Positions 1-64,000 of a DNA stretch of 64,000 bases are shown here, piece by piece. The stretch is taken from NCBI GenBank assembly GCA_965153285.1, contig OZ229111.1. One strand, written 5' to 3'. The notes beneath the pieces were generated by a model. The model had not been told where the DNA came from. It worked only from the letters and a program-made list of their open reading frames with translations, and made no database searches. The position numbers were made by a program, and so were the translations under genes. The number at the start of each line of letters is the position of its first letter. The first letter of the stretch is position 1. This stretch comes from Podarcis tiliguerta. Taxonomy: Eukaryota.

Positions 1-80
1 AGCCACCAGACCACTGAAAAGGAAAGTGAGAGAGGAGTAAAGATAAAGTGTAGTTGGTCTTGGAGTATCCATATACCTTA

Positions 81-314
81 TCCATGGACCTTACCACCCA
101 GCATGCATGCAGCAACCTCCAGCATTGTGAGGTCACTGATGCCACACTGCCCAATGCCCACATCATCTTCCAGGGGGGTTCCGCCAAGGAGGATCACCTG
201 ATCCTCAGGCACAATGCCCTCCAAGGACTCGATGTGGGCCTTAAGGTGAGCTACTGTTTCTTGCCCTGGCACCTCAAGGTTGTGCAGATTCTGAGCATGA
301 ATTCAGAGTTGCAT
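81..314 (-). pseudogene. FAU: Processed pseudogene of FAU (FUBI ubiquitin-like / RPS30 fusion), 3'-truncated
   Basis: Translates as [50 protein letters not shown]...MLGGKVHG*, i.e. FUBI plus the first 4 residues of RPS30. In-frame TGA at codon 4 (305-303). No introns at the K/AH and GG/K junctions where FAU has them. A 5'UTR-like pyrimidine tract lies upstream (to ~410). Confidence 0.93.
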
Positions 315-1915
315 AGTTCCACACTCAGTCGCCAATCCAAGATGAAGCCGAGAGAGACAACGAGTCACCGCCGCTCTGCGCACACAGACAAGGGAAAGGA
401 AAGAGAGGATGCAGCAGTTTCTGAGGAAGAAAAATCCAAATGGCACTTCCCATATTATTGATAAGAAATAAAATGATCAGGTGAGCAATGTTTGTTGTGA
501 ACTGACCAGGCACTAAGCAGCAGCCTTAAAACATGAAAGTAGCTTGGCATTACTTCTAAGCATTACTGCTTAGAATACTGCTGTTAAAGAGAGGACCAGA
601 AGGTGAAACAGATCTTAAATGCTGAGATCCCCTTTCTCTTCAAATGGCCTGCCTTACCCCTTCCCAGTATCTCCTTCTGTCTATAACCAGATATTGTACC
701 TCCTTTGCCCCACTCCCAGGCATTTCCCAGGTAATCCCAGAGGATGAGAGGGACATAATACAAAATGAAACAAGCAGGTAATTTATTTTACAGAGACTAA
801 AAGTTATTCTAATCTACATATATTTTTACAAAATAATTCACAACCCTAAACAAGGTGAAACCAACTAACTACTGAATCTTCAGCTCTCATTTAGGATTAT
901 CTTAATATTGTAGCAATCTATGTCTATGTCCAAATCTAGTGCTCTTGGTTCAGCTTCATATCAAAAAATATCACAAAGGAAGAATTTGTTAAAGCATTTT
1001 GTTTTATAAACATGTTTTGGACATTCCCTCTTTCATTTCCTTTGGAATTACCTCTTGGAGGATGTATAAATGTTGAACAAATGTGCTTCTCTTGAGCAGC
1101 TGAAGGCTACTGCAGTTGGTATACATAGCTGACTAGTAGTAGGATATGTAGGCAACAACAGATCTTGATGTGAGCCATGAACGCCTGTACCAAAGCAGTG
1201 TGGGAGGCGATTGCCAAATGCTACTGAATGAGAAGCTGAGAAAATAAGTTTCTGTCTTCCACTGAGACCAATGTGGCTTAGTCCCAGTCTACCAATATGT
1301 TGGGATGGGGATTCTCATGCCTAGGAGCAAATCACGAACCTCCAACCTCTCTATCTGGCTCCCAGGACTCCCTCCAGGGCACATATTCTCCCCTGGCCAG
1401 ACTCCTCTCTGTCCCTGCTCCACAGTTGCTCTTTGAACTGTAATAATGCCTCTTATTTGTCAGCAAGGAGGATGAATAGATTGTGTGGAGCCACGATGCT
1501 GTCTTCTTGCCACTTACCTGGAGGGAAAGGGGCAGGGCAGCAGGAAGGTCAGTGCAGGATAGTCACTCTGGAGGAGTAATCCTGTCAGTGCACTCACAGC
1601 ACAGAGGCATACCTAGGCTCCCTTGTGCCCTTGGCAAGGAACTATATCTGCACCCCCTCCTCCCTTGCACCCTTGGCAAGAAGGTGTATCAATGCCCACC
1701 ACTGCCCCTTGTGTTTTGGCAAGGAGATGTATCAGCACCTCCAAAGCCAGGAGAGACCATGGACCAGAAATTCAAAAAGTTAGCTTTTTTTTCACTTTTA
1801 TGCTCTGCCAGTGACTTCCTCCACAACCATTGGGGTATGTTCTGCTCCTGTCCACCTTCCCTCCCCCCCTCCTCCTTCTCCATTGGTCCATCTATCTGCC
1901 TGCCTGCCTCCTAAC

Positions 1916-2047
1916 NNNNNNNNNNNNNNNNNNNNNNNNNNNNNNNNNNNNNNNNNNNNNNNNNNNNNNNNNNNNNNNNNNNNNNNNNNNNNNNNNNNNN
2001 NNNNNNNNNNNNNNNNNNNNNNNNNNNNNNNNNNNNNNNNNNNNNNN
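1916..2047. other. Assembly gap (N run)
   Basis: Run of n characters in pyrimidine-rich low-complexity sequence. Confidence 0.99.
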
Positions 2048-2269
2048 TCTCCCCTGCTCTCTCCACTCTCTCCATCTTTCATGGCAACATTAAAGACCAT
2101 AGAAGATATCAGATTTTTAAATAAATTAATCTACTTGTGGAAATTAAGGAAACAAGTATATAATTGCTTGATAGTTTGTACACATGTCATTGCCAATCAC
2201 TGTGGTGCTGTGATTTCACCGCTGAACTAGGGCTGGAGAACCCCTGGCAGAAAATCCATGAATCTTGCT

Positions 2270-2365
2270 GGCCTAGTCACTTCCTCTCTTCCTAACATAC
2301 TCACAGGGTTGCTGTGAGGACAAAAGCTATGTCCACCTACTTAAGCTCCTTGGAAGATGGGAATG
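2270..2365 (+). mobile_element. Degraded L2/MIR-type SINE 3' fragment
   Basis: cctaacatactcacagggttgctgtgaggacaaaa...agctccttggaag resembles the L2-derived tail common in squamate SINEs. A related fragment lies at ~45825-45910. Confidence 0.5.
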
Positions 2366-3274
2366 ATAACCGAGAAGTATCTGATACAGTCTTACGCTGC
2401 TAGCATTCAGCAATGGACAGGATGAACTGGAATATGAATACATTAATGTGTGCATCTTATGCCAAAGAAAGGCAGTGTCTCAGAGCCTGTTTCCACTTTT
2501 GTCCTAGTCGCTGCTGTCGCTAGCCTACAATGGATATACTTGTGTACAGAACAGAATCTACCTATTCTGTGTTGTGTCTTATGAACAAACACAACATTGT
2601 GGGCTGTTTTCCTCCTCTCACCCTTTCTGATTGTATTTTACTAGCAAAATGTTGCTTATGACGGCCCAATTCTCAAGAAGATAGTATTCCTATGTTTACT
2701 CTGTATTATTTCAGACCACAGGGGTTGGTGTGGCTTCACATACCTGAGGGTTCTTCCATACAAAAAACTTTAAACATGCTTCAATAAAGACCCAGAGGAA
2801 GACATCATGAGGAAAGTCATCCCATGGGGCTTTTTCACATCAGGAAGCATGGCCAAGGAGGCTGAAGAGTGCAGGGAAAATATTTACTGAAATGAAAAAG
2901 GCATGCACCTTTGTTCAAAAACCCTACCCACCTTGAAAACCTAAAGAAATTTTCAAGTGCCCTGAGGTAGTGCCATAGCTTGTAGGCTACCTGGTTTTTT
3001 TGCCCTGAGTGAAGCCTCCAGAGGGGCACCATTGACGCTCCTATTCTGTGTATGTGTGCAAATGTGTGGGGGAGGTTCCAGGCAGGAAAATCATGGAGGC
3101 CTTTTTTCCAGGAGAAGAAAAATTTTGAGAAAATTGATAAATTTTGATAAATTTTAGTGGAGAGTGCTGTTCCGTTATAAGATTCAGCTTCCAGTACGGC
3201 CACCTTTTGTACATAGAATGAGAGAGGTGTCATCTTATCTGCCTCAGGCAGCAAAGTATATTGAACAGTCCCTG

Positions 3275-3461
3275 GTTCAGAGCTCAGTGTTAGAGCATCT
3301 GCTTTGCACACAGGAGGCCCAGGGTTCAATACCCTGCATCTCCAGATAGAAATGGGAAAGCTTCCCTGCCTGAAACCTTGGAGAGTCACTGCCAGGAAGT
3401 GTAGACAATTATAAGTTAGGTAGGTCAGTGGTTAGACTTGGTCAAAGGCATTTTCCTATTC
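3275..3461 (+). mobile_element. tRNA-derived SINE, Squam3-like
   Basis: tRNA-like head with A box (agctcagtgttagagc) and B box (ggttcaatacc). Body continues cctgcctgaaaccttggagagtcactgccag...gtgtagacaa and ends aaggcattttcctat. Confidence 0.75.
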
Positions 3462-3552
3462 CAGGTGGAACTACTGCTTGATTCCAAAGAGAACTTCATA
3501 GTCTGGCTGAAGTTTTCCTCTGCTTTAATTTTTGCTGAGTAAGCCAAAAATA

Positions 3553-3903
3553 AGGGACACGGGTGGTGCTGTGGATTAAACCACAGAGCCTAGGACTTGC
3601 CGATCAGAAGGTCGGCGGTTCGAATCCCCGTGACGGGGTGAGCTCCCGTTGCTGGGTCCCAGCTCCTGCCCACCTAGCAGTTCGAAAGCACATCAAAGTG
3701 CAAGTAGATAAATAGGTACCACTCCAGTGGGAAGGTAAACGGCGTTTCCGTGCACTACTCTGGTTTGCCAGAAGCGGCTTCGTCATGCTGGCCACATGAC
3801 CTGGAAGCTGACGCCAGCTTCCTCGGCCAAAAAAGCGAGATGAGCGCCGCAACCCCAGAGTTGTCCGCGACTGGACCTAGTGGTCAGGGGTCCCTTTACC
3901 TTT
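3553..3903 (+). mobile_element. Full-length Sauria SINE
   Basis: gggacacgggtggtgctgtgg head, B box ggttcgaatcc, body gcaagtagataaataggtacc, tail cctttaccttt. Perfect 13-bp TSD TAAGCCAAAAATA at 3540-3552 and 3904-3916. Confidence 0.93.
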
Positions 3904-4056
3904 TAAGCCAAAAATAGACACAATCAAAATGTTGCTCCCCCCAACACTATTTGTTAATTTAAATCATAACCATGTTGCCTCTCCAAAGCTCAGGGCAGTT
4001 TACAACTACTGTTGGAAGATTTTTCCAGCAGTGCTAGTCTCTTGCAGGGAAAATAA

Positions 4057-4130
4057 CAGATAGTCTTGTGGCACCTTAAATATATATACTATGGCATCAG
4101 CATACATGGACCAGAGTCCATTTCCTCAAC
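4057..4130 (-). mobile_element. Penelope-like element terminal fragment
   Basis: gtcttgtggcaccttaaa...atggaccagagtccatttcctca matches the reptile PLE terminal motif as I recall it. Related remnants at ~5665-5710 and ~30680-30750. Confidence 0.5.
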
Positions 4131-4702
4131 TGTATCCTGAGTTTTAGGTATGTTAATTAGATACCTAATTATCACCCACCCTGTACTTGCTTACAATCCC
4201 CTTTTCAACCATATGTGTGCACATATATATTATCGCAACTCTGGATAAGGCTTCCCACATCATTTATAGTGAACAGTAAGTCCACAAAAGTGCATGACAC
4301 AATAAAATTGTTAAAATGCTGAAAAACAAAACAAAACACAAAATCCCTTTCTCCCACCCAACCCTCTCTAGGAAATATATATATTTCCAGCGCCACGCAC
4401 ATACGGTCCCAAATGTTTACATCCTTCAGTTTCAAATGGAATTCGATGGCAAGGATGCGACATTTCCATCAGAAAGAATGGTATTACTCCAGGCACTCTC
4501 CCCTATACATTCGGAATTAACAGCTCCCTTGTTTACTTAATGGAATTCTTTTTTCCACTCTTCCCGAAATGTTGGCTACAAAACGATGGAAAATAAAGAT
4601 GGCTACAGTTCTAGACCAACTGAGCTGTTGGTGTCATTTTTATTTAACCTTGTTTGACAAATTTTAATTTTAGAACATACTACTTTTTAACAAAAAGGAG
4701 CA

Positions 4703-4845
4703 CGATTCAGCCAATGTTAGGCACTTTTTGAGTGTCACTGATTTTAAGCGGAGGGTTGAGTATGTGCTTTATAAGACAGGCGTGTGCACCTTCTCCCCCA
4801 CTGAAATCAGTGGACGTGACAATGCCTTAACTTCGGGCTGGATGG
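4703..4845. repeat. Palindromic MITE-like repeat, family B
   Basis: Inverted arms cagccaatgttaggcact...cactgattt and gaaatcagtg...tgccttaacttcgggctg. Related copies at ~5295-5420, 8985-9105, 9620-9720, 48180-48370 and 51617-51700. Confidence 0.65.
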
Positions 4846-7751
4846 CGCTCGGGTTGATCTTTGATGCCCATAGATCATAGTTGACTGTCCTCCCAGGGCT
4901 GCCTACGTGTCCTACTCTGGATATGGAAGGTATTGTTCATTCCAGTTTTATACATCTGAGGGAACAAGAACTGAGTTGCTTGAATCTGACCGCAAACACT
5001 CCCGACTCTTCCGCCCCTCACTTTCCAGGAGCTCCAGAAGAACGTACTGAATTTTTGCACCCTAATCCTAAACACGTTTTTTTGGGGGGGATGGGAGAAG
5101 AACAGTCCCTTGGATATAAGCATCCTTGCTTTCCATGGAAAGTACCTCTAAGTAAATGCCATGTATATTTTTTAAAGTAAACTCATATGTAAGTGGGACA
5201 TGTATCTTGCTGGAAAAGATCTCGGCTACTTGAAAATATATATATAATTTAGGAGAACCGAGGTAGCCATTCTATTCAAACAAAGCGCACGGTTCCCCCG
5301 AAGTTAAGCTTTTCTACACCACATTTATTCCCGTGGGAAAAAGAGATAAACGCCGGTTCGAGTCTTCCCTTTGAAATCAATAAGACTTAAAAAAATAAAA
5401 TGCTTAACTTTCTCTGGGATGTGTTTAAAATGCTTCTGAGCATCAGTTAGGCTAGAATCATGATAGCATCTTGATTACATTTGGAGATTGAGGTTTAATG
5501 ACTCAATTGACGCTTAATTTAGCTTTATCTTTTAGCCTTCTTGTCTCCTAAATGAATAGCTGCGTTAAACGCACCAGCGAATATCTCCCGATAAAAGCAT
5601 CGCTAGAGTAGAGGAGGGTTCGGATAAAGTAGGCTCGGGCCCACGAAGAAAGTTTACTCCACAATGAGTTCCTTAGACCTTCAGGTGCCAGCAGGTCTCT
5701 TTGTTGTTGCTAAAGCAGGATAAAATAGAAGGAGGAGGACGAGGAGTGGACATTTTTCAAGGTGTAGATTTGACGTGGTTGGTATTGGCGGAAATATCTC
5801 ACCTTCGGCTGAGCGATGCTTTCAGTCCTAAACACACGTTCTTGGATATGTCTTAAAATCTTATGAAGCCAATATGCTCCGGGGATAAATGGCCTGTGGA
5901 TTTTCCCTCATGCAGTGAGGAGTGAGTGGAATCCCAAATTTCCAGAGTATCTTTTAGAGAGAAAGGGTAGAAGTCCAGCACTGAGTCCAGGGAACAGATC
6001 GCCAGCATTCTAGCTTAAGTTACTGTTTCGTTTGGGATGGTTCCAAAAAAAGCCTTGGATGTCCCTTCTTTGAGGCCTGCGGGTGTACATGTTGGCTGGG
6101 TCCAGATTTAAGAAGAAGAAAATCGCCAGTCGGATAAAATGCTGTAACACACGTGCACCCTCTCCTTAAAAATCGCTTTGTTTTTGCAAGCAAAACAACA
6201 CGCGTGTTCATTTTGCTGCCCATGGCGACCATATTATACATTCACGTGCATGTCCTTCCCGCTGAGTTCATTGGAGCTTACTCCGAAGTAAGTGCTCATA
6301 GAATTGCAGTTAATTTCTTTATACATCCCATTAAACGTTTCCCACATCTTTTATTTTCTTGCTTTCTTTTTTTAAAGTGGGGGCGGAAGATGTAATCGCC
6401 TTTCCATTTCTTCCCAAGCGATGCTTGTTAAATTTCGGCTGTCTGAGACGTGAAAGTCTTGCAGTGAGAGGGAGAAAAATAAGAGTCGGATGACTCGCAC
6501 ACGACCCTAGGACGGCAGCCAAAGAGAAGCAACAGCAGCCCAGTTGTATAATGATTTCTTGGGAGCAAGTTTTGCAGGCCGTATGAAGAGCCGGGAGCGC
6601 CCCGGCCGCGATGCAGCTGCGCGTTAATTAATTATTTAGCATGGAAAGCGAGTCTCCAAGGGGGCCTGTAACCCACCCCGATAATGTTCTTGAAAGCAAG
6701 TGCAAAAGTTCAGTTTAAAGAGAGCAAGTTTGTCAATGCCTTCCCGCCTCTGGTCCCCCCCCCCCCCATTAGAAGCTCTCCGGTGTGCTAAAAAGGTCTA
6801 CTCTAAGGAGCTATGTTCCAGATGCGGTTTTGTTGCAGGAGACACAGTCCTCTCCCTCCACAGGTCAACTGAAGAAGTGAATGCTTTGTTTAGGATACAT
6901 ATTGACTCGACTGGAACTTTTCTAATTCCAGTATTTCCATTTAAGTAAGTTTGGTTGACTTGATTTCCTCCATTTATATGCCGCCTTTCTGCAGTAAGCT
7001 GTGCACAAAGCGGCTTATAACAAACGCTTATTTTGTACCACATGCAGAACATTAGCGGGGGGGGGGGGGAGAAGAAATATCAATAAATTCAAGTTGCGTA
7101 AGGAGTGACTTTAAGCTGCGAGTCTAGGTCTTCGCTCTGCAGCAGAACTGCAAGGCAAGCCTGTAAGAGATCATAGTTTTGCATACATTTCCACTCTTTA
7201 CATAAAATAATAAAAATGGATTTATCTATGTATAGAAACATAAACAAACACCGCTATCTCGTTATTCCTTTCAGAACGCGACAAGTTCGTTGTCTGGGTC
7301 TTACGAAACAATGGGAAATTTATCCATCTAACAATCTGGGCGGCAGGGGGGTGGGGAAGAATGACTATATATCTCTCATGTTTTATCTTGATTCAGCTCT
7401 AACAAAAATTCTGAAAATAGATAAAACCTGAAATGGGATCATCGTGGTCCTCTCTTGAAAACTTTGGAAACTTTGAACTACACGTTCTTTTATATCCCAC
7501 TCTAAGTTTAAACTATTTTAATTAAACCAGTGGTTTGTCAGAAGGCTCCGACCACTGACGAACGTTCCTTCACAAGCCCCAGTTTCAGTGAATGGTGGGG
7601 GTTTCTTCGGAAGCAGCCACGTTGACTTCCTGCTGAAAAACAGCTTATCAAAAATTGATCCCAGCCAACACTGGCTTTCAGGCGAGAATAAAAGGAGTGA
7701 GACCCACAGACAGATCTATATGCGCCGGGTAAACACACTCGAAATTAAGAT

Positions 7752-7843
7752 TGCAATTCTATACAGTGCACACACGTCTATGGCGATAAGTCCCATGGAA
7801 TTCAGTGGGTCTTACTTCTGAGTAGACTTGCGTGGGGTTGTGG
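7752..7843. repeat. ~90-bp palindromic MITE-like repeat, family A
   Basis: tgcaattctata...taagtcccatggaattcagtgggtcttacttctgagtagac core, shared with many other copies in the window. Confidence 0.65.
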
Positions 7844-9188
7844 TCTATGGGACCTACCTCCCATAGTCTACGTGGCTGGAACGGAGATCCATGACTACGT
7901 AGGTTCTAAATTCTACACAGGGGGTTCCTACTCCCTCCTCCCACATTTCATCTTAGTACTGTGACTAAACGTGAACCCCATCCAGGCAGCGTTTGCCAAT
8001 CCCTCCCCTTTCCTTCCTTTGTTTACCATCTAGCCTTAACGAAGAGCTCTGGAGAACTCGGAAACGTGCGCGGTATTTTGTGGCATTTTAGTTGGCTTAA
8101 CAAAGGAATTGCCCTAAATGTGAACTTTTTCTTGTGGGTCAACATAACAAAAATGTCTATATGGAATATTTCCCAAGAGGCATCCTGCGGTGTCTGACTA
8201 TTTTTGTGCTTCTAAGGAAGAGGCAATCAGGATGGAAACTTTTTATTAGTTGCGAGCCTATTCATATGTCTTTGAATTCTAATTAGTTGCCATATTTGAA
8301 GTATATTAACTCATTATAGAGTTGCATATATTGTTCTTCTTGGGATGATTGTTCCTGAAGGCCCACTATTTCACTGGGCGTCTTTTACTAGTATTATTAG
8401 TATTATTATTACCTTAATAGAGTTGCATAGACTGAATGCATGTTTTCTATAAAAGGAGATTCGTTTAATGACACTCTCTAATATCTTTGCTCGCTACTCC
8501 GATGGGAACAATTTAGTGAGTAAAGTAGACTAACAACCTAAGTGAAAGGGGGCGGGGGATGAGGTGGGAAAGCACAGAGTACAGATGGGTAAGGTTAAGT
8601 ACATTTTAATTTATTTGTTTACTACGAAACACAACCCAATTAAACACTAGATCGGATAGACTTTGCCTTTTGGGTATAAACACAAAGTAAATCTATTGAC
8701 AACAACTGCGCAGAGGCAAAACAAAATGGATGTCAGGACCTTAAACTTGCCACATTAATTAATGAATAAACTAAAAGAATACAAGGAGCTCCTCTCCGTT
8801 GTTGTTCAGATGTTAAACGGGGAAATCAACAATTAAAATAGATTCACACGTTCCAGTGAGGCATCACATGAAATATTCCTGTGTAATCAAAGGAACGGTT
8901 GCTGGTGGCCTTCTTATTTCTTTGGCTCCGAGCTGCGTCGGCTATTAAACATTACCACGTCACAATGGAATTGGAGCAGGATGCGATGAATACCAAAGTT
9001 GAGTCCCAATTTAGCGAAATTTAGATTTCAGCAGAAGAGAAGTAAGGAGGTGGTTGACTGATTCACAACCATTTGACCGAAAACGCTTAACTTCGGCTGG
9101 ATTGTATTCATTCTTCGATACTAGTGTAATGGTACCAATAACAAAAAAACAACAACAGTAATAATAATAATATAGCAACAACAAACAA

Positions 9189-9189
<1 letters not shown>

Positions 9190-9237
<48 letters not shown>
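9190..9237 (+). repeat. (AAT)n microsatellite
   Basis: Direct observation. Confidence 0.95.
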
Positions 9238-10329
9238 TGGTATGGAGACAAAATTAAGCGTTGTTAAGTGCCATTCGAACCAGTGGGAGATAAAAAGTCC
9301 AGTTCTGTGTTTGCTCTGAAATCAACATTGAGTTCAGTGGGGCTTCCACATAAATCAGGGTGCAGAAAATCGCAGCCTTGTATTTTCAGTCCGAATCTCA
9401 GTGAGTAGGAAGCTTCAATAAATTATTGTTTCCAAGTGTAGGCTGGGTTGAAGTGTAACTCACCCATTACGGAATGACCTTTTCCTAAGCAAATGAAATA
9501 GGCTGTTGCCAACATCGCAGCTCACGCCATATAAACCTGTTCGGGCTCTACACCCACGACTCTAACTTGGATTTAATCCTAGCGATTTCAGTGGGACTTG
9601 TCTCCAAATAAACTCAACTCAGAGGAAGTTCAGCATACTTAAATAGGATTTACAAGTATACACAGAATCTCATTAATTTCTAAAGGATTTTAAAAGTGCT
9701 TAATTTTTCTTCTGGGTTGAATTCAGGGTGCTTAAGAGAGTGCTGTAAAGTGGAAACTCGCTCTCTCGTGAGTGTGTCAGTTCTTTGGCAGTGTTTTCTA
9801 TCTGTCTATCTATTTATCTGTCTAACTAGTTTATTGTTTGCTTTTTAAAACTTGTTTCGACGGTGCTGGTGACCTCCCAATTGACCACTACGCTGCACAG
9901 AAATGCTTGGAAAACACTGCAAAGCACTTTATAATCTTGTGATAATAAACCGTGATTTAGTATTGATGTAAGTTTCTCAGTTTTTAAAAAAGGTTTGTTG
10001 GAAACCAAGTGAGAAAATGTAAGTGGGAATGAAAAGACAAACAGAGAGCCTGATTGGATGGAAGGATGGATGGAAGGGTGGGTGGATGGATGGACGGACA
10101 GAGAGATGCTGAAGCTGCATAAGAAGACAAAATAAGGTATATATAAAGATGGCCGAAGAGAGGAATGAGTTATGGTGAACTTTCAAAGATTAAACAGAAC
10201 TTTTACTTTTAAAAAATCGTACATCTACGGTAGAATTCCAGAACTTAGTCACTGATGGACAACAACCAACAGTTTAACTTAATAAATAAAACTGCTATGC
10301 TTGAATTATATGTAACTATTTTGTATAGG

Positions 10330-10816
10330 TAAAGCTATGGTTTTCCCAGTAGTGATGTATGGAAGGGAGAGCTGGACCATAAAGAAGGCTGATCACTGAA
10401 GAGTTGATGCTTTTGAATTATGGTGCTGGAGAAGACTCTTGAGAGTCCCATGGACTGCAAGAAGATCAAACCTCTCCATTCTTAAGGAAATCAGCCCTGA
10501 GTGCTCACTGGAAGGACAGATCCTGAAGCTGAGGCTCCTATAATTTGGCCACCTCCAATACTTTGGCCACCTCCAATACTTTGGCCAGGGAGAAGAGAAG
10601 ACTCCCTGGAAAAGACCCTGGTGTTGGGAAAGATGGAGGACACAAGGAGAAGGGGACGACAGAGGACGAGATGGTTGGACAGTGTTCTCGAAGCTACCAG
10701 CATGAGTCTGACCAAACTGCGGGAGGCAGTGGAAGACAGAAGTGCCTGGCGTGCTCTGGTCCATGGGGTCAGGAAGAGTCGGACACGACTAAACGACTAA
10801 ACAACAACAACAACAA
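10330..10816 (+). mobile_element. 5'-truncated Bov-B/RTE LINE, 3' end
   Basis: Encodes RTE C-terminal motifs (KAMVFPVVMYG, DAFELWCWRRLLRVPWTARRS, DSLEKTLVLGKME..RRRGRQRTRWLD). (CAA)n tail. Probable TSD TATAGG at 10324-10329 and 10817-10822. Confidence 0.93.
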
Positions 10817-12851
10817 TATAGGAACTCGGGAGCATATTATGTAGTTATAATCATTGTCTGCCTAAGCACACACAGGAGCGTGTGGACAATAGAGAAGAGA
10901 ATGAGAATCCTCCTGCCTGGTTATTTGTTTGTTCCCCCTCGACTTTTGAGCCTTCTCAATATCATGTGAAGACAAGGCAGTAGCCCTTCGGCATATTTGT
11001 CAGAAATCTGTCAAAATCCCCATCCTGTACATACAGTATGAATGGAGCAACTCTTTTTCCTAGAGGTGGATTAAGGGAAACCAACACATCACCATTTGAT
11101 AAGCACTAGGGCAAGGAGTCTTTCGAGCCAGGTACTGAGACCATTTCAAAGCCTTCATATCTCACATGTGTGAGATTGCTGCTGGAAATGCGGACTGTAA
11201 ATAATTCATACCTCTGGTGGTATACGTTACAAGGCGCATTCCTGTTGCACAGCTCAGCAGCTGACCATAAACGCTGCAGAGCAGCGTGGAGAGGTGACAC
11301 CCCTTGGCAGCGTGGTGGGTAAACTGTATACTCGGCAGACATTGTTCGAGTTTATGTGTTGGCTCTCAGAGTGTGCCACCCTTTTCAGGGTCGGTGAATT
11401 AATCAGTCAATTAATATTATCTGCCCTATAGTTTCCCGCGCCTCCATGAATTCTTGCTGATTATGGAAAGTCTACTAAATCCACCAGCCCAGTGTACGTC
11501 CCAGGACAAACATGCAGAGCGATCCTAAGCAAGTTTAACATCAGTGGGTCTTCCTTCTCCGTAAGCATGTGCTCATCTCTTTCTCGCTCCCGCACACACA
11601 CATACAGAATATAATTTCGATTACAATATGCCAAGTAATTCTCATAGACTGAGATTCTGCTGTACTGCAGTAAACGAGAGGTTTTGCCCTTGCATTTTTT
11701 AGGAACAAGAAGCCAACACTGCTGCTTTCGTATTATCGCAGGTCGATGATTCTCTGTTCCTTACGGTTAACATAGATTCATTTTTCATTGCTTACAATTG
11801 AAATGCATGGTTATCTTCGTATCCAAGGAGGAAAGATGGCGGGTCCCTCAGCCATGTACGTGTGGGTGGAAGGAATTGACAATTCTCTGGTTTAAGGGTC
11901 CCTTTCCGTTCTCAATGATGAAATGGAGTTATGCAAGGAGGATGACTTAACATGAGCACAAAGGCACAGGCGTTGGGGGAGTAAAATATAAATTTGTTTT
12001 AATGCCCTGTTGCAGCAAATCCCACTAAACAACTGTAGACAGAGCTCACAAGGGGAAGACTCTGGCAGACTTTGGCAGACTTTTGACACTAACTTTGAAA
12101 AGGAGAATTTATATAGCCATTAGAAATGATCGTTCTTGAGGGGGAAAGTCTTCTATTCAGCAATATACCCCTAAACACATACGATGAACGCACAGTAGGC
12201 ATATAAAGAAAAGACACGTGTGTGTGTGTTGTGCCGGCTGAGTCCACGAAGGTATCATACAACAAGTGAGGGGCGTTTATTATCTTTAATATTTAAGATA
12301 GCCCCTTATGTACAGGGCATTGTTGCTATCCAGTCGAAAGTCTGTCGTCAGGATAAGACTTTCGCGAAGACAACGAAAAGGCTACTGGAGCGGCAGGAAA
12401 AATCATGGCAATGGTTTTCCAGAGATGGAGGCTCCAAGTGGCCATATAGCGAATGGACGTCCGGTTGTTGTTGTTTACATGAATTTATTGCCAACTTGAG
12501 TAATCTGAGGGCATCTGAAAAATCGGGGGTGGATCGCATCGGGAAGTTTCAAGAAACCATTTCCTGTTTACTTTAGAGACTAGGAAAGTTCTACTTTTTG
12601 CCTCTAGCATATGCAAACCTCAGGTGTCTAGGCATTCCCCAGAAGATATTTGGGAGATCATTGAGGGCTTTAAAAAAAGTTGCAACATTCACTGTACATT
12701 TCATTGGACGTCAAAATGACGTCCAGTAACTCTTCCAGCAGTTACATTGCCAACACCGGATTTCGGCATTAGGTGGAAATAATTTTTTTCTGCTGAAATT
12801 TGATGCTCATCTCAAAAACAACAACGATTAAATATAAAAACCCATTGCGTA

Positions 12852-12940
12852 AGTGTAATCTTATGTATGGCTGCTCAGAAGTAAGTCTCACTAAATTCAG
12901 CGGGGCTTAATCCCAAATAAGGGTGTATAGGCTTGCAGCC
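12852..12940. repeat. Family A palindromic MITE-like repeat
   Basis: gtgtaatcttat...ctcagaagtaagtctcact...ggggctta...tataggcttgcagcc, flanked by TA. Confidence 0.65.
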
Positions 12941-13765
12941 TAGCATTCCAATTCTTTATTTGCAGCCAACCAACTTTATTGCCAAGTCAACCTTCTCCTG
13001 TTTAGGTAGGTGCTAAATAGGTGCGCTCAACATCACAACCTGAGGCTTCCATGGTTTCCCCATAGATTAGCCGGAGAAAGAGATTATAAATGCAATTAAA
13101 AAGAGGAAGGCAGAGGAAGAAAGAAAACAAAGTAAGAATTGTTACATACCTGATGGGACACCCTTCCTGCCTCAGTGCTGTTGAATACAACTTTATGTAA
13201 TCAAAGACACTGATTTTTCCCACAGAGGCCTGCTGGTTGCATCGCAATATCCTTTTCCTTAGATGGTTTCCATAGTCAACAACTATTCTGGCATCAGGGA
13301 GACTCAGGGTGTGGAGATGGATAATTCTATTGTTAGACTTCCGAATACTCTCATTTAGGAAATCATATTATTATTATTTTAAATTAAAAAATGAAGTGTG
13401 AGAACTCCCAGAGAGAGGAAGAGACATAAAATCTCCCTTGCTTCCTTCAGCTGCCTCTGAAGAACATTGTCGACCAAACGATGCAAAGCGATAAATACCT
13501 TCGGAGGTGTCCCGTTTGTTGACACAAACAACAAGGCCAAACGGGGGGCCCTCCTTCTCATTGTGACTTTAGAATGAAAGGCTGCCGCCTCTTTTAACTT
13601 GGAAATGAACTTGGACTTCCGACCAGACAGGGCACTAAGCTGGAGGAGATATTTTTATTTGTCTGCCTCTGAATCATTTCCTAACGGGTAAAGTGCTCTA
13701 TTAAAAAGAGTGTAAAATCATCACGGAGAAGTCATCGGAACTAAGAATATATAAAGGGCGCGCGA

Positions 13766-13796
<31 letters not shown>

Positions 13797-14252
13797 CACA
13801 CACTTTCTGGAACAAGTCCCCCATTTTCCCATAGCCTTTTGTCCTTAAGACCGATGCTTATAGGGAGAGAAGGAGACAGAGTATGCGTGTGTGAGTAGAG
13901 GGGGTGTATTGGTGTGGGGGTGAAAGATGCGAATACTCCTTTAGGAGGAAAGGGGGGGGGGCACGCTCTAATGAAGGGGATAGTTGACCTCCTGTATTCC
14001 ATGCTGTGACTGCTTCCATTCAGTCGCTGCAAAGAACTACATAGCGCTGCCAGCTGGAAGGAACGTCACATTAGGTTATGATGTGTCAGAGCCTACGACG
14101 AAAGAGGTATTTATTTGTTTGTTTGTTTATCCCTAGCATTCAGAAGCAAGACCATCTTCACTTTCACCCTGGAGGAAAGGAGTGGAATGAGAATGGAAAG
14201 GGGAAAAGTTTGAGGGCCTCCCTAAAGAGATAGAGGAAATAAAGGAAGAGAA

Positions 14253-14303
14253 GAAGGAAGGAAGGAAGGAAGGAAGGAAGGAAGGAAGGAAGGAAGGAAG
14301 GAA
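14253..14303 (+). repeat. (GGAA)n microsatellite
   Basis: Direct observation. Confidence 0.95.
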
Positions 14304-16180
14304 CTACCCTACAGAAAATAAGGCGAGGAAAAATAGAGGGTATTTTATGCTTTTTTTTAAAAAGAAAAGAAACGCGCCGTTTCTTGAGGGATGGGATGGG
14401 GAAAAAGACGGCCAAGGGAGATTGAACCGCCTCTATTGCGAAAATTCTAAGGGGGTGGGATAGAGAAAGGATGACAAGGAACAAAGGAAGACAAGGGAGG
14501 GGTCCTATTAGTATCATCATAATCACCATCACCACCATCATCAGATAAATAAATGCACTGGTTTCAGCACCCACGAACACGTGTTTTATTGTAATAATAA
14601 TTAGAGCTCTTCTCATTGCAGCGCCAGGCAAAACAATGAACAAGTGAGCCAGGAGGCTGGGCCCCTGTGAAATTCTAGACTTCTGCAGGCCTCCAGGACG
14701 TGACATGTTACTAGGAGGGCAGAAATTCACTCCGAGGAATGGCTAAAAACATGGACTATCCCAACCCATTTCTCGAGGCAATTCCACTCGGTGACGATTC
14801 CTTGGGCCCCAACCCGTGGAGGAAGGAGCAGAGGAACGGCGACTGGATTTTCTGGAGAACCGTCTCTGCCTATGATGTCAACGTTCTCTTTGAAGCCGAT
14901 GTACTCCGAGGACATCTTAGAAATGTGCTTAGAAGTGAATTGCTGGAATTCATGATGGTCAATAGGGGAAAAATAAGTGGGGGAAATAGGATGGTGGATG
15001 CTTCGCCTATTGTCTCCCATAGCTTTGCGTATGAACACACACACTGACCTGCCATTTTTCACTCACAACCCTGCGTGCAGTCAGTCCGTTGCGAGGGGGG
15101 ATTTACAAACTTTCAGAGTCTTCTGCTACACCTTGGAGAGAATCCAAAAAACCCTGGGACAATTATATTCATTCAGTTCTGCCGTGAAGGAACCATGACC
15201 ATTAATTTTCTCCAAAATGGAGCGGAGAAGTTTGCAAAGCTTTAGCTTTGTACTGAACATGTTTGAACAAAAACAGAAGACGAGTCTTTGAAAAACTAAA
15301 GAAAACACATATTTATACACACACAAAGCAAGAAAAGGGGGGGATGTAGAAGAAAGAACGTACAGTACTTGAATAAAGTGAGACGGAGAGTTACAATTTC
15401 TTGGCTAAATTTGCATTCCAGGGGGGAGTTATATGCAGTTAATGCTAAAATATCCCCGTACGGGGCATTTTGTTTTCCCTTGATGGCTCAAAATCTATGT
15501 TCCTTGCCCAGCATGTTGATGGAATGAGAGAATTCCCTTCCAACCCTATATTTATTATAGGGGCTTTCGTGGCGAGTGACGGGCAGACCCAACAGATTTC
15601 CTTGTTGATGGAAGGGCTAGAAATGCTAATATAAAGATTACTGTGGGAATCTGTCATGGGGATTCTGCAGCGGTGTGGGGAGCAACTGGTCCGAAAAGCC
15701 AAAATTACAGACTATTTATGGACAAAGAAAATTCAGTGGTGGAACCACCAGTGGGCTGAAATGCGAGGAAGAATAAAGAGATGCCACAAAAGCCACCAGT
15801 GGCAGGAAAATGGAAATGATACCTATGGTTTGTGTGTGTTTAAAAATGTTTCCTTTGAAATAACAACACATACTACAAATAAATCATTACACCAGATGGG
15901 TATGTTGAGGAAGTTATAAATATATCTGGGAACCCAAGGAGCTACTTTTGGATTGCTGGTCTTCTAGTGTGCTTATGAAATGTTAACTTCCACAGCTTCC
16001 TATTGACTTTGTTGGCTGTGTGAACCCCTTTAACTATCCCTGTGTATTCCGGGGGTGCTATCCCCCCCCGCACTGTTTGTATGCCCTAATTCGCATGAAA
16101 ATATACTTACATGTCCCCACTGTAGTGAATTAAGATCTACACTTTTTTAAAAAAAGTTTTTACCCACAGGTCATACATTA

Positions 16181-16359
16181 GGGATGCAATCTTATGCCCA
16201 CTTACCTGGGAGTAGGTACCACTGAACCTAGTGGGGCTTACTTCTGAGTAGTCCTGCTTAGAATTGCACTGTAATACTGCAGTCCTATACTTGCGGAAGG
16301 AGCAAACCTTGCCGACTTCAATAGGACTTACTTCTGATCAGAATGTATAGAATTGTGCT
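16181..16359. repeat. Two adjacent family A MITE-like copies
   Basis: Copies at 16181-16271 and 16277-16359, each tgcaRtcYtat...cttacttctga...agaattg and bounded by TA. Confidence 0.7.
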
Positions 16360-19300
16360 AAGATTCTGTTTATAAACAGTATATATTTTAGTGGAAACAT
16401 GTTTATTTCTAATTTTTGTAGGGGTGAGAAGATATATGAATTTGCATCACCGGGTTCTAGCACTTTACAAATGGAAGGTATTGGATTCATGTCTTAATCA
16501 GGTCAGGCTAGTTTCTGGACTTTTGACAGAAATGTCATACAGCATGGAAAAAATCCGCCCAGGTGACAAACGTTCTCTAACAATAATGTACTGGGGGAAA
16601 TAAACTTACCGCTCTCATAGACTTTCTGTCTCCTACAATAGATAATACCTAAGTTCCAAGGAACGATCTGTATAATATTGACAATTGTTCCCAAACAATT
16701 GATGGGCTTTGATTTAATTATTTTAAAAATACACCCCTCATTTCCTAAATCAGATCATATACTTTGCAATCAAACTAATAAAGAATTTGGCATTTGCTTC
16801 CTCCTCCTGGTTTCCAATTTGAAATTTATGTTATTGTTCTTATGAAACTTGTTTTCGGCTGAACAGGTTTTTTTCACACATAAAGAGTCGGATCCCAGGC
16901 ATATAGATGGGTCTTACTAGCATGTGGGACGATTTTATACATCGTTACCTGGGAGTAAGCTTTATTGATCCGAGTGAGACTTACTTCATAGTATATGTCG
17001 ACTTCCATACCGAAAATTCTTCAGTGTTCTCACTTATATTTTTATCGCATTGTTCTCATAGACTGTTCTGATTATGAAACACTATGTCAATATGTCTACA
17101 ACATGCACGGGGGAGGCGGTTGGGATATGTACCCCTTATCGGCAATAACAACAGATACCTGATTCTAATATAGTCCAGGAAAATTTCTTTCTTTCTTTCT
17201 TTCTTTGCATTGGGGCCCTTTTCATATACTGCATCACGGCAAATGTAGTAAACAGATCTGCTCGGTGTTCTTCCCCCGAAGATAGAAGCCTCCTTATGCA
17301 TTTTTAAGTTAATTAACCCACTAGAATTGACTCCTGCTATCAATCCACAGCTCCGTATCTTAGCAAGATCAGCCCGTTTAAATGAGATACCGCTAAGCAA
17401 TTTATGAAATGAAAAGCAGCTCAAGACAAGGCAGATAAATGAAGGGGACGCCAGGCCGTGGGATAAACCTGCTGTTTAAGAAATGCAAACCCACCCCCCA
17501 CTTCCTTTAAAACACACACACACACACACACATTGCATTTCTTACAAAAGGCTGGATGGATTCATTCCTCCGGCCTTATTTATATTACAATTTCCACCAA
17601 AGTTTAAAGCCAGTGTTAATTTCCCGGAGCATGAAATGTGCAAATTTTCCTCGAGTTTTCGTCTTTGCGGTTTCTCCCCTTTTCCCTGTCGCAAATGTGC
17701 CACAATAAACGGAATTGTAAAAACCCCAATTTTAATTAAACCTATATGTCATTGAAATAGGAATTGTAAATGGCCTTGCATTCATTCAATAAATAAATAA
17801 ATAAATACCGGACATCTTTTGCTTATTTACTACTACTACTATTCTCCTCCTTACTCAGGAAGCACACCTAAATAAATAAATAAATAAATAAGCAAGCAAG
17901 CAAGCATCCTAGAAATGAGGTATTTGTTCTGCACGAATTCAAAACCAAGCACAACCCAGTAGTGTCCCTTATTATGGTTACCATCAATCTGTCCATTTCC
18001 AGATTGTGTCTCCTCTGCCCTAAGGCAACCTCGGAACGTTCACTCTCCTCCGGCAGGAAGAGTCTTCCTCGCTGCTGCAAGCACAGAACTGGGTCCTTTG
18101 TTACCGGAGCCACTCTCTCACCCCACCGCCATCACCCACATTAGAAGTCCAGCTTTTCATGCATGTATCCCCACCCTTTCTGGGCTGATATTGTCAATTG
18201 CCCATATACCCCATATATATATATATATACAACTATATTTTAATGAGGTATATCTTCTGAAGAACCGGTCACTGGGATGTGAACCACTCTAGACACCAAC
18301 TCTTGCAACCAACTCCAGGAACCTGAAGCGTCTTGCTTGTCGCTGCTTTAAAATGTGATTTCATCCAGGGTTCCCTAACCTTATTTTGCCTCCAACTATT
18401 TAAAGTGACCCCCTTCTCTCCCAACTCCCCGTTTCTAGCAATGGCCGTTCCTTTGGATTTGAGGGCTTCCCAGCCACATAGGCACTATATGTGAAGTTCA
18501 TTCTTTTCTGTCTAGACACTAATTGCGAGCCAGTTTGTCTCTTTTGCCTTGACCTTGGACTTCGGACTGATTTGGTTGCTGTGGCCGAAGGACTTCGGGC
18601 GACGGTTGCTTCAAAAGCATGGAGTCCATTTGAGAAGGCAGAACGTTTCCAGGAGAAAACCAAACGTTTGCTAAAGACTTCATTTCTGAAAGCCATTTTC
18701 TAGACAGGGTTCTTTGTTGGGGGTTTTGGCGGAATTGTCTTAGTTTCCACTTGGACCATGGCAGTTTGAGGACGGGAAGATCTAAGGAATTTGGAGGCAG
18801 CAAATGCTGCTGCAAAGAGAGACATTGCGATTTGAGGATTTTAAAAAAATATATGTATTTATTTGGGGGAAATTCATACTGAGAACTCCAAACGTGATAG
18901 GCATGTTCCCAAACAATGGGCAAATGATGATGATTATTTTAACTGGTGAATTAATGTTTATTTAACACATACATTATACTACATGCATTTGGTACTCTCT
19001 TTCCAACAAAACATAGAGCAAGTGGACTTTCACCTGCCTTTATAATCACATATAGAGTTGTTTGTATTGACGTTCTCAACTGAAAAGAACAGCTTAGGGT
19101 ATGCAGAGTTCGGTGAGAGTTCCATAAGATTTTTTGCTTCCTTTGATCACTACTGAGGCTTGGGCTGCAATGGGATTTCATTGACTTCACTTGAACTGAA
19201 GCTTACCGACCATTCTTTGAAAGTACATATTATTGAACTCGGTAAGACTTTCTTCCCCGCGTAAGCACGCACAGCACTGGCTTGTAAGCTGTGTGCGGGA

Positions 19301-20994
19301 CGGAAGTCTGAACTATGAATTCTTTGCTCCAGCTTCATTAGCACACTATCATCCTCATATCTGGATGCACTGATTTGTCAAACTTATATTTTGTAATGTG
19401 GGGGTAGGGAGGGAAGTGGAAGGAGCCTGTTCTCCTGATGTTCTTCAGTTAAATTTCACATTATTTCAAAAGCATCGATCAGAATCTAATCAGGAACGGC
19501 CAGTGAGAGGATTCTGAAGGTTGGGGAGACATGAGTCCCCGAGAAATTTGTGTGTGTGTGTGTGTGTATCGCAGCCATCAATCTCTGGCAGAGTAGCCTG
19601 CGATTCTATTTCATCTGTTTAATTATAACCCATCCATCTCCGATCCTGTTTACGTTGTATGATGTGAGTTGCATTTATTTTCTTTCACACACGCACACAA
19701 ATCAACACTGAGAACATTATATATATATATCTCACACACACTTTCAATAGTAGGCATTGTTGCTGCGATATTTACTACTCAAGTATTAAAAATTAATAAC
19801 ATAATATCATAATCACAACCAGTCCCTTTAAAACATCCCCAGTTGGTTGAGCACGAAAGATTAAGCATTATTGGGTTGGACTCATACAAGGAACAGACCC
19901 CATAAAACGTCGAAACGTTTTGGAGGCATCTATTATATTCTTGCGAGGTGACGGACGGTTTTCTTTCTTTCTCTTTTATGCCCCAAAAGCAGCAGAATAC
20001 TGATCATCAGCAAAAAAGAAATAGAGAAATACCCCTCCAAGAACAAAGGAGGAGTTAAAGATGTCATATATGTCCCTTCTGTGGGAAATTGTATTTTTAA
20101 TAATTAGAATAAAAGCTAAAGCGATTATAATGAGCAGGTATGCGTTGATCTTTTGTTAAGCAAACAAGGGGTTAAAAATTCACATACCTTCTTCTGTGAA
20201 AAATAAGATTCTGTACTTTGGAAGAAAAACATACACACAATTCTATTGAGCAAATGTATCCGCCGATTTTTATTTATTTATTTATTTATTTAGCAAACAG
20301 ATATTAATCTCCCCATTCACTCTTGAGACTGAAACAGACTGAGAGAAAATCAATTTCCTGGGCGATAAATGTCCAGATTCCTTACTTCCCGTAAGATCCA
20401 ATACTTGATTCCCAGAAAGAGAAGATGCAGGGAGGGGGAGGGCGGAGAAGAAAGCCAGACAGACAGCAAGCGAATTTTAAGAATAAAAAAAAAAGAAGCG
20501 CCCCCAGCCCCCCACAGCTCCAGCTCACTTGCTCTAGTCCGTCATTTGGTCTTCTAGAATTTGAGCTTCTCTCATTTTTGGTGCGCCTCTTCAGATAGTC
20601 ACTATTTTTTCTTTATCAGATAAACTGGCTGCTACCTGCCACCTCGCTTTATATCATATCCCTTGGTATTACAATTTCTAGGTTTTCCTCACCTTTCAGC
20701 CTCCCAGTTACCCTTCCCCTCTGCGGTTCATTGACCAGGCTCCTGGTCAATGCTATATAGCGATAGGGCATTTTAAATATACATATAATTGCTTTTCTGA
20801 AGTATATTATTCCTATCATTGGTTTGATATTTAATCCTGAGGATATCTGAAGGCACAAAGCATGGCATATCCCAATCTCTTTGTGTCGGCCAAATTTTAA
20901 ACACCCACATTCCCCTTATTTATTTCCCCACGCTCTTTACAATCAATGGGTGTCTCCCTTTGCCTTTAAGGATTTCTGTTTCTGTCGCGGAGAG

Positions 20995-21135
20995 ATAGCC
21001 AATGGGAGCTCGCCGCTCTCTTCCCCAAGCCAAGAGGAACAATGTGATAGGGCTGCCGGAGGGTCACATGGCCGAGCTAACTGCAGCGAGAGCTATTTAC
21101 AGGTCACGTGGACCGGCGGATTTCTTAATGAACCG
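20995..21135 (+). promoter_or_regulatory. HOXC13 proximal promoter
   Basis: CCAAT box at 20999 and two USF-type E-boxes (GTCACATGG 21063, GTCACGTGG 21103), all within 250 bp upstream of the ATG. Confidence 0.65.
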
Positions 21136-21243
21136 AACCCATCCCGCTGCCTCTGCGCATGCTCCTGCGTAAACAATATGTTGGGGAAATTAGGTGTCTC
21201 TCTTTGGGAAGTCGAGTTTTAAAAAGCTCGGGCAGACCATGAT

Positions 21244-21907
21244 ATGACGACTTCACTGATCTTGCATCCACGCTGGGCGGATACCTTCATGTACGTGTAT
21301 GAGGAGAACCCGAATGAAAATAACCAGAATAAAATCCCAGCAATGGAAGGGCTAAGTGGGAACTGCCCAGCTACCCACTGCAGGGATTTAATCAGTCACC
21401 CGGTATTGGGTCGTCATTCCAGCACCATTGGGACTCACCAGGGTTCTGTCTACACGGATATACCTGCTCCAGATGCCGCCAGGCAGTGCCCCGCGCCACC
21501 AGCCTCCTCCAACGCCACCTTGGGCTATGGCTATCCTTTTGGAGGCAGCTACTACGGATGCCGATTGTCCCATTCCCACAACGTGAACTTACAACAGAAG
21601 CCTTGTTCGTACCACCCAGCTGAAAAATACCCCGAGCCCAGCGGCTCCCTCCCCAGCGAAGAACTATCCTCAAGGGCCAAAGAGTTTGCTTTTTACCCGA
21701 GCTTTGCCAGCTCCTACCAGGCGGTTCCTGGTTATTTGGACGTATCAGTGGTTCCAGGTATCAGTGGCCACCCAGAACCAAGACACGACGCGCTGCTTCC
21801 CATGGAAGGATACCAACACTGGGCTCTTTCTAATGGTTGGGACGGGCAGGTCTATTGCTCGAAGGAGCAATCACAGTCTACCCATCTCTGGAAATCACCT
21901 TTCCCAG
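21244..21907 (+). CDS. HOXC13: Homeobox C13, coding exon 1
   Basis: MTTSLILHPRW...YGYPFGGSYYGCRLSH..NVNLQQKPC...SRAKEFAFYPSF...WKSPFP. Phase-1 donor CCAG|gtaggg. Confidence 0.97.
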
Positions 21908-24643
21908 GTAGGGTGCTCTTGAGATCGACTTCTGCGCTTTTTTGCTCCGGCAGCATGATCGCGTGCATATGCTATATCTTTAACCGCCCAGGTAAAATAG
22001 GCTTTGGGACGCTTGCATGGGCACGTATGGGGAAGAAGGTGAAACAAAGCAGCCGGTTCTCATATTCAGATACGTACCTTGGAGCTCCAGGGTGCTTTCG
22101 CAGCCAGTTTGGCAGCTGCACTCCTGTGTCTGTCTGTGTATGTGCGTGTGTGCCCCTCCTTCCCTCGCTGCGTTGGCTCCCTTACCTGGATCTCTATCTT
22201 TTTCTTTGATTCCCCCCCCCCGCCCCGCACGCTTTGAATATTTTAAATTAAATTTCAGAACATAGGAAGAGGTGGCATCTCTCCCCCTCTCTCCCCCTCT
22301 CTTTCTCTTTACTCAGAAAGGCTGGGCTTTTCGTAAAGGTACAGTAAATCATATTGCAATTACAGAAGTAGCTGTCAAGTGACATGAATCTTACAAAATG
22401 AACCTTGTAAGACGAGTGGGGAGAGAACGAGAAATAAGGCGCTGCTTTTGCCTCTGGTTAGAAATCTGGAATGAGTGACAGCCTGCGAGTAACCCTGAAA
22501 GCTGGGAGTGCTCCGGGCTTATCTTACTGCCTTACCACTTAGAACAGGGAGGGAGGGAGCGAGAGGGAGAGGGAGAGGGAGAAAGATGAAAGACCAACGG
22601 ACGTCTCCTTTGCTCTTGGGGTCCCCACCTTGTAATCAATAAGCAGGCCCCTCTTAATGATTCGAATGGATGGATTGGAGCGAAGAGATTAAGATAAAGT
22701 AACCGGGGAAATAAATAAGGGGGTGGGGTTAGGAGGAGAACACACACATACATTTATCTTAGGAATACTGGAGAGGGGATACCCCATCGGATAAGACAGG
22801 GCTTGCCAACAATGCCTGCGCAGAGCGTTGCATGATGGGTTTTCCCTTTCCATGGGAAGAGGAATCAGAGTGTAGCGAGTGTGGGAGAGAAGGCCTATCT
22901 AGATCTTAACTGTGTTGCAGCCACATATTGGTGTCAGAGCTTGGAAGGGTCGATGGCTAGGGGAAAGTCCCCCACCCCGCGCTAGTTTTTTAAAAAAGAA
23001 GGCATTGAGACTTCTTTGCGGAAGCTGAAGGGAGGGTTCGGCGAGTGGGGGAGAGAGGTCCATAGGATTCCTAGCATGAGATGACTTCCCCCATCTTCAT
23101 TGCTTTCACCCGCCTGGTTAAAATGTAGTTGAGGTTGGAGGGACCTGCTCCGTGCGTTACTATTGCTCGGGAGGAAGGTGGAAGACGTTGTAAATGAACT
23201 TCTCTTCTCTTCCCACCCCCACCCCCAACCCGCCCCATTACCTTATTTATTCTGATCCCATTTTTGTATAGCTCTGATAATATTATTAAGTCCCCATACA
23301 CCAGTTCCCAAACATTGAGAGGTGTGTGAGAGACAGCGCGCTCGCAGTAGTGTGAACCACAATTTTGTCTTGCTTTCCTATCCTTGGGCCTTGATAGGAT
23401 TCCCAGTAAATGTTGCTTATGTAGACACTTCTTAGCAACAAAGGAAGAGCAATCGCACGGAGAAGTGTCTTCAAAAGCAGTTCAGGCTGTTTCTTTATTT
23501 TATATCTGTTATGGAACAGACCGGCTGGAGAGATTTTCGCTTTGCTTCGATAGAGATCCCCTCTTTTTTCAGTGTTTATATTATTATTCGGCAAAGCGCC
23601 CTTATTTCGTATGGAGTCTTAAGCCTGCACCTTTAGATCAAGAAGCCATGGGAAGGGAGGGACTTGATGCGCAAGTGATTACAGTTAATCATGAAGAATT
23701 GGCATAGACAGCCTTAGCATAAGGGGCTATTAAGGAGAAGACTGAATGCATTAGGGGTGATGAGAATTCATTGATTCCCCAGCCGGTTCTGGACCAGGAG
23801 TAGGTAGGTAACATTTCTCAACAGCGTGAGTACCGTCAAAAAAGCCGCTGGGCCCTTTTATTTTATTTAATGCCTCTACCATAAGCGACAAAGGATGTGG
23901 AAAGGCTAGTTCAAGGTCCCTCAAGCTTGCAGATGCTCCTTGTGTTGCATAGATCAATCAGTGCGGAGCGTCTCTAGAACAACACAGACGCGCACACTCA
24001 CACACACACACGGCTGCTTCCCCTCACCAAGTCCCCTACCCGGATCCTACGAGCTAGCATAATTAATGAGGTCGCCTAGGCTATCAGAGGATCTGTCTTT
24101 TAAAACGACAGATTAAAATTGACCGGATGCTTAGAAGGGGAGTGAAGAGCTGAAGGTTAGATTCTGTCTCCAATTTTTACTAATTTTGGAGCTAACGTTA
24201 AGGGTGCTGTGCTTGCGAAATGCCTGGTCCGTGACTTGGTGCTCTTTCTTTATATCTGTCCTGGACAAATATCGCCTGGAATAGTAGCAGTCCCCCCCCC
24301 CCGCCCAATGCTAATATATTAATACTTTGCTCAGCCAGCCAGCCAGCCAGCCAGCCCATCCGAGTCCCAGCACCTCCCGCTCTTTCTTTCCCTCGGTCTT
24401 TCCTCTTCGCATTTCCCCCTCTTCCTCTAATTTATATCCTTTTCCCCACACGCATACAAACTCCTTTTCCTTATTTCTCTCTCTGTTCTCTCCATAATGT
24501 CTAGCACAGACATTGTCCAGTTAGTTTACCAGATGCTGTTTAATGTAACATACACCCTCTCTCTCTTTCTCTTTCTTTCTCTCTCCTTCCACGTTCTCTC
24601 TCTCCTGCTTTCCCCCCCTTTCCTGTTCTCCTCATCTTTACAG

Positions 24644-24900
24644 ATGTGGTACCTCTCCAGCCCGAAGTGAGCAGCTACCGTAGGGGTCGAAAGAAAAGAG
24701 TCCCCTACACGAAAATCCAGCTGAAAGAATTAGAAAAGGAATACGCCGCCAGCAAGTTCATTACCAAAGAGAAGCGAAGAAGGATTTCGGCGACCACTAA
24801 TCTTTCCGAGCGCCAGGTCACGATCTGGTTTCAGAATCGCAGGGTGAAAGAGAAAAAAGTCGTTAGCAAATCTAAGACACCTCACCTTCACGCTACCTGA
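24644..24900 (+). CDS. HOXC13: Homeobox C13, coding exon 2 (homeodomain)
   Basis: Long polypyrimidine tract then tttacag|AT. Splicing restores [27 protein letters not shown]...[11 protein letters not shown]. Total CDS 921 nt = 306 aa. Confidence 0.98.
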
Positions 24901-26073
24901 CAAAGAAATCTCTCCGGAGGGGGAAAAAGATAAAATTAAAAAAGAAAGGGGGAGAGAAACAAACAAACAAATACAAATATTTATCTGGTAAATTTGTATA
25001 AATAAGAACACGCATTCGAACTCTTTGAATAATCTGATTATTTAAAAACACCAAGGCGGAGGGGGCGGGCATTAAACCGCCATCTTCGGTTTATTTTGTC
25101 CCTGCATTGCCGTCTCGAACTGTGAATCCGGTCGCCCTTTTTAAACATGCATTTTGATATGGTTTTCAATGTGCACATTTAGCAAGGAGGGGGGTGGAGA
25201 AAGAGGGGAGGGGAGAACTCACACATACAAATATGTAGATTTGCTACGTTGGAATCCTGAATGTTATTTTGTAGCTCTGTATCATAGTCCAAACCTCTCC
25301 CCTGGCAGCTGAACAAAGATTTTCCATTTCTTTGGCTGTTTCTGTCTCTGATGGTGTAAAAATAATAATAATTATAATTAAATAGATAAATATATATATA
25401 TATAGAAATAGATATATATATATCTGTGAAGAAGGTATTGACAGCGGATCCAGCGAAGAAATCCTAGATTTCTTTTGTTTGTTTGTTTTTAAACGTGGAC
25501 CTTAAAAAAAATGAATGAAAAATAATAATAAGGCTGCTACCCTGAATGTTTTGTTGTTGCTGTGTTCCTGATATTAGACCGTATTGCACGCAACAATTTG
25601 AAGTCACTTCTGAATTTGAAGTGGCACCGTGGCTGTGTAATTCCTAGGACACGATCCAGCCGAATATAGCCACTTCCAGATCGGCTTGATTTTCATAGCG
25701 GGCGCAAGGAATCAAGTTTGGGTATAAATTCCAAGTCTTAATGCTGGAGGATCGTGTCTCTAATTATTATTATTATTACCTTTAATTTTCTGGAATATGT
25801 TCTCACTGAGGTTGAGTTGTTGTTGTTGTTTGTTTGTTTGTTTGTTTCCGCCAAAAAACCTGGAATGTTTGTTCTCCATCGACAGTATGGAAAGTGCGCG
25901 ACGTTGCTCTGTTGTTGTCCCCCCTCACCCCATTATCAGTCACTAAAGAGCAGTCAGTGTTTTTATTCTCCATGTTAAAGCGATCCATTTTTTTAAAGAA
26001 AAAAAATGTCTTGTATATGTATATAATGTGGTGTCCGAATGATATGTACTGAATGCAGAATACATTTCTTAAA

Positions 26074-26079
26074 AATAAA
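26074..26079 (+). terminator. Probable HOXC13 polyadenylation signal
   Basis: AATAAA ~1.17 kb after the stop, preceded by several TGTA elements and followed by a pyrimidine/U-rich tract. Confidence 0.6.
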
Positions 26080-28732
26080 TCTCTCTCTTTCTTCCCCCCT
26101 CCCCTTTTTTCTGCCTCGAAAAACTCATATGGCTAGCTGACCTTATTTTTTTTGATACTAGGAGAAGTGGGGAGTTGATATCACCGCCACCCCTCAATTT
26201 TTTAAGAAAGGTTCAGATTTACGCAGACTGATACGCAAGCCAATCCGGCTTTTTCCAGAAAGAAAAAAAAGAGGACTCAGATTCTCACATTGCTTCCTCA
26301 AGAGTAATTCCATTGTTGTCAATAGGACTACTCCAGGAGGGAAGCATGCGTGGAGAAGGCTTGCAGTGCAAACTGGGTTGGTTTTTCAACCCAGATTTGT
26401 TTGTTTTTTGGCTTGTTTGTTTTTTTATTAAAAAAAAAACACACGTTTAGATGAGTGACTTATAAGTAGATCACATACGGATCCCAACCTGTTTCTCCCA
26501 TGTACAGCCGACTGAAATCTATTGAGATAAAGGTGATGCGATGAGAACATTTGCAGGGAAATGAGGGGGGGGGGAGAAACTAACGTGGATATTTTAACAT
26601 TTTTCATAGGAGGTATTGAATATGTTGTGAGATGCGCTTAGAAGACTTTCAATGGTTGTTTCAAATAGCGGACGGAATAGCTGGGACATGAGATAGGACA
26701 GGGAGCTGCAGGCAGAAGATGGAGTAGCGCACCTCATTGAGAGGTGCTGTAGCAAGCGAATCTGGCATTTGACTTCATATCTTTATGGGAAATTACTTTG
26801 CTGAAGGACCAGTAAACCACCCGACCTTGCCCTGCCACAGAAAGCTGTACAGTATTTTGAAAAGGTCTCCTTTGCCTCAGCGAGTTCAACTACCGTCTCC
26901 TGAGAGCTGTTGTAGCCCTGTGCGTCCTCATTCCGGAGCACGTCCTGTTTAAGACGCTGGGACTGATTTTCGAATGAGAGGCAGGCGGTCTACTCGGCAG
27001 TAAGTCCCACTGAGCTCAGTGAGATTTGCTCCCTGTTTAGGGTGTATAGGATCGCAACCAGAGTGCTCAGCAGAGGAGGGCTCCAATCTTCTTATATTCT
27101 TACTTGCGAATAAATCCCGTGGTACCCGGTGAGATTTGTTCCTGAGTAAATACCTGTAGGGTCGAGCTGAAAAGCTCCTGATTTCCAAAAGTGCATCTGC
27201 TCTCAGTTAGCGCTAAACCTTGCATATTAAATAAGTAAGGAGGGAAGTACCAGATCAAAAAAGCTCCTTGGAAATCCAAAGATCTCTTAAATCCAGTCTC
27301 AGTAGTTACTAGTTTTGTTTCCTTAGGCAAGACCTACCCTCCTTAATATTTGTTCCAATTAATTACATCGTAAAATTGTCAGCGGCAAATGCCTTGAAAG
27401 CGATGTAGGCTAAGCCAATGTTGGTTTTACGTACATTGAGTGCCTATGGAGTCACCAATGTCCCGTACAACCGGTCCTGAGAGTGTTCCGTCTCTGACAG
27501 CAAGTGCGGGCAGATAGGTAGGAAGGTAGATTCGAGTAACTTTTAAATATATCCTAAGATGCATTTTGAATATGTTGCGTGTCCTACAGAATCCCTTCCT
27601 GACCACGATCCTATGTACTGTACTACTATGCTCACTTTTCAATTCCCTTAAAAATCTATGTGGATCAAGCTCCCCCAACGCTGCCGGGTTGTGATCCATT
27701 GTCTGCAGTGCAAAGGACGGTTAATAAAAAGAGGGGGGGGCGCACGACAGGTTAATTAGGTACCTAATATCCCAAACCTTTGTTATGTGAAGACCGTTCA
27801 GAGTAAGTTAAATGGGGTATGTGAATCTTACGGGACTTGTTGCATCCAAGTCCTAATTCTGTTTACTACTAGCACGAAAGCCTGACCAATATCAATGTAA
27901 TGCATTTCCAAGGAAGTATTCACAGAATGAGGGCATTAGGCGCTTAACTTTCTGTAAATTAGGCCCAAGAACATTTGACCCCTTCCGCCAACGCACAGTA
28001 GACTCTTCGATGCCCTCTAATGATCAGAACCTTATAAAATTATCGCATATATTCAACAGCGTATGGATTGTCTACCATGTTTTATGGAGGTCCACCACAC
28101 TCACAACCAGTAAAGATGGCCAAGAGAAGACTGGGTGGATTCTCATTTCCCCTCCACCGAAATCAAATAGGCCCTGAATTCAACTCATCCAATCTGTTAT
28201 GAACTCTTTCATTTCTGAGATCTTACCCAGCCCTCACCCCGCTTCCCCCTTCTTCATGTTCTTGGTACGTGGTGTAGAAGTACTCTTAAGACAACCCCTT
28301 CTCTTTCTGGTTTCGAAGAGAAATGCACCGGACACGCCCTTCCCGTCTTAAATATAGAAACTATAAATATTCACCCGGGTTGGGTCCTTTGGCGGTTGTT
28401 TTTTAAACCCAGGTAGAAGGTGAAAAATAGATCGGTTCAAGTTTCCTAAGCTCAGTTGGGATTTGGGGTTTGACAATGATAATAAAAAATCTGGAAATAT
28501 ATATGGGCAGGCACCCCTCCTGAGTTTGGGAGATCTAAAGATATCGCTCTGTTCAAGTCAAGTCCGATTAAGATAGAATACCATGACTCTCCTCATATGG
28601 AATTCAGTCTAGTCTGGACCAGTTTAGTCAGTTATGACCCCTGGACATGGACAAAGAGTTCTTATAGCAGGGTCTCGCTATGGGGTAATAGGAAGGGTAT
28701 CTGAATTGCTGCTTACTGAAGTTCCATTATCG

Positions 28733-28796
28733 TAGAATCATAGAATCATAGAATCATAGAATCATAGAATCATAGAATCATAGAATCATAGAATCA
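28733..28796 (-). repeat. (TAGAATCA)x8 octamer array, CR1-LINE-tail type
   Basis: Eight perfect units. The reverse complement (ATTCTATG)n is the CR1 3' terminal repeat. Confidence 0.85.
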
Positions 28797-31039
28797 TTAC
28801 CTCTCCCTCTTCCCACAAGCCCACGACTCCATCTTAAATGCATTGATCAAAAAGATCCGTTTTATTCCAATTGAAAATGATTCTCTTTAGGAATATGCCA
28901 GTTCACTGGATTTAGCTATGCTGTGTTTAGCTAGAGTAGATCGTACCCCCGCCCCCCCTTTTTTTTAACAGGCAAGACCCATTGATTTTCAAATAATATG
29001 CTTTACCTAAGCAACTGAATCTACTATTGATAAAACCCAAAAGCAATTGATTGCAGACCCAACCTAAAGTTGGTGACTTAAGAGCAAGCCAATAAGCCTA
29101 AATGGGATGAAGTTGCGATGTAGTCAGTGCAAGGCGTTCGGGCGGTACAGCAGTTGATTTCGCAACCCCTTTAAGCCTAGATATTGAGATAGCGACGCCA
29201 TTTTGTCTTCAGTTTCCACTAATATAGACTGAGGTCCCCCTTTTTTTTAGCTTAGCTGGCCTGTACATCGGACTGTGTATCTGCTTAAATCCAACGATTC
29301 CAGCTTAAGTTGTGCATATAAGAACTGCTCGTTACTTTCAAGTTACAGACTTGATTGCTTCATATTGTGAGTTGGTTCTTGTTTTCGTCTTGTTCCCTCT
29401 TCTTATGTCTGAAAGAAAGCGCTTTATGTCTAAAAACAATATCAACAGCCAAATAAAGAATTTAAATTGGGAATGAGAGCAAAATGTAACATATTTAAAC
29501 ATCTCCTCCCCGCCCCCCGCAAAATACGAAACTCTTGTAGTTTCTCTGAGCTCCTGGTGAAATTTAGTTTTTGTTTGCTTTATTACATACAGATTATATA
29601 CCGCTAGATTGTAAGAAAATACCTCGAAGCGGTTTACAAACGTATTAGATCCTATCCGCCCCCGCCCCCCCCAAGTTAATAGGAGGACGTGGGACAACAT
29701 CACTAAATGTTGCCCATCAAATTCTGCCCGAGTTCTTGAAGCTGATTTATCCATGTCTACTCAGCTGAGTTCACTGGTACTCACTCCTAGGTAAGCGTGT
29801 CCAGCATTGCAGACTCGGGTTTTCTTCTTAAAACTGGTGTCCACTTCATTCTGCAAATTATTTAAAGGGAAGTTAGTCCCCTAAAACCTTTCAAAATAAA
29901 TGATCTTTTGAATGATGAACTGGGAGTTCAGACCCATTGACTGAAGGAATAAGCAACCCAATTCTATGTGTGCTTACTCGGAAGCAAATCCCCAGTGATT
30001 TCCATGTGGCTCACTCCGAACCTTGCACAGGATTGCAGCCTTAGGCTTTGCATGATGTGGGTTAACGTATCTCCCTTTAATGTTAACTTCGAGGATATAT
30101 TTAAAGGCACCCTTGCTTCCACCTAAGTATGTTGAAGATCGGGGTGCGACTCCTACCAACTTCACACACTACCAGGTTGACAGATCCGGTCGCTCCTCTT
30201 CAGATCTTGTTGAGCACTTTGCTTTGGGTTAAGTTGAGAAGGACACAGGGCAGCATCCCTGGGTCCAGCCCCCTGCAATTGGAGGGGGGGAAACTCTCTC
30301 CATCCTACTTCACTCAAACCCTAATCGCTATCCGTTCGATCCAGGCTGATTGGAAAGGGGTTTCATTGATCTTTTGGAGTTCATAATAACTCGAGATGTT
30401 ACAGCCAGAAAAGGACTCGGCATCTTCCAGACCATTCAATAGTATCCCCTAGATGGGAATCGGATCTTCTGTGTACTACTCTATCGCTCTCTCCCCATAT
30501 TTACTGAACCTAAACACACACACACAATAATTTTAAATGTACATCTGTGATCGGCATGGAAATGTGTTGTGTCTTGGACTAGCCTCGAGTTTTCTTAGCT
30601 TTGGGAGACCCACTTCGTAAAACTCGCTCGGCACCCATGTTTATTACCTATATAACAACTTAGGTGACCCCTTGAGAATATCTCCCGAAGAGGAGTCTGC
30701 GAAGGGCTTGAGCAACAGTCTCTTTTAAGGTGCTGCAGAATTGTGTTGCTTTGAATTGTACCAGAACTCACCTCACTTCCTACCGCATCCTAAGTGTCGC
30801 AATCCGGAGAAGAGTTGTATGAAAGTGATCAATGGGTGAAGCCAAAAACAACTCATTCTGAGGGCGTTGAAGTGCGTCCCAGAATCACCAACACCAGGCA
30901 CATTGGCTGCTGACTTCAAGGGAATATGGACGTCTAAAGACTCAATGTACACAAATGAAGAAACTTTATAAAAACATTAAAAGTGCTTGGAATAAAGCGT
31001 CTGCTCAGGCGCACACGCGCACTCTCCTATAGGTATATA

Positions 31040-31076
<37 letters not shown>

Positions 31077-33457
31077 TTGTTTGCCTCCTTCCATCTATCC
31101 ACCCTTCTATCCTTCCCCTAATAAAAGAGATACCTTAAGGACCAGGGTTCGAGGAAATAAAAAGATTTCTGCATCATGTTATGGTACCCTCTTAGGTCCG
31201 TTTCCGCCATTACTTTTCTCACGGCTGTATAAAGTTTACTTCCTCTTGTTCTCCTTCCTTCTCTAAACTTTAACAGGCACCTGTGATCGTAAAGAAGCAC
31301 TCGTGTCTCTACAACCTTCACCATCTTTGGGGAGTCAGAATTGGTGAGGAAGAAGAGGAAGGAGAAAGGATATTGTAAAAAAAGTGAAGCCTAGTCTCCG
31401 ACAAACCTACCAGTAAAATTGACCAGTGCTGTGGGCCTGGAACCTGTTTGTAATCTAATTAATGTATTTGCACCCAGAATTCTCAACCTTTTGGGGGTGG
31501 GGAGTTAGGAGGCGGGGTTGTCAGTGGATTTCACAGACATGGAAGATGGTTTTGTGTCCCCTCTCCTTTCCATTTCTCCCTGAATGCACAGGGACCGTCC
31601 ACCTTGTGCTGAGTAAGTTTGTTGGTCGTTGGTGTTGGTTGGGAACGCTATAACGTCACTGCTGGGCTAGCCTTGACCGTGACTATGCGGCCTATTTGAC
31701 CTTGACATCACGAGCTTCGCTCATAATACTCAACAAGGCTAGAGCCTTGATCTTCCAGCAACAACTCAGGACTTGATCTTCTAGCAGCAGCTCAGGGGCT
31801 GATCTTCTCCAAAGTGTCCCTTGCTTCTGTTTACAGATAAACAAGGTGTCATTTCAAGTCTAGACAGACGGCCTAATGGCCAACAATAAAGGCATGAAAA
31901 GGAAGCTTCCCAGGTTTAGCCTTTTCTTTCCTTTGTATTAAGTGCTTTGAGTAGCTTCTTAACTATGGCCTTTTATAGTAAAAGGCGCCCCCTCTTTCCT
32001 CCACTTCCCCATTTCCTAGTCATGTATCACTTGCACTTGAAGTTGTTGTTTTTTTAAAGTTTTTAAAGTTGCTGTTTTGTACGGAGGGAGGGGGAAGCTT
32101 GCTCTCACACCAAGCTATAAGCTGAGGTAAGTTGCTAAATCGCTGTACTCTTCATCATCTTCCTTCCTTCGTACCCTCAGTCCAGGAAATTACATTTAGA
32201 ATTGTTTTATTAATAAAAGAGGATGAGATATGCACACCATACCAGTGAAGTATGTTCCATAAATCCATAGATCTATGAGAGAGAGAGAGTTGCCTTAGAT
32301 TGCTTTATTTTGTCACCCTTTAACAAAAGTTTGAGAAAACTTTTGGATATTGAGATCCAAAGTTTTCTGCTTGGAAGTGAGCCCAATTGAGAGCAAGGAG
32401 GTTTATTTCAATGTATTCAGAATTAAATTGATTTCTCTGCTCCATAAAAGCACATTGCACAGCAAGGCAGGACGATATACAGATGTAGATAAACATCCCT
32501 CCAAACAAAGGAAACCCTTATAATTATTTTGTCTTCGCCTTCTATGGGATATACTTTTGCTTCACTGAAGATGCAGGCAGTTGTTTACATAAATCCAGCA
32601 GGAGAATGATAGCCTCTGCTGGCAGTGTTGGGGAAAATGTAGCTGCATCATAAGCATTTAACTCTTCAATGCACAGAGAGAGACTATAGACGGAACTTCT
32701 AATTTGATTTCAAAGTCCATGCAAAACGCTTTAAAATCTAATTTTATATATGATTTCCAAAGGATTTACTCTCTCTGCATTTCTTTTGCTGTGTCTATTT
32801 CATTCTGTTATTCCCTTCCATCTTTTCTCCCCGCCTGCATTTCATAAGAACTATCCAATTTGATCTATTCAAGCTTTCACACTCAGATAAGCTAAAACAG
32901 AATAATTTCCATAAACATTGGTGGTCCTTATCAACCTTTAGAGACCACTTGTAAGGTCCACTCTTAATAAGTATATTCTGTTAGTCTCAAAAAGGACATT
33001 TTCAAGGATGGAATGATGTCAGTAGATGGTCTGAGGTGTTGTTTATTTTTTTAATTTTAATTTTAGTGATCAAGCTATTCAATTAAATTAGGGCTGCAGG
33101 CGGAGTTTGGGTTTTGCTCGGTAACATACTCACAAAAGAGAAGTTGAGACTATGTCAATTGGGTGTTAAAAAGGAAGCGGGGGAAATAGAAGGCGGTATA
33201 GTTTTTATGTTGGGGAAAGGAATTTTCCGCTAGAAGGTTAAGTTCAATTGTATTTTCTTGCAGCAATTGCCAGGTCTTGCTAAGTCCATTTTTAATGTAA
33301 TTTTAAACAACATTTGGGGGAATCGGGTATAGGATGGCACTATATGAACTTGCGGGGGTTTTAATCGGGAGAAGCTTAGGCGGTGGTAAAGAGCTGCTGG
33401 AAGCAGAAATCTAAAAATAAAGAAAGTGAAAAGTTGAGGGCATAGGGAGTATAATCA

Positions 33458-33522
<65 letters not shown>
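33458..33522 (+). repeat. (GT)n(GA)n compound microsatellite
   Basis: Direct observation. A similar array lies at 38769-38820, and (GA)n arrays at 44366-44407, 56143-56182 and 62411-62462. Confidence 0.95.
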
Positions 33523-33528
<6 letters not shown>

Positions 33529-36500
33529 ATACTTTATTGCAGATCTCAGAATGCTGAAGATAACATTGGAACAAAGCTTTGGAAAGAGTCGACGGGGAAG
33601 AGCAAGCTTTCCCCCCACCCAGTGAGGGTCTTTTTTCTCTCTGTCTCCCTTTCTCTCTCCTCTAGCAAGAGCTGGTGTTCTTTCAAGACAGTCATTTGCA
33701 TAAGATGTAGAGCCCATTTAATACACTAGACAGTGACCTTGAACTGGCTCAAGCGCCATCTCGGCTCGGATTCGACTTTCTGTGGGCACCCCATTTTCAA
33801 AGGATCGTTGAAGGAGCGTTCCACTGGTTCTGCAGAAATATCCAAAATGCCTTTAGATCAAAGACAGGCGCCTCCAAAGACGATGGGGGAGAAATTTCGA
33901 CACATTTCTCTCCTACCTAACGTTATGCCTTCATGGTAGATTTCAGGCCTGTTTGTATTAATGTTTTTCCTCGATAGCTACTGCTGTTGCTGAATGTCTG
34001 TATGTCGGGGGGGGGGGGCGAGGTCTAGGGTATTTGATGTGATAGTAATTTTTTTAAAAAGAAATCCGATGTGGACGTAGAAATGCATGGAGCTGGGTCC
34101 CCCGGGGGGGGCGGGGACACGCATCCCTGAATCCCTCAAGAAAGAGTCTGATATGTATATTCCCTCCAAAAGAATATATCCCCCTTCCTCTTCTAAATTA
34201 GTAGTATAAATTATTCATGAAGAAGCCTTAGTCGAGTCTTTAGAATGTTTTATTTTAAGGACCGCAGTAAAGTAATTACATTCTCTTGCTGCAAGTAAAC
34301 GGGGTGGATTAAAAAAAGAAAAGAGAAGACAATCATAACCGTCAGATTATTATTATCATCGTCATTATTTTCCCACCGAAATGGGCATCCTTACTGGCAA
34401 TAAATAGATTATCACAGAAACCTGGAGACTTTAAACACCGTCACCGAGACTCACCCCCCCCCTTGCCTCCTTTGGACCTCCGACATCATTTATTCCAGTG
34501 TGAACCGCTGCAAAGGGTGCAATGAGGAGGGGCGGTGTTTCCAAATAAAATAATACTAATAAAGCTTTATCATTGTTAAACCGGCCAGAAATATATCAAC
34601 GTGTCACGCTGTGTACCTGTGAACCTGCTTCCCTGATGTTATGGGCTGCGGTCTTGACAGAGTCAACCGGCTTCTAGCTCACTGAATTCAACAAGAGTTG
34701 AAAAGGTCTCGCGGTGGACACGGTTGCAGCCAAACCGAGAGATACCACCAGGTTTTTAACCTTGGGTTTTAAGATGGCTCGAGACCTGCTGCCAACGAGA
34801 ATAATCTGGGGTGTTTTCTCTCTCTCTCGCTCTCTTTATTCTTGAGAGGATGGGGCGTTATCTCATAATATAGAAACGATACGGTCTTCTTGGATGGAAA
34901 ACCTCGGTGCCTCTGCAACTATTGTTATCTCTTCCCCTCGCTGTTAGAGCGAGTGAAAGAAGGATTAAAATGTCTCCGCGAGGCTAAAGTTAATGTTCCG
35001 GTGCCGATAAGAGAACAAAGCCACGAAGACTACTGGAGAATGTAAGGTAGAATGATTAAAGCAAAGAACGATTATTATTTTTCCCTAAAAGAGGTCCAAA
35101 TTTATACTCCATCTGCGGCGATCCTGCGCTTGCTGGCTGTAAAACGGTTTACTCCGTCAAGAGATATGCACTATCTCCATTTAAAACCAAAGCAGTGCAA
35201 GGAACTGCACCTGAATTTTTAATAATAATAATAATGTACTAACCTTAAGTAATGACGGGTTAACAGTGTTTAGCTGGATACAAAGTTCTCACATTAAGGT
35301 ACGTATCTGCCCGAAAAGGATGTCCACTTACACCTAGGTGTATGAGGAGCATGTTGGAAGGGAAATTTGGGGTATTAGGGAGCTGGCCCTTTAATAGAAC
35401 TAGGAAAGAAAAGTGTTTATTTGATTAACACGTGATTTCCCCCCTTCTTACATAGCTGGCAGAGCTAAAGTACGGAGCGTGTCGGGAGAAGGGGGAGTAG
35501 CCATTAATGTAAAGGAAGTCCCGGGTAATGTATTCCGAGGGATTTCAATAACACCGGGGTTTTGAGCATCAATATAGGGGGGCAGGTTGCTATTGTTTAA
35601 ATAAAAATAAAAATAAAGGTATGTAGCCGTCCATTCCTCATGTTGGTTTGCTTATATGGGGTGGGGTGTCGAGGGTTCGGTGCCTTCGACAAGACCTCCG
35701 ACAAATCAGTTTTTACGTATACATGAGTATTTACGGTAATTTGTCGTCGAATTCTGTAGTCTTGGAAGTTGGTAGCAGAGAAAATTCCTCAGATCTTCTT
35801 TTTTTTTGGAGGGGTGGCGGCGTGGGATGCAGTCCCCATAAATATATATATACCCCCCCTTTCCCATAAGATAACCTCTCTCCCCTTTGTTCTCCACGAA
35901 GCTTAGTTCTGATCATTCCTAAATCGGGATTGCCTTTTAAGGTTCCTTTCTCAAAGCGAGATCTCTCTGACACAGTATATCGGATTTCTGAAGAGGACGC
36001 CCCCAGCAGTCTCTCTCCTAGACAGAACCAGCTCTTATTTTCGGGGTCCCCTCCCTCCCTCCTTCCTCTAAGCTCAGAGCTTTAGAAAGGACCGATTCGT
36101 CCCACTTTGAGTGGGTACTAATTGAAGGTCCGCTAACGCGTCCTCCTCACTGTTATTTCAGGTGAGCGGAGCGGATAAAACGACGCCCCCCCCCCCGCCC
36201 GCCAGTTCCCTTTGTTTTAATGTATCTAATTTTCATAAGGGTGATCATTCCTTTTTTAAAGCCCTCAGAAATTGGCCGTGGCAATGTTTGCACACCCACC
36301 CCCCAGAAAAAAAACACACACAAATTCACCCTAACTAGGCTGTTGGATCTTTTAAAAAATAAATAAATAAACAGAATTGGGGGGGGGGGGGAGGCGGCGC
36401 AGAGGCACAAGCCCCCCGCACTCCGCCCTGTTAAAGGTGGAAATGTTGAAGAGATTTAAAAACTCTTTCGCCCTATCATCTGTAAATATGAGCCTGTTGC

Positions 36501-36769
36501 GGTTAGACTCATTCGTCTCCTTAAAGAGCCTGTAAACTTTATATGACACAATATCTAATAGTAATTTATTGAGAGATATTGTAAATTTCAACTGTTTTAG
36601 TTAATAAAGGAGCTAATTAATGAGAAAATTGCTTAATTTTGCCAGCTGTTGAAGGGACCCTAAAAGCAGCTGGGGGAGAAGGGTGTCATTTCTTTAAGGT
36701 GGGGGGGACGGACTAATTTTTTTTTATTTTTTACAGTGCTTTGGGTTTCTCAGGCCAGTGCTTAAAGCC

Positions 36770-37003
36770 CGTTGTTTTATTTTATAAAATGTTTTATGAT
36801 TTTTTTAAAAAGCATATAAAAAACCGAAAGGCAGAACTTAGTGTTTTGTTTTGTCTCAAATTGCTAAAGGTGGGTGGCACCCTTTCTCCAACGCAAGTTG
36901 GCGCCCACGTGACCCCTGCGGACCAATAGGGTGGACCTTTAGGTTTAACTATGTTTAATGTCAGATAGCAATAAACTAGAAGCTCTTGGTCAGGCCCGCG
37001 GAA
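36770..37003 (+). promoter_or_regulatory. HOXC12 proximal promoter
   Basis: Cluster of TTTAT Cdx/posterior-Hox sites (36776-36800), E-box CACGTGAC (36906), CCAAT (36923) and GCAATAAA (36968). Confidence 0.6.
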
Positions 37004-37568
37004 ATGGGCGAACATAATCTCCTTAATCCTGGGTTTGTGGGACCGTTGGTGAACATCCATACGGGAGACACCTTCTATTTCCCCAATTTCCGAGCCTCCG
37101 GAGGACAGCTGCCCGGCTTGCCGTCTCTCTCCTACCCAAGAAGGGACAATGTCTGTTCTCTGCCCTGGGCATCCTCAGAACCCTGCAACGGATACCCCCA
37201 GCCCTATCTCAGCAGCCCCGTGTCTATTAACCCTTCCTTCAGCCGAGCCTGCGACCTAGCTAGAGTGGAAGAGAGCAAGTGCTACTATAGGGAGGCGTGC
37301 TCCGAGAACGCTCCCCTCAAAAGGGAGGAGAGGGTTAGGGACAATGCCTTGATGCCTCTCGAATCGGGGATCCCCAATGGAATGAGCGGCAGTTTCGGCA
37401 AATTTGACTATCCGGCTCCCGAGGCGGTGCCCCACGATCCCCCCTCTTGTCAGTCTTTGGAGTCAGACTCCAGCTCCTCCTTACTCAATGAAGGCAATAA
37501 GGGCGCCACCAGCGAGCCGTCCACAATGGTTTCCCCTATCAACCAAGGAAGCAATCTTTCCGCTGGGG
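37004..37568 (+). CDS. HOXC12: Homeobox C12, coding exon 1
   Basis: [33 protein letters not shown]...[23 protein letters not shown]. Phase-1 donor GGG G|gtaag. Confidence 0.97.
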
Positions 37569-38771
37569 GTAAGAACGTGCGACCAGGAAATATATATATA
37601 TATACGAATAAGAAAAGCGAATTTATGCAATGCCTTTTCTTTATTTTATTCTTATTTTGTGTTCTCTCTCTCTCTCTCCCTCTCTCTTTCTCTCTCTTAC
37701 GCGCGCGCGCGCTCTCTCTTGCTTGAAAAAGTCTGCTCGCGACTCTTGCTGTTATAAATTCCATGAAATTAGCAGCTGGGACTGAAGCATGTCTATTTGT
37801 GCCGAGGCCACTAGGGGTAGCACTCAAATGCCTCGTGCTTTATTAGGTGCTGCTTCTTTTAAAAGAAAAGCCTATAAACATGTAAATATCCCATAAAAGA
37901 GATCGCGATGGCCCAGATAGACAGATTTTCATGCCTCTCTTTCTTTCTCTCTCTCCCCCCACCCTCCTCCCGAATCTGAACAGGCACGCTACATGCAGGA
38001 CAATTTGCCACTGGGTGCGTGAAGCTTTTGCAACAGAAATGAAATGTAGAAGGGTGTGTGATTGTATTTGGAAGATTTGGTAGAAGTCTGACTACAGGGC
38101 TGGGAGGGCTAAACTTCCACGGGTTTTCTGTCCCCGGTGAGATTAGCCACCCTGGGTAAAAACCCATTCTAAGGATGGTGCCAAGCGCTGCATTAAAAAA
38201 AAGAAACAAACCCCCTGGTTTTCAAAACCCAATTCTCGCCTTCCCGCCATCCCAGCCCATCCCCATACAAAACCGGGAAGGTTCTATAAAGAAAAAGTAT
38301 ATATCTCCACGCAGTGCTGAGACACCATTTGCCAAAATACAAAAAAACAAAAACAAACCCAACCCAAACAAACTCTCTCTCATAAAGCTTCCCGTTATGT
38401 GCCTGATCCTCTGGTGAGCAAACACTTCCAGGAACAAGAACCAGTTGGTTCTCGTCTCCTGTGAAGCGTCCCTGGCTGCTGGAGATGTTTCATTCCCTCT
38501 GCAGAATCTGTCTTTGGGACTCTGAAGACAGAGGCTTCCTCGTCCTTAAACTTCAGATCTGACATCTCCCAAACTGGATACCTAAGGCATGCCAACCCAT
38601 CTGGTGCCTTGAGGTCTTACACGGTAACCGCAGAGACACTCTAGCATTCATTCTAGCTGATGGTGCTGGTACTTTTTGGCTGTTCGGGATCTGTAAGAGC
38701 TAGCTTAGGTTGCTTATTTTTCTGTAAGATAAATAAGCCAAAGTTGCCACCGGTTATAAAAGTCCAGCGGT

Positions 38772-38821
<50 letters not shown>

Positions 38822-39183
38822 ATCCTAACCAGCTTTTATCTCCGATCTCTCCTTAAATCCTAATAGTTCCGAAAACCTGCAATGTATGACTTATGTGGTA
38901 TGCGTGGTGACACAGGAGCCCAGGAGCTTGGAATCTAAAACGCAGATGTACAGGTCTTCTTCCCACCTTTCTCTCGAAGTTAAAGCATCTTTACTGGATT
39001 GCGCATTAGAAACGTGTATCTCATATTATTAAATAACGAGCCGTGTGTGGGTCAAAAAGGGAGGGGGGAAGCTTTCCCTTTTTTAAAGCGTTACCCGCTC
39101 CCCTCTTTCTTTTCGTTTCTTTCTTTCTCTTTCTCTCTTCCCCTCCATGTGTTTAAATCTCCTTTCCATCACGCTGTTCTTAG

Positions 39184-39422
39184 GTGCTCCCTGGTACCCG
39201 ATGCACACAAGGTCCCGGAAAAAGCGAAAACCCTATTCTAAGCTACAGCTAGCGGAGCTGGAAGGGGAGTTTATGGTCAATGAATTCATTACTCGCCAAA
39301 GAAGGAGGGAGCTTTCAGATCGGTTAAACCTGAGTGACCAGCAGGTGAAGATCTGGTTCCAGAACCGGCGTATGAAAAAGAAAAGACTCCTCCTGAGAGA
39401 GCAAGCCCTTTCCTTCTTTTAA
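39184..39422 (+). CDS. HOXC12: Homeobox C12, coding exon 2 (homeodomain)
   Basis: Acceptor ttcttag|GT, then [27 protein letters not shown]...[22 protein letters not shown]. Total CDS 804 nt = 267 aa. Confidence 0.98.
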
Positions 39423-42400
39423 AGTTCAGACAAGTCCGCTATCGGGTAAAAAAACCCCACAGAGACTCTCCGGCCTTCTTCATCACAACTGGTGGTACCG
39501 GGACTCTTACCTGATCTGGTTTGAATAGCCAGTTTAGATTATTATTATTTTTTCCTTTAAGACAAAACAAACCAACGAAAGTCAGTATCCTTAAAAAAGA
39601 TAAAGAAAGCCAGCCAACAGCAGGCGTGTCTACGTTATAAGTGTGTGATTGAGAGAGTATGAGGGGTTGGGATGCTTCTCTTCCACTTCTGGACCTGTTA
39701 GGGAAGAACCAAATGTGAATATGCAGAAAGGAAACCCCCCCCCCCCCTTCATCAATCAGCGTGGCTTTTCTAATGTATGGTTCACCAAGATTTGTCAGTC
39801 AGTCTCGTTGAGTATGTTCTGAATGTGAGTCTTGAGCCCGACACTCTCGCTCTTGTTACGCGTGTGCGAGCATTCACAGGTAGGGTTTCCCCTCTAAGCA
39901 ACAGGGTTCCCTGTTTTGTGTGGGGCAGAGTGAGGGAGGGTCTCCATTGCCTTGGCCTTGGCTTTGTTTGGTCGGTAACCCGGTCCTCAGCAAGAGAGCA
40001 TTCCAGGAAGCAAAGTCACTGTCCTATATATATCTCGGTTTAGTGTGTTGGGATTTTTCATTCTCTGGAGTAAAAGCTTAAGTGGATGTGGCATTCACCT
40101 TAAATCAACCGTAACCATTCTGATGGAGAATGGCGAGCCAGTGTTTTATGTTTGCCAGGGTTTATTTTCAGGGCACACTGGGCGGAAAAAAGTTCAGTAC
40201 CTAGATAGATGTTTGCAGCGTATCTATCTCGATAATAATAGGGGTGTCCAATATGTGGAACTTCGAGGTTCAGCTGGCTGTCCCCCGTGCTTGGCGGGTG
40301 GGAAATATATGGGTGCTTTTCTCGGATGCTCTTCTGGGGGAAAGACGAGCTGAGGATGGAATTTTGTAGACATCCACTCCCAAGGCTTTTCCAATGGCAG
40401 GCGGTGCCCACACGCGCGCTTCTGAGGATGCCCACTGTACCTAGACCCAGTGTACCTAGTGGGAATACTTTCAAGTAAACAACGCCTATGATTGGGCTGC
40501 AAAACACCAAAAAAAGCGGGGGGGGGGAGAAACCCACCTCGAGTTAATCCAATACCCCATAAAGTGAGGAATGATTTGTCATGTTAGGGTATTATAAAAA
40601 TGCAACCTTTTCAGAGGCTACAGCTGCAACCCTATACTCCTTGGCATGCTGGGGTTTAGCAGGGGAGCTTACTTCAGAGTAGACCTGTGTAGAATTGCGC
40701 GGTACCTCTCGCGTTCCTAGCCCAGCCGCGCCGCCTGCGTGGGTCTCCTCTGTCCACAACCCCATAAGCGGGACAGAACGCCTAACAATAATTTCAAATT
40801 GTGTTTTGATAATAGCTCCACTGAAGGAGACTTCGTGCCGCTTATTATGCGACTGTGTTTATTGATGATCAAGATGGTGGCGAGGGGCGGTGGGGAGATG
40901 CCCCCTTTTATACATTAACTATAGTGGCAGCCCCTTGGAGCTAATTAAGCTATTAATAGCTTCCCTCCTTCTAAGATAGAGAGTTCTCTTCTGGCATTAA
41001 AAACGTTTTCTTTAATGGTGGCTATTTTCGAAATGAATGAGATGTTTCTCCTCTACCTCCACCACCCCTCCCCTCTTTTAATCTTCCTCATATTTAGTTA
41101 GATTTTTATTTTTAATCACGGCAGTTCTCCTTTAAGAATCAAGAATTCTATCTCTCTCTCCCGTGCGTGTGTGTGCGTGTGGCTGTCTGTGTGTGTGTTC
41201 TCTCTCACACACACATGCACACACACTTATTTTCATTCCTGATTTTTCATAGGCAGCAGCTGATGACTCTGAACATTTATGGGGTGTGTCGCCTTATTCC
41301 CCCCCCCCCCCCACTACAGCCACACAAACGCACGCATTCTGCTTTGGGGGATATACGGTAATTTCTGCCCAACGCATCCATTCATCCTTCTAACTCCCAC
41401 CCCCACCGCCGGTTCCCCTTTGTACTTTCCCCGGTGTAGAACAGTCCCAAAGCAGGCAAGGGGAAGCGCAGAGCGGGTTGCCTTGTCGGTCTCAGCTCTT
41501 GCCTCAGACAACCATGAGATTTCCTAATAGCTCTGCCAGGTTTGGGCATTGCTTAAACTCCCATTCCTTAAATTCCCACTCAATGCGGGGAGGAAGGCGC
41601 GAGGGGAGGCGGGAGACAAGGGTTGCTGCAACCGTGAAAGTAACCCGACAGGAATCTCTCTCCCTCTCAGCCCGTTAAATGATTGATTTGGGGAATAAGT
41701 TCCCTTGATATTCCTGGTACTTATTCCATCGGGGTCCAGGAACCTATTCTCGTTCTGTTCTGCTGGTTTCCTAATTGCATACTTAAAAAAAAAAAAAAAT
41801 GTCTCGGGCCGCGGGGGGGGGGGGGCGGCCGGGAACTGGACGAAGTGACAAATGAGCCACAACAGCAAAGTGGGGTGAGGGGGGGTCAAGACGGTCTAAG
41901 CGGCGAGTTTTGCTACGACAGGCTTTGCTTCATTCGTTTTTATATCGGAGGGGATTAATTTTATGACAAAGGCAACGTTTTCCTGGGCCAGACTCAATTG
42001 TCACCACGTGGCTCCCCGTCCCGGCGTTCATGGTCATGGCCGGTGGCAGGAATGCCTCGCCTTTACGAGCTGCAAAGGATGCCGTCTAGTCCTTAAAATG
42101 CCTCTGTGTGTCCCCCGCCCCGCTCATTCTCCGCCCTTGCAAGCCTTATATTTAGGTCTGCTTCCCATGGCTGTGTCATCGTTCCTTGTCTTTATTCCGC
42201 TTTCCCCTGCCCCCCTCCCAATATCCAGAGTTTTGAGAGGTCCCCCATCCCAGTATCACCCTTTGGGTATATCACCCCCTCCCCTTTACAAACTCTAACC
42301 TTTGTAAAAGTAGAGGCATCCTCTGCCTGTGAGTGGCTTTGAATCCAATAGGTACCCAGTCACAATTATGTGCAATAGATTGGGGGGGGGGGGCGCGTGT

Positions 42401-44359
42401 GTGAGAGACATCCATATATTTTTCCCCCCAGTTATGTGCAATGAACAGAGCGCATGTGGGTGTCTGTGTTGCTAGGCGGCTAAATGTGGAGGACGCCTAC
42501 CTATTTCTCCAAAAAGGTACCTTGAAGAACAGAAAACTGTAGGCTTCAGTCTAACGCCATTCCCCTTGTGTCCAGCCTGTGCTTTGCCTCCTTTGGACAG
42601 AGCAGTCCCTTGAAACCGCTTAAGCCGGTAGCGCTGCCATCATCCATTTTGTCCCAGTTTTCTCAATAATATTAATAAGAAAGAAGCAGCATTTTCGGTC
42701 ATCATAACGACTTTCAGCCAACTGAAATGTAATGGGGTGTGTTGCATGAATCTAGAAGGGAAGTCTTGTGTCTGTGCGGTAAAGGAGGAACATGTTCGAG
42801 GAATCAGACTTATCAGTATTGTACTTGGGTTTGCTACCATCGCTTCCTCTTGAAAAGCTGTGATATGTTACTCGCTGGCAAAAGGTTGCGTTTTGGAAGG
42901 GGTTGGCGGCTGGCTTACCAGGGTTTTGAGCGTTTACGGAGCAATGTTATAACGCAGCGTTCGTTTTAAATTGTGGCAGGCGACAGACAGAGAGAAAGAG
43001 ACCGAGAGACTGTCTTGATGTTAATATTTTACGCGCCGAGAGCGATTTCTATCTGCAGCGAAGGAGTTTTATGTTTAGAAATACAATACACAACCCACCA
43101 GCAAGATTCTTGAGTCCTGAGAATGGTCTCCTTGGTGTGTAACTGCACATAACAGGCGATTCTCAATTGCCACTTCAACGATTTTTTTTAAGCGAGGGGG
43201 GAGTGATAATTTAAAATTTGAAAATGAAGAAGTTGAAATATATGCAATATTCTCGTTCAGATTGCATTGAAGTATTATTATTCCGTGTGAATTCTGTTCG
43301 TCTTGTGTTAGTTCCCGGTGTCTGTGGCTCGGTCCTTCGCTTGTTATTCTCTAGTCTAGTTTCCTGCTGTTGTTAAATATGCATCGTTGGCAATATAGTC
43401 CATATGTAATGTTTCTTACCTCAAGCTATTATATGTAGGGCCTATGCAAATGTCTGTCCATAGCACGTTCCCCCGGCTTTATATAGTCATGTAAAAAGTT
43501 GTTTCACAATAATAATGATGATGATAATAATAACGATAATAATAATAATAATAAATTGAATGTATTATTATGTGATTTCTGATAATAAATAAAATGTTTC
43601 AAACCTCTGGTTGGTGATTTACTATCGACTGTAGGAGGACCGAGCAAGCTTAGTAAAAGAGTAAGGCGCACACAGAAATAAGCCAATGAAACATTTGGAG
43701 GTATATAGATCATGTTTCCCTTAAAAAAAATAATTAAGTGGATATATAAAATAGGTTGTAAAGTAAGGGATGCCTCGGAGCACAATGATACCTATAATTA
43801 AAAAAATATATCCAAGAAGATAAGAGAGTAAATGAATCTGGGATGTTAACGTTTAATGCGAATATTAAGGGGGTTTTTTGGGGGGGGGATGTCTCCTGAT
43901 GGTCTTGTTTATAAACGGAATCATTACTGATATTTTGTTCTCTGGGAAAGAGAAGTGTCACCAGTCTATTTCTTTTTGTTCTATTTCAGGAGCAACTGAG
44001 GCCAAGACAAAGTTCCCCTAGATTAAAGGGGGAAGATATTTATTTATTTAAAATTATATCGATGTTTTTTAAGATTAAGAGACACTTTAATTTAAATCTG
44101 CAACTCTTGTAATAGAAACAAAAACAAAACAAATACCCCACCTCCAAAACAAAACACAAAAACCCTCACGAGCCTTGGATTCGATCTTCTTCAATAAGCC
44201 CATATTTATTCCTCCCGTTGGCTTCGTGTTTTATTCTCTCTTCTGAATATCCAGCCAGGTGCCTTTATAGCAGCGATTCCACAGAGTCAATTTAAATTTC
44301 ATGAATTGTGTAGGTTGTATGAGTGGTAGGGGATGGGAGTGTATGTATGTATGTATGTA

Positions 44360-44411
<52 letters not shown>

Positions 44412-45708
44412 ATCTTCCTCTGGAAAGGAAGATTTACATGTAATGGCTTTATCCACCTTTCAGGTCTTCGGTTCAACCATAAAGTTTAGTGGCGGCTGGA
44501 GCAATGCATTAATACACACACCGGCAGGCGCACGCACGCCAAAAACCTTTTAAAAGATCAATAAGTGGATTGTGAAGGGGAGGAGGGAGAGACCATCTCC
44601 AAAAAGCGGATCAAGAACTGCTCATCCCCGTGTAGAATCCTTCGCGCCTTCGACTCTTAGTAAGTGGGAATAGGATAGGTGTGAGCTTATGCCAGTCTAT
44701 TCTCTCCGCTTTCTTTAGTCCTGTTATTAGAAGAAGGCACTTCCTTGCAAAGAGGTCCTGTGTTCTTATGGTATAGGTGCATTAAGGAAAGAAAGAGATT
44801 GCGCGAAGGCAATTGTTAGAGATCGGTGATGCAGTTTGCTAACTCCTCTCTCCTCCCCCCAACCCGCGACGCCCCCTTCTGAACATACATAATATTGACG
44901 CGCCAGAGAGGCTGCTTGGCTTGCGGTGTGCAGGAGCTGCAGTTGTGACCAAACGACACTCGCACACGTATCGGTAGCAGAGACGGATCACGGGGGATGC
45001 ACTGATTTGGATATTGTGTGTGCATACCAGGTGAACATACCAGGTTTGGTCAGCCTCCTCTTATTTGTCGGCAACAGCATCCGATTGAATTCAGCTCTGA
45101 CCCCATCGCACGCATTTAAAATACTGGGTGGAGCAGCGGGTGTGTGTGTGTGCGTGCTTGTGTTTGCGCGCGAAATTAATAGGAAATCCTTCATAAAGTC
45201 CAGGAAGAAATTATAGCAGCGGGCTATGAGTTAAAATTTAATGACACGAATGATATAAAACGTTGCTTCTTTGTTCACAGGGCTATAGTGCCTTTGTAGG
45301 TGAACATTCTACATTTGGAACTCGATATAGTTCAGTACCTGGGCTGGATATGAGCCCAGAAGCTTTTAGGATGTAATATCCATTTCAAGGGAAACTATTT
45401 CTATGATACATCAAGAGTAATTGAGATCTATGGGAAGTTGCAAGACAACGGGGCCCTGATCCTTTAAACATTCACCGACTCCTCTAATATTCACACTGCT
45501 CCCCTTAAGAATCCGGCACAAATTCATTTAAATGCTCATAATGGCGGCTATGGATGTCTCGAGGTATAGATAGGTAACTCTTGGTTCCTCTAGCACAGAA
45601 AACGCTATGTGCGTTCTTTTCCTTGTAATAATTCGAGCCTAAGGTGCTTATCTAGAAGCAAGTTTCGCTGAGGGCTAGTCCCTGGCACAAACCTCGCTGC
45701 GGCCCTTA

Positions 45709-45799
45709 AGAGTTCAATTCTCTACATGCCTACTCAGAAGTAAGCCCCATTAAGTTCAGTGGAATTAACTCGCAGGTAAATTTGTGTAGCGTTACAGCC
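45709..45799. repeat. Family A palindromic MITE-like repeat inside the Hox cluster
   Basis: ctactcagaagtaagccccatt core, TA-flanked. Other intra-cluster copies at ~26985-27058, 29958-30041, 40623-40700, 45935-46010 and 57190-57288. Confidence 0.65.
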
Positions 45800-48728
45800 T
45801 AGCAGGCGCTAGACAAGCTACTAACTTGGCAACCTCACCCTGCTCACCTTTAATAACACTGACCTACCGTACAAGGTTGTTGTAGGGATCGAAGCGCTCT
45901 GAACACTCAGAGCTAGCAGCAGCAGCAATACCGTCTCTATGCACCCTTTACTAGGGAGTAACCTGCATTCAACTAAGTGGGGCTTGCTTCTGTGTAAGGA
46001 CGCAGAGGACCTTGGTGTATCTCCGTAGGACTTTCTTTCAAGTGCATCTGTTTAGGGGTGCCCATCTCACTGAATCACTCCCCACCGTGCTTTCAAGAGA
46101 TGTCATTCACCGCCATTAAAATCAATTGGAGACTTGCCCTTGGCTTCAAAAGGATATAGATTTCACTCACAAGGTTTCTCTCTTCTTTTTTCACTCTCAT
46201 TTCTTCGAAAGAAGTACCCACACAAATATCATTTCTGCCTCTTTTACTGGAGGTGTGCACGGAACGTTGGTTGTCATATGAAGACTGTTAAGGGCTCCAC
46301 AGAAGTGAATAGGGTTCTGGATCATCTCCAACAAGCCTGGATTGTATATAGAGGCATAAATTGTGTAGAAAATTGTGGATCGGTTCACCTTGAAGAGGGA
46401 ATGCTTGGTTCCAAAGACGCTTAAACACTCACCCAAATAGATAAAACTTATTTATTACCAGTGAGTGGCTAGGACAAATTGTTGCTCGCAGTAAAAGTGC
46501 GTATTGTTCCTCAGCTTGCTTGCTGCTGCTGCTTCTGCTTCTGCTTTTTTTATATAGGGGTGTATTTCATAGCTATGGCTTTAAAATGAATTCATTAAGA
46601 AGCGGAAAGTATAACCCCATCTCCTGAATTGCAAAGAATAATTCTGCCTTCAAGAGAATAAGGGGGGGAAACCCCAACAACAGGCACACACCCAGTTAAG
46701 TTGTATTTCAGCAGTGCAAATTATTCCAAAATAATGGGAAATATGCAAAAGCGCATAGGCTTGATCCAAAAACAAGTAATACTTTATCCTTATCCTTATT
46801 ATTATTATTTTACTATAGGTGTTCTCTATACCGAAAGGGTTGTGAGCAAATGTTTTATGTGTTATCGGGGGGAAATAGAGAATTTATCCTCTGGGGCTGA
46901 ACATATGCACATAATAGTCATTGTTCAGTGCAGAAAGATGGTGCAAAGCGTAATTATATATTATAGATCTGAAGCGATGCTTACTAGTCCCAAGAAAACC
47001 CCAGCGATGTGTTTTGCTTGCTCGCCAGTATCAGGTAAGCTCCACACGCATCACCACCACAACGACCATCCAACATTCAGGACGGGTTTAACACGATGTC
47101 CTTTTCCTTCTTATTACACCACCAACAGCAGCAGCATATCGCATTATACATAGTTATTCCAATGGAACTTGTTCCCAAGTAAGAAGGCAGATTTTATGAT
47201 CCGGATAACAATGCTAACAAGTATTTGACACATTTCCTTCAAGTTACCAAGTAGGGAAATGTTAGCATGGATTTTTTATTTTTTTAAAAAAAGTGCAAGC
47301 CAGTGATTAAAAAAATATTTTATTTTAAATTATTAAAACGCCATTGTCTCGTGCTAATGTGCAAATGTGGAATACTGGTTGGCCTGCCTCCGCTTTCTGT
47401 CTGTCCATCTTATCCATCTGTCTGTCTCTCTCTAATCCCTGTATCTATCTTATATTTCGGTAAGCTTAGCCTCTGCAGTGACTGCCACATATCTACTTAC
47501 TGAGAATTCATAATCGGTGCTATTTTGAAGCATATATAAGACAATTGAAATACTGTTTCTCGCGGTTTCCCGGACGCACGGGATGTCTTCCCTCTTGACA
47601 AATGGTCCCTCGCTTGGGGGTCAGCAAGCCTTGGTCTTGGACTTCACGCAGGATCTGCGGCAAAGCTATCTGTCTGTCTCTTCCCTTGCCTTGGCTTTCA
47701 TCCCGTCAACGGCTGCAGCCAAAAATGTTTTGCAAACATTCCCATGCTCTTCTGGTATTTTGGAAAGACCCCGCAGGCTGAAGAGAAAGCAAAAAAGATA
47801 ACATAACAAATCTCGCCGTGAAGGGCATTAAAAAAATGAAATTCCATTATATAGGGTCATTCGCTCGTGTATGACACTAGGCGCCATTTGCCACGTACAA
47901 ACTGTGTCTATTTTCGAAAAAGGATAGGCTTTGTTACGAATGCGTCTTCTTTCGGGACACCGAAGAGCAAAGGGCGATCAGAAGATTGGGGCCAGGCGTG
48001 TTCCGGAGGAAATATTATAGCCCTCATTATTAATCTCTCCAACCTTTTTAAACGGAAAGCTTAAAAATGAATATTCACATAACATTATGTAAATATTAAT
48101 ATAGCACCCTATATTAATGGCACCCTAGGTACGCTATCATATAGGTGCAATGTGGGAGTAGTAGAGTTAGTTACACAAACGGGTGCGATCTACTCAAAAT
48201 TAAAAGCTCTTTGAGTTAATCAGGTGTTTAACTCTGATTACACTACCGTAATCAACAGGACTTTAAAGTGGTTACCTTTTCTTGGATTCTTCATCATGAT
48301 AATGATAGATCCTATCCAGTCAGAGTTAAACACACTTTAAGTCCCATTGTTTTCCATTTGAGAGGGCTAACACATCAGAAGAGCTTAAAACCACATCAGA
48401 GAGGGCTCTTAGATGTTGCTAAATGAAAGCAACATCTACTTTCCCCTCATTTCTGATTTTATTTCTATACTAGTCCTCAGCCACACCAGAAGAGATATCC
48501 CTGGAGGGGTAAATAAATATCTTAACAGTACTGATGTGGGCTTACCTCTCTTTAGCAAATGCAAACACAGAGGATCAAATCCTTGCCATTGGGATTAAGG
48601 AAGTGTTTCAGCCCAGGAGGTGTAACCATCAACTAGCTCCCCTGGCAAGTGGTCTGCCCTGCTCACTTGTTTGGAAGTGAGATTGCAATTGAAGCTATGT
48701 GCCAGTGCATTTACTCAGGGATTAGGGC

Positions 48729-48981
48729 CAGGGGTCAGCAACCTTTTTCAGCCATGGGCCGGTCCACCGTCCCTCAGACCATGTGGGGGAGGGCAGACTA
48801 TATTTTGGAAAAAAATAATGAACAAATTCCTATGCCCCACAAATAACCCATAGATGCATTTTAAATAAAAGGACACATTCTACTCATGTAAAAACACACG
48901 GATTCCTGGACCGTCCGCAAGCCAGATTGAGAAGGGGTTTGGGCCGCATCTAGCCCCTGGGCCTTAGGTTGCCTACCCCTG
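48729..48981. mobile_element. Non-autonomous hAT (Charlie-like) DNA transposon, 253 bp
   Basis: TIRs CAGGGGTCAGCAACCT and AGGTTGCCTACCCCTG (14/16 match). Degenerate 8-bp TSD gattagg(g)c / aattaggc with central TA. Confidence 0.85.
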
Positions 48982-49175
48982 AATTAGGCAAACAGAGGTC
49001 CCTGAAATTCCCTAGAAGCCATGGCCCAAAAACAGTCTTTTCTGAATACACCTGGAGCACTGTAGACATTGTGCAGGGCTAGCCTATGCTTGGGCCTTCT
49101 GTTGTCATCCCAGTGTATAATTCTGGTCCTCATTCTCTTCTTCCTCACCCCGAGGCTGCAGTCCTATATACACCA

Positions 49176-49288
49176 TGAATAGTCTACTGTGGTGTCCTGC
49201 AGATGTTGGACTCCAACTCCCATCATCCCTGACCACTGGACATGCTGCCTTGGGCTGATAGGCTTTGGCAGTCCACCACACCTGGAGG
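49176..49288. mobile_element. Short palindromic hAT-like MITE
   Basis: Arms gtggtgtcctgcagatgt-tggact and agtcca-ccacacctggagggcaccac around the caactcccatcatccctgacca core, a common squamate repeat. Confidence 0.75.
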
Positions 49289-49737
49289 GCACCACGTTGC
49301 CTAACCTCAACGAGGCTCACTTCTGAGTAGGTGTGTATTGGAATGCGCTGTGAGTGAGTCCAATATTTTATTCTCAAAGTGGAAACCTGCTAAACAAAAT
49401 CTCGGCTGCTACATTATCATCTTACACTGTCCCTAGCGACATTGCACTCTTTTAAGTAACATGTGCCATTATCATCAATATGCCAGCGCACCTTTTACTG
49501 AGTATTTTCTCCCCCTTTTATATGGGTGGGTTCATAAATACACAATCAAGACAGAGTGGGAATAATTAGCAATGTTTACCAACATATGCCACCCACGCCA
49601 CCTTTGAATCCATCTTACACCACGGGATTGGGAAATGAAATAGAATACGAGTAATTAGTTTTAAAGCAAATCATTTCAAATGGAAACTTATAGGTAAAGC
49701 CTAATGAACTGCAGAGGGGGTAAAAAAATAAACCCTG

Positions 49738-49914
49738 ATTTTTATATGACTTGGTTGGTAGCAAGGAGACACAGCAATATTTTACTGTTGAGAGAATAAA
49801 TTAATTAATATGTCTGTAGCAACCAACTGCAGTGGCTTCATGGCTGACTGCATTTAAACGAGATATATGTATCAAGCCTCGCTGGTGTTGTTAACAAGAG
49901 TGATAATAAAGATG
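49738..49914 (-). ncRNA. HOTAIR: Block homologous to the conserved core of the HOTAIR last exon
   Basis: Minus strand CATCTTTATtATcActCTTGTTAACAAcACCAGcGAG (31/37 identical to the recalled human sequence). About 70 nt later comes TAATTAATTtATTC..ACaGTAAAATATtGCtGtGTC, with the same spacing as in human. Position and strand are syntenic. Transcription is not shown. Confidence 0.65.
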
Positions 49915-52881
49915 AAAAGGATAGGAAAGATACAAAGATGGATACATTTGTATTCCTTGCAGGAGCCATAAGAGTTTGCTTAGAATTTCTTAGAGCCAGC
50001 CTTTGTTTCTGTGAGGTTATGTTAACCAGCAGAGTTGATGAATCAATTAAAGAAAACCACTCACTTACCAACAAACAAACAACAACATGAGGTTATGTCT
50101 ACGTGTATCTATTATTATTATTCCCAATAACCTTAATTTGAAAGGAAATGTGCACACAGTCTAGCTCGAGTTAAGGGCTATGGAGTTCTATAGATTTCAG
50201 AGAGATGTGCTCCCTCATCCTACCCCTATTTATCTATTCCCAAGTAAATGTGACTGCCTATAACTGCAACCTCAAAGCAGGTGTTTAAATCTCTCCCACT
50301 TGAAAGCGATAAATTTTGCAGCCGGATCCTATCCAGTTTTACTCAGAAGCAAGTTGACGCTTAACTTGGACTGAGTCGTTTTCCTATATTTGGAAACTAG
50401 GGCTTTCCCATAATTAAGAGTGAAGGTGGCTTTAAAAACTCTCCTTTTATGGCATGCCCAAAAGTTAGAAATCTCATTTGCCTTTCTGGAACCCAAATAA
50501 GACCACATTTGCATTTAAGAATGTTTGTTTATGGGTTGGCTGGGTCTGAAACAGACGGACTAAAAATACTTTCCCCCTTTAATAAAGTGATGTGATGAAG
50601 GCCTTGTGGTAGTTGATTGTTGTTATGCAAGCAGCCTGGGCTATATCTGAAGATCTTTTAAGAATCACAGCCAACATTAATCTTCCCAAGGGGGGGGGGG
50701 AAGCATCTTTGTAGTTGTATCCAAGACCCTCCCTTTACCTTCTCCAAACCCGTGTTCGCTGGAGATGAGATGATAATTAAAGGGCATGTGAAAATTCATC
50801 TCATTGTGATGAAGAACTATTAATCTATTATGAGGCTGTGTGAGGTTTTGAGAAAGAAAGAATCATTAGTATTATTAGTATTATTATTATATGAAATAGG
50901 GTGGAGTAGGAGGCAGTCCTAATAACAGCCAGCGCCTTCCAGACTCACCATCAAAATCTGCGAGAGCTCTGCCATTTACTGCAGTTGAGGAGTGAGTTCC
51001 ACCGAATTGTCCTTTAAAGGTTGCACAATCAGCAAAGTCCTGCTGCCGACACCCCTTGTGTCCCTCGAGAATTCCTGACTGAGTGGGGGCAAAATATTTG
51101 CACATTCTGCATGCATTTGCGTGGTAGTGCAACTTTTGGGGGCAGTGAGGGGCCATACAAAGCAGCCATAGGAATAAAGGAATAAATATTCAAAGGAACA
51201 AATCCTGGATGTAAATGACAAAGGAAAACGCATGTACTCCGTCTCAGAGGTACACGTAGGGCCACCAAACGAAGGGCTTTAAACACCCACAAAACACACC
51301 TCCCAGTAGCTGCTGCTAAAATCAAAGGGAGCCGGCAGCTTTGAAATGAAGGCGACGATTAGCCCGCCAAGACCGGGCAATAGGTGGTTGTGCTTGGCGA
51401 CAGAGACTTGAACACGTTCACCCTTTTTCATGCTTATGATGAGTCTTATTAGAATGTTGTGTTTATCCACGCGCGCGCACACACACAAATAAACATACAA
51501 ACAAGCAAACAAACATGCTCCGCTTGCTATGCCAGTTATCTGCGTCAGAATGTAGAGATACAGTATCAGCCTAACAATACCTATAGTTTACTGCCTCCTC
51601 TGTATTCCTGAAAGCGCAGGATCCAGTCAAAGTGAAGCGCTTGTAAGTCCCCTTGTTGTCGATTAAGCACGTGCTTAATTCTTCCTCGTTGAAATTAATT
51701 GGTCTTTGGTCGTGCCTTTCCTAGTTACTCATCTATATAAACGACTGGCGGCGTTGCATCAGTGAAGTATGCGGCGCTGATTTTAAAAGTTCTGAGTTTG
51801 TGAAAGATGCAATAACTTGGTAGCCATTATTACTCGGTTGGTTTAAAAGGGGAATAAAATGACTTAAATGGAGACGATCGCCTAATACGTGCAGTGGATC
51901 GGGATCCATGACCCGTCTATCGATAGCGCTCCATTATGTCTAGGTAACTGACAAGGAAAAGGATATGCTATATAAATTATATTATATGATCAGCTACAGT
52001 CTCGATTCCGCCCCCCCCCCCAACAGCCGCCACCACCATCATACAAGCCTGAACTCCCCGCACTGACAACCACGGACCTAGCGTTTTCCTGGGCCCAAAC
52101 CCAGCATTTCGAAAAGCAAAACTAAACCTGTTTTCTGCACTCTGACAAACTTTTTGCCACTGTTGTGATTTGGCTGCTGCGGAAATGGCGAGTCAGGAGA
52201 CTCTCCTTAAAAAGGAAAGCAGGGAGGCTACACGCGCTTTCTTTTTACACTTTCCATTTCAGATTGACGTAAACAAAACATTCTATAGATTTAAATAAAA
52301 GCAGAGGCGATTTTCTGAATGGCCTCCTGCATTAAAATTAGAGTGAATTCGTAAATCGTCCGTCCTCGTCGTCGTCATAATGAAGAATTGCTGTTTTTTT
52401 TTTAAGAATATGGACAGATAAATTCATTAAGAGAAGCGCCGGCCACCCCCCCACCCAGTCACCCAGCCACCCTCTACCTCAAGGCCACATTCAACCGCAA
52501 CAGCTCCGGACGCTGTAATCTATACGAAGCCCGGCGTTGAAGGACCCCCTCTTAACAACCCTTTAATACAGCAAACTAAAGATCTGGGGAGACCTTTGTT
52601 GATCTCCAATGATGAGGCCCGCCCCCCCTTCTTCTTCCTCCTCCTCCTCCTCCTCCACCCCCCACCCCCACTCCGTCCCCTACTGTAGTTCAGAGAATAT
52701 TGTACCTCGTTTGCCGCAGCTTAAAAACCAGCAAATGTGTTAGCAATTCTGCGAGACCTTGTCTGCCCGGTGCTAATCTTTTTTTTTTTTTTTTTTTTGG
52801 TCGGATGACTTCTGTTTACAACAGTCTGTCTGGGTGGGCGGGGGCCGCCATTACAAAGTGAAGGTCAAGTTAGCATCCTAC

Positions 52882-52968
52882 CTTATATGGTATACGGCGG
52901 TCCTCCATTTTCATGGATTTGTCACAACAGAGCTAACTGGCCATCGCATTTCTTACCCAAGTAAACAT
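52882..52968 (-). ncRNA. HOTAIR: Block homologous to HOTAIR exon 4, with intact splice donor
   Basis: Minus strand ATGTTTAC..AGAAATGCgAtGGCC...AAATGGAGGACCGcCG..CC.TATAAG|GTAGG, versus recalled human ATGTTTACAAGACCAGAAATGCCACGGCC...GAAATGGAGGACCGGCGCCTTCCTTATAAG| exon end. Confidence 0.65.
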
Positions 52969-55424
52969 ATGGGTCTCTGTCTCTCTTTTTAAACACCCCC
53001 CCGGCCCATTTCCCCCTCTCTTTTACATCACCATTCTTATTTTGAGGGAGGGGGGGGCTATCTGAATGCAACGATCAAGAGGAAGGCTGTGGGGGTGCGT
53101 GGAGGGTGAGACTATGTGGGAATGAGACCAGAAGTCCGCATGACGACCGCTGCTTGGAAAGTTTTTTTTCCCCTCCCTCTCTCTCCTCCCCCCCCCCTCC
53201 GGGATTGCAGACTTCAAACAACTCCTCTTTCAGCAAGATGCAAACACGTCTGCGATGGAGGAAATTAAACGTCATAAAGAAAAGCCCAATTAGGGTTTAA
53301 TGTCTCAACATTACGGTTTCCTCCAGAAAACAATGAAGTTCGCTCGGTAAGGAGAGGGGGGGAATGGGTGGGGGGAGGGGATAAGGGAAAGGAGGGTTTA
53401 GATTTTCTTGTCTTAATCGTATAATCTTTAAATAAAGGAGGAGGTGGGAGGGATGGGGTGGGTAGATCAGAGCGTCTGAAATTAATAAGAGCGGAAATGA
53501 GGGGAGATCCTGCAATGTCTTGAGCAGCCTGTCTACTGTGGAAGGCTGGATTATAGACATTCTCATATCACAGGTTGTCCGTCGGAGGTCCCAGAACGGG
53601 CCTAATTGCGCACAGGAGATCTGCCAGGGATTCGGAGGTTAAAGAGGGGAGTGGGTGGGTGGTCTTTACATAGATTGAACCGATAAGGTGATATCGCGAC
53701 AAGGAAAAAGGGCTGGATGGAGGAGAGGGGAAGGGAAGGGAAGGGAAGGGAAAGGGAGGAAATTTAAAGACAGAGAGAGAGGCGAAAGTGGGTGGCTAGT
53801 GGGTGAATAAAGAGGATTTATTTATTTATTTCCCACCCACCCACCCACCCCCAAAAGAAAGCGCCCCTCCCTCTCAGTGGCAAAGCTGTTCACGTTATGG
53901 TAAAAGATAAGTCTTCCTCTCGAAGGAAACATATGAAAAATGGCTGGAGTCCTTGTTTTGGCTGAGACGGAGGAGAAGAGCAGGTTCGCTTCTTTACCAC
54001 CGCAAGATGGTGGAGGGGAGCATGAGAATTAAATCTCGATCGAGGTCAACCCATAATTTTAGGCTATCCAAGTAGCTCCCCCCCCCCCGCACCGCTTCCC
54101 ATTTTCTTCTCGTATTGGCAGCGACGTGGGAGTGCGGTGGGGACGGTGGGGGTAAGGGAGGGAAAGCTGCAAACCAAACAAAAAAAACCCCACGCCCTTG
54201 CAAGAGAGTAGATTTCCAAGGGACTCAATGGGACTTTGTTCCCAAATAATATCATAGCAAGATCATAACCGCAACGCCGGGGCCGCTATAAATTTCGCCT
54301 GGGTCTATGGCCCTCCTCCATAGTGGTAGCGGATACAGTTGTTACTTAGCGGAGGCGGCAGTGCCGCAACGCCTCTGAACAAAAAAAAAAGCCCAAACCC
54401 AATCATTTATATTGTCTTGACACCCGGCGTTCGTGCGTGCTGTTTAGCAAGGATATTGTTGTGGGATGGGCGAGGAATATAACAACAATCGTTCTCCTAG
54501 TCCATTAGAGAAAATGAACAGATTTCCCAGTGACAGTTTCCAAAGCCGCTTAATCTATACAGGGTGCGCGCGCGCGCTTGTGTGGCTCTTCCCAGACTAA
54601 TGCCAGATGTGCGTTTGCAGCGCTATCTGCAGTTCTTCCCCGTTTTGAACTTCCAGTCCTGTTTATTTGTTTGTTTTGGGATTTCTGCGTGGCGCAGAAG
54701 GCACGGGAGAGCTTTCTTTTGATTCGTTTGCCCTGCATGGCGGAGGGAACTGGTAAGCAGGACTCCAACTCAAAAAAGACGGCCTCTGTTTGTATTTTTT
54801 TTTAAAAATCAACACGGAATATACTTGTCCTTTCCTTTCAGTCCCACATTATCAATTAGCGTTGCTTTATTTTTGTTTTAAACAGTAGCCTACTTGCAAC
54901 GTTACCTACGATGCGAGTCACTACGAGGAGACATCCTTATGTGCACATCCTTGAAGTCAACGGGAACTCCGAGTTTAAAATATTTAGTATCGCGCTGCTA
55001 GCATTTAAAGGTATTTTAAGAACAAAGCCAAACAAATCTGCATCCTTTTCCAACGTGCAGTGGACGCACAATTTCGGATTTGGTCTCCCTACAGCCACCC
55101 CTCTCGCTTACTGAAATGGACAATGCGACCATGTGAGTTCCTAAACTCCTTACTGTAAAAAAAAAATATATCCTTTTATATGCAGGCACAGAATAGCAGA
55201 TTTGAAGAAGTCCCAAAGGGAGTATGTCTGATAAAGAAAGCAGAATGATGGAATGTGCGCGTGAGGGAGAGAATATAAGCATCAAACAGCACTTCAGACA
55301 GCTGGTTCTGAATCCTAGTAGGATGAAGGCAATAACTAAAGCGATATAAAGTTACTAAGAAAACAGATATTTTAAATTTCTGTTTCGTAAGTCACTCTGT
55401 ATGTATATATGTATAAAGAGAGAG

Positions 55425-55554
55425 NNNNNNNNNNNNNNNNNNNNNNNNNNNNNNNNNNNNNNNNNNNNNNNNNNNNNNNNNNNNNNNNNNNNNNNNNNNN
55501 NNNNNNNNNNNNNNNNNNNNNNNNNNNNNNNNNNNNNNNNNNNNNNNNNNNNNN
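55425..55554. other. Assembly gap (N run)
   Basis: Run of n characters within a (GA)n tract. Confidence 0.99.
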
Positions 55555-56137
55555 AGAGGGGGACAGCCGTAATACAAGTAAATGGTCAAGGGCACGATCC
55601 AGCCAAAGACGGTCACTTTTAAATTAATTTCAGGGTGTGTGTGTGAATAAAGTATGTCCCTCAGTGACATTGGTGGGATTTAACTGTGGCCGGATCGTGA
55701 CCACAATAACTATCCGACTTCATAAGTGGAATGGCATACAGAGAAATACAGCATTTGGGTTTTGTTCCGAGTAATTTTTTTAAACTAAGTACCTCATTTT
55801 AGAAATATAATTTGAGATTTCAAGAAGGGTTTCCAAGCGAATGCACAAGACTGAAAGTTAAATGCATTTTTGCACACTCTGGATCTTGACTGGATCATTT
55901 AGATCTTGTACTCCACTGAAAATAACTCATCTACCGCTAATTTCTAGAAACCATGAGACATAATAATTCACCAGATTTCAAAACAAAACAAAACAAAACG
56001 AAAAGCACATATAGAGTCATGCGTTTGTAGTTGCATTTCATGCGAATTTCCAACAATTGATGTCTGTAGATGCGCTTGTGGGCTATCAAGTTACTTTCAA
56101 CTGTTCTCATATGCATATATTGAGGGACACATAGATT

Positions 56138-56186
<49 letters not shown>

Positions 56187-59100
56187 CCTTGCGCACGCGC
56201 ACACGTCCCCATGCAAACAAAGAGGCTGATATTTCATAGCATTGCCAAAAGGCGCTCTGAAGTAATGAACATTCCTTATTGCTGGTTTCTATGTTTGCAG
56301 AATGTCACCACACAACTATCCCAGGCATTCTGTTTCATTTTATTCTGATAAATGTGGATACTGGGGTTGATTCCAGCACTACTGACTTACATCGGGGAGC
56401 GGGAGGATAAGCTATTGAAGTTTCTTTCCCCCCTGTAAAAACGTTGAGATTTCACTTTGATCACGGTGTGTCTGATGGGAACAAGGCAGCCTGCTGGCTG
56501 AAATGAAAGAAACCTAGGTATCAAGGTAGACTAAAAAGCTAAAAAACATCCAGCTCATACACACAACCAAAAGCAGAACGTTTCATATAAGTTAAACCCC
56601 TTTTGGCAAAATCTCACTCACAGTGGCTGCTATGTCTTCCTTCACACATACTAATAAGAAGCTATCCCGTTACAATAAAGCTTATATCGTGCATACGGAG
56701 ATATTTGCTAATAAAACTGAACTCTCACGTGAAACAAAAATTCCTTGGATGGGACTTGATGGTCCACATCCCGAAAACCTCATCCAGATAATAAAGCATT
56801 TTTTAAAAAATCTATGCATGTCTATTCACTCTCTGCGTGTTGTAGAATTTTATTATTTAAAACGTTGGGTGCTTTTAAAACGTTTGTGTATTATGTTGGT
56901 CAATGGCCCACTTTCTTTTGAACACAATCCAGTGCAGCTATTCTTTTTGAAAGGAACCTGAAACACACCGAAAATTGGCTTCTTGGGTGAATTACTAGGT
57001 CCGCTTTCATTTGGAAAGCGGAATAAGCCATTGGCAAACTCCAATGAACTTGGCTTTGTAGCGTATATATTCAAGTGTGTCTGGACCGGAAGGGTCGGCC
57101 AAATATGTTGGCGTAAGAGTTCCTTTTATTCGCTTCTAGCTTGCTAACTAGTGGAACTGACCTAACGATCCTTACATGTATATTGATATGGCTGCAACCC
57201 AATGCACGTTTTTCTTGGGAGTAAAGCCAAGCAACCCTCTGTAGACAATGGGCTTCAATCGAACTTGCTTGTGTGCATAGGATCAGACCCTACTGAGCAA
57301 TCACTGCACTTTATTATTCATTGCAATATGCCAAGTATCATTTGCAATCCTCCCAATTATGATGGTTTATATTACCCCAATAATGCGCAGAGTAGAATTC
57401 TGCGTGGGGCATCTAGTCAGGGCATCCCTCAGCGCAGCTACACTGCTCACTGTTGACTTTGCGTGTGGCTGGGAAGCATACCGCTTATCAGCTTTTATCT
57501 TTATTGGGTCCACATGATTTTGAACTTGCAACCCTGGCCTGTGGAAGATCTGAAACATTCTCCCCCTCCCCGCTTCCCCGCTTTGAATCGTTAGCAGCTT
57601 ATGAAGTCGTCTTTAGTAGGCTGGCTTATATCCAATTAAATTTATCTTTGCCATTGGGGGACAATAATATTTTCCAAGAGCTTCCTACTTGTAGCTATTG
57701 TCTCTGGCCCCGGATTTCCTGAACACACAAGCAGTCGAGGATAATCTGCTTGCTGGCGAAGGTTTGTAGTACCCTTTGGCTTGATTTAAATACATCGGGG
57801 TATTTTATTTTTCCTTGGGAAGTAATTGCATCGCTGTTGCACGGGGAAAAAAATCATTCCTAGGCTGTGATCCCAAACACATTGACTTGTAAGTCACTTG
57901 CATAGGATTCAGCGGGACTCAGTTGCTTCCAGTGCGCTGCATCGCGGAAGACTCACAGGTCACAATCCTAAAGCGTCAAAAGTTTGGGATTCTTTGGCCC
58001 ATAGAAGGCATGCGAAAACGGCTGCTTGAAATGTTTGGGTGGCTTCCCATCCCCAAACCTCACAAAAGTAACCCTTCACCCCCTGTATAGAGAACCTATC
58101 TTATTGTAGGCCGTAGAAATACCTTAGGGGCGTCCGCTTCATTCTGAAATTCGGGGGAAATCCGCCAAGAAAAGGCCAAAAGGCAAGAGGTAAACAACAT
58201 TTTCGTGACCCCATTTCTCCCTAGGAAAAGCTTTAGGGTTGGGTAGTACATGTGCCTATGACTGAGATGCTGGGAGATGGGAAAATAGAGATTTAGATTA
58301 GAATATCTACATTTATGCATATTCTAGAAGGTAGTCTTTGTGTCATAGTCTGCACATTTCTAAAAGAGAGACCCGTATGACGATCTCTGAATGAAAGCAT
58401 TAATCGGTGTGGACCATGAAGTTAATCGAAATTTGCACTGATTTACATATGTTAATTTATCTCCCAAACTGATAAGAGGACGATGAAACTAGTTTATATG
58501 AGATCCAAGGCGGGTTTCGACCACACCTACAAATCTTTGCCGTCCATAGACTAGCTGGCAAATGTTTGTTAGTTATTCCCAAACCCGCTTTGGCCATCGT
58601 GTACCGTTCAGTCTTGATTCGCTTAATATACACAAACAAACCCAGAGACCGGAGTCCTGACCACGATGGGAACATGTCTTTGGCCAAACCCGCCACAACT
58701 ATAATCCGAGCTGGGTTCTTTCAAAGTTCATTTTACCCACAGAAAAGTACGTTTCCTAGAAAGTCTTGTCCACGTGGATACAATTTTCTGCCTAAATAAT
58801 AATAATAACAATAACAAAATACTGGAATGTGTTTATAGTGTGATCTTGGTTCTGTCGGGCAAATGACCCGGCAACAGAAGAAGGGAATGTATTGCCTGAT
58901 TAACACAGCAATGCCATGTTGAAGTACACTTGGCGAGCCACAGACAACCAGCCGGGTGAACATATACATATGTCTAATTACACCTAGGAAGCTCTGCCTG
59001 GCAATTGACACAATCCTGTTCTCTCTGCCTGCTCTGCTCTTTCTTATGAATCTTCATAGTGAGTCACACCATCACACAACTTGGGGAGACACTGTCATAA

Positions 59101-62100
59101 CGCACCTACTTCGAAAGGTTTTTTCCTTTTTTTACTTCTTCTCTCCCTCCCGTATATATTAAAGAGGGTTTTTAGACAACTAATTAAAAAAAAAAGTTTT
59201 AAAAAAGTATTTCTTGGCTGTGAATATGAAATCTATCAACGAGTAAAGCACTCAAAGAACTCTACGGTTTATGCTCAATGGGCTGTTGGTTTTTTTGTGT
59301 TGTTTTATATATTTTTTTTTAGTGGAGACCAAAAGGAATGTGAGACTTCCAGCCTTCATTCTTCTGTTTTATGGTAGTCAGGGAATTGACTTTGGTGGTT
59401 CAAATTCAAGTGCTGTGGCTCCACAGCTGTCTTTTCTGTGCTTCTTCGCAGGAAGCCGACAAATCCTATACTTTAAACCGGGCTTTAAAAAACACAACGG
59501 CACTGGGGCTCGCTTGAGCTTATATCTACCTATTAAGAGCAATAAATTATTCGCACACCTAGAGGAGATATCCTGTGTGTTATACCCCACATGCTTTCAA
59601 CAGCCACCCGCTTTAGACCCCTTCTGCTCGCCACCAATGCAGCCGGATGAGACACAGGAGAAATTTCTGCCCCACTAGGAAAAGTGGAAAGAAGGAATAA
59701 AGAAGAAGAGGTGGGGGGGGGGGAATGGACTGGGGCAACTCACTTTGCAAGGGATGTTACAGAACCATTCCCAAACAGCACCCAGCACTGCAAATGTATT
59801 CAGTTTCCCCACCCCACCTCGGGCAGGTTCAATAAATAGGGTTTGGTAAGAAGGAGTGCAGAAAAATAATGATCCCCGTAAACAATATTTTTATTAGTTT
59901 GTAGTTAGCATGAATATTGCTGCGTAAAAAGGGGTAGTTAAAGGCTCCCTGACACTTTAATTAAAAGTTTGTGTCTAAAGCAGCATCTAACTCATAAACG
60001 GCAGAGCCAAAACAGACCATCCCTGCAGAAGCCTTGCCCTACTCCTGTCCCCCTCTCCCCCACACAACACACACCCATCTCTTCTTCCCCATGCGCAGAG
60101 GTGTGTATTTGGTGAGGAGGCTCAGAATGGTTTGGAACCTGGAGGCGCGTTTATCTGAACCCTCTGCGGGGGAGGCATCCTAGTCCAAAGACGCAGAACA
60201 GTCGAAAGTGATGAACGTCGCCCGTAGACGTATGAAATTAAAAGGACAGGTTGATCAGAGGGCTTCACGAGAAAGAGAGAGAGAGCCGCCATGTTTTCTT
60301 TAGGTTTTGTCTGTAGGATCACTTAATGAAGACTCTGGATTCGAAAGGAACCCACCCTATAAAAGTCCCACTGTGGTTTTTAAGGCTTTGCTTCAGTCCC
60401 GAGTCACACACGACCTTTAAAGATTTTGATCTCCTGTCCGATATAGTCAGTTTCCTCCCCGTGACCGAAAATCATTTTTCGTTTCGGTCATTCTGTTCAT
60501 TAATCTCATCCTCCCTTTTTGGTTTCTGCAGATGTCCCTTCCTTTCCTGGGGCGTCTTCGTCGCTGCAGACTGCTTAGGTATCTGTTCTACCTGCTGACT
60601 AAACTCTACCTGGTGGTTTTAAAAGTAAAAAGAGCCTCCCAGATTAAAATGAATTATGGGGCAAATGAGGTCATCGCAGAGCGTCTCCTTTTGTATCCCA
60701 AGTTGCTAGATTTTTCTTCTTCTTAAGGATTTGTTCAAGGCTTACCCAAAGGAAAAGCTTCACAACCACAAAAACCATAACGTTAAAAAACAACAACCCC
60801 TCAGTTCCCACATATCCTTATATACCAGCCCGCCATGTTCCTGGACTTTGTTATTTGTTCCTGAGAGTTTAATTTACTGCAACACGAATTGACAGGATAT
60901 CACTAGTAAAGTCATTTTGCTCTCCTGATGCTGTGTGAATTTTGTTATGAGGCTTTTAAACTGTCCAAAACTGGAGCCAGCGATGGAGATTAAGGCGGGA
61001 GGATTCTATGTAAACAAAGCAAAGTTGTTGGGTCCTACACACACACACACACGCACGCACACACACTTCTTTGAAAAGAGCAAAGTGAATTAAAAACAGA
61101 AATAAAGGCAGAGATGAGAGCAAAAAGACAACAGAATATTGGAGATATTTTGCATCAGGTGGAAACTAAACATTTTTATTTATTTATTTGCAGACCAATT
61201 ACAGGACCTTTTTTTAAAAACACAAATGAAAAAGTTGTCAATTCAGGCGCAAAATCTGTTTGATGAGCCTGTGTGATGTGTGCTCCAGATCATCTGAAAG
61301 ACAGGAGAGTTTTAAGCACGCATCCTTTGTTTGGGGGACTTTACTGGATATGCCAGCAGCCTCTATCAACTGTCAATATTCTCTAAACGCCTTTATAGCA
61401 TGGCTTTCTGGATCATGACTGAAAGAAGACACTTTAGGTTAACAATTGTCTGAAAGTCAGGAGGAATGTTCTACAAGACACCTTTTACAAATATTCCTTC
61501 TTCCAGCTTTAAAAATCTGAGGGAATTGCAGGGGGGGCGGTGAGAGACTCCAAGAGCACCAAATACAAGGACAAATGACTTTAATAAGAATCCTATTTAT
61601 TTTTTTCAGCGCACCCCCCTGCCTTTTCTTTCGCTGGCAGAATAAAGGTCGCAAGGCACCGTGAACATACATTGATTGACAATAAACAGCTGCATTAAAT
61701 ATTCAATATACCACTCTTACATAATAAATATTTAACCAAACGTTAAAGGGGGCTTTCGAATATTTATTAGTCCTATGTCCTGATGTATCCTCCCTAATTC
61801 CAATACTCTGAAGTCATTAAGCCCATGCCTCAGAGGGTTCAGGTTCGGGCTTAAATCCCTAGAAAAGTTTCAAAGTTTATTCGGCTCCTCGCATATTTGG
61901 GATATGCTGCTGGAGGTGTGCATTCTCTTTGGCAGATTAGGTGTCCTTATGCATACATGAGATCCATACATAGGCATCTAAGTAATTAATAAACGTGAGA
62001 AACTTGCCAGTTGCTCCCCTATATACCTATCTGTTCCAAAGATCCCACCCACACCCACTATATTGGGATGTGCCCCGGACTCCTGGAGCAAGATCTTGAA

Positions 62101-62406
62101 AAATGTTTGAAAACTTACTGACGAATCTTTATCCAGTCCCCTGGGCTTCTAACAGTTGAATCCACATTTTTAAGAAAAGAAAAGAAAAAAGACAGAGAAG
62201 AGAAGAAGGAAAAGGGAAATAAAAGAATATGTCTGATCATGCCTAAAATGTGACTTGCATGGAAAGAACCCCCTAAAAAAAAAAGTAAGAGAGGGAAAAT
62301 TACAGTTAACACATCCTTTAGACCCTCCCTCGCCTCCTCCACCCCTGAGCTACCCCCACCCAACCCCATATCTGAATCCTCCTGAACAACTGAAAGCAAA
62401 ATCCAA

Positions 62407-62464
<58 letters not shown>

Positions 62465-62529
62465 TTCGCCAGCCATCCCCTCGCTATCTGCTTTGAATGC
62501 TTACAAGGGGTGTGCCTGGAAGAAAATGA

Positions 62530-62788
62530 ATACAAATCTGCGATTGATTTTCATAATGTTTCTGCGGTGTTTGAAAACCAATCGTTTGAACCTCTGAGAT
62601 CTTACCTAAGTGAACCACTCCTACGCTTCTAAGTGCTCCAAACTGATATATGACAATATCTACTTTGGATCACGTGTCCTGGAGAGAGCGACTAAGACGG
62701 ATAGCGCGTCATCTCGCCTTCCCAAATTTTTCCCCCTCTGCACATCGGATCCAAAACATCTATCTATAGGAGCAAGAAAAGGAGAAAG
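62530..62788 (+). promoter_or_regulatory. HOXC11 proximal promoter / 5'UTR
   Basis: CCAAT at 62578 and ATATCTACTTTGGATCACGTG (E-box at 62671), directly upstream of the ATG. Confidence 0.6.
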
Positions 62789-63467
62789 ATGTTTAACTCA
62801 GTGAACCTAGGAAACTTCTGTTCCCAGTCGCGCAAAGAGCGGAGTGCTGACTTTGGAGAGCGAGCAGGTTGCGCTTCCAATCTCTACCTCCCCAGCTGCA
62901 CCTATTACGTCCCAGAATTTTCAACTGTGTCATCTTTCTTGCCACAGGCCCCCTCTCGCCAAATCTCCTACCCTTATTCCACTAACCTCTCTCAAGTGCA
63001 GCCAGTGCGAGAGGTCTCCTACGGGCTAGACCCCTCGAATAAATGGCACCATAGAAGCAATTACGCCTCGTGTTATTCCGCGGAAGATCTGATGCACAGG
63101 GATTGCCTCCCGCCTTCCACCATGACCGAAATGCTAATGAAAAACGAAAGCGTGTACAGCCACCACCACCACCCCAGCTCCAACCACCCGGCGTCCACTG
63201 GCTTCTACTCCAGCATGAACAAAAACAGTGTCCTCCCGCAAGGCTTCGACCGGTTCTTCGAAAACGCCTACTGCTCCACCGAGAACCCGCCCGAGACCTG
63301 TTTGCAGAAGACCGAGAGCAAGCTGGAGACCGACTCCCAGCCCACCGCGCTGTCATCCCGCGGCGACCAAGGCGTAGACCCGGAAGACGAGGAAGAAAAC
63401 ACCAACCCGGGCTCGTCAGCTTCATCCTCCTCTGTCAACAAGGAAGGGAGCAAAACCAGCAACTCGA
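62789..63467 (+). CDS. HOXC11: Homeobox C11, coding exon 1 (exon 2 lies beyond the window)
   Basis: [54 protein letters not shown]...[13 protein letters not shown]. Phase-1 donor TCGA|gtaggt. Confidence 0.96.
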
Positions 63468-64000
63468 GTAGGTAGAGAAAGCAGTAAATGGAAAGGTTAA
63501 GGGACTAGCCCGCTGTTTTGTCGGTCAAATTTTATGTGGAGTTTTATAAGCATTCAAAGGATTTTATTATAACCTACAAAGCTCTTTCTTGCAACGAGAA
63601 GAATTTTTACGATGGGAAAGGCTCTTTGAGAAAAATGGAGATGTTAGGCGCAGACACAGTATCTCAGAGTCTGTGAAATTTTAAAAGCACACCATGGTGA
63701 CAAATATTAACTTTGATCATGAACTTACATGAGCATTTTAAAAGGATTTGGTCCCGGGCTTCTGAGGGTAAAAGGCAATTGGGCAGAACACTGCTCTTGC
63801 TTCCTGTCCTCGCGAGGAGGCACTGAGAGATGCACGCGAGCGAGCGGGGGGGGGGGCGGGTGGTGTTATTTTTTCCCCTTATTGAAAATGCATGCAGAAA
63901 TTCAAATATATATCTATATTGCTATGAATGTGGGGAAAGGGAATGCAACGTTTTCACGTCCTCAGTGCATCCTGTGTTGTCGTTCTTGCTCCTGTTGTTG

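Follow-up and report, generated by a model that had tools for sequence, protein, structure and literature searches.

HOTAIR is the textbook example of a poorly conserved, mammal-only lncRNA, and the posterior HoxC cluster of a lizard raises the question of what, if anything, of this gene is present outside mammals. It also offers a clean test of an older question, namely whether the core of HOTAIR has been kept as DNA, with the role of an enhancer, or as RNA. Squamates are well suited to such a test, since this lineage shows tail regeneration, differing axial formulae and loss of limbs. According to He et al. (2011), HOTAIR exists in mammals only, and Quinn et al. (2016) found its splice-site motif in eutherians and metatherians only. 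Our search of the literature on HOTAIR together with lizard, Anolis or gecko returned no report of a squamate HOTAIR. We analyzed a window of 64,000 nt from Podarcis tiliguerta (GenBank assembly GCA_965153285.1, contig OZ229111.1), numbered from its first nucleotide. The gain is incremental because the deep age of one conserved noncoding element (CNE) of HOTAIR and its conserved flanks have already been published.

Both HOX genes flanking the interval were found from their open reading frames. HOXC12 exon 2 (39147–39422, plus strand), whose translation contains the homeodomain sequence, forms the 5' boundary, and HOXC11 exon 1 (62789–63475, plus strand; Pfam PF12045) forms the 3' boundary. The distance from the HOXC12 stop codon to the HOXC11 start codon is ~23.4 kb, compared with the ~17 kb quoted for human. 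Relatives were searched with HOXC11 exon 1 only, which is 94% identical to Hox-C11 of Gekko japonicus. Two published RNA-sense sequences, a HOTAIR-sense oligonucleotide and the tammar exons, place the HOTAIR sense on the minus strand of the window, antisense to the HOXC genes. The placement between HOXC12 and HOXC11, the antisense orientation and the squamate origin given in a preliminary description of this DNA are thus all confirmed. The same description proposed four colinear blocks resembling HOTAIR exons 3, 4, 5 and 6, and the four strings that it quoted are all present on the minus strand where it had located them. Order and strand hold, as do block 2 (exon 4) and block 4 (the core of the last exon), but blocks 1 and 3 lack support, and the description of four exon blocks was therefore overstated.

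Homology of the two retained blocks was assessed by scanning the interval against 4227 Rfam families. Three of the six best matches were to HOTAIR_1, HOTAIR_2 and HOTAIR_3 (RF01904–RF01906), all on one strand and in the order of the models. Their scores are below the Rfam gathering thresholds (22.9 against 44 bits for HOTAIR_1, 47.5 against 60 for HOTAIR_2 and 33 against 80 for HOTAIR_3), and a scan of Rfam at these thresholds yielded no HOTAIR match. The matches define two modules 2957 nt apart: module A, which consists of the exon-4-like block and the adjacent CNE, and module B, which is the exon-6 core. Judging from the sequence comparisons, both modules, CNE included, are almost certainly homologous to the core of the HOTAIR locus.

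The exon-6 core (49778–49925, minus strand) is homologous, over 148 nt, to the conserved domain in the last exon of HOTAIR. In the 23-kb scan of 4227 families, HOTAIR_2 matched positions 49860–49925 with 47.5 bits and an E-value of 1.4e-8 (51/69 identical). The HOTAIR_1 match at 49778–49815 (22.9 bits, 29/37 identical) has an E-value of 2.1 taken alone and 0.44 in another scan, and it lies 44 nt from the HOTAIR_2 match in the correct order. Compared by eye with the printed 149-nt core of tammar 'Exon6', the lizard sequence is colinear from end to end over 148 nt, with both ends highly conserved and a weaker middle. The resemblance of block 4 to exon 6 is thus upheld over 49925–49778, while the last 40 nt of the block as originally drawn (49777–49738) are unsupported. 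The core contains the palindrome TAATTAAT together with GTTAAC and TTTATTA, and these AT-rich conserved letters presumably correspond to homeodomain-type sites, judging from known consensus motifs.

The exon-4-like block (52882–52985, minus strand) matched HOTAIR_3 at 52883–52985 over the full model (positions 1–98) with 33 bits and an E-value of 8.8e-4 in the same 23-kb, 4227-family scan, and 64 of the 98 consensus positions are identical. A comparison by eye with the published tammar 'Exon4' revealed the same 14-mer, TGAAAATGGAGGAC, and the same ending, TATAAG. Block 2 had been assigned to exon 4 correctly except for its 5' limit, since the true start at 52985 is 17 nt further 5'. The 3' end of the block reads ...CCATATAAG and is directly followed by GT. 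This GT opens a candidate 5' splice donor, AAG|GTAGGA, which matches the consensus MAG|GTRAGT at seven of nine positions and is located at the nucleotide homologous to the exon-4 donor. We found no good polypyrimidine acceptor upstream of the block. CpG-rich domains are present on the flanks of module A.

The CNE lies at 52841–52873 on the minus strand, exactly 8 nt past the GT, the intervening stretch being GTAGGATG (52874–52881, minus strand). It is 31/32 identical to the published human CNE of 32 nt, with one inserted G. Likewise, 39 of the 40 positions of the HOTAIR-sense oligonucleotide are identical in the lizard (window positions 52875–52835), with the same 1-nt G insertion. The element carries the A state of non-mammalian vertebrates and, read on the plus strand, contains TGAAGGTCAAG. 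It has the sole AAGGTCA of positions 39500–62700, a motif that we take to be a nuclear-receptor half-site from its consensus. The CNE is the strongest element of the locus and was absent from the preliminary description.

The lizard element agrees with the HOTAIR CNE of Nepal et al. (2020, PMC7139118) in its location between HoxC11 and HoxC12, in its A state and in its offset, which in human is also 8 nt from the splice site of exon 4; it differs by the one additional G, in the GC-rich 3' end. These authors dated the CNE to the gnathostome ancestor and described a paralogue between HoxD11 and HoxD12. Their 37 species include alligator, painted turtle, frog, coelacanth, gar and elephant shark, and no squamate. 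In mammals, including human and mouse, the CNE is an enhancer: it is nucleosome-free, marked by H3K27ac and transcribed in both directions, and its activity parallels that of HOXC11. HOTAIR expression is correlated with HOXC11 in cis. The claim that the locus is ancestral to amniotes is sound, because the place, strand and order are correct and two of the blocks are true homologues; the CNE is even older than amniotes.

The two other proposed blocks were rejected as HOTAIR homologues, their resemblance being at chance level. Block 1 (53173–53218, minus strand), described as exon 3, is a low-complexity stretch with 76% purines, and 26 comparable purine-rich 25-mers exist in the interval. It aligns equally well to the unrelated lncRNA family Vax2os1_3 with an E-value of 0.34, which is at chance level. 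Human exons 1–3 have no homology in mouse (Schorderet and Duboule 2011, PMC3102750) or in tammar (Yu et al. 2012, PMC3541083), and an exon 3 in a lizard was therefore unlikely on prior grounds. Block 3 (51004–51025, minus strand), a weak resemblance of 22 nt to exon 5, gave no Rfam match, and by eye it has only GTGC..CAATT..ACTCA in common with the 50-nt tammar exon 5. Yu et al. (2012, PMC3541083) reported that exon 5 is very poorly conserved even among mammals. Whichever exons they model, HOTAIR_4 and HOTAIR_5 gave no match at E ≤ 10 over 39500–62700 or in scans of small regions, block 1 included. The Rfam scans of the interval detected no homologue of the promoter or of exons 1–3 and 5 of the human-type six-exon gene.

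The lizard modules are the same two parts that are common to all mammalian HOTAIRs. Mouse Hotair consists of 'exon 4' and 'exon 6' only (Schorderet and Duboule 2011, PMC3102750) and tammar HOTAIR of exons 4–6 only (Yu et al. 2012, PMC3541083). The lizard locus resembles both in its interval, its strand, an exon 4 that includes the donor, a short last-exon core (149 nt in tammar against 148 nt here) and the lack of detectable homology to human exons 1–3. In contrast, transcription was demonstrated in mouse and tammar by cDNA, RT-PCR and in situ hybridization, and identity is lower here (~65–74% to the Rfam consensus, under gathering scores). With human HOTAIR, a six-exon gene proposed to act as a PRC2/LSD1 scaffold, the lizard shares the locus, the orientation, exon 4 and the 'domain B' homology of exon 6; the promoter, exons 1–3 and 5, and the 5' PRC2-binding and 3' LSD1-binding regions are unsupported here. 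Both of these binding regions are poorly conserved even in mouse (Schorderet and Duboule 2011, PMC3102750). Taken at the level of DNA, these comparisons indicate that the squamate orthologue of an ancient HOTAIR core lies in this interval. In this squamate, exon 4 is retained together with its candidate donor, the CNE has kept its 8-nt offset and the length of the last-exon core is unaltered. The portion of HOTAIR that all mammals share therefore dates back at least to the divergence of the mammalian and reptilian lineages.

We then considered features that bear on an RNA product. The minus strand carries a strong consensus donor at 50948, pyrimidine-rich acceptors at 51947, 51315, 51204 and 50545, none of them tied to the homology, and an AATAAA ~400 nt 3' of the exon-6 core. 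Single-sequence folding of the exon-6 domain revealed no excess stability (z = +0.63 sense and +0.44 antisense), and neither module presented a thermodynamic structure signal (z = +0.63, +0.44 and −1.65; not significant). He et al. (2011) reported a conserved RNA secondary structure in this exon-6 domain. Coding potential was not detected: all open reading frames are shorter than 100 aa, and the eight minus-strand frames of 77–98 aa have no Pfam match. The splice-site, folding, poly(A) and CpG checks argue neither for nor against a spliced lncRNA in lizards.

Our preferred reading is that the modules have been kept mainly as cis-regulatory DNA of the posterior HoxC cluster, as enhancer-type sequences that would bind proteins. 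They would probably also lie inside a simple, mouse-like antisense transcription unit that spans the exon-4-like block, the last-exon core and the DNA between them, and transcription through this unit would act locally, without a conserved RNA fold. We give this account as a whole (homologous core, mainly cis-regulatory retention and antisense unit) a probability of about 0.5; the presence of some minus-strand transcript across the modules in posterior embryonic tissue is, considered separately, slightly favored over its absence. The cis-regulatory emphasis is supported by the unique AAGGTCA of the CNE, by the TAATTAAT palindrome and GTTAAC of the core, by the enhancer activity of the mammalian CNE, and by the lack of structure signal and coding potential along with the CpG-rich flanks of module A. 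The account as a whole is weakened by the sub-threshold Rfam scores, the poor acceptor before the exon-4-like block and the failure to detect promoter homology. Against the cis-regulatory emphasis in particular, the fact that the GT and the end of exon 4 are retained exactly could equally reflect a constraint on splicing, at the RNA level.

This last point leads to the strongest alternative, that the locus encodes a true spliced orthologue of the HOTAIR lncRNA, with its conserved parts retained because of a function at the RNA level. The exon-4 donor would then be spliced to a last exon containing the 148-nt core, or the RNA would bind proteins, or, as proposed by Nepal et al. (2020, PMC7139118), an intron-retained CNE would pair with a complementary HoxD11 noncoding transcript. 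Conservation is indeed exact to the nucleotide at the end of exon 4, at the GT and in the 8-nt offset, and mouse, tammar and human HOTAIR have precisely these two conserved blocks as their common exonic parts. Table S1 of Nepal et al. (2020, PMC7139118) lists host-transcript evidence in HoxC as 'Y' for coelacanth, and Quinn et al. (2016) reported ESTs in the HOXC12–HOXC11 interval in at least six species. The donor at 50948, the several acceptors and the AATAAA are compatible with such a transcript. However, neither module has a structure signal, homology to the promoter and exons 1–3 was not detected, the acceptor before the exon-4-like block is poor, and loss of mouse Hotair is reported to have little or no phenotype. 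Moreover, the GT forms part of an uninterrupted ultraconserved stretch reaching into the intronic CNE, and its retention is therefore not specific evidence for splicing. Overall, we consider this alternative rather unlikely. A related proposal is that the amniote ancestor already had a two-exon antisense RNA, in which the exon-4 donor is joined to a last exon bearing the ~150-nt core and the first intron contains the CNE, and that this RNA is still spliced and expressed in posterior tissues of squamates, with donor and core under RNA-level constraint. HOTAIR would then not be a mammalian invention; we regard this proposal as tentative and somewhat below an even chance.

Less probable still is a possibility already raised in the preliminary description, that the modules are purely enhancers or insulator-type elements of DNA, from which squamates make no stable antisense transcript and which mammals later recruited into HOTAIR exons. 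Active enhancers are usually transcribed anyway, and the absence of any transcript is a strong claim. This alternative also leaves unexplained why homology to exon 4 spans the mammalian exon over its entire ~100 nt as far as the GT, and why the two parts that are always exonic are the very ones conserved here. In its favor, the CNE, which has a paralogue between HoxD11 and HoxD12, was already present in the gnathostome ancestor, well ahead of any HOTAIR on record, and it acts as an enhancer in mammals. The letters of the core resemble AT-rich homeodomain sites, the CNE bears the presumed nuclear-receptor half-site and no RNA structure signal was detected. In addition, He et al. (2011) and Quinn et al. 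(2016) found the HOTAIR promoter and remaining exons in mammals only. Finally, chance resemblance without any homology to HOTAIR, which applies to blocks 1 and 3 alone, has a negligible probability as an explanation of the locus and is rejected for block 2, block 4 and the CNE, in view of E-values of 8.8e-4 and 1.4e-8 for syntenic matches that share one strand and follow the order of the models, the near-identity to the published 40-nt oligonucleotide and the agreement with the tammar exon-6 core along its whole length.

The region 49738-53218 occupies the central part of the 23.4 kb that separate the HOXC12 stop codon from the HOXC11 ATG. The genes of the window are all on the plus strand: HOXC13 exon 1 (21244-22209), HOXC12 exon 1 (36986-37726), HOXC12 exon 2 with the homeobox (39147-39422) and HOXC11 exon 1 (62789-63475). 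Using HOXC11 exon 1 alone as the query, we found 94% identity to Hox-C11 of Gekko japonicus, 90% to Paroedura picta, 88% to Sceloporus and 87% to python. The squamate origin proposed for this DNA therefore holds, with geckos as the nearest relatives. The HOXC12-HOXC11 interval contains no ORF of at least 100 aa, eight minus-strand ORFs of 77-98 aa had no Pfam match, and no Rfam family matched it at the gathering level.

When positions 39500-62700 were scanned by E-value on both strands against 4227 Rfam families, HOTAIR families represented three of the six best matches. HOTAIR_2 matched 49860-49925 (47.5 bits, E 1.4e-8, 51/69 identical to the consensus), HOTAIR_3 matched 52883-52985 (33 bits, E 8.8e-4, 64/98 identical) and HOTAIR_1 matched 49778-49815 (22.9 bits, E 2.1, 29/37 identical). 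Each match spans its full model, and the three share one strand and keep the order of the models. All of them score under the Rfam gathering scores and are therefore not family members by Rfam's rule. We consider the HOTAIR_2 and HOTAIR_3 matches statistically clear; the HOTAIR_1 match is weak when taken by itself (its E-value falls to 0.44 in a 4.9-kb scan) but lies only 44 nt from HOTAIR_2. Rfam places all three on the plus strand, at first sight against an antisense transcript.

Published RNA-sense sequences point to the opposite strand. Nepal et al. 2020 (PMC7139118) printed a 40-nt HOTAIR-sense RNA oligo around the 32-nt conserved noncoding element (CNE) of HOTAIR, together with their CNE query. 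Relative to this oligo, the minus strand at 52875-52835 has a single substitution and an extra G; the CNE itself (52873-52841, minus strand) is 31/32 identical apart from the insertion. The substitution, C to A, turns GTCATGG into GTAATGG and fits the A that these authors found in non-mammalian vertebrates at the CNE position changed in mammals. Likewise, Yu et al. 2012 (PMC3541083, Additional file 8) printed exons 4, 5 and 6 of tammar HOTAIR, which we compared by eye throughout. The tammar 'Exon6' (149 nt, CTTATCCTTTCCATCTTTAT...AGTAAAATA) is colinear over its whole length with minus strand 49925-49778 (148 nt, CCTATCCTTTTCATCTTTAT...AGTAAAATA): about 32 of the 37 initial positions match, the middle is looser and the tail TAATTAATT...AGTAAAATA is near-perfect. 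The length of this last-exon core thus differs by at most one base between marsupial and squamate, and HOTAIR_2 and HOTAIR_1 represent opposite ends of a single domain of about 150 nt. The tammar 'Exon4' matches 52985-52882, with an identical 14-mer (TGAAAATGGAGGAC) and the same TATAAG end. Because the minus strand matches both the oligo and the tammar exons, it is the HOTAIR sense strand, in agreement with the antisense orientation first proposed. The Rfam models HOTAIR_1-3 (RF01904, RF01905, RF01906) apparently represent the reverse complement of HOTAIR RNA, which would invert strand calls made from them.

On the minus strand, from 5' to 3', the locus consists of an exon-4-like block (52985-52882; HOTAIR_3 and tammar 'Exon4'), the spacer GTAGGATG with a candidate donor (52881-52874), the CNE and, 2957 nt past this donor, the last-exon core (49925-49778). 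The donor, AAG/GTAGGA, agrees with 7/9 positions of the donor consensus. The human CNE is 8 nt off the splice site and intronic in Ensembl models (Nepal et al. 2020, PMC7139118); the offset of the CNE from the GT junction here is exactly 8 nt. We estimate the probability that the exon-4-like block, the CNE and the core are homologous to HOTAIR at about 95%.

The preliminary description had listed four colinear minus-strand blocks resembling human HOTAIR exons 3 to 6, and all four strings are present where it placed them. The exon-4 block (52968-52882) is borne out by HOTAIR_3 (E 8.8e-4) and tammar 'Exon4', although its 5' end was drawn 17 nt short. For the exon-6 block (49914-49738), HOTAIR_2, HOTAIR_1 and tammar 'Exon6' support 49914-49778; its 5' end was 11 nt short and its last 40 nt find no support. 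The strongest element of the locus, the CNE, was absent from that list. The colinear series is thereby reduced to two blocks plus the CNE.

The remaining two blocks found no backing as exons. HOTAIR_4 and HOTAIR_5, whichever exons they model, gave no match at E<=10 in any of three Rfam scans, of which two covered short stretches under less strict filters. The presumed exon 3 (53218-53173) is 76% purine, in an interval where 23 or more purines occur in each of 26 non-overlapping 25-mers, and it aligns equally well to the unrelated family Vax2os1_3 (E 0.34). Homology to exon 3 was unlikely beforehand, since human exons 1-3 were not found by BLAST in the mouse interval (Schorderet & Duboule 2011) and exons 1-3 were not recovered by Infernal in tammar (Yu et al. 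2012, PMC3541083). The presumed exon 5 (51025-51004, 22 nt) has only GTGC..CAATT..ACTCA in common with tammar exon 5, which is itself very poorly conserved (Yu et al. 2012, PMC3541083). On sequence comparison, the exon homology of both blocks is unsupported, not disproved.

HOTAIR was described as confined to mammals by He et al. 2011, whose non-placental search covered platypus, chicken and zebrafish only and whose best-kept part was the 239-bp 'domain B' of exon 6. Mouse Hotair has two exons, related to human exons 4 and 6 respectively, the second exceeding 75% identity only over a subdomain of about 400 bp (Schorderet & Duboule 2011). Among 43 vertebrates searched, Quinn et al. 2016 found six microhomologies, all present in eutherians and one alone deeply conserved, and a splice-site motif that both eutherians and metatherians keep. 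The HoxC11-HoxC12 CNE was reported by Nepal et al. 2020 (PMC7139118) in alligator, turtle, frog, coelacanth, gar and elephant shark; they also described conserved flanking sequence, a HoxD paralogue and, for coelacanth, a host transcript ('Y'), and their 37 species included zero squamates. No report of a squamate HOTAIR was found in the literature searched. The window adds a squamate to the CNE-bearing lineages, and conservation outside mammals extends beyond the CNE to exon 4, its donor and the last-exon core in full. This is the same minimal set by which mouse and tammar HOTAIR are defined. The suggestion of an ancestral locus is thereby supported, its CNE part being already published as older than amniotes.

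In the reading we favor, these elements are conserved cis-regulatory DNA inside an antisense unit, probably transcribed and acting locally. The CNE carries TGAAGGTCAAG on the plus strand (52859-52869), which resembles an (extended) nuclear-receptor half-site and contains an AAGGTCA that occurs nowhere else in the 23-kb interval. In the core, the ends that are best conserved carry the TAATTAAT palindrome (49802-49809; one further site in the interval), GTTAAC (49890-49895) and TTTATTA, presumably homeodomain-type sites. We counted these motifs in favor of function at the DNA level. The mammalian CNE is an enhancer that is nucleosome-depleted, H3K27ac-marked and transcribed bidirectionally, and HOTAIR expression correlates positively with that of HOXC11. 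In the window as a whole, TGAAGGTCAAG recalls the DR0/TCAAGG sites noted earlier at 33734 and 31668-31810.

Alternatively, the lizard locus could produce a spliced, HOTAIR-like transcript constrained at the RNA level, which we consider less likely than not; the odds slightly favor a minus-strand transcript of some kind. The position of the candidate donor at the homologous nucleotide counts for an RNA. Neither the core (z +0.63 sense, +0.44 antisense) nor exon 4 with the CNE (z -1.65, 13/200 shuffles as good) folds better than shuffled sequences, which counts against a structured one. The sole minus-strand donor with 8/9 consensus in 48-58 kb is ATG/GTGAGT at 50948, around which a lineage-specific middle exon could lie. 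Pyrimidine-rich minus-strand acceptors occur at 53249, 53086, 51947, 51315, 51204 and 50545, and AATAAA at 49372 and 48463. Such a transcript would be predicted to begin around 53.0-53.3 kb or within the CpG-rich stretch at 54.0-55.25 kb, and to end at one of these AATAAA signals. The exon-4-like block and CNE are flanked by two domains, at 51.0-52.75 kb and at 54.0-55.25 kb, where the CpG observed/expected ratio reaches 0.7-1.0; at 48250-51000 the ratio is 0.2-0.45. The CpG-rich domains (51000-52750, 54000-55250) are possibly unmethylated DNA of promoter or Polycomb type, the upstream one being a candidate start region for the antisense transcript. The donor, acceptor, AATAAA and CpG signals all count on the side of an RNA, but each is permissive at most.

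The 50948 donor is 56 nt 3' of the presumed exon 5, with the 51204 and 51315 acceptors upstream. Runs of N occupy 1916-2047 (132 bases) and 55425-55554 (130 bases); the latter, 2.4 kb upstream of the exon-4-like block in the HOTAIR sense, could hide part of a promoter. Microsatellites of the (GT/CA)n and (CT/GA)n types at 41160-41232, 62393-62494 and 56126-56188 produced sub-threshold matches to mir-297, mir-466, mir-1003 and snoZ178, which we rejected as spurious. Finally, the tRNA model of Rfam (RF00005) matched 3281-3336 on the plus strand in part, over its positions 9-63 (36.1 bits); this is probably a piece of a SINE derived from a tRNA, not a tRNA gene.

Follow-up and report, generated by a model that had tools for sequence, protein, structure and literature searches.

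Does a splice donor kept at its homologous position in another vertebrate lineage testify to selection on splicing, and with it to a function of the RNA, or would the same letters be kept anyway by constraint on the DNA that contains them? The question arises in the HoxC cluster of the squamate Podarcis tiliguerta (assembly GCA_965153285.1, contig OZ229111.1), within a stretch of 64,000 nucleotides that was analyzed as a whole and is referred to below as the window. An earlier sequence-only reading had recognized there what appeared to be the donor at the end of HOTAIR exon 4, and had put its retention forward as the best local evidence for RNA-level function. He et al. reportedly described HOTAIR in 2011 as a mammalian lncRNA, a description that is still widespread, and a literature search for HOTAIR in squamates or reptiles returned nothing.

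Results

The donor lies where HOTAIR is expected

The plus strand of the window carries HOXC13 exon 1 (21244-22209; open reading frame (ORF) list and Pfam HoxA13_N, E 9.7e-39), HOXC12 (36986-37726; six-frame ORF list), the HOXC12 homeobox exon (39147-39422; ORF list and Pfam Homeodomain, E 3.4e-20) and HOXC11 exon 1 (62789-63475; Pfam DUF3528, E 7.2e-58). The last of these is 94% identical to Hox-C11 of Gekko japonicus and 90% identical to that of Paroedura picta, and its relatives among the matches include Gekko, Paroedura, Liasis, Sceloporus, Anolis, birds, marsupials and frog. Mammalian HOTAIR is transcribed from the strand equivalent to the minus strand of the window. Since HOXC13, HOXC12 and HOXC11 all read on the plus strand, the site under study, where a donor and a conserved noncoding element both read on the minus strand between HOXC12 (36986-39422) and HOXC11 (from 62789), is placed where HOTAIR is expected, antisense between these two genes.

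The HOXC12-HOXC11 interval as a whole has an observed/expected CpG ratio of 0.58; in a check for a CpG-island promoter, the block homologous to exon 4 itself showed 0.45-0.55, with values near 1 on either side. The segments at 51400-52600 and 54200-55200, with ratios of about 0.8-1.1, resemble two hypomethylated patches bordering the conserved module. Elsewhere the window contains runs of N at 1916-2047 (132 bases) and 55425-55554 (130 bases), a partial tRNA match on the plus strand at 3281-3336 (36.1 bits, model positions 9-63) that is probably a tRNA-derived repeat fragment, and a GT/CA microsatellite at 41162-41232, whose weak mir-297/mir-466-type Rfam matches on both strands are a low-complexity artefact.

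The donor is intact and comparable in strength to HOX donors

On the minus strand the letters run ccatataag/gtagga (the slash marks the exon/intron junction), with the final exon-like base at 52882 and the GT at 52881-52880, exactly as the sequence-only reading had them; the 5' splice-site motif AAG/GTAGGA, read directly at 52876-52884, is a candidate for use in RNA, and a GT donor stands at the homologous end of HOTAIR exon 4. Splice sites were scored with an approximate position-weight matrix (PWM) built on textbook values, which is not equivalent to MaxEntScan. By this measure the donor reaches 4.45 bits and ranks 18th among the 1136 minus-strand GT sites at 39500-62700, so that this region has about one minus-strand donor of such strength per 1.3 kb. 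The same matrix assigns 5.74, 4.24 and 0.95 bits to the real HOX donors of the window (HOXC13, HOXC12 and HOXC11, respectively), and the HOXC13 exon-1 donor, CAG/GTAGGG, has the same GTAGG core. Because its score is on par with those of the window's real HOX donors, the donor at 52881 is probably usable.

A competing donor that had been reported near 52956 is likewise present: TGG/GTAAGA occupies 52951-52959 on the minus strand, with its GT at 52956-52955, and scores 3.04 bits (rank 38 of 1136). The Rfam mammalian consensus has no GT in the columns aligned with it, which marks this second donor as lineage-specific.

Alignment indicates homology to HOTAIR exon 4

Rfam was run in two ways, at gathering thresholds and as an E-value scan of 39500-62700 admitting matches up to E 10. 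No HOTAIR family was reported at gathering thresholds. The E-value scan returned HOTAIR_3 (RF01906) at 52883-52985, over model positions 1-98 of 98 (33 bits, E 8.8e-4; gathering score 80), HOTAIR_2 at 49860-49925 (47.5 bits, E 1.4e-8; gathering score 60) and HOTAIR_1 at 49778-49815 (22.9 bits, E 2.1; gathering score 44), and gave no match to HOTAIR_4 or HOTAIR_5 at E up to 10. The HOTAIR_1, HOTAIR_2 and HOTAIR_3 matches are colinear and on one strand, with HOTAIR_2 and HOTAIR_1 downstream of HOTAIR_3 in the RNA sense. Although HOTAIR_3 stays well below its gathering score, its E value and full-length alignment indicate homology, and the kinship with exon 4 proposed in the sequence-only reading is now backed by this alignment. 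Model position 1 falls one base inside the junction; the exon-4-homologous block thus spans 52882-52985 on the minus strand, the alignment covering 52883-52985 and the base at 52882 being the last before the donor. About 64 of the 98 consensus positions are identical, and the proportion rises to 23/28 nearest the junction. Within the block, a putative forkhead-like core, TGTTTAC (52961-52967, minus strand), equals the HOTAIR_3 consensus at 7/7 positions.

The silence of HOTAIR_4 and HOTAIR_5 agrees with the situation in mouse, where the second half of Hotair exon 1 matches human exon 4 and the first three human exons are without a homologue (Schorderet and Duboule 2011, PMC3102750). In tammar only exons 4-6 of HOTAIR were found, and no short exon is better conserved in mammals than exon 4 (Yu et al. 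2012, PMC3541083).

Two observations concern the models and matches themselves. The HOTAIR_1, HOTAIR_2 and HOTAIR_3 matches are reported on the plus strand, that of the HOX genes, and the published conserved element and the donor read on the minus strand; these Rfam models, which represent sequence only, seem to be stored in antisense to the RNA, so that strand-aware annotation would mislabel their matches. The HOTAIR_2 block at 49860-49925, in turn, shows stronger homology than the exon-4 block and carries TTAAC-type and TTTAT-type homeodomain-like cores.

Conservation continues across the junction into a known element

Nepal et al. (2020, iScience, PMC7139118) described a 32-nt HOTAIR conserved noncoding element (CNE), which they call an enhancer and locate eight nucleotides away from a splice site. 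Jawed vertebrates other than teleosts have kept it, and a paralogous copy lies between HOXD11 and HOXD12. Across vertebrates, according to the same study, the sequence conserved around the CNE is "much longer" than its 32 nt and corresponds to an eRNA region, and the CNE region features open chromatin, H3K4me1/H3K27ac, bidirectional CAGE and frequent intron retention, with exon/intron-border reads enriched in the nuclear fractions of human cells. Its species table lists alligator, painted turtle, frog, coelacanth, gar and elephant shark but no squamate, and leaves birds blank because their HoxC cluster is unassembled; host-transcript evidence is marked for the coelacanth HoxC copy (PMC7139118 Table S1).

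Inside the HOXC11-HOXC12 interval of the window, an orthologue of this CNE occupies 52842-52873 on the minus strand and matches the Table S1 element at 30/32 positions by eye. One of the two differences (position 22) is the state described as typical of non-mammalian vertebrates, and the next 6-7 bases past the CNE also match the Table S4 oligo of the same paper, with one extra C. An eight-base spacer, intron positions +1 to +8 (52874-52881, minus strand), separates the CNE from the exon end: with the intron beginning at 52881 and the element at 52873, the spacing is exactly 8 nt, as in human. The CNE match together with this exact spacing identifies the 52881 donor as the splice site that adjoins the published CNE, and, judged by synteny and alignment, this site and the HOTAIR exon-4/intron-4 boundary are orthologous. 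The conserved block had been taken to end at the donor, which is not the case: it extends past that point, with the CNE beginning 8 nt downstream inside the intron, and in all conservation spans about 150 bases of the minus strand, from 52985 to about 52835, and is highest on the intronic side.

This geometry bears directly on the idea that the GT merely follows an accidental resemblance to exon 4. Such an accident could be argued from a HOTAIR_3 score far below gathering (33 vs. 80 bits) and from the frequency of donors this strong, roughly one per 1.3 kb per strand; however, the HOTAIR_3 alignment (E 8.8e-4) covers the full model, shares its strand with the HOTAIR_2 match (E 1.4e-8), is colinear with it and falls in the right intergenic interval, and a 30/32 CNE match stands at exactly the published 8-nt distance. 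We therefore regard a chance origin as highly improbable.

Candidate acceptors and the extent of a possible exon

If squamates produced a spliced HOTAIR-like lncRNA, the donor could have been kept mainly because splicing is under selection. This would suit a donor placed exactly at the homologous position with a good score, an exon-4 block that is most conserved right beside the junction, the status of exon 4 among the short exons of mammals (PMC3541083) and the host-transcript evidence for the coelacanth HoxC copy (PMC7139118 Table S1). An internal exon would nevertheless need an acceptor, and at the human-equivalent exon start there is none, as the sequence-only reading had also noted: by PWM, the AGs that would put the first exon base at 53015-53019 reach -9 to -13. 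The substitute then suggested, ttgcattcag, does end at 53062 but is weak as an acceptor (-0.83), and better ones lie further upstream, with first exon bases at 53086 (1.55), 53111 (1.26) and 53249 (6.49). Only the last is strong, its candidate site extending over 53249-53264 on the minus strand and ranking in the top 0.6% of minus-strand AG sites. This acceptor-like site, TTTCCTCCATCGCAG, lies 368 nt upstream of the donor, and the two could bound a 368-nt exon if the transcript begins further upstream. Downstream of the donor, candidate acceptors that might be joined to it would open their exons at 52205, 52176, 51947, 51607, 50758, 49784 and 49708. The missing acceptor at the exon start fits both mouse exon 1 (PMC3102750) and tammar exons 4-6 (PMC3541083), and would be compatible with a mouse-like first exon.

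A CArG box straddles the junction

Read directly and with a generic regular expression, positions 52881-52890 fit the CArG-box consensus CC(A/T)6GG perfectly. This putative SRF site straddles the exon/intron junction, and the final exonic AAG and the intronic G(+1) both belong to its consensus. The mammalian Rfam HOTAIR_3 consensus retains the CC and the A/T core, the sole in-core change in the window being T to A and thus still A/T. In the human motif eight of the ten positions can be taken from that consensus, and the last two, both G, are presumably the donor G and an exon-final G. In human H1 cells, ENCODE records a 131-bp SRF peak (score 631) over the CNE (PMC7139118 Table S7), and the human junction is placed under it by calculation from the CNE coordinates and the 8-nt distance. 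CC(A/T)6GG occurs in the window at chance-level frequency (5 observed vs. 4.66 expected by composition), and the weight of the junction CArG box comes from its positional conservation and the human SRF peak, the motif class alone not being rare; by analogy with human, we infer that SRF would bind it in this squamate as well. Two further matches to the consensus fall in the same intergenic interval, at 50443 and 51011.

A junction that lies within constrained sequence and overlaps a transcription-factor motif is expected to retain its donor even without any splicing. The retention of the donor is thus probably in large part a by-product of DNA-level constraint, and it is not independent proof of selection on splicing. 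What stands of the original interpretation is an orthologous boundary with an intact, good donor at the homologous position; the further step, to the best evidence for RNA-level function, founders on the conserved sequence on both sides, on the inclusion of AAG and G(+1) in the CArG box and on the SRF peak at the corresponding human place. With these letters accounted for by the CArG box, what could speak for splicing specifically is limited to T(+2), at 52880, and positions +3 to +6, at 52879-52876.

The same findings weigh on the spliced lncRNA considered above: conservation not only carries on into the intron but peaks there (30/32), the letters AAG and G(+1) are common to a motif under a human SRF peak, mammals often retain this very intron (PMC7139118), and HOTAIR_4 and HOTAIR_5 yield no match even at E up to 10. 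We consider it a possible but doubtful account of why the donor was kept.

Discussion

The reading toward which we lean is that DNA-level constraint mainly explains the conservation at this locus, with the donor usable but unproven. The exon-4-like block, the 8-base spacer and the 32-nt CNE would together form an anciently conserved HoxC module, about 150 bases long, that most likely works first as DNA, namely as an enhancer close to HOXC11 to which SRF and other factors would bind, as described in mammals, with the junction doubling as a CArG (SRF-type) motif. This enhancer would be transcribed antisense to the HOXC genes, yielding an RNA with an intact, probably usable 5' splice site that may be the first of its transcript, as in mouse, where the exon-4 homologue lies in the first exon; a 5' splice site near the start site could serve splicing or U1 binding alone. 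A search of sequencing runs for the locus matched no RNA run, which does not mean that the locus is silent; the six runs it did match, of unspecified type, shared 0.92-0.95 of the sequence words where they came from one organism and 0.40-0.43 where they came from two close relatives. Several features pull against a DNA-first reading: the donor equals real HOX donors in strength, the exact CNE spacing would also be expected from selection on splicing, T(+2) and G(+5) are unexplained by the CArG box, and the CArG consensus is not rare.

Roles of U1 in elongation and chromatin retention are established in other systems. Selection could have kept the donor for the binding of U1 snRNP, with no productive splicing, and the bound site might help the enhancer transcript to elongate or retain CNE-bearing RNA on chromatin. 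The donor-CNE distance, fixed at 8 nt, would be in keeping with such a role, which also fits the intron-retained nuclear transcripts of mammals, given the enrichment of border-spanning reads in human nuclear fractions, and makes an acceptor, of which none is obvious, unnecessary. Sequence alone cannot tell U1 binding without splicing from the other readings, and we hold it to be distinctly unlikely.

Set beside known systems, the locus has close counterparts. Like the HOTAIR CNE of PMC7139118, the squamate element lies in the HOXC11-HOXC12 interval, on the HOTAIR strand and 8 nt from a splice site, with conserved flanks, whereas no squamate appears in the species table of that paper. The comparison with human HOTAIR exon 4 (RF01906) rests on alignment over the full model length, highly conserved junction-side cores and a GT at the exon end; in contrast, the squamate block scores 33 rather than 80 bits, has no acceptor at the equivalent start and contains an extra, lineage-specific GT, and the regions for human exons 1-3 find no matches. 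As in mouse exon 1 (PMC3102750) and in tammar (PMC3541083), nothing conserved lies further upstream than the exon-4 homologue, but the mouse and tammar HOTAIR were seen as RNA, while the squamate site and its CNE are read here in DNA. Measured against a CArG box or SRF site, finally, the consensus match is perfect and ENCODE has an SRF peak over the corresponding place in human, the squamate match being a putative binding site.

By homology and geometry, the locus is a squamate member of the published conserved module of HOTAIR exon 4 and CNE. That the 32-nt core and its flanks are ancient was already known (Nepal et al. 2020, PMC7139118); what is new is that a squamate, from a clade missing from the table of that study, keeps the exon-4-like block, the donor, the 8-nt spacer and the CNE in exact geometry. 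With a CArG box overlapping the junction, at a place covered by an SRF peak in human, the donor cannot serve as proof of RNA-level function, and the question of RNA versus DNA becomes testable, as mutations at +2 and +5 spare the CArG box and mutations in its A/T core spare the donor. A bolder proposal, which we put forward as speculative and rather unlikely, is that the donor-plus-CNE unit already existed as an RNA feature before mammals: a HOTAIR-like antisense transcript, present in squamates and perhaps in every jawed vertebrate that has the HoxC CNE, would begin just upstream of the exon-4-like block and depend on the donor for splicing or for U1-dependent handling. Were this true, the same ten bases would be an SRF site in the DNA and a splice site in the RNA.
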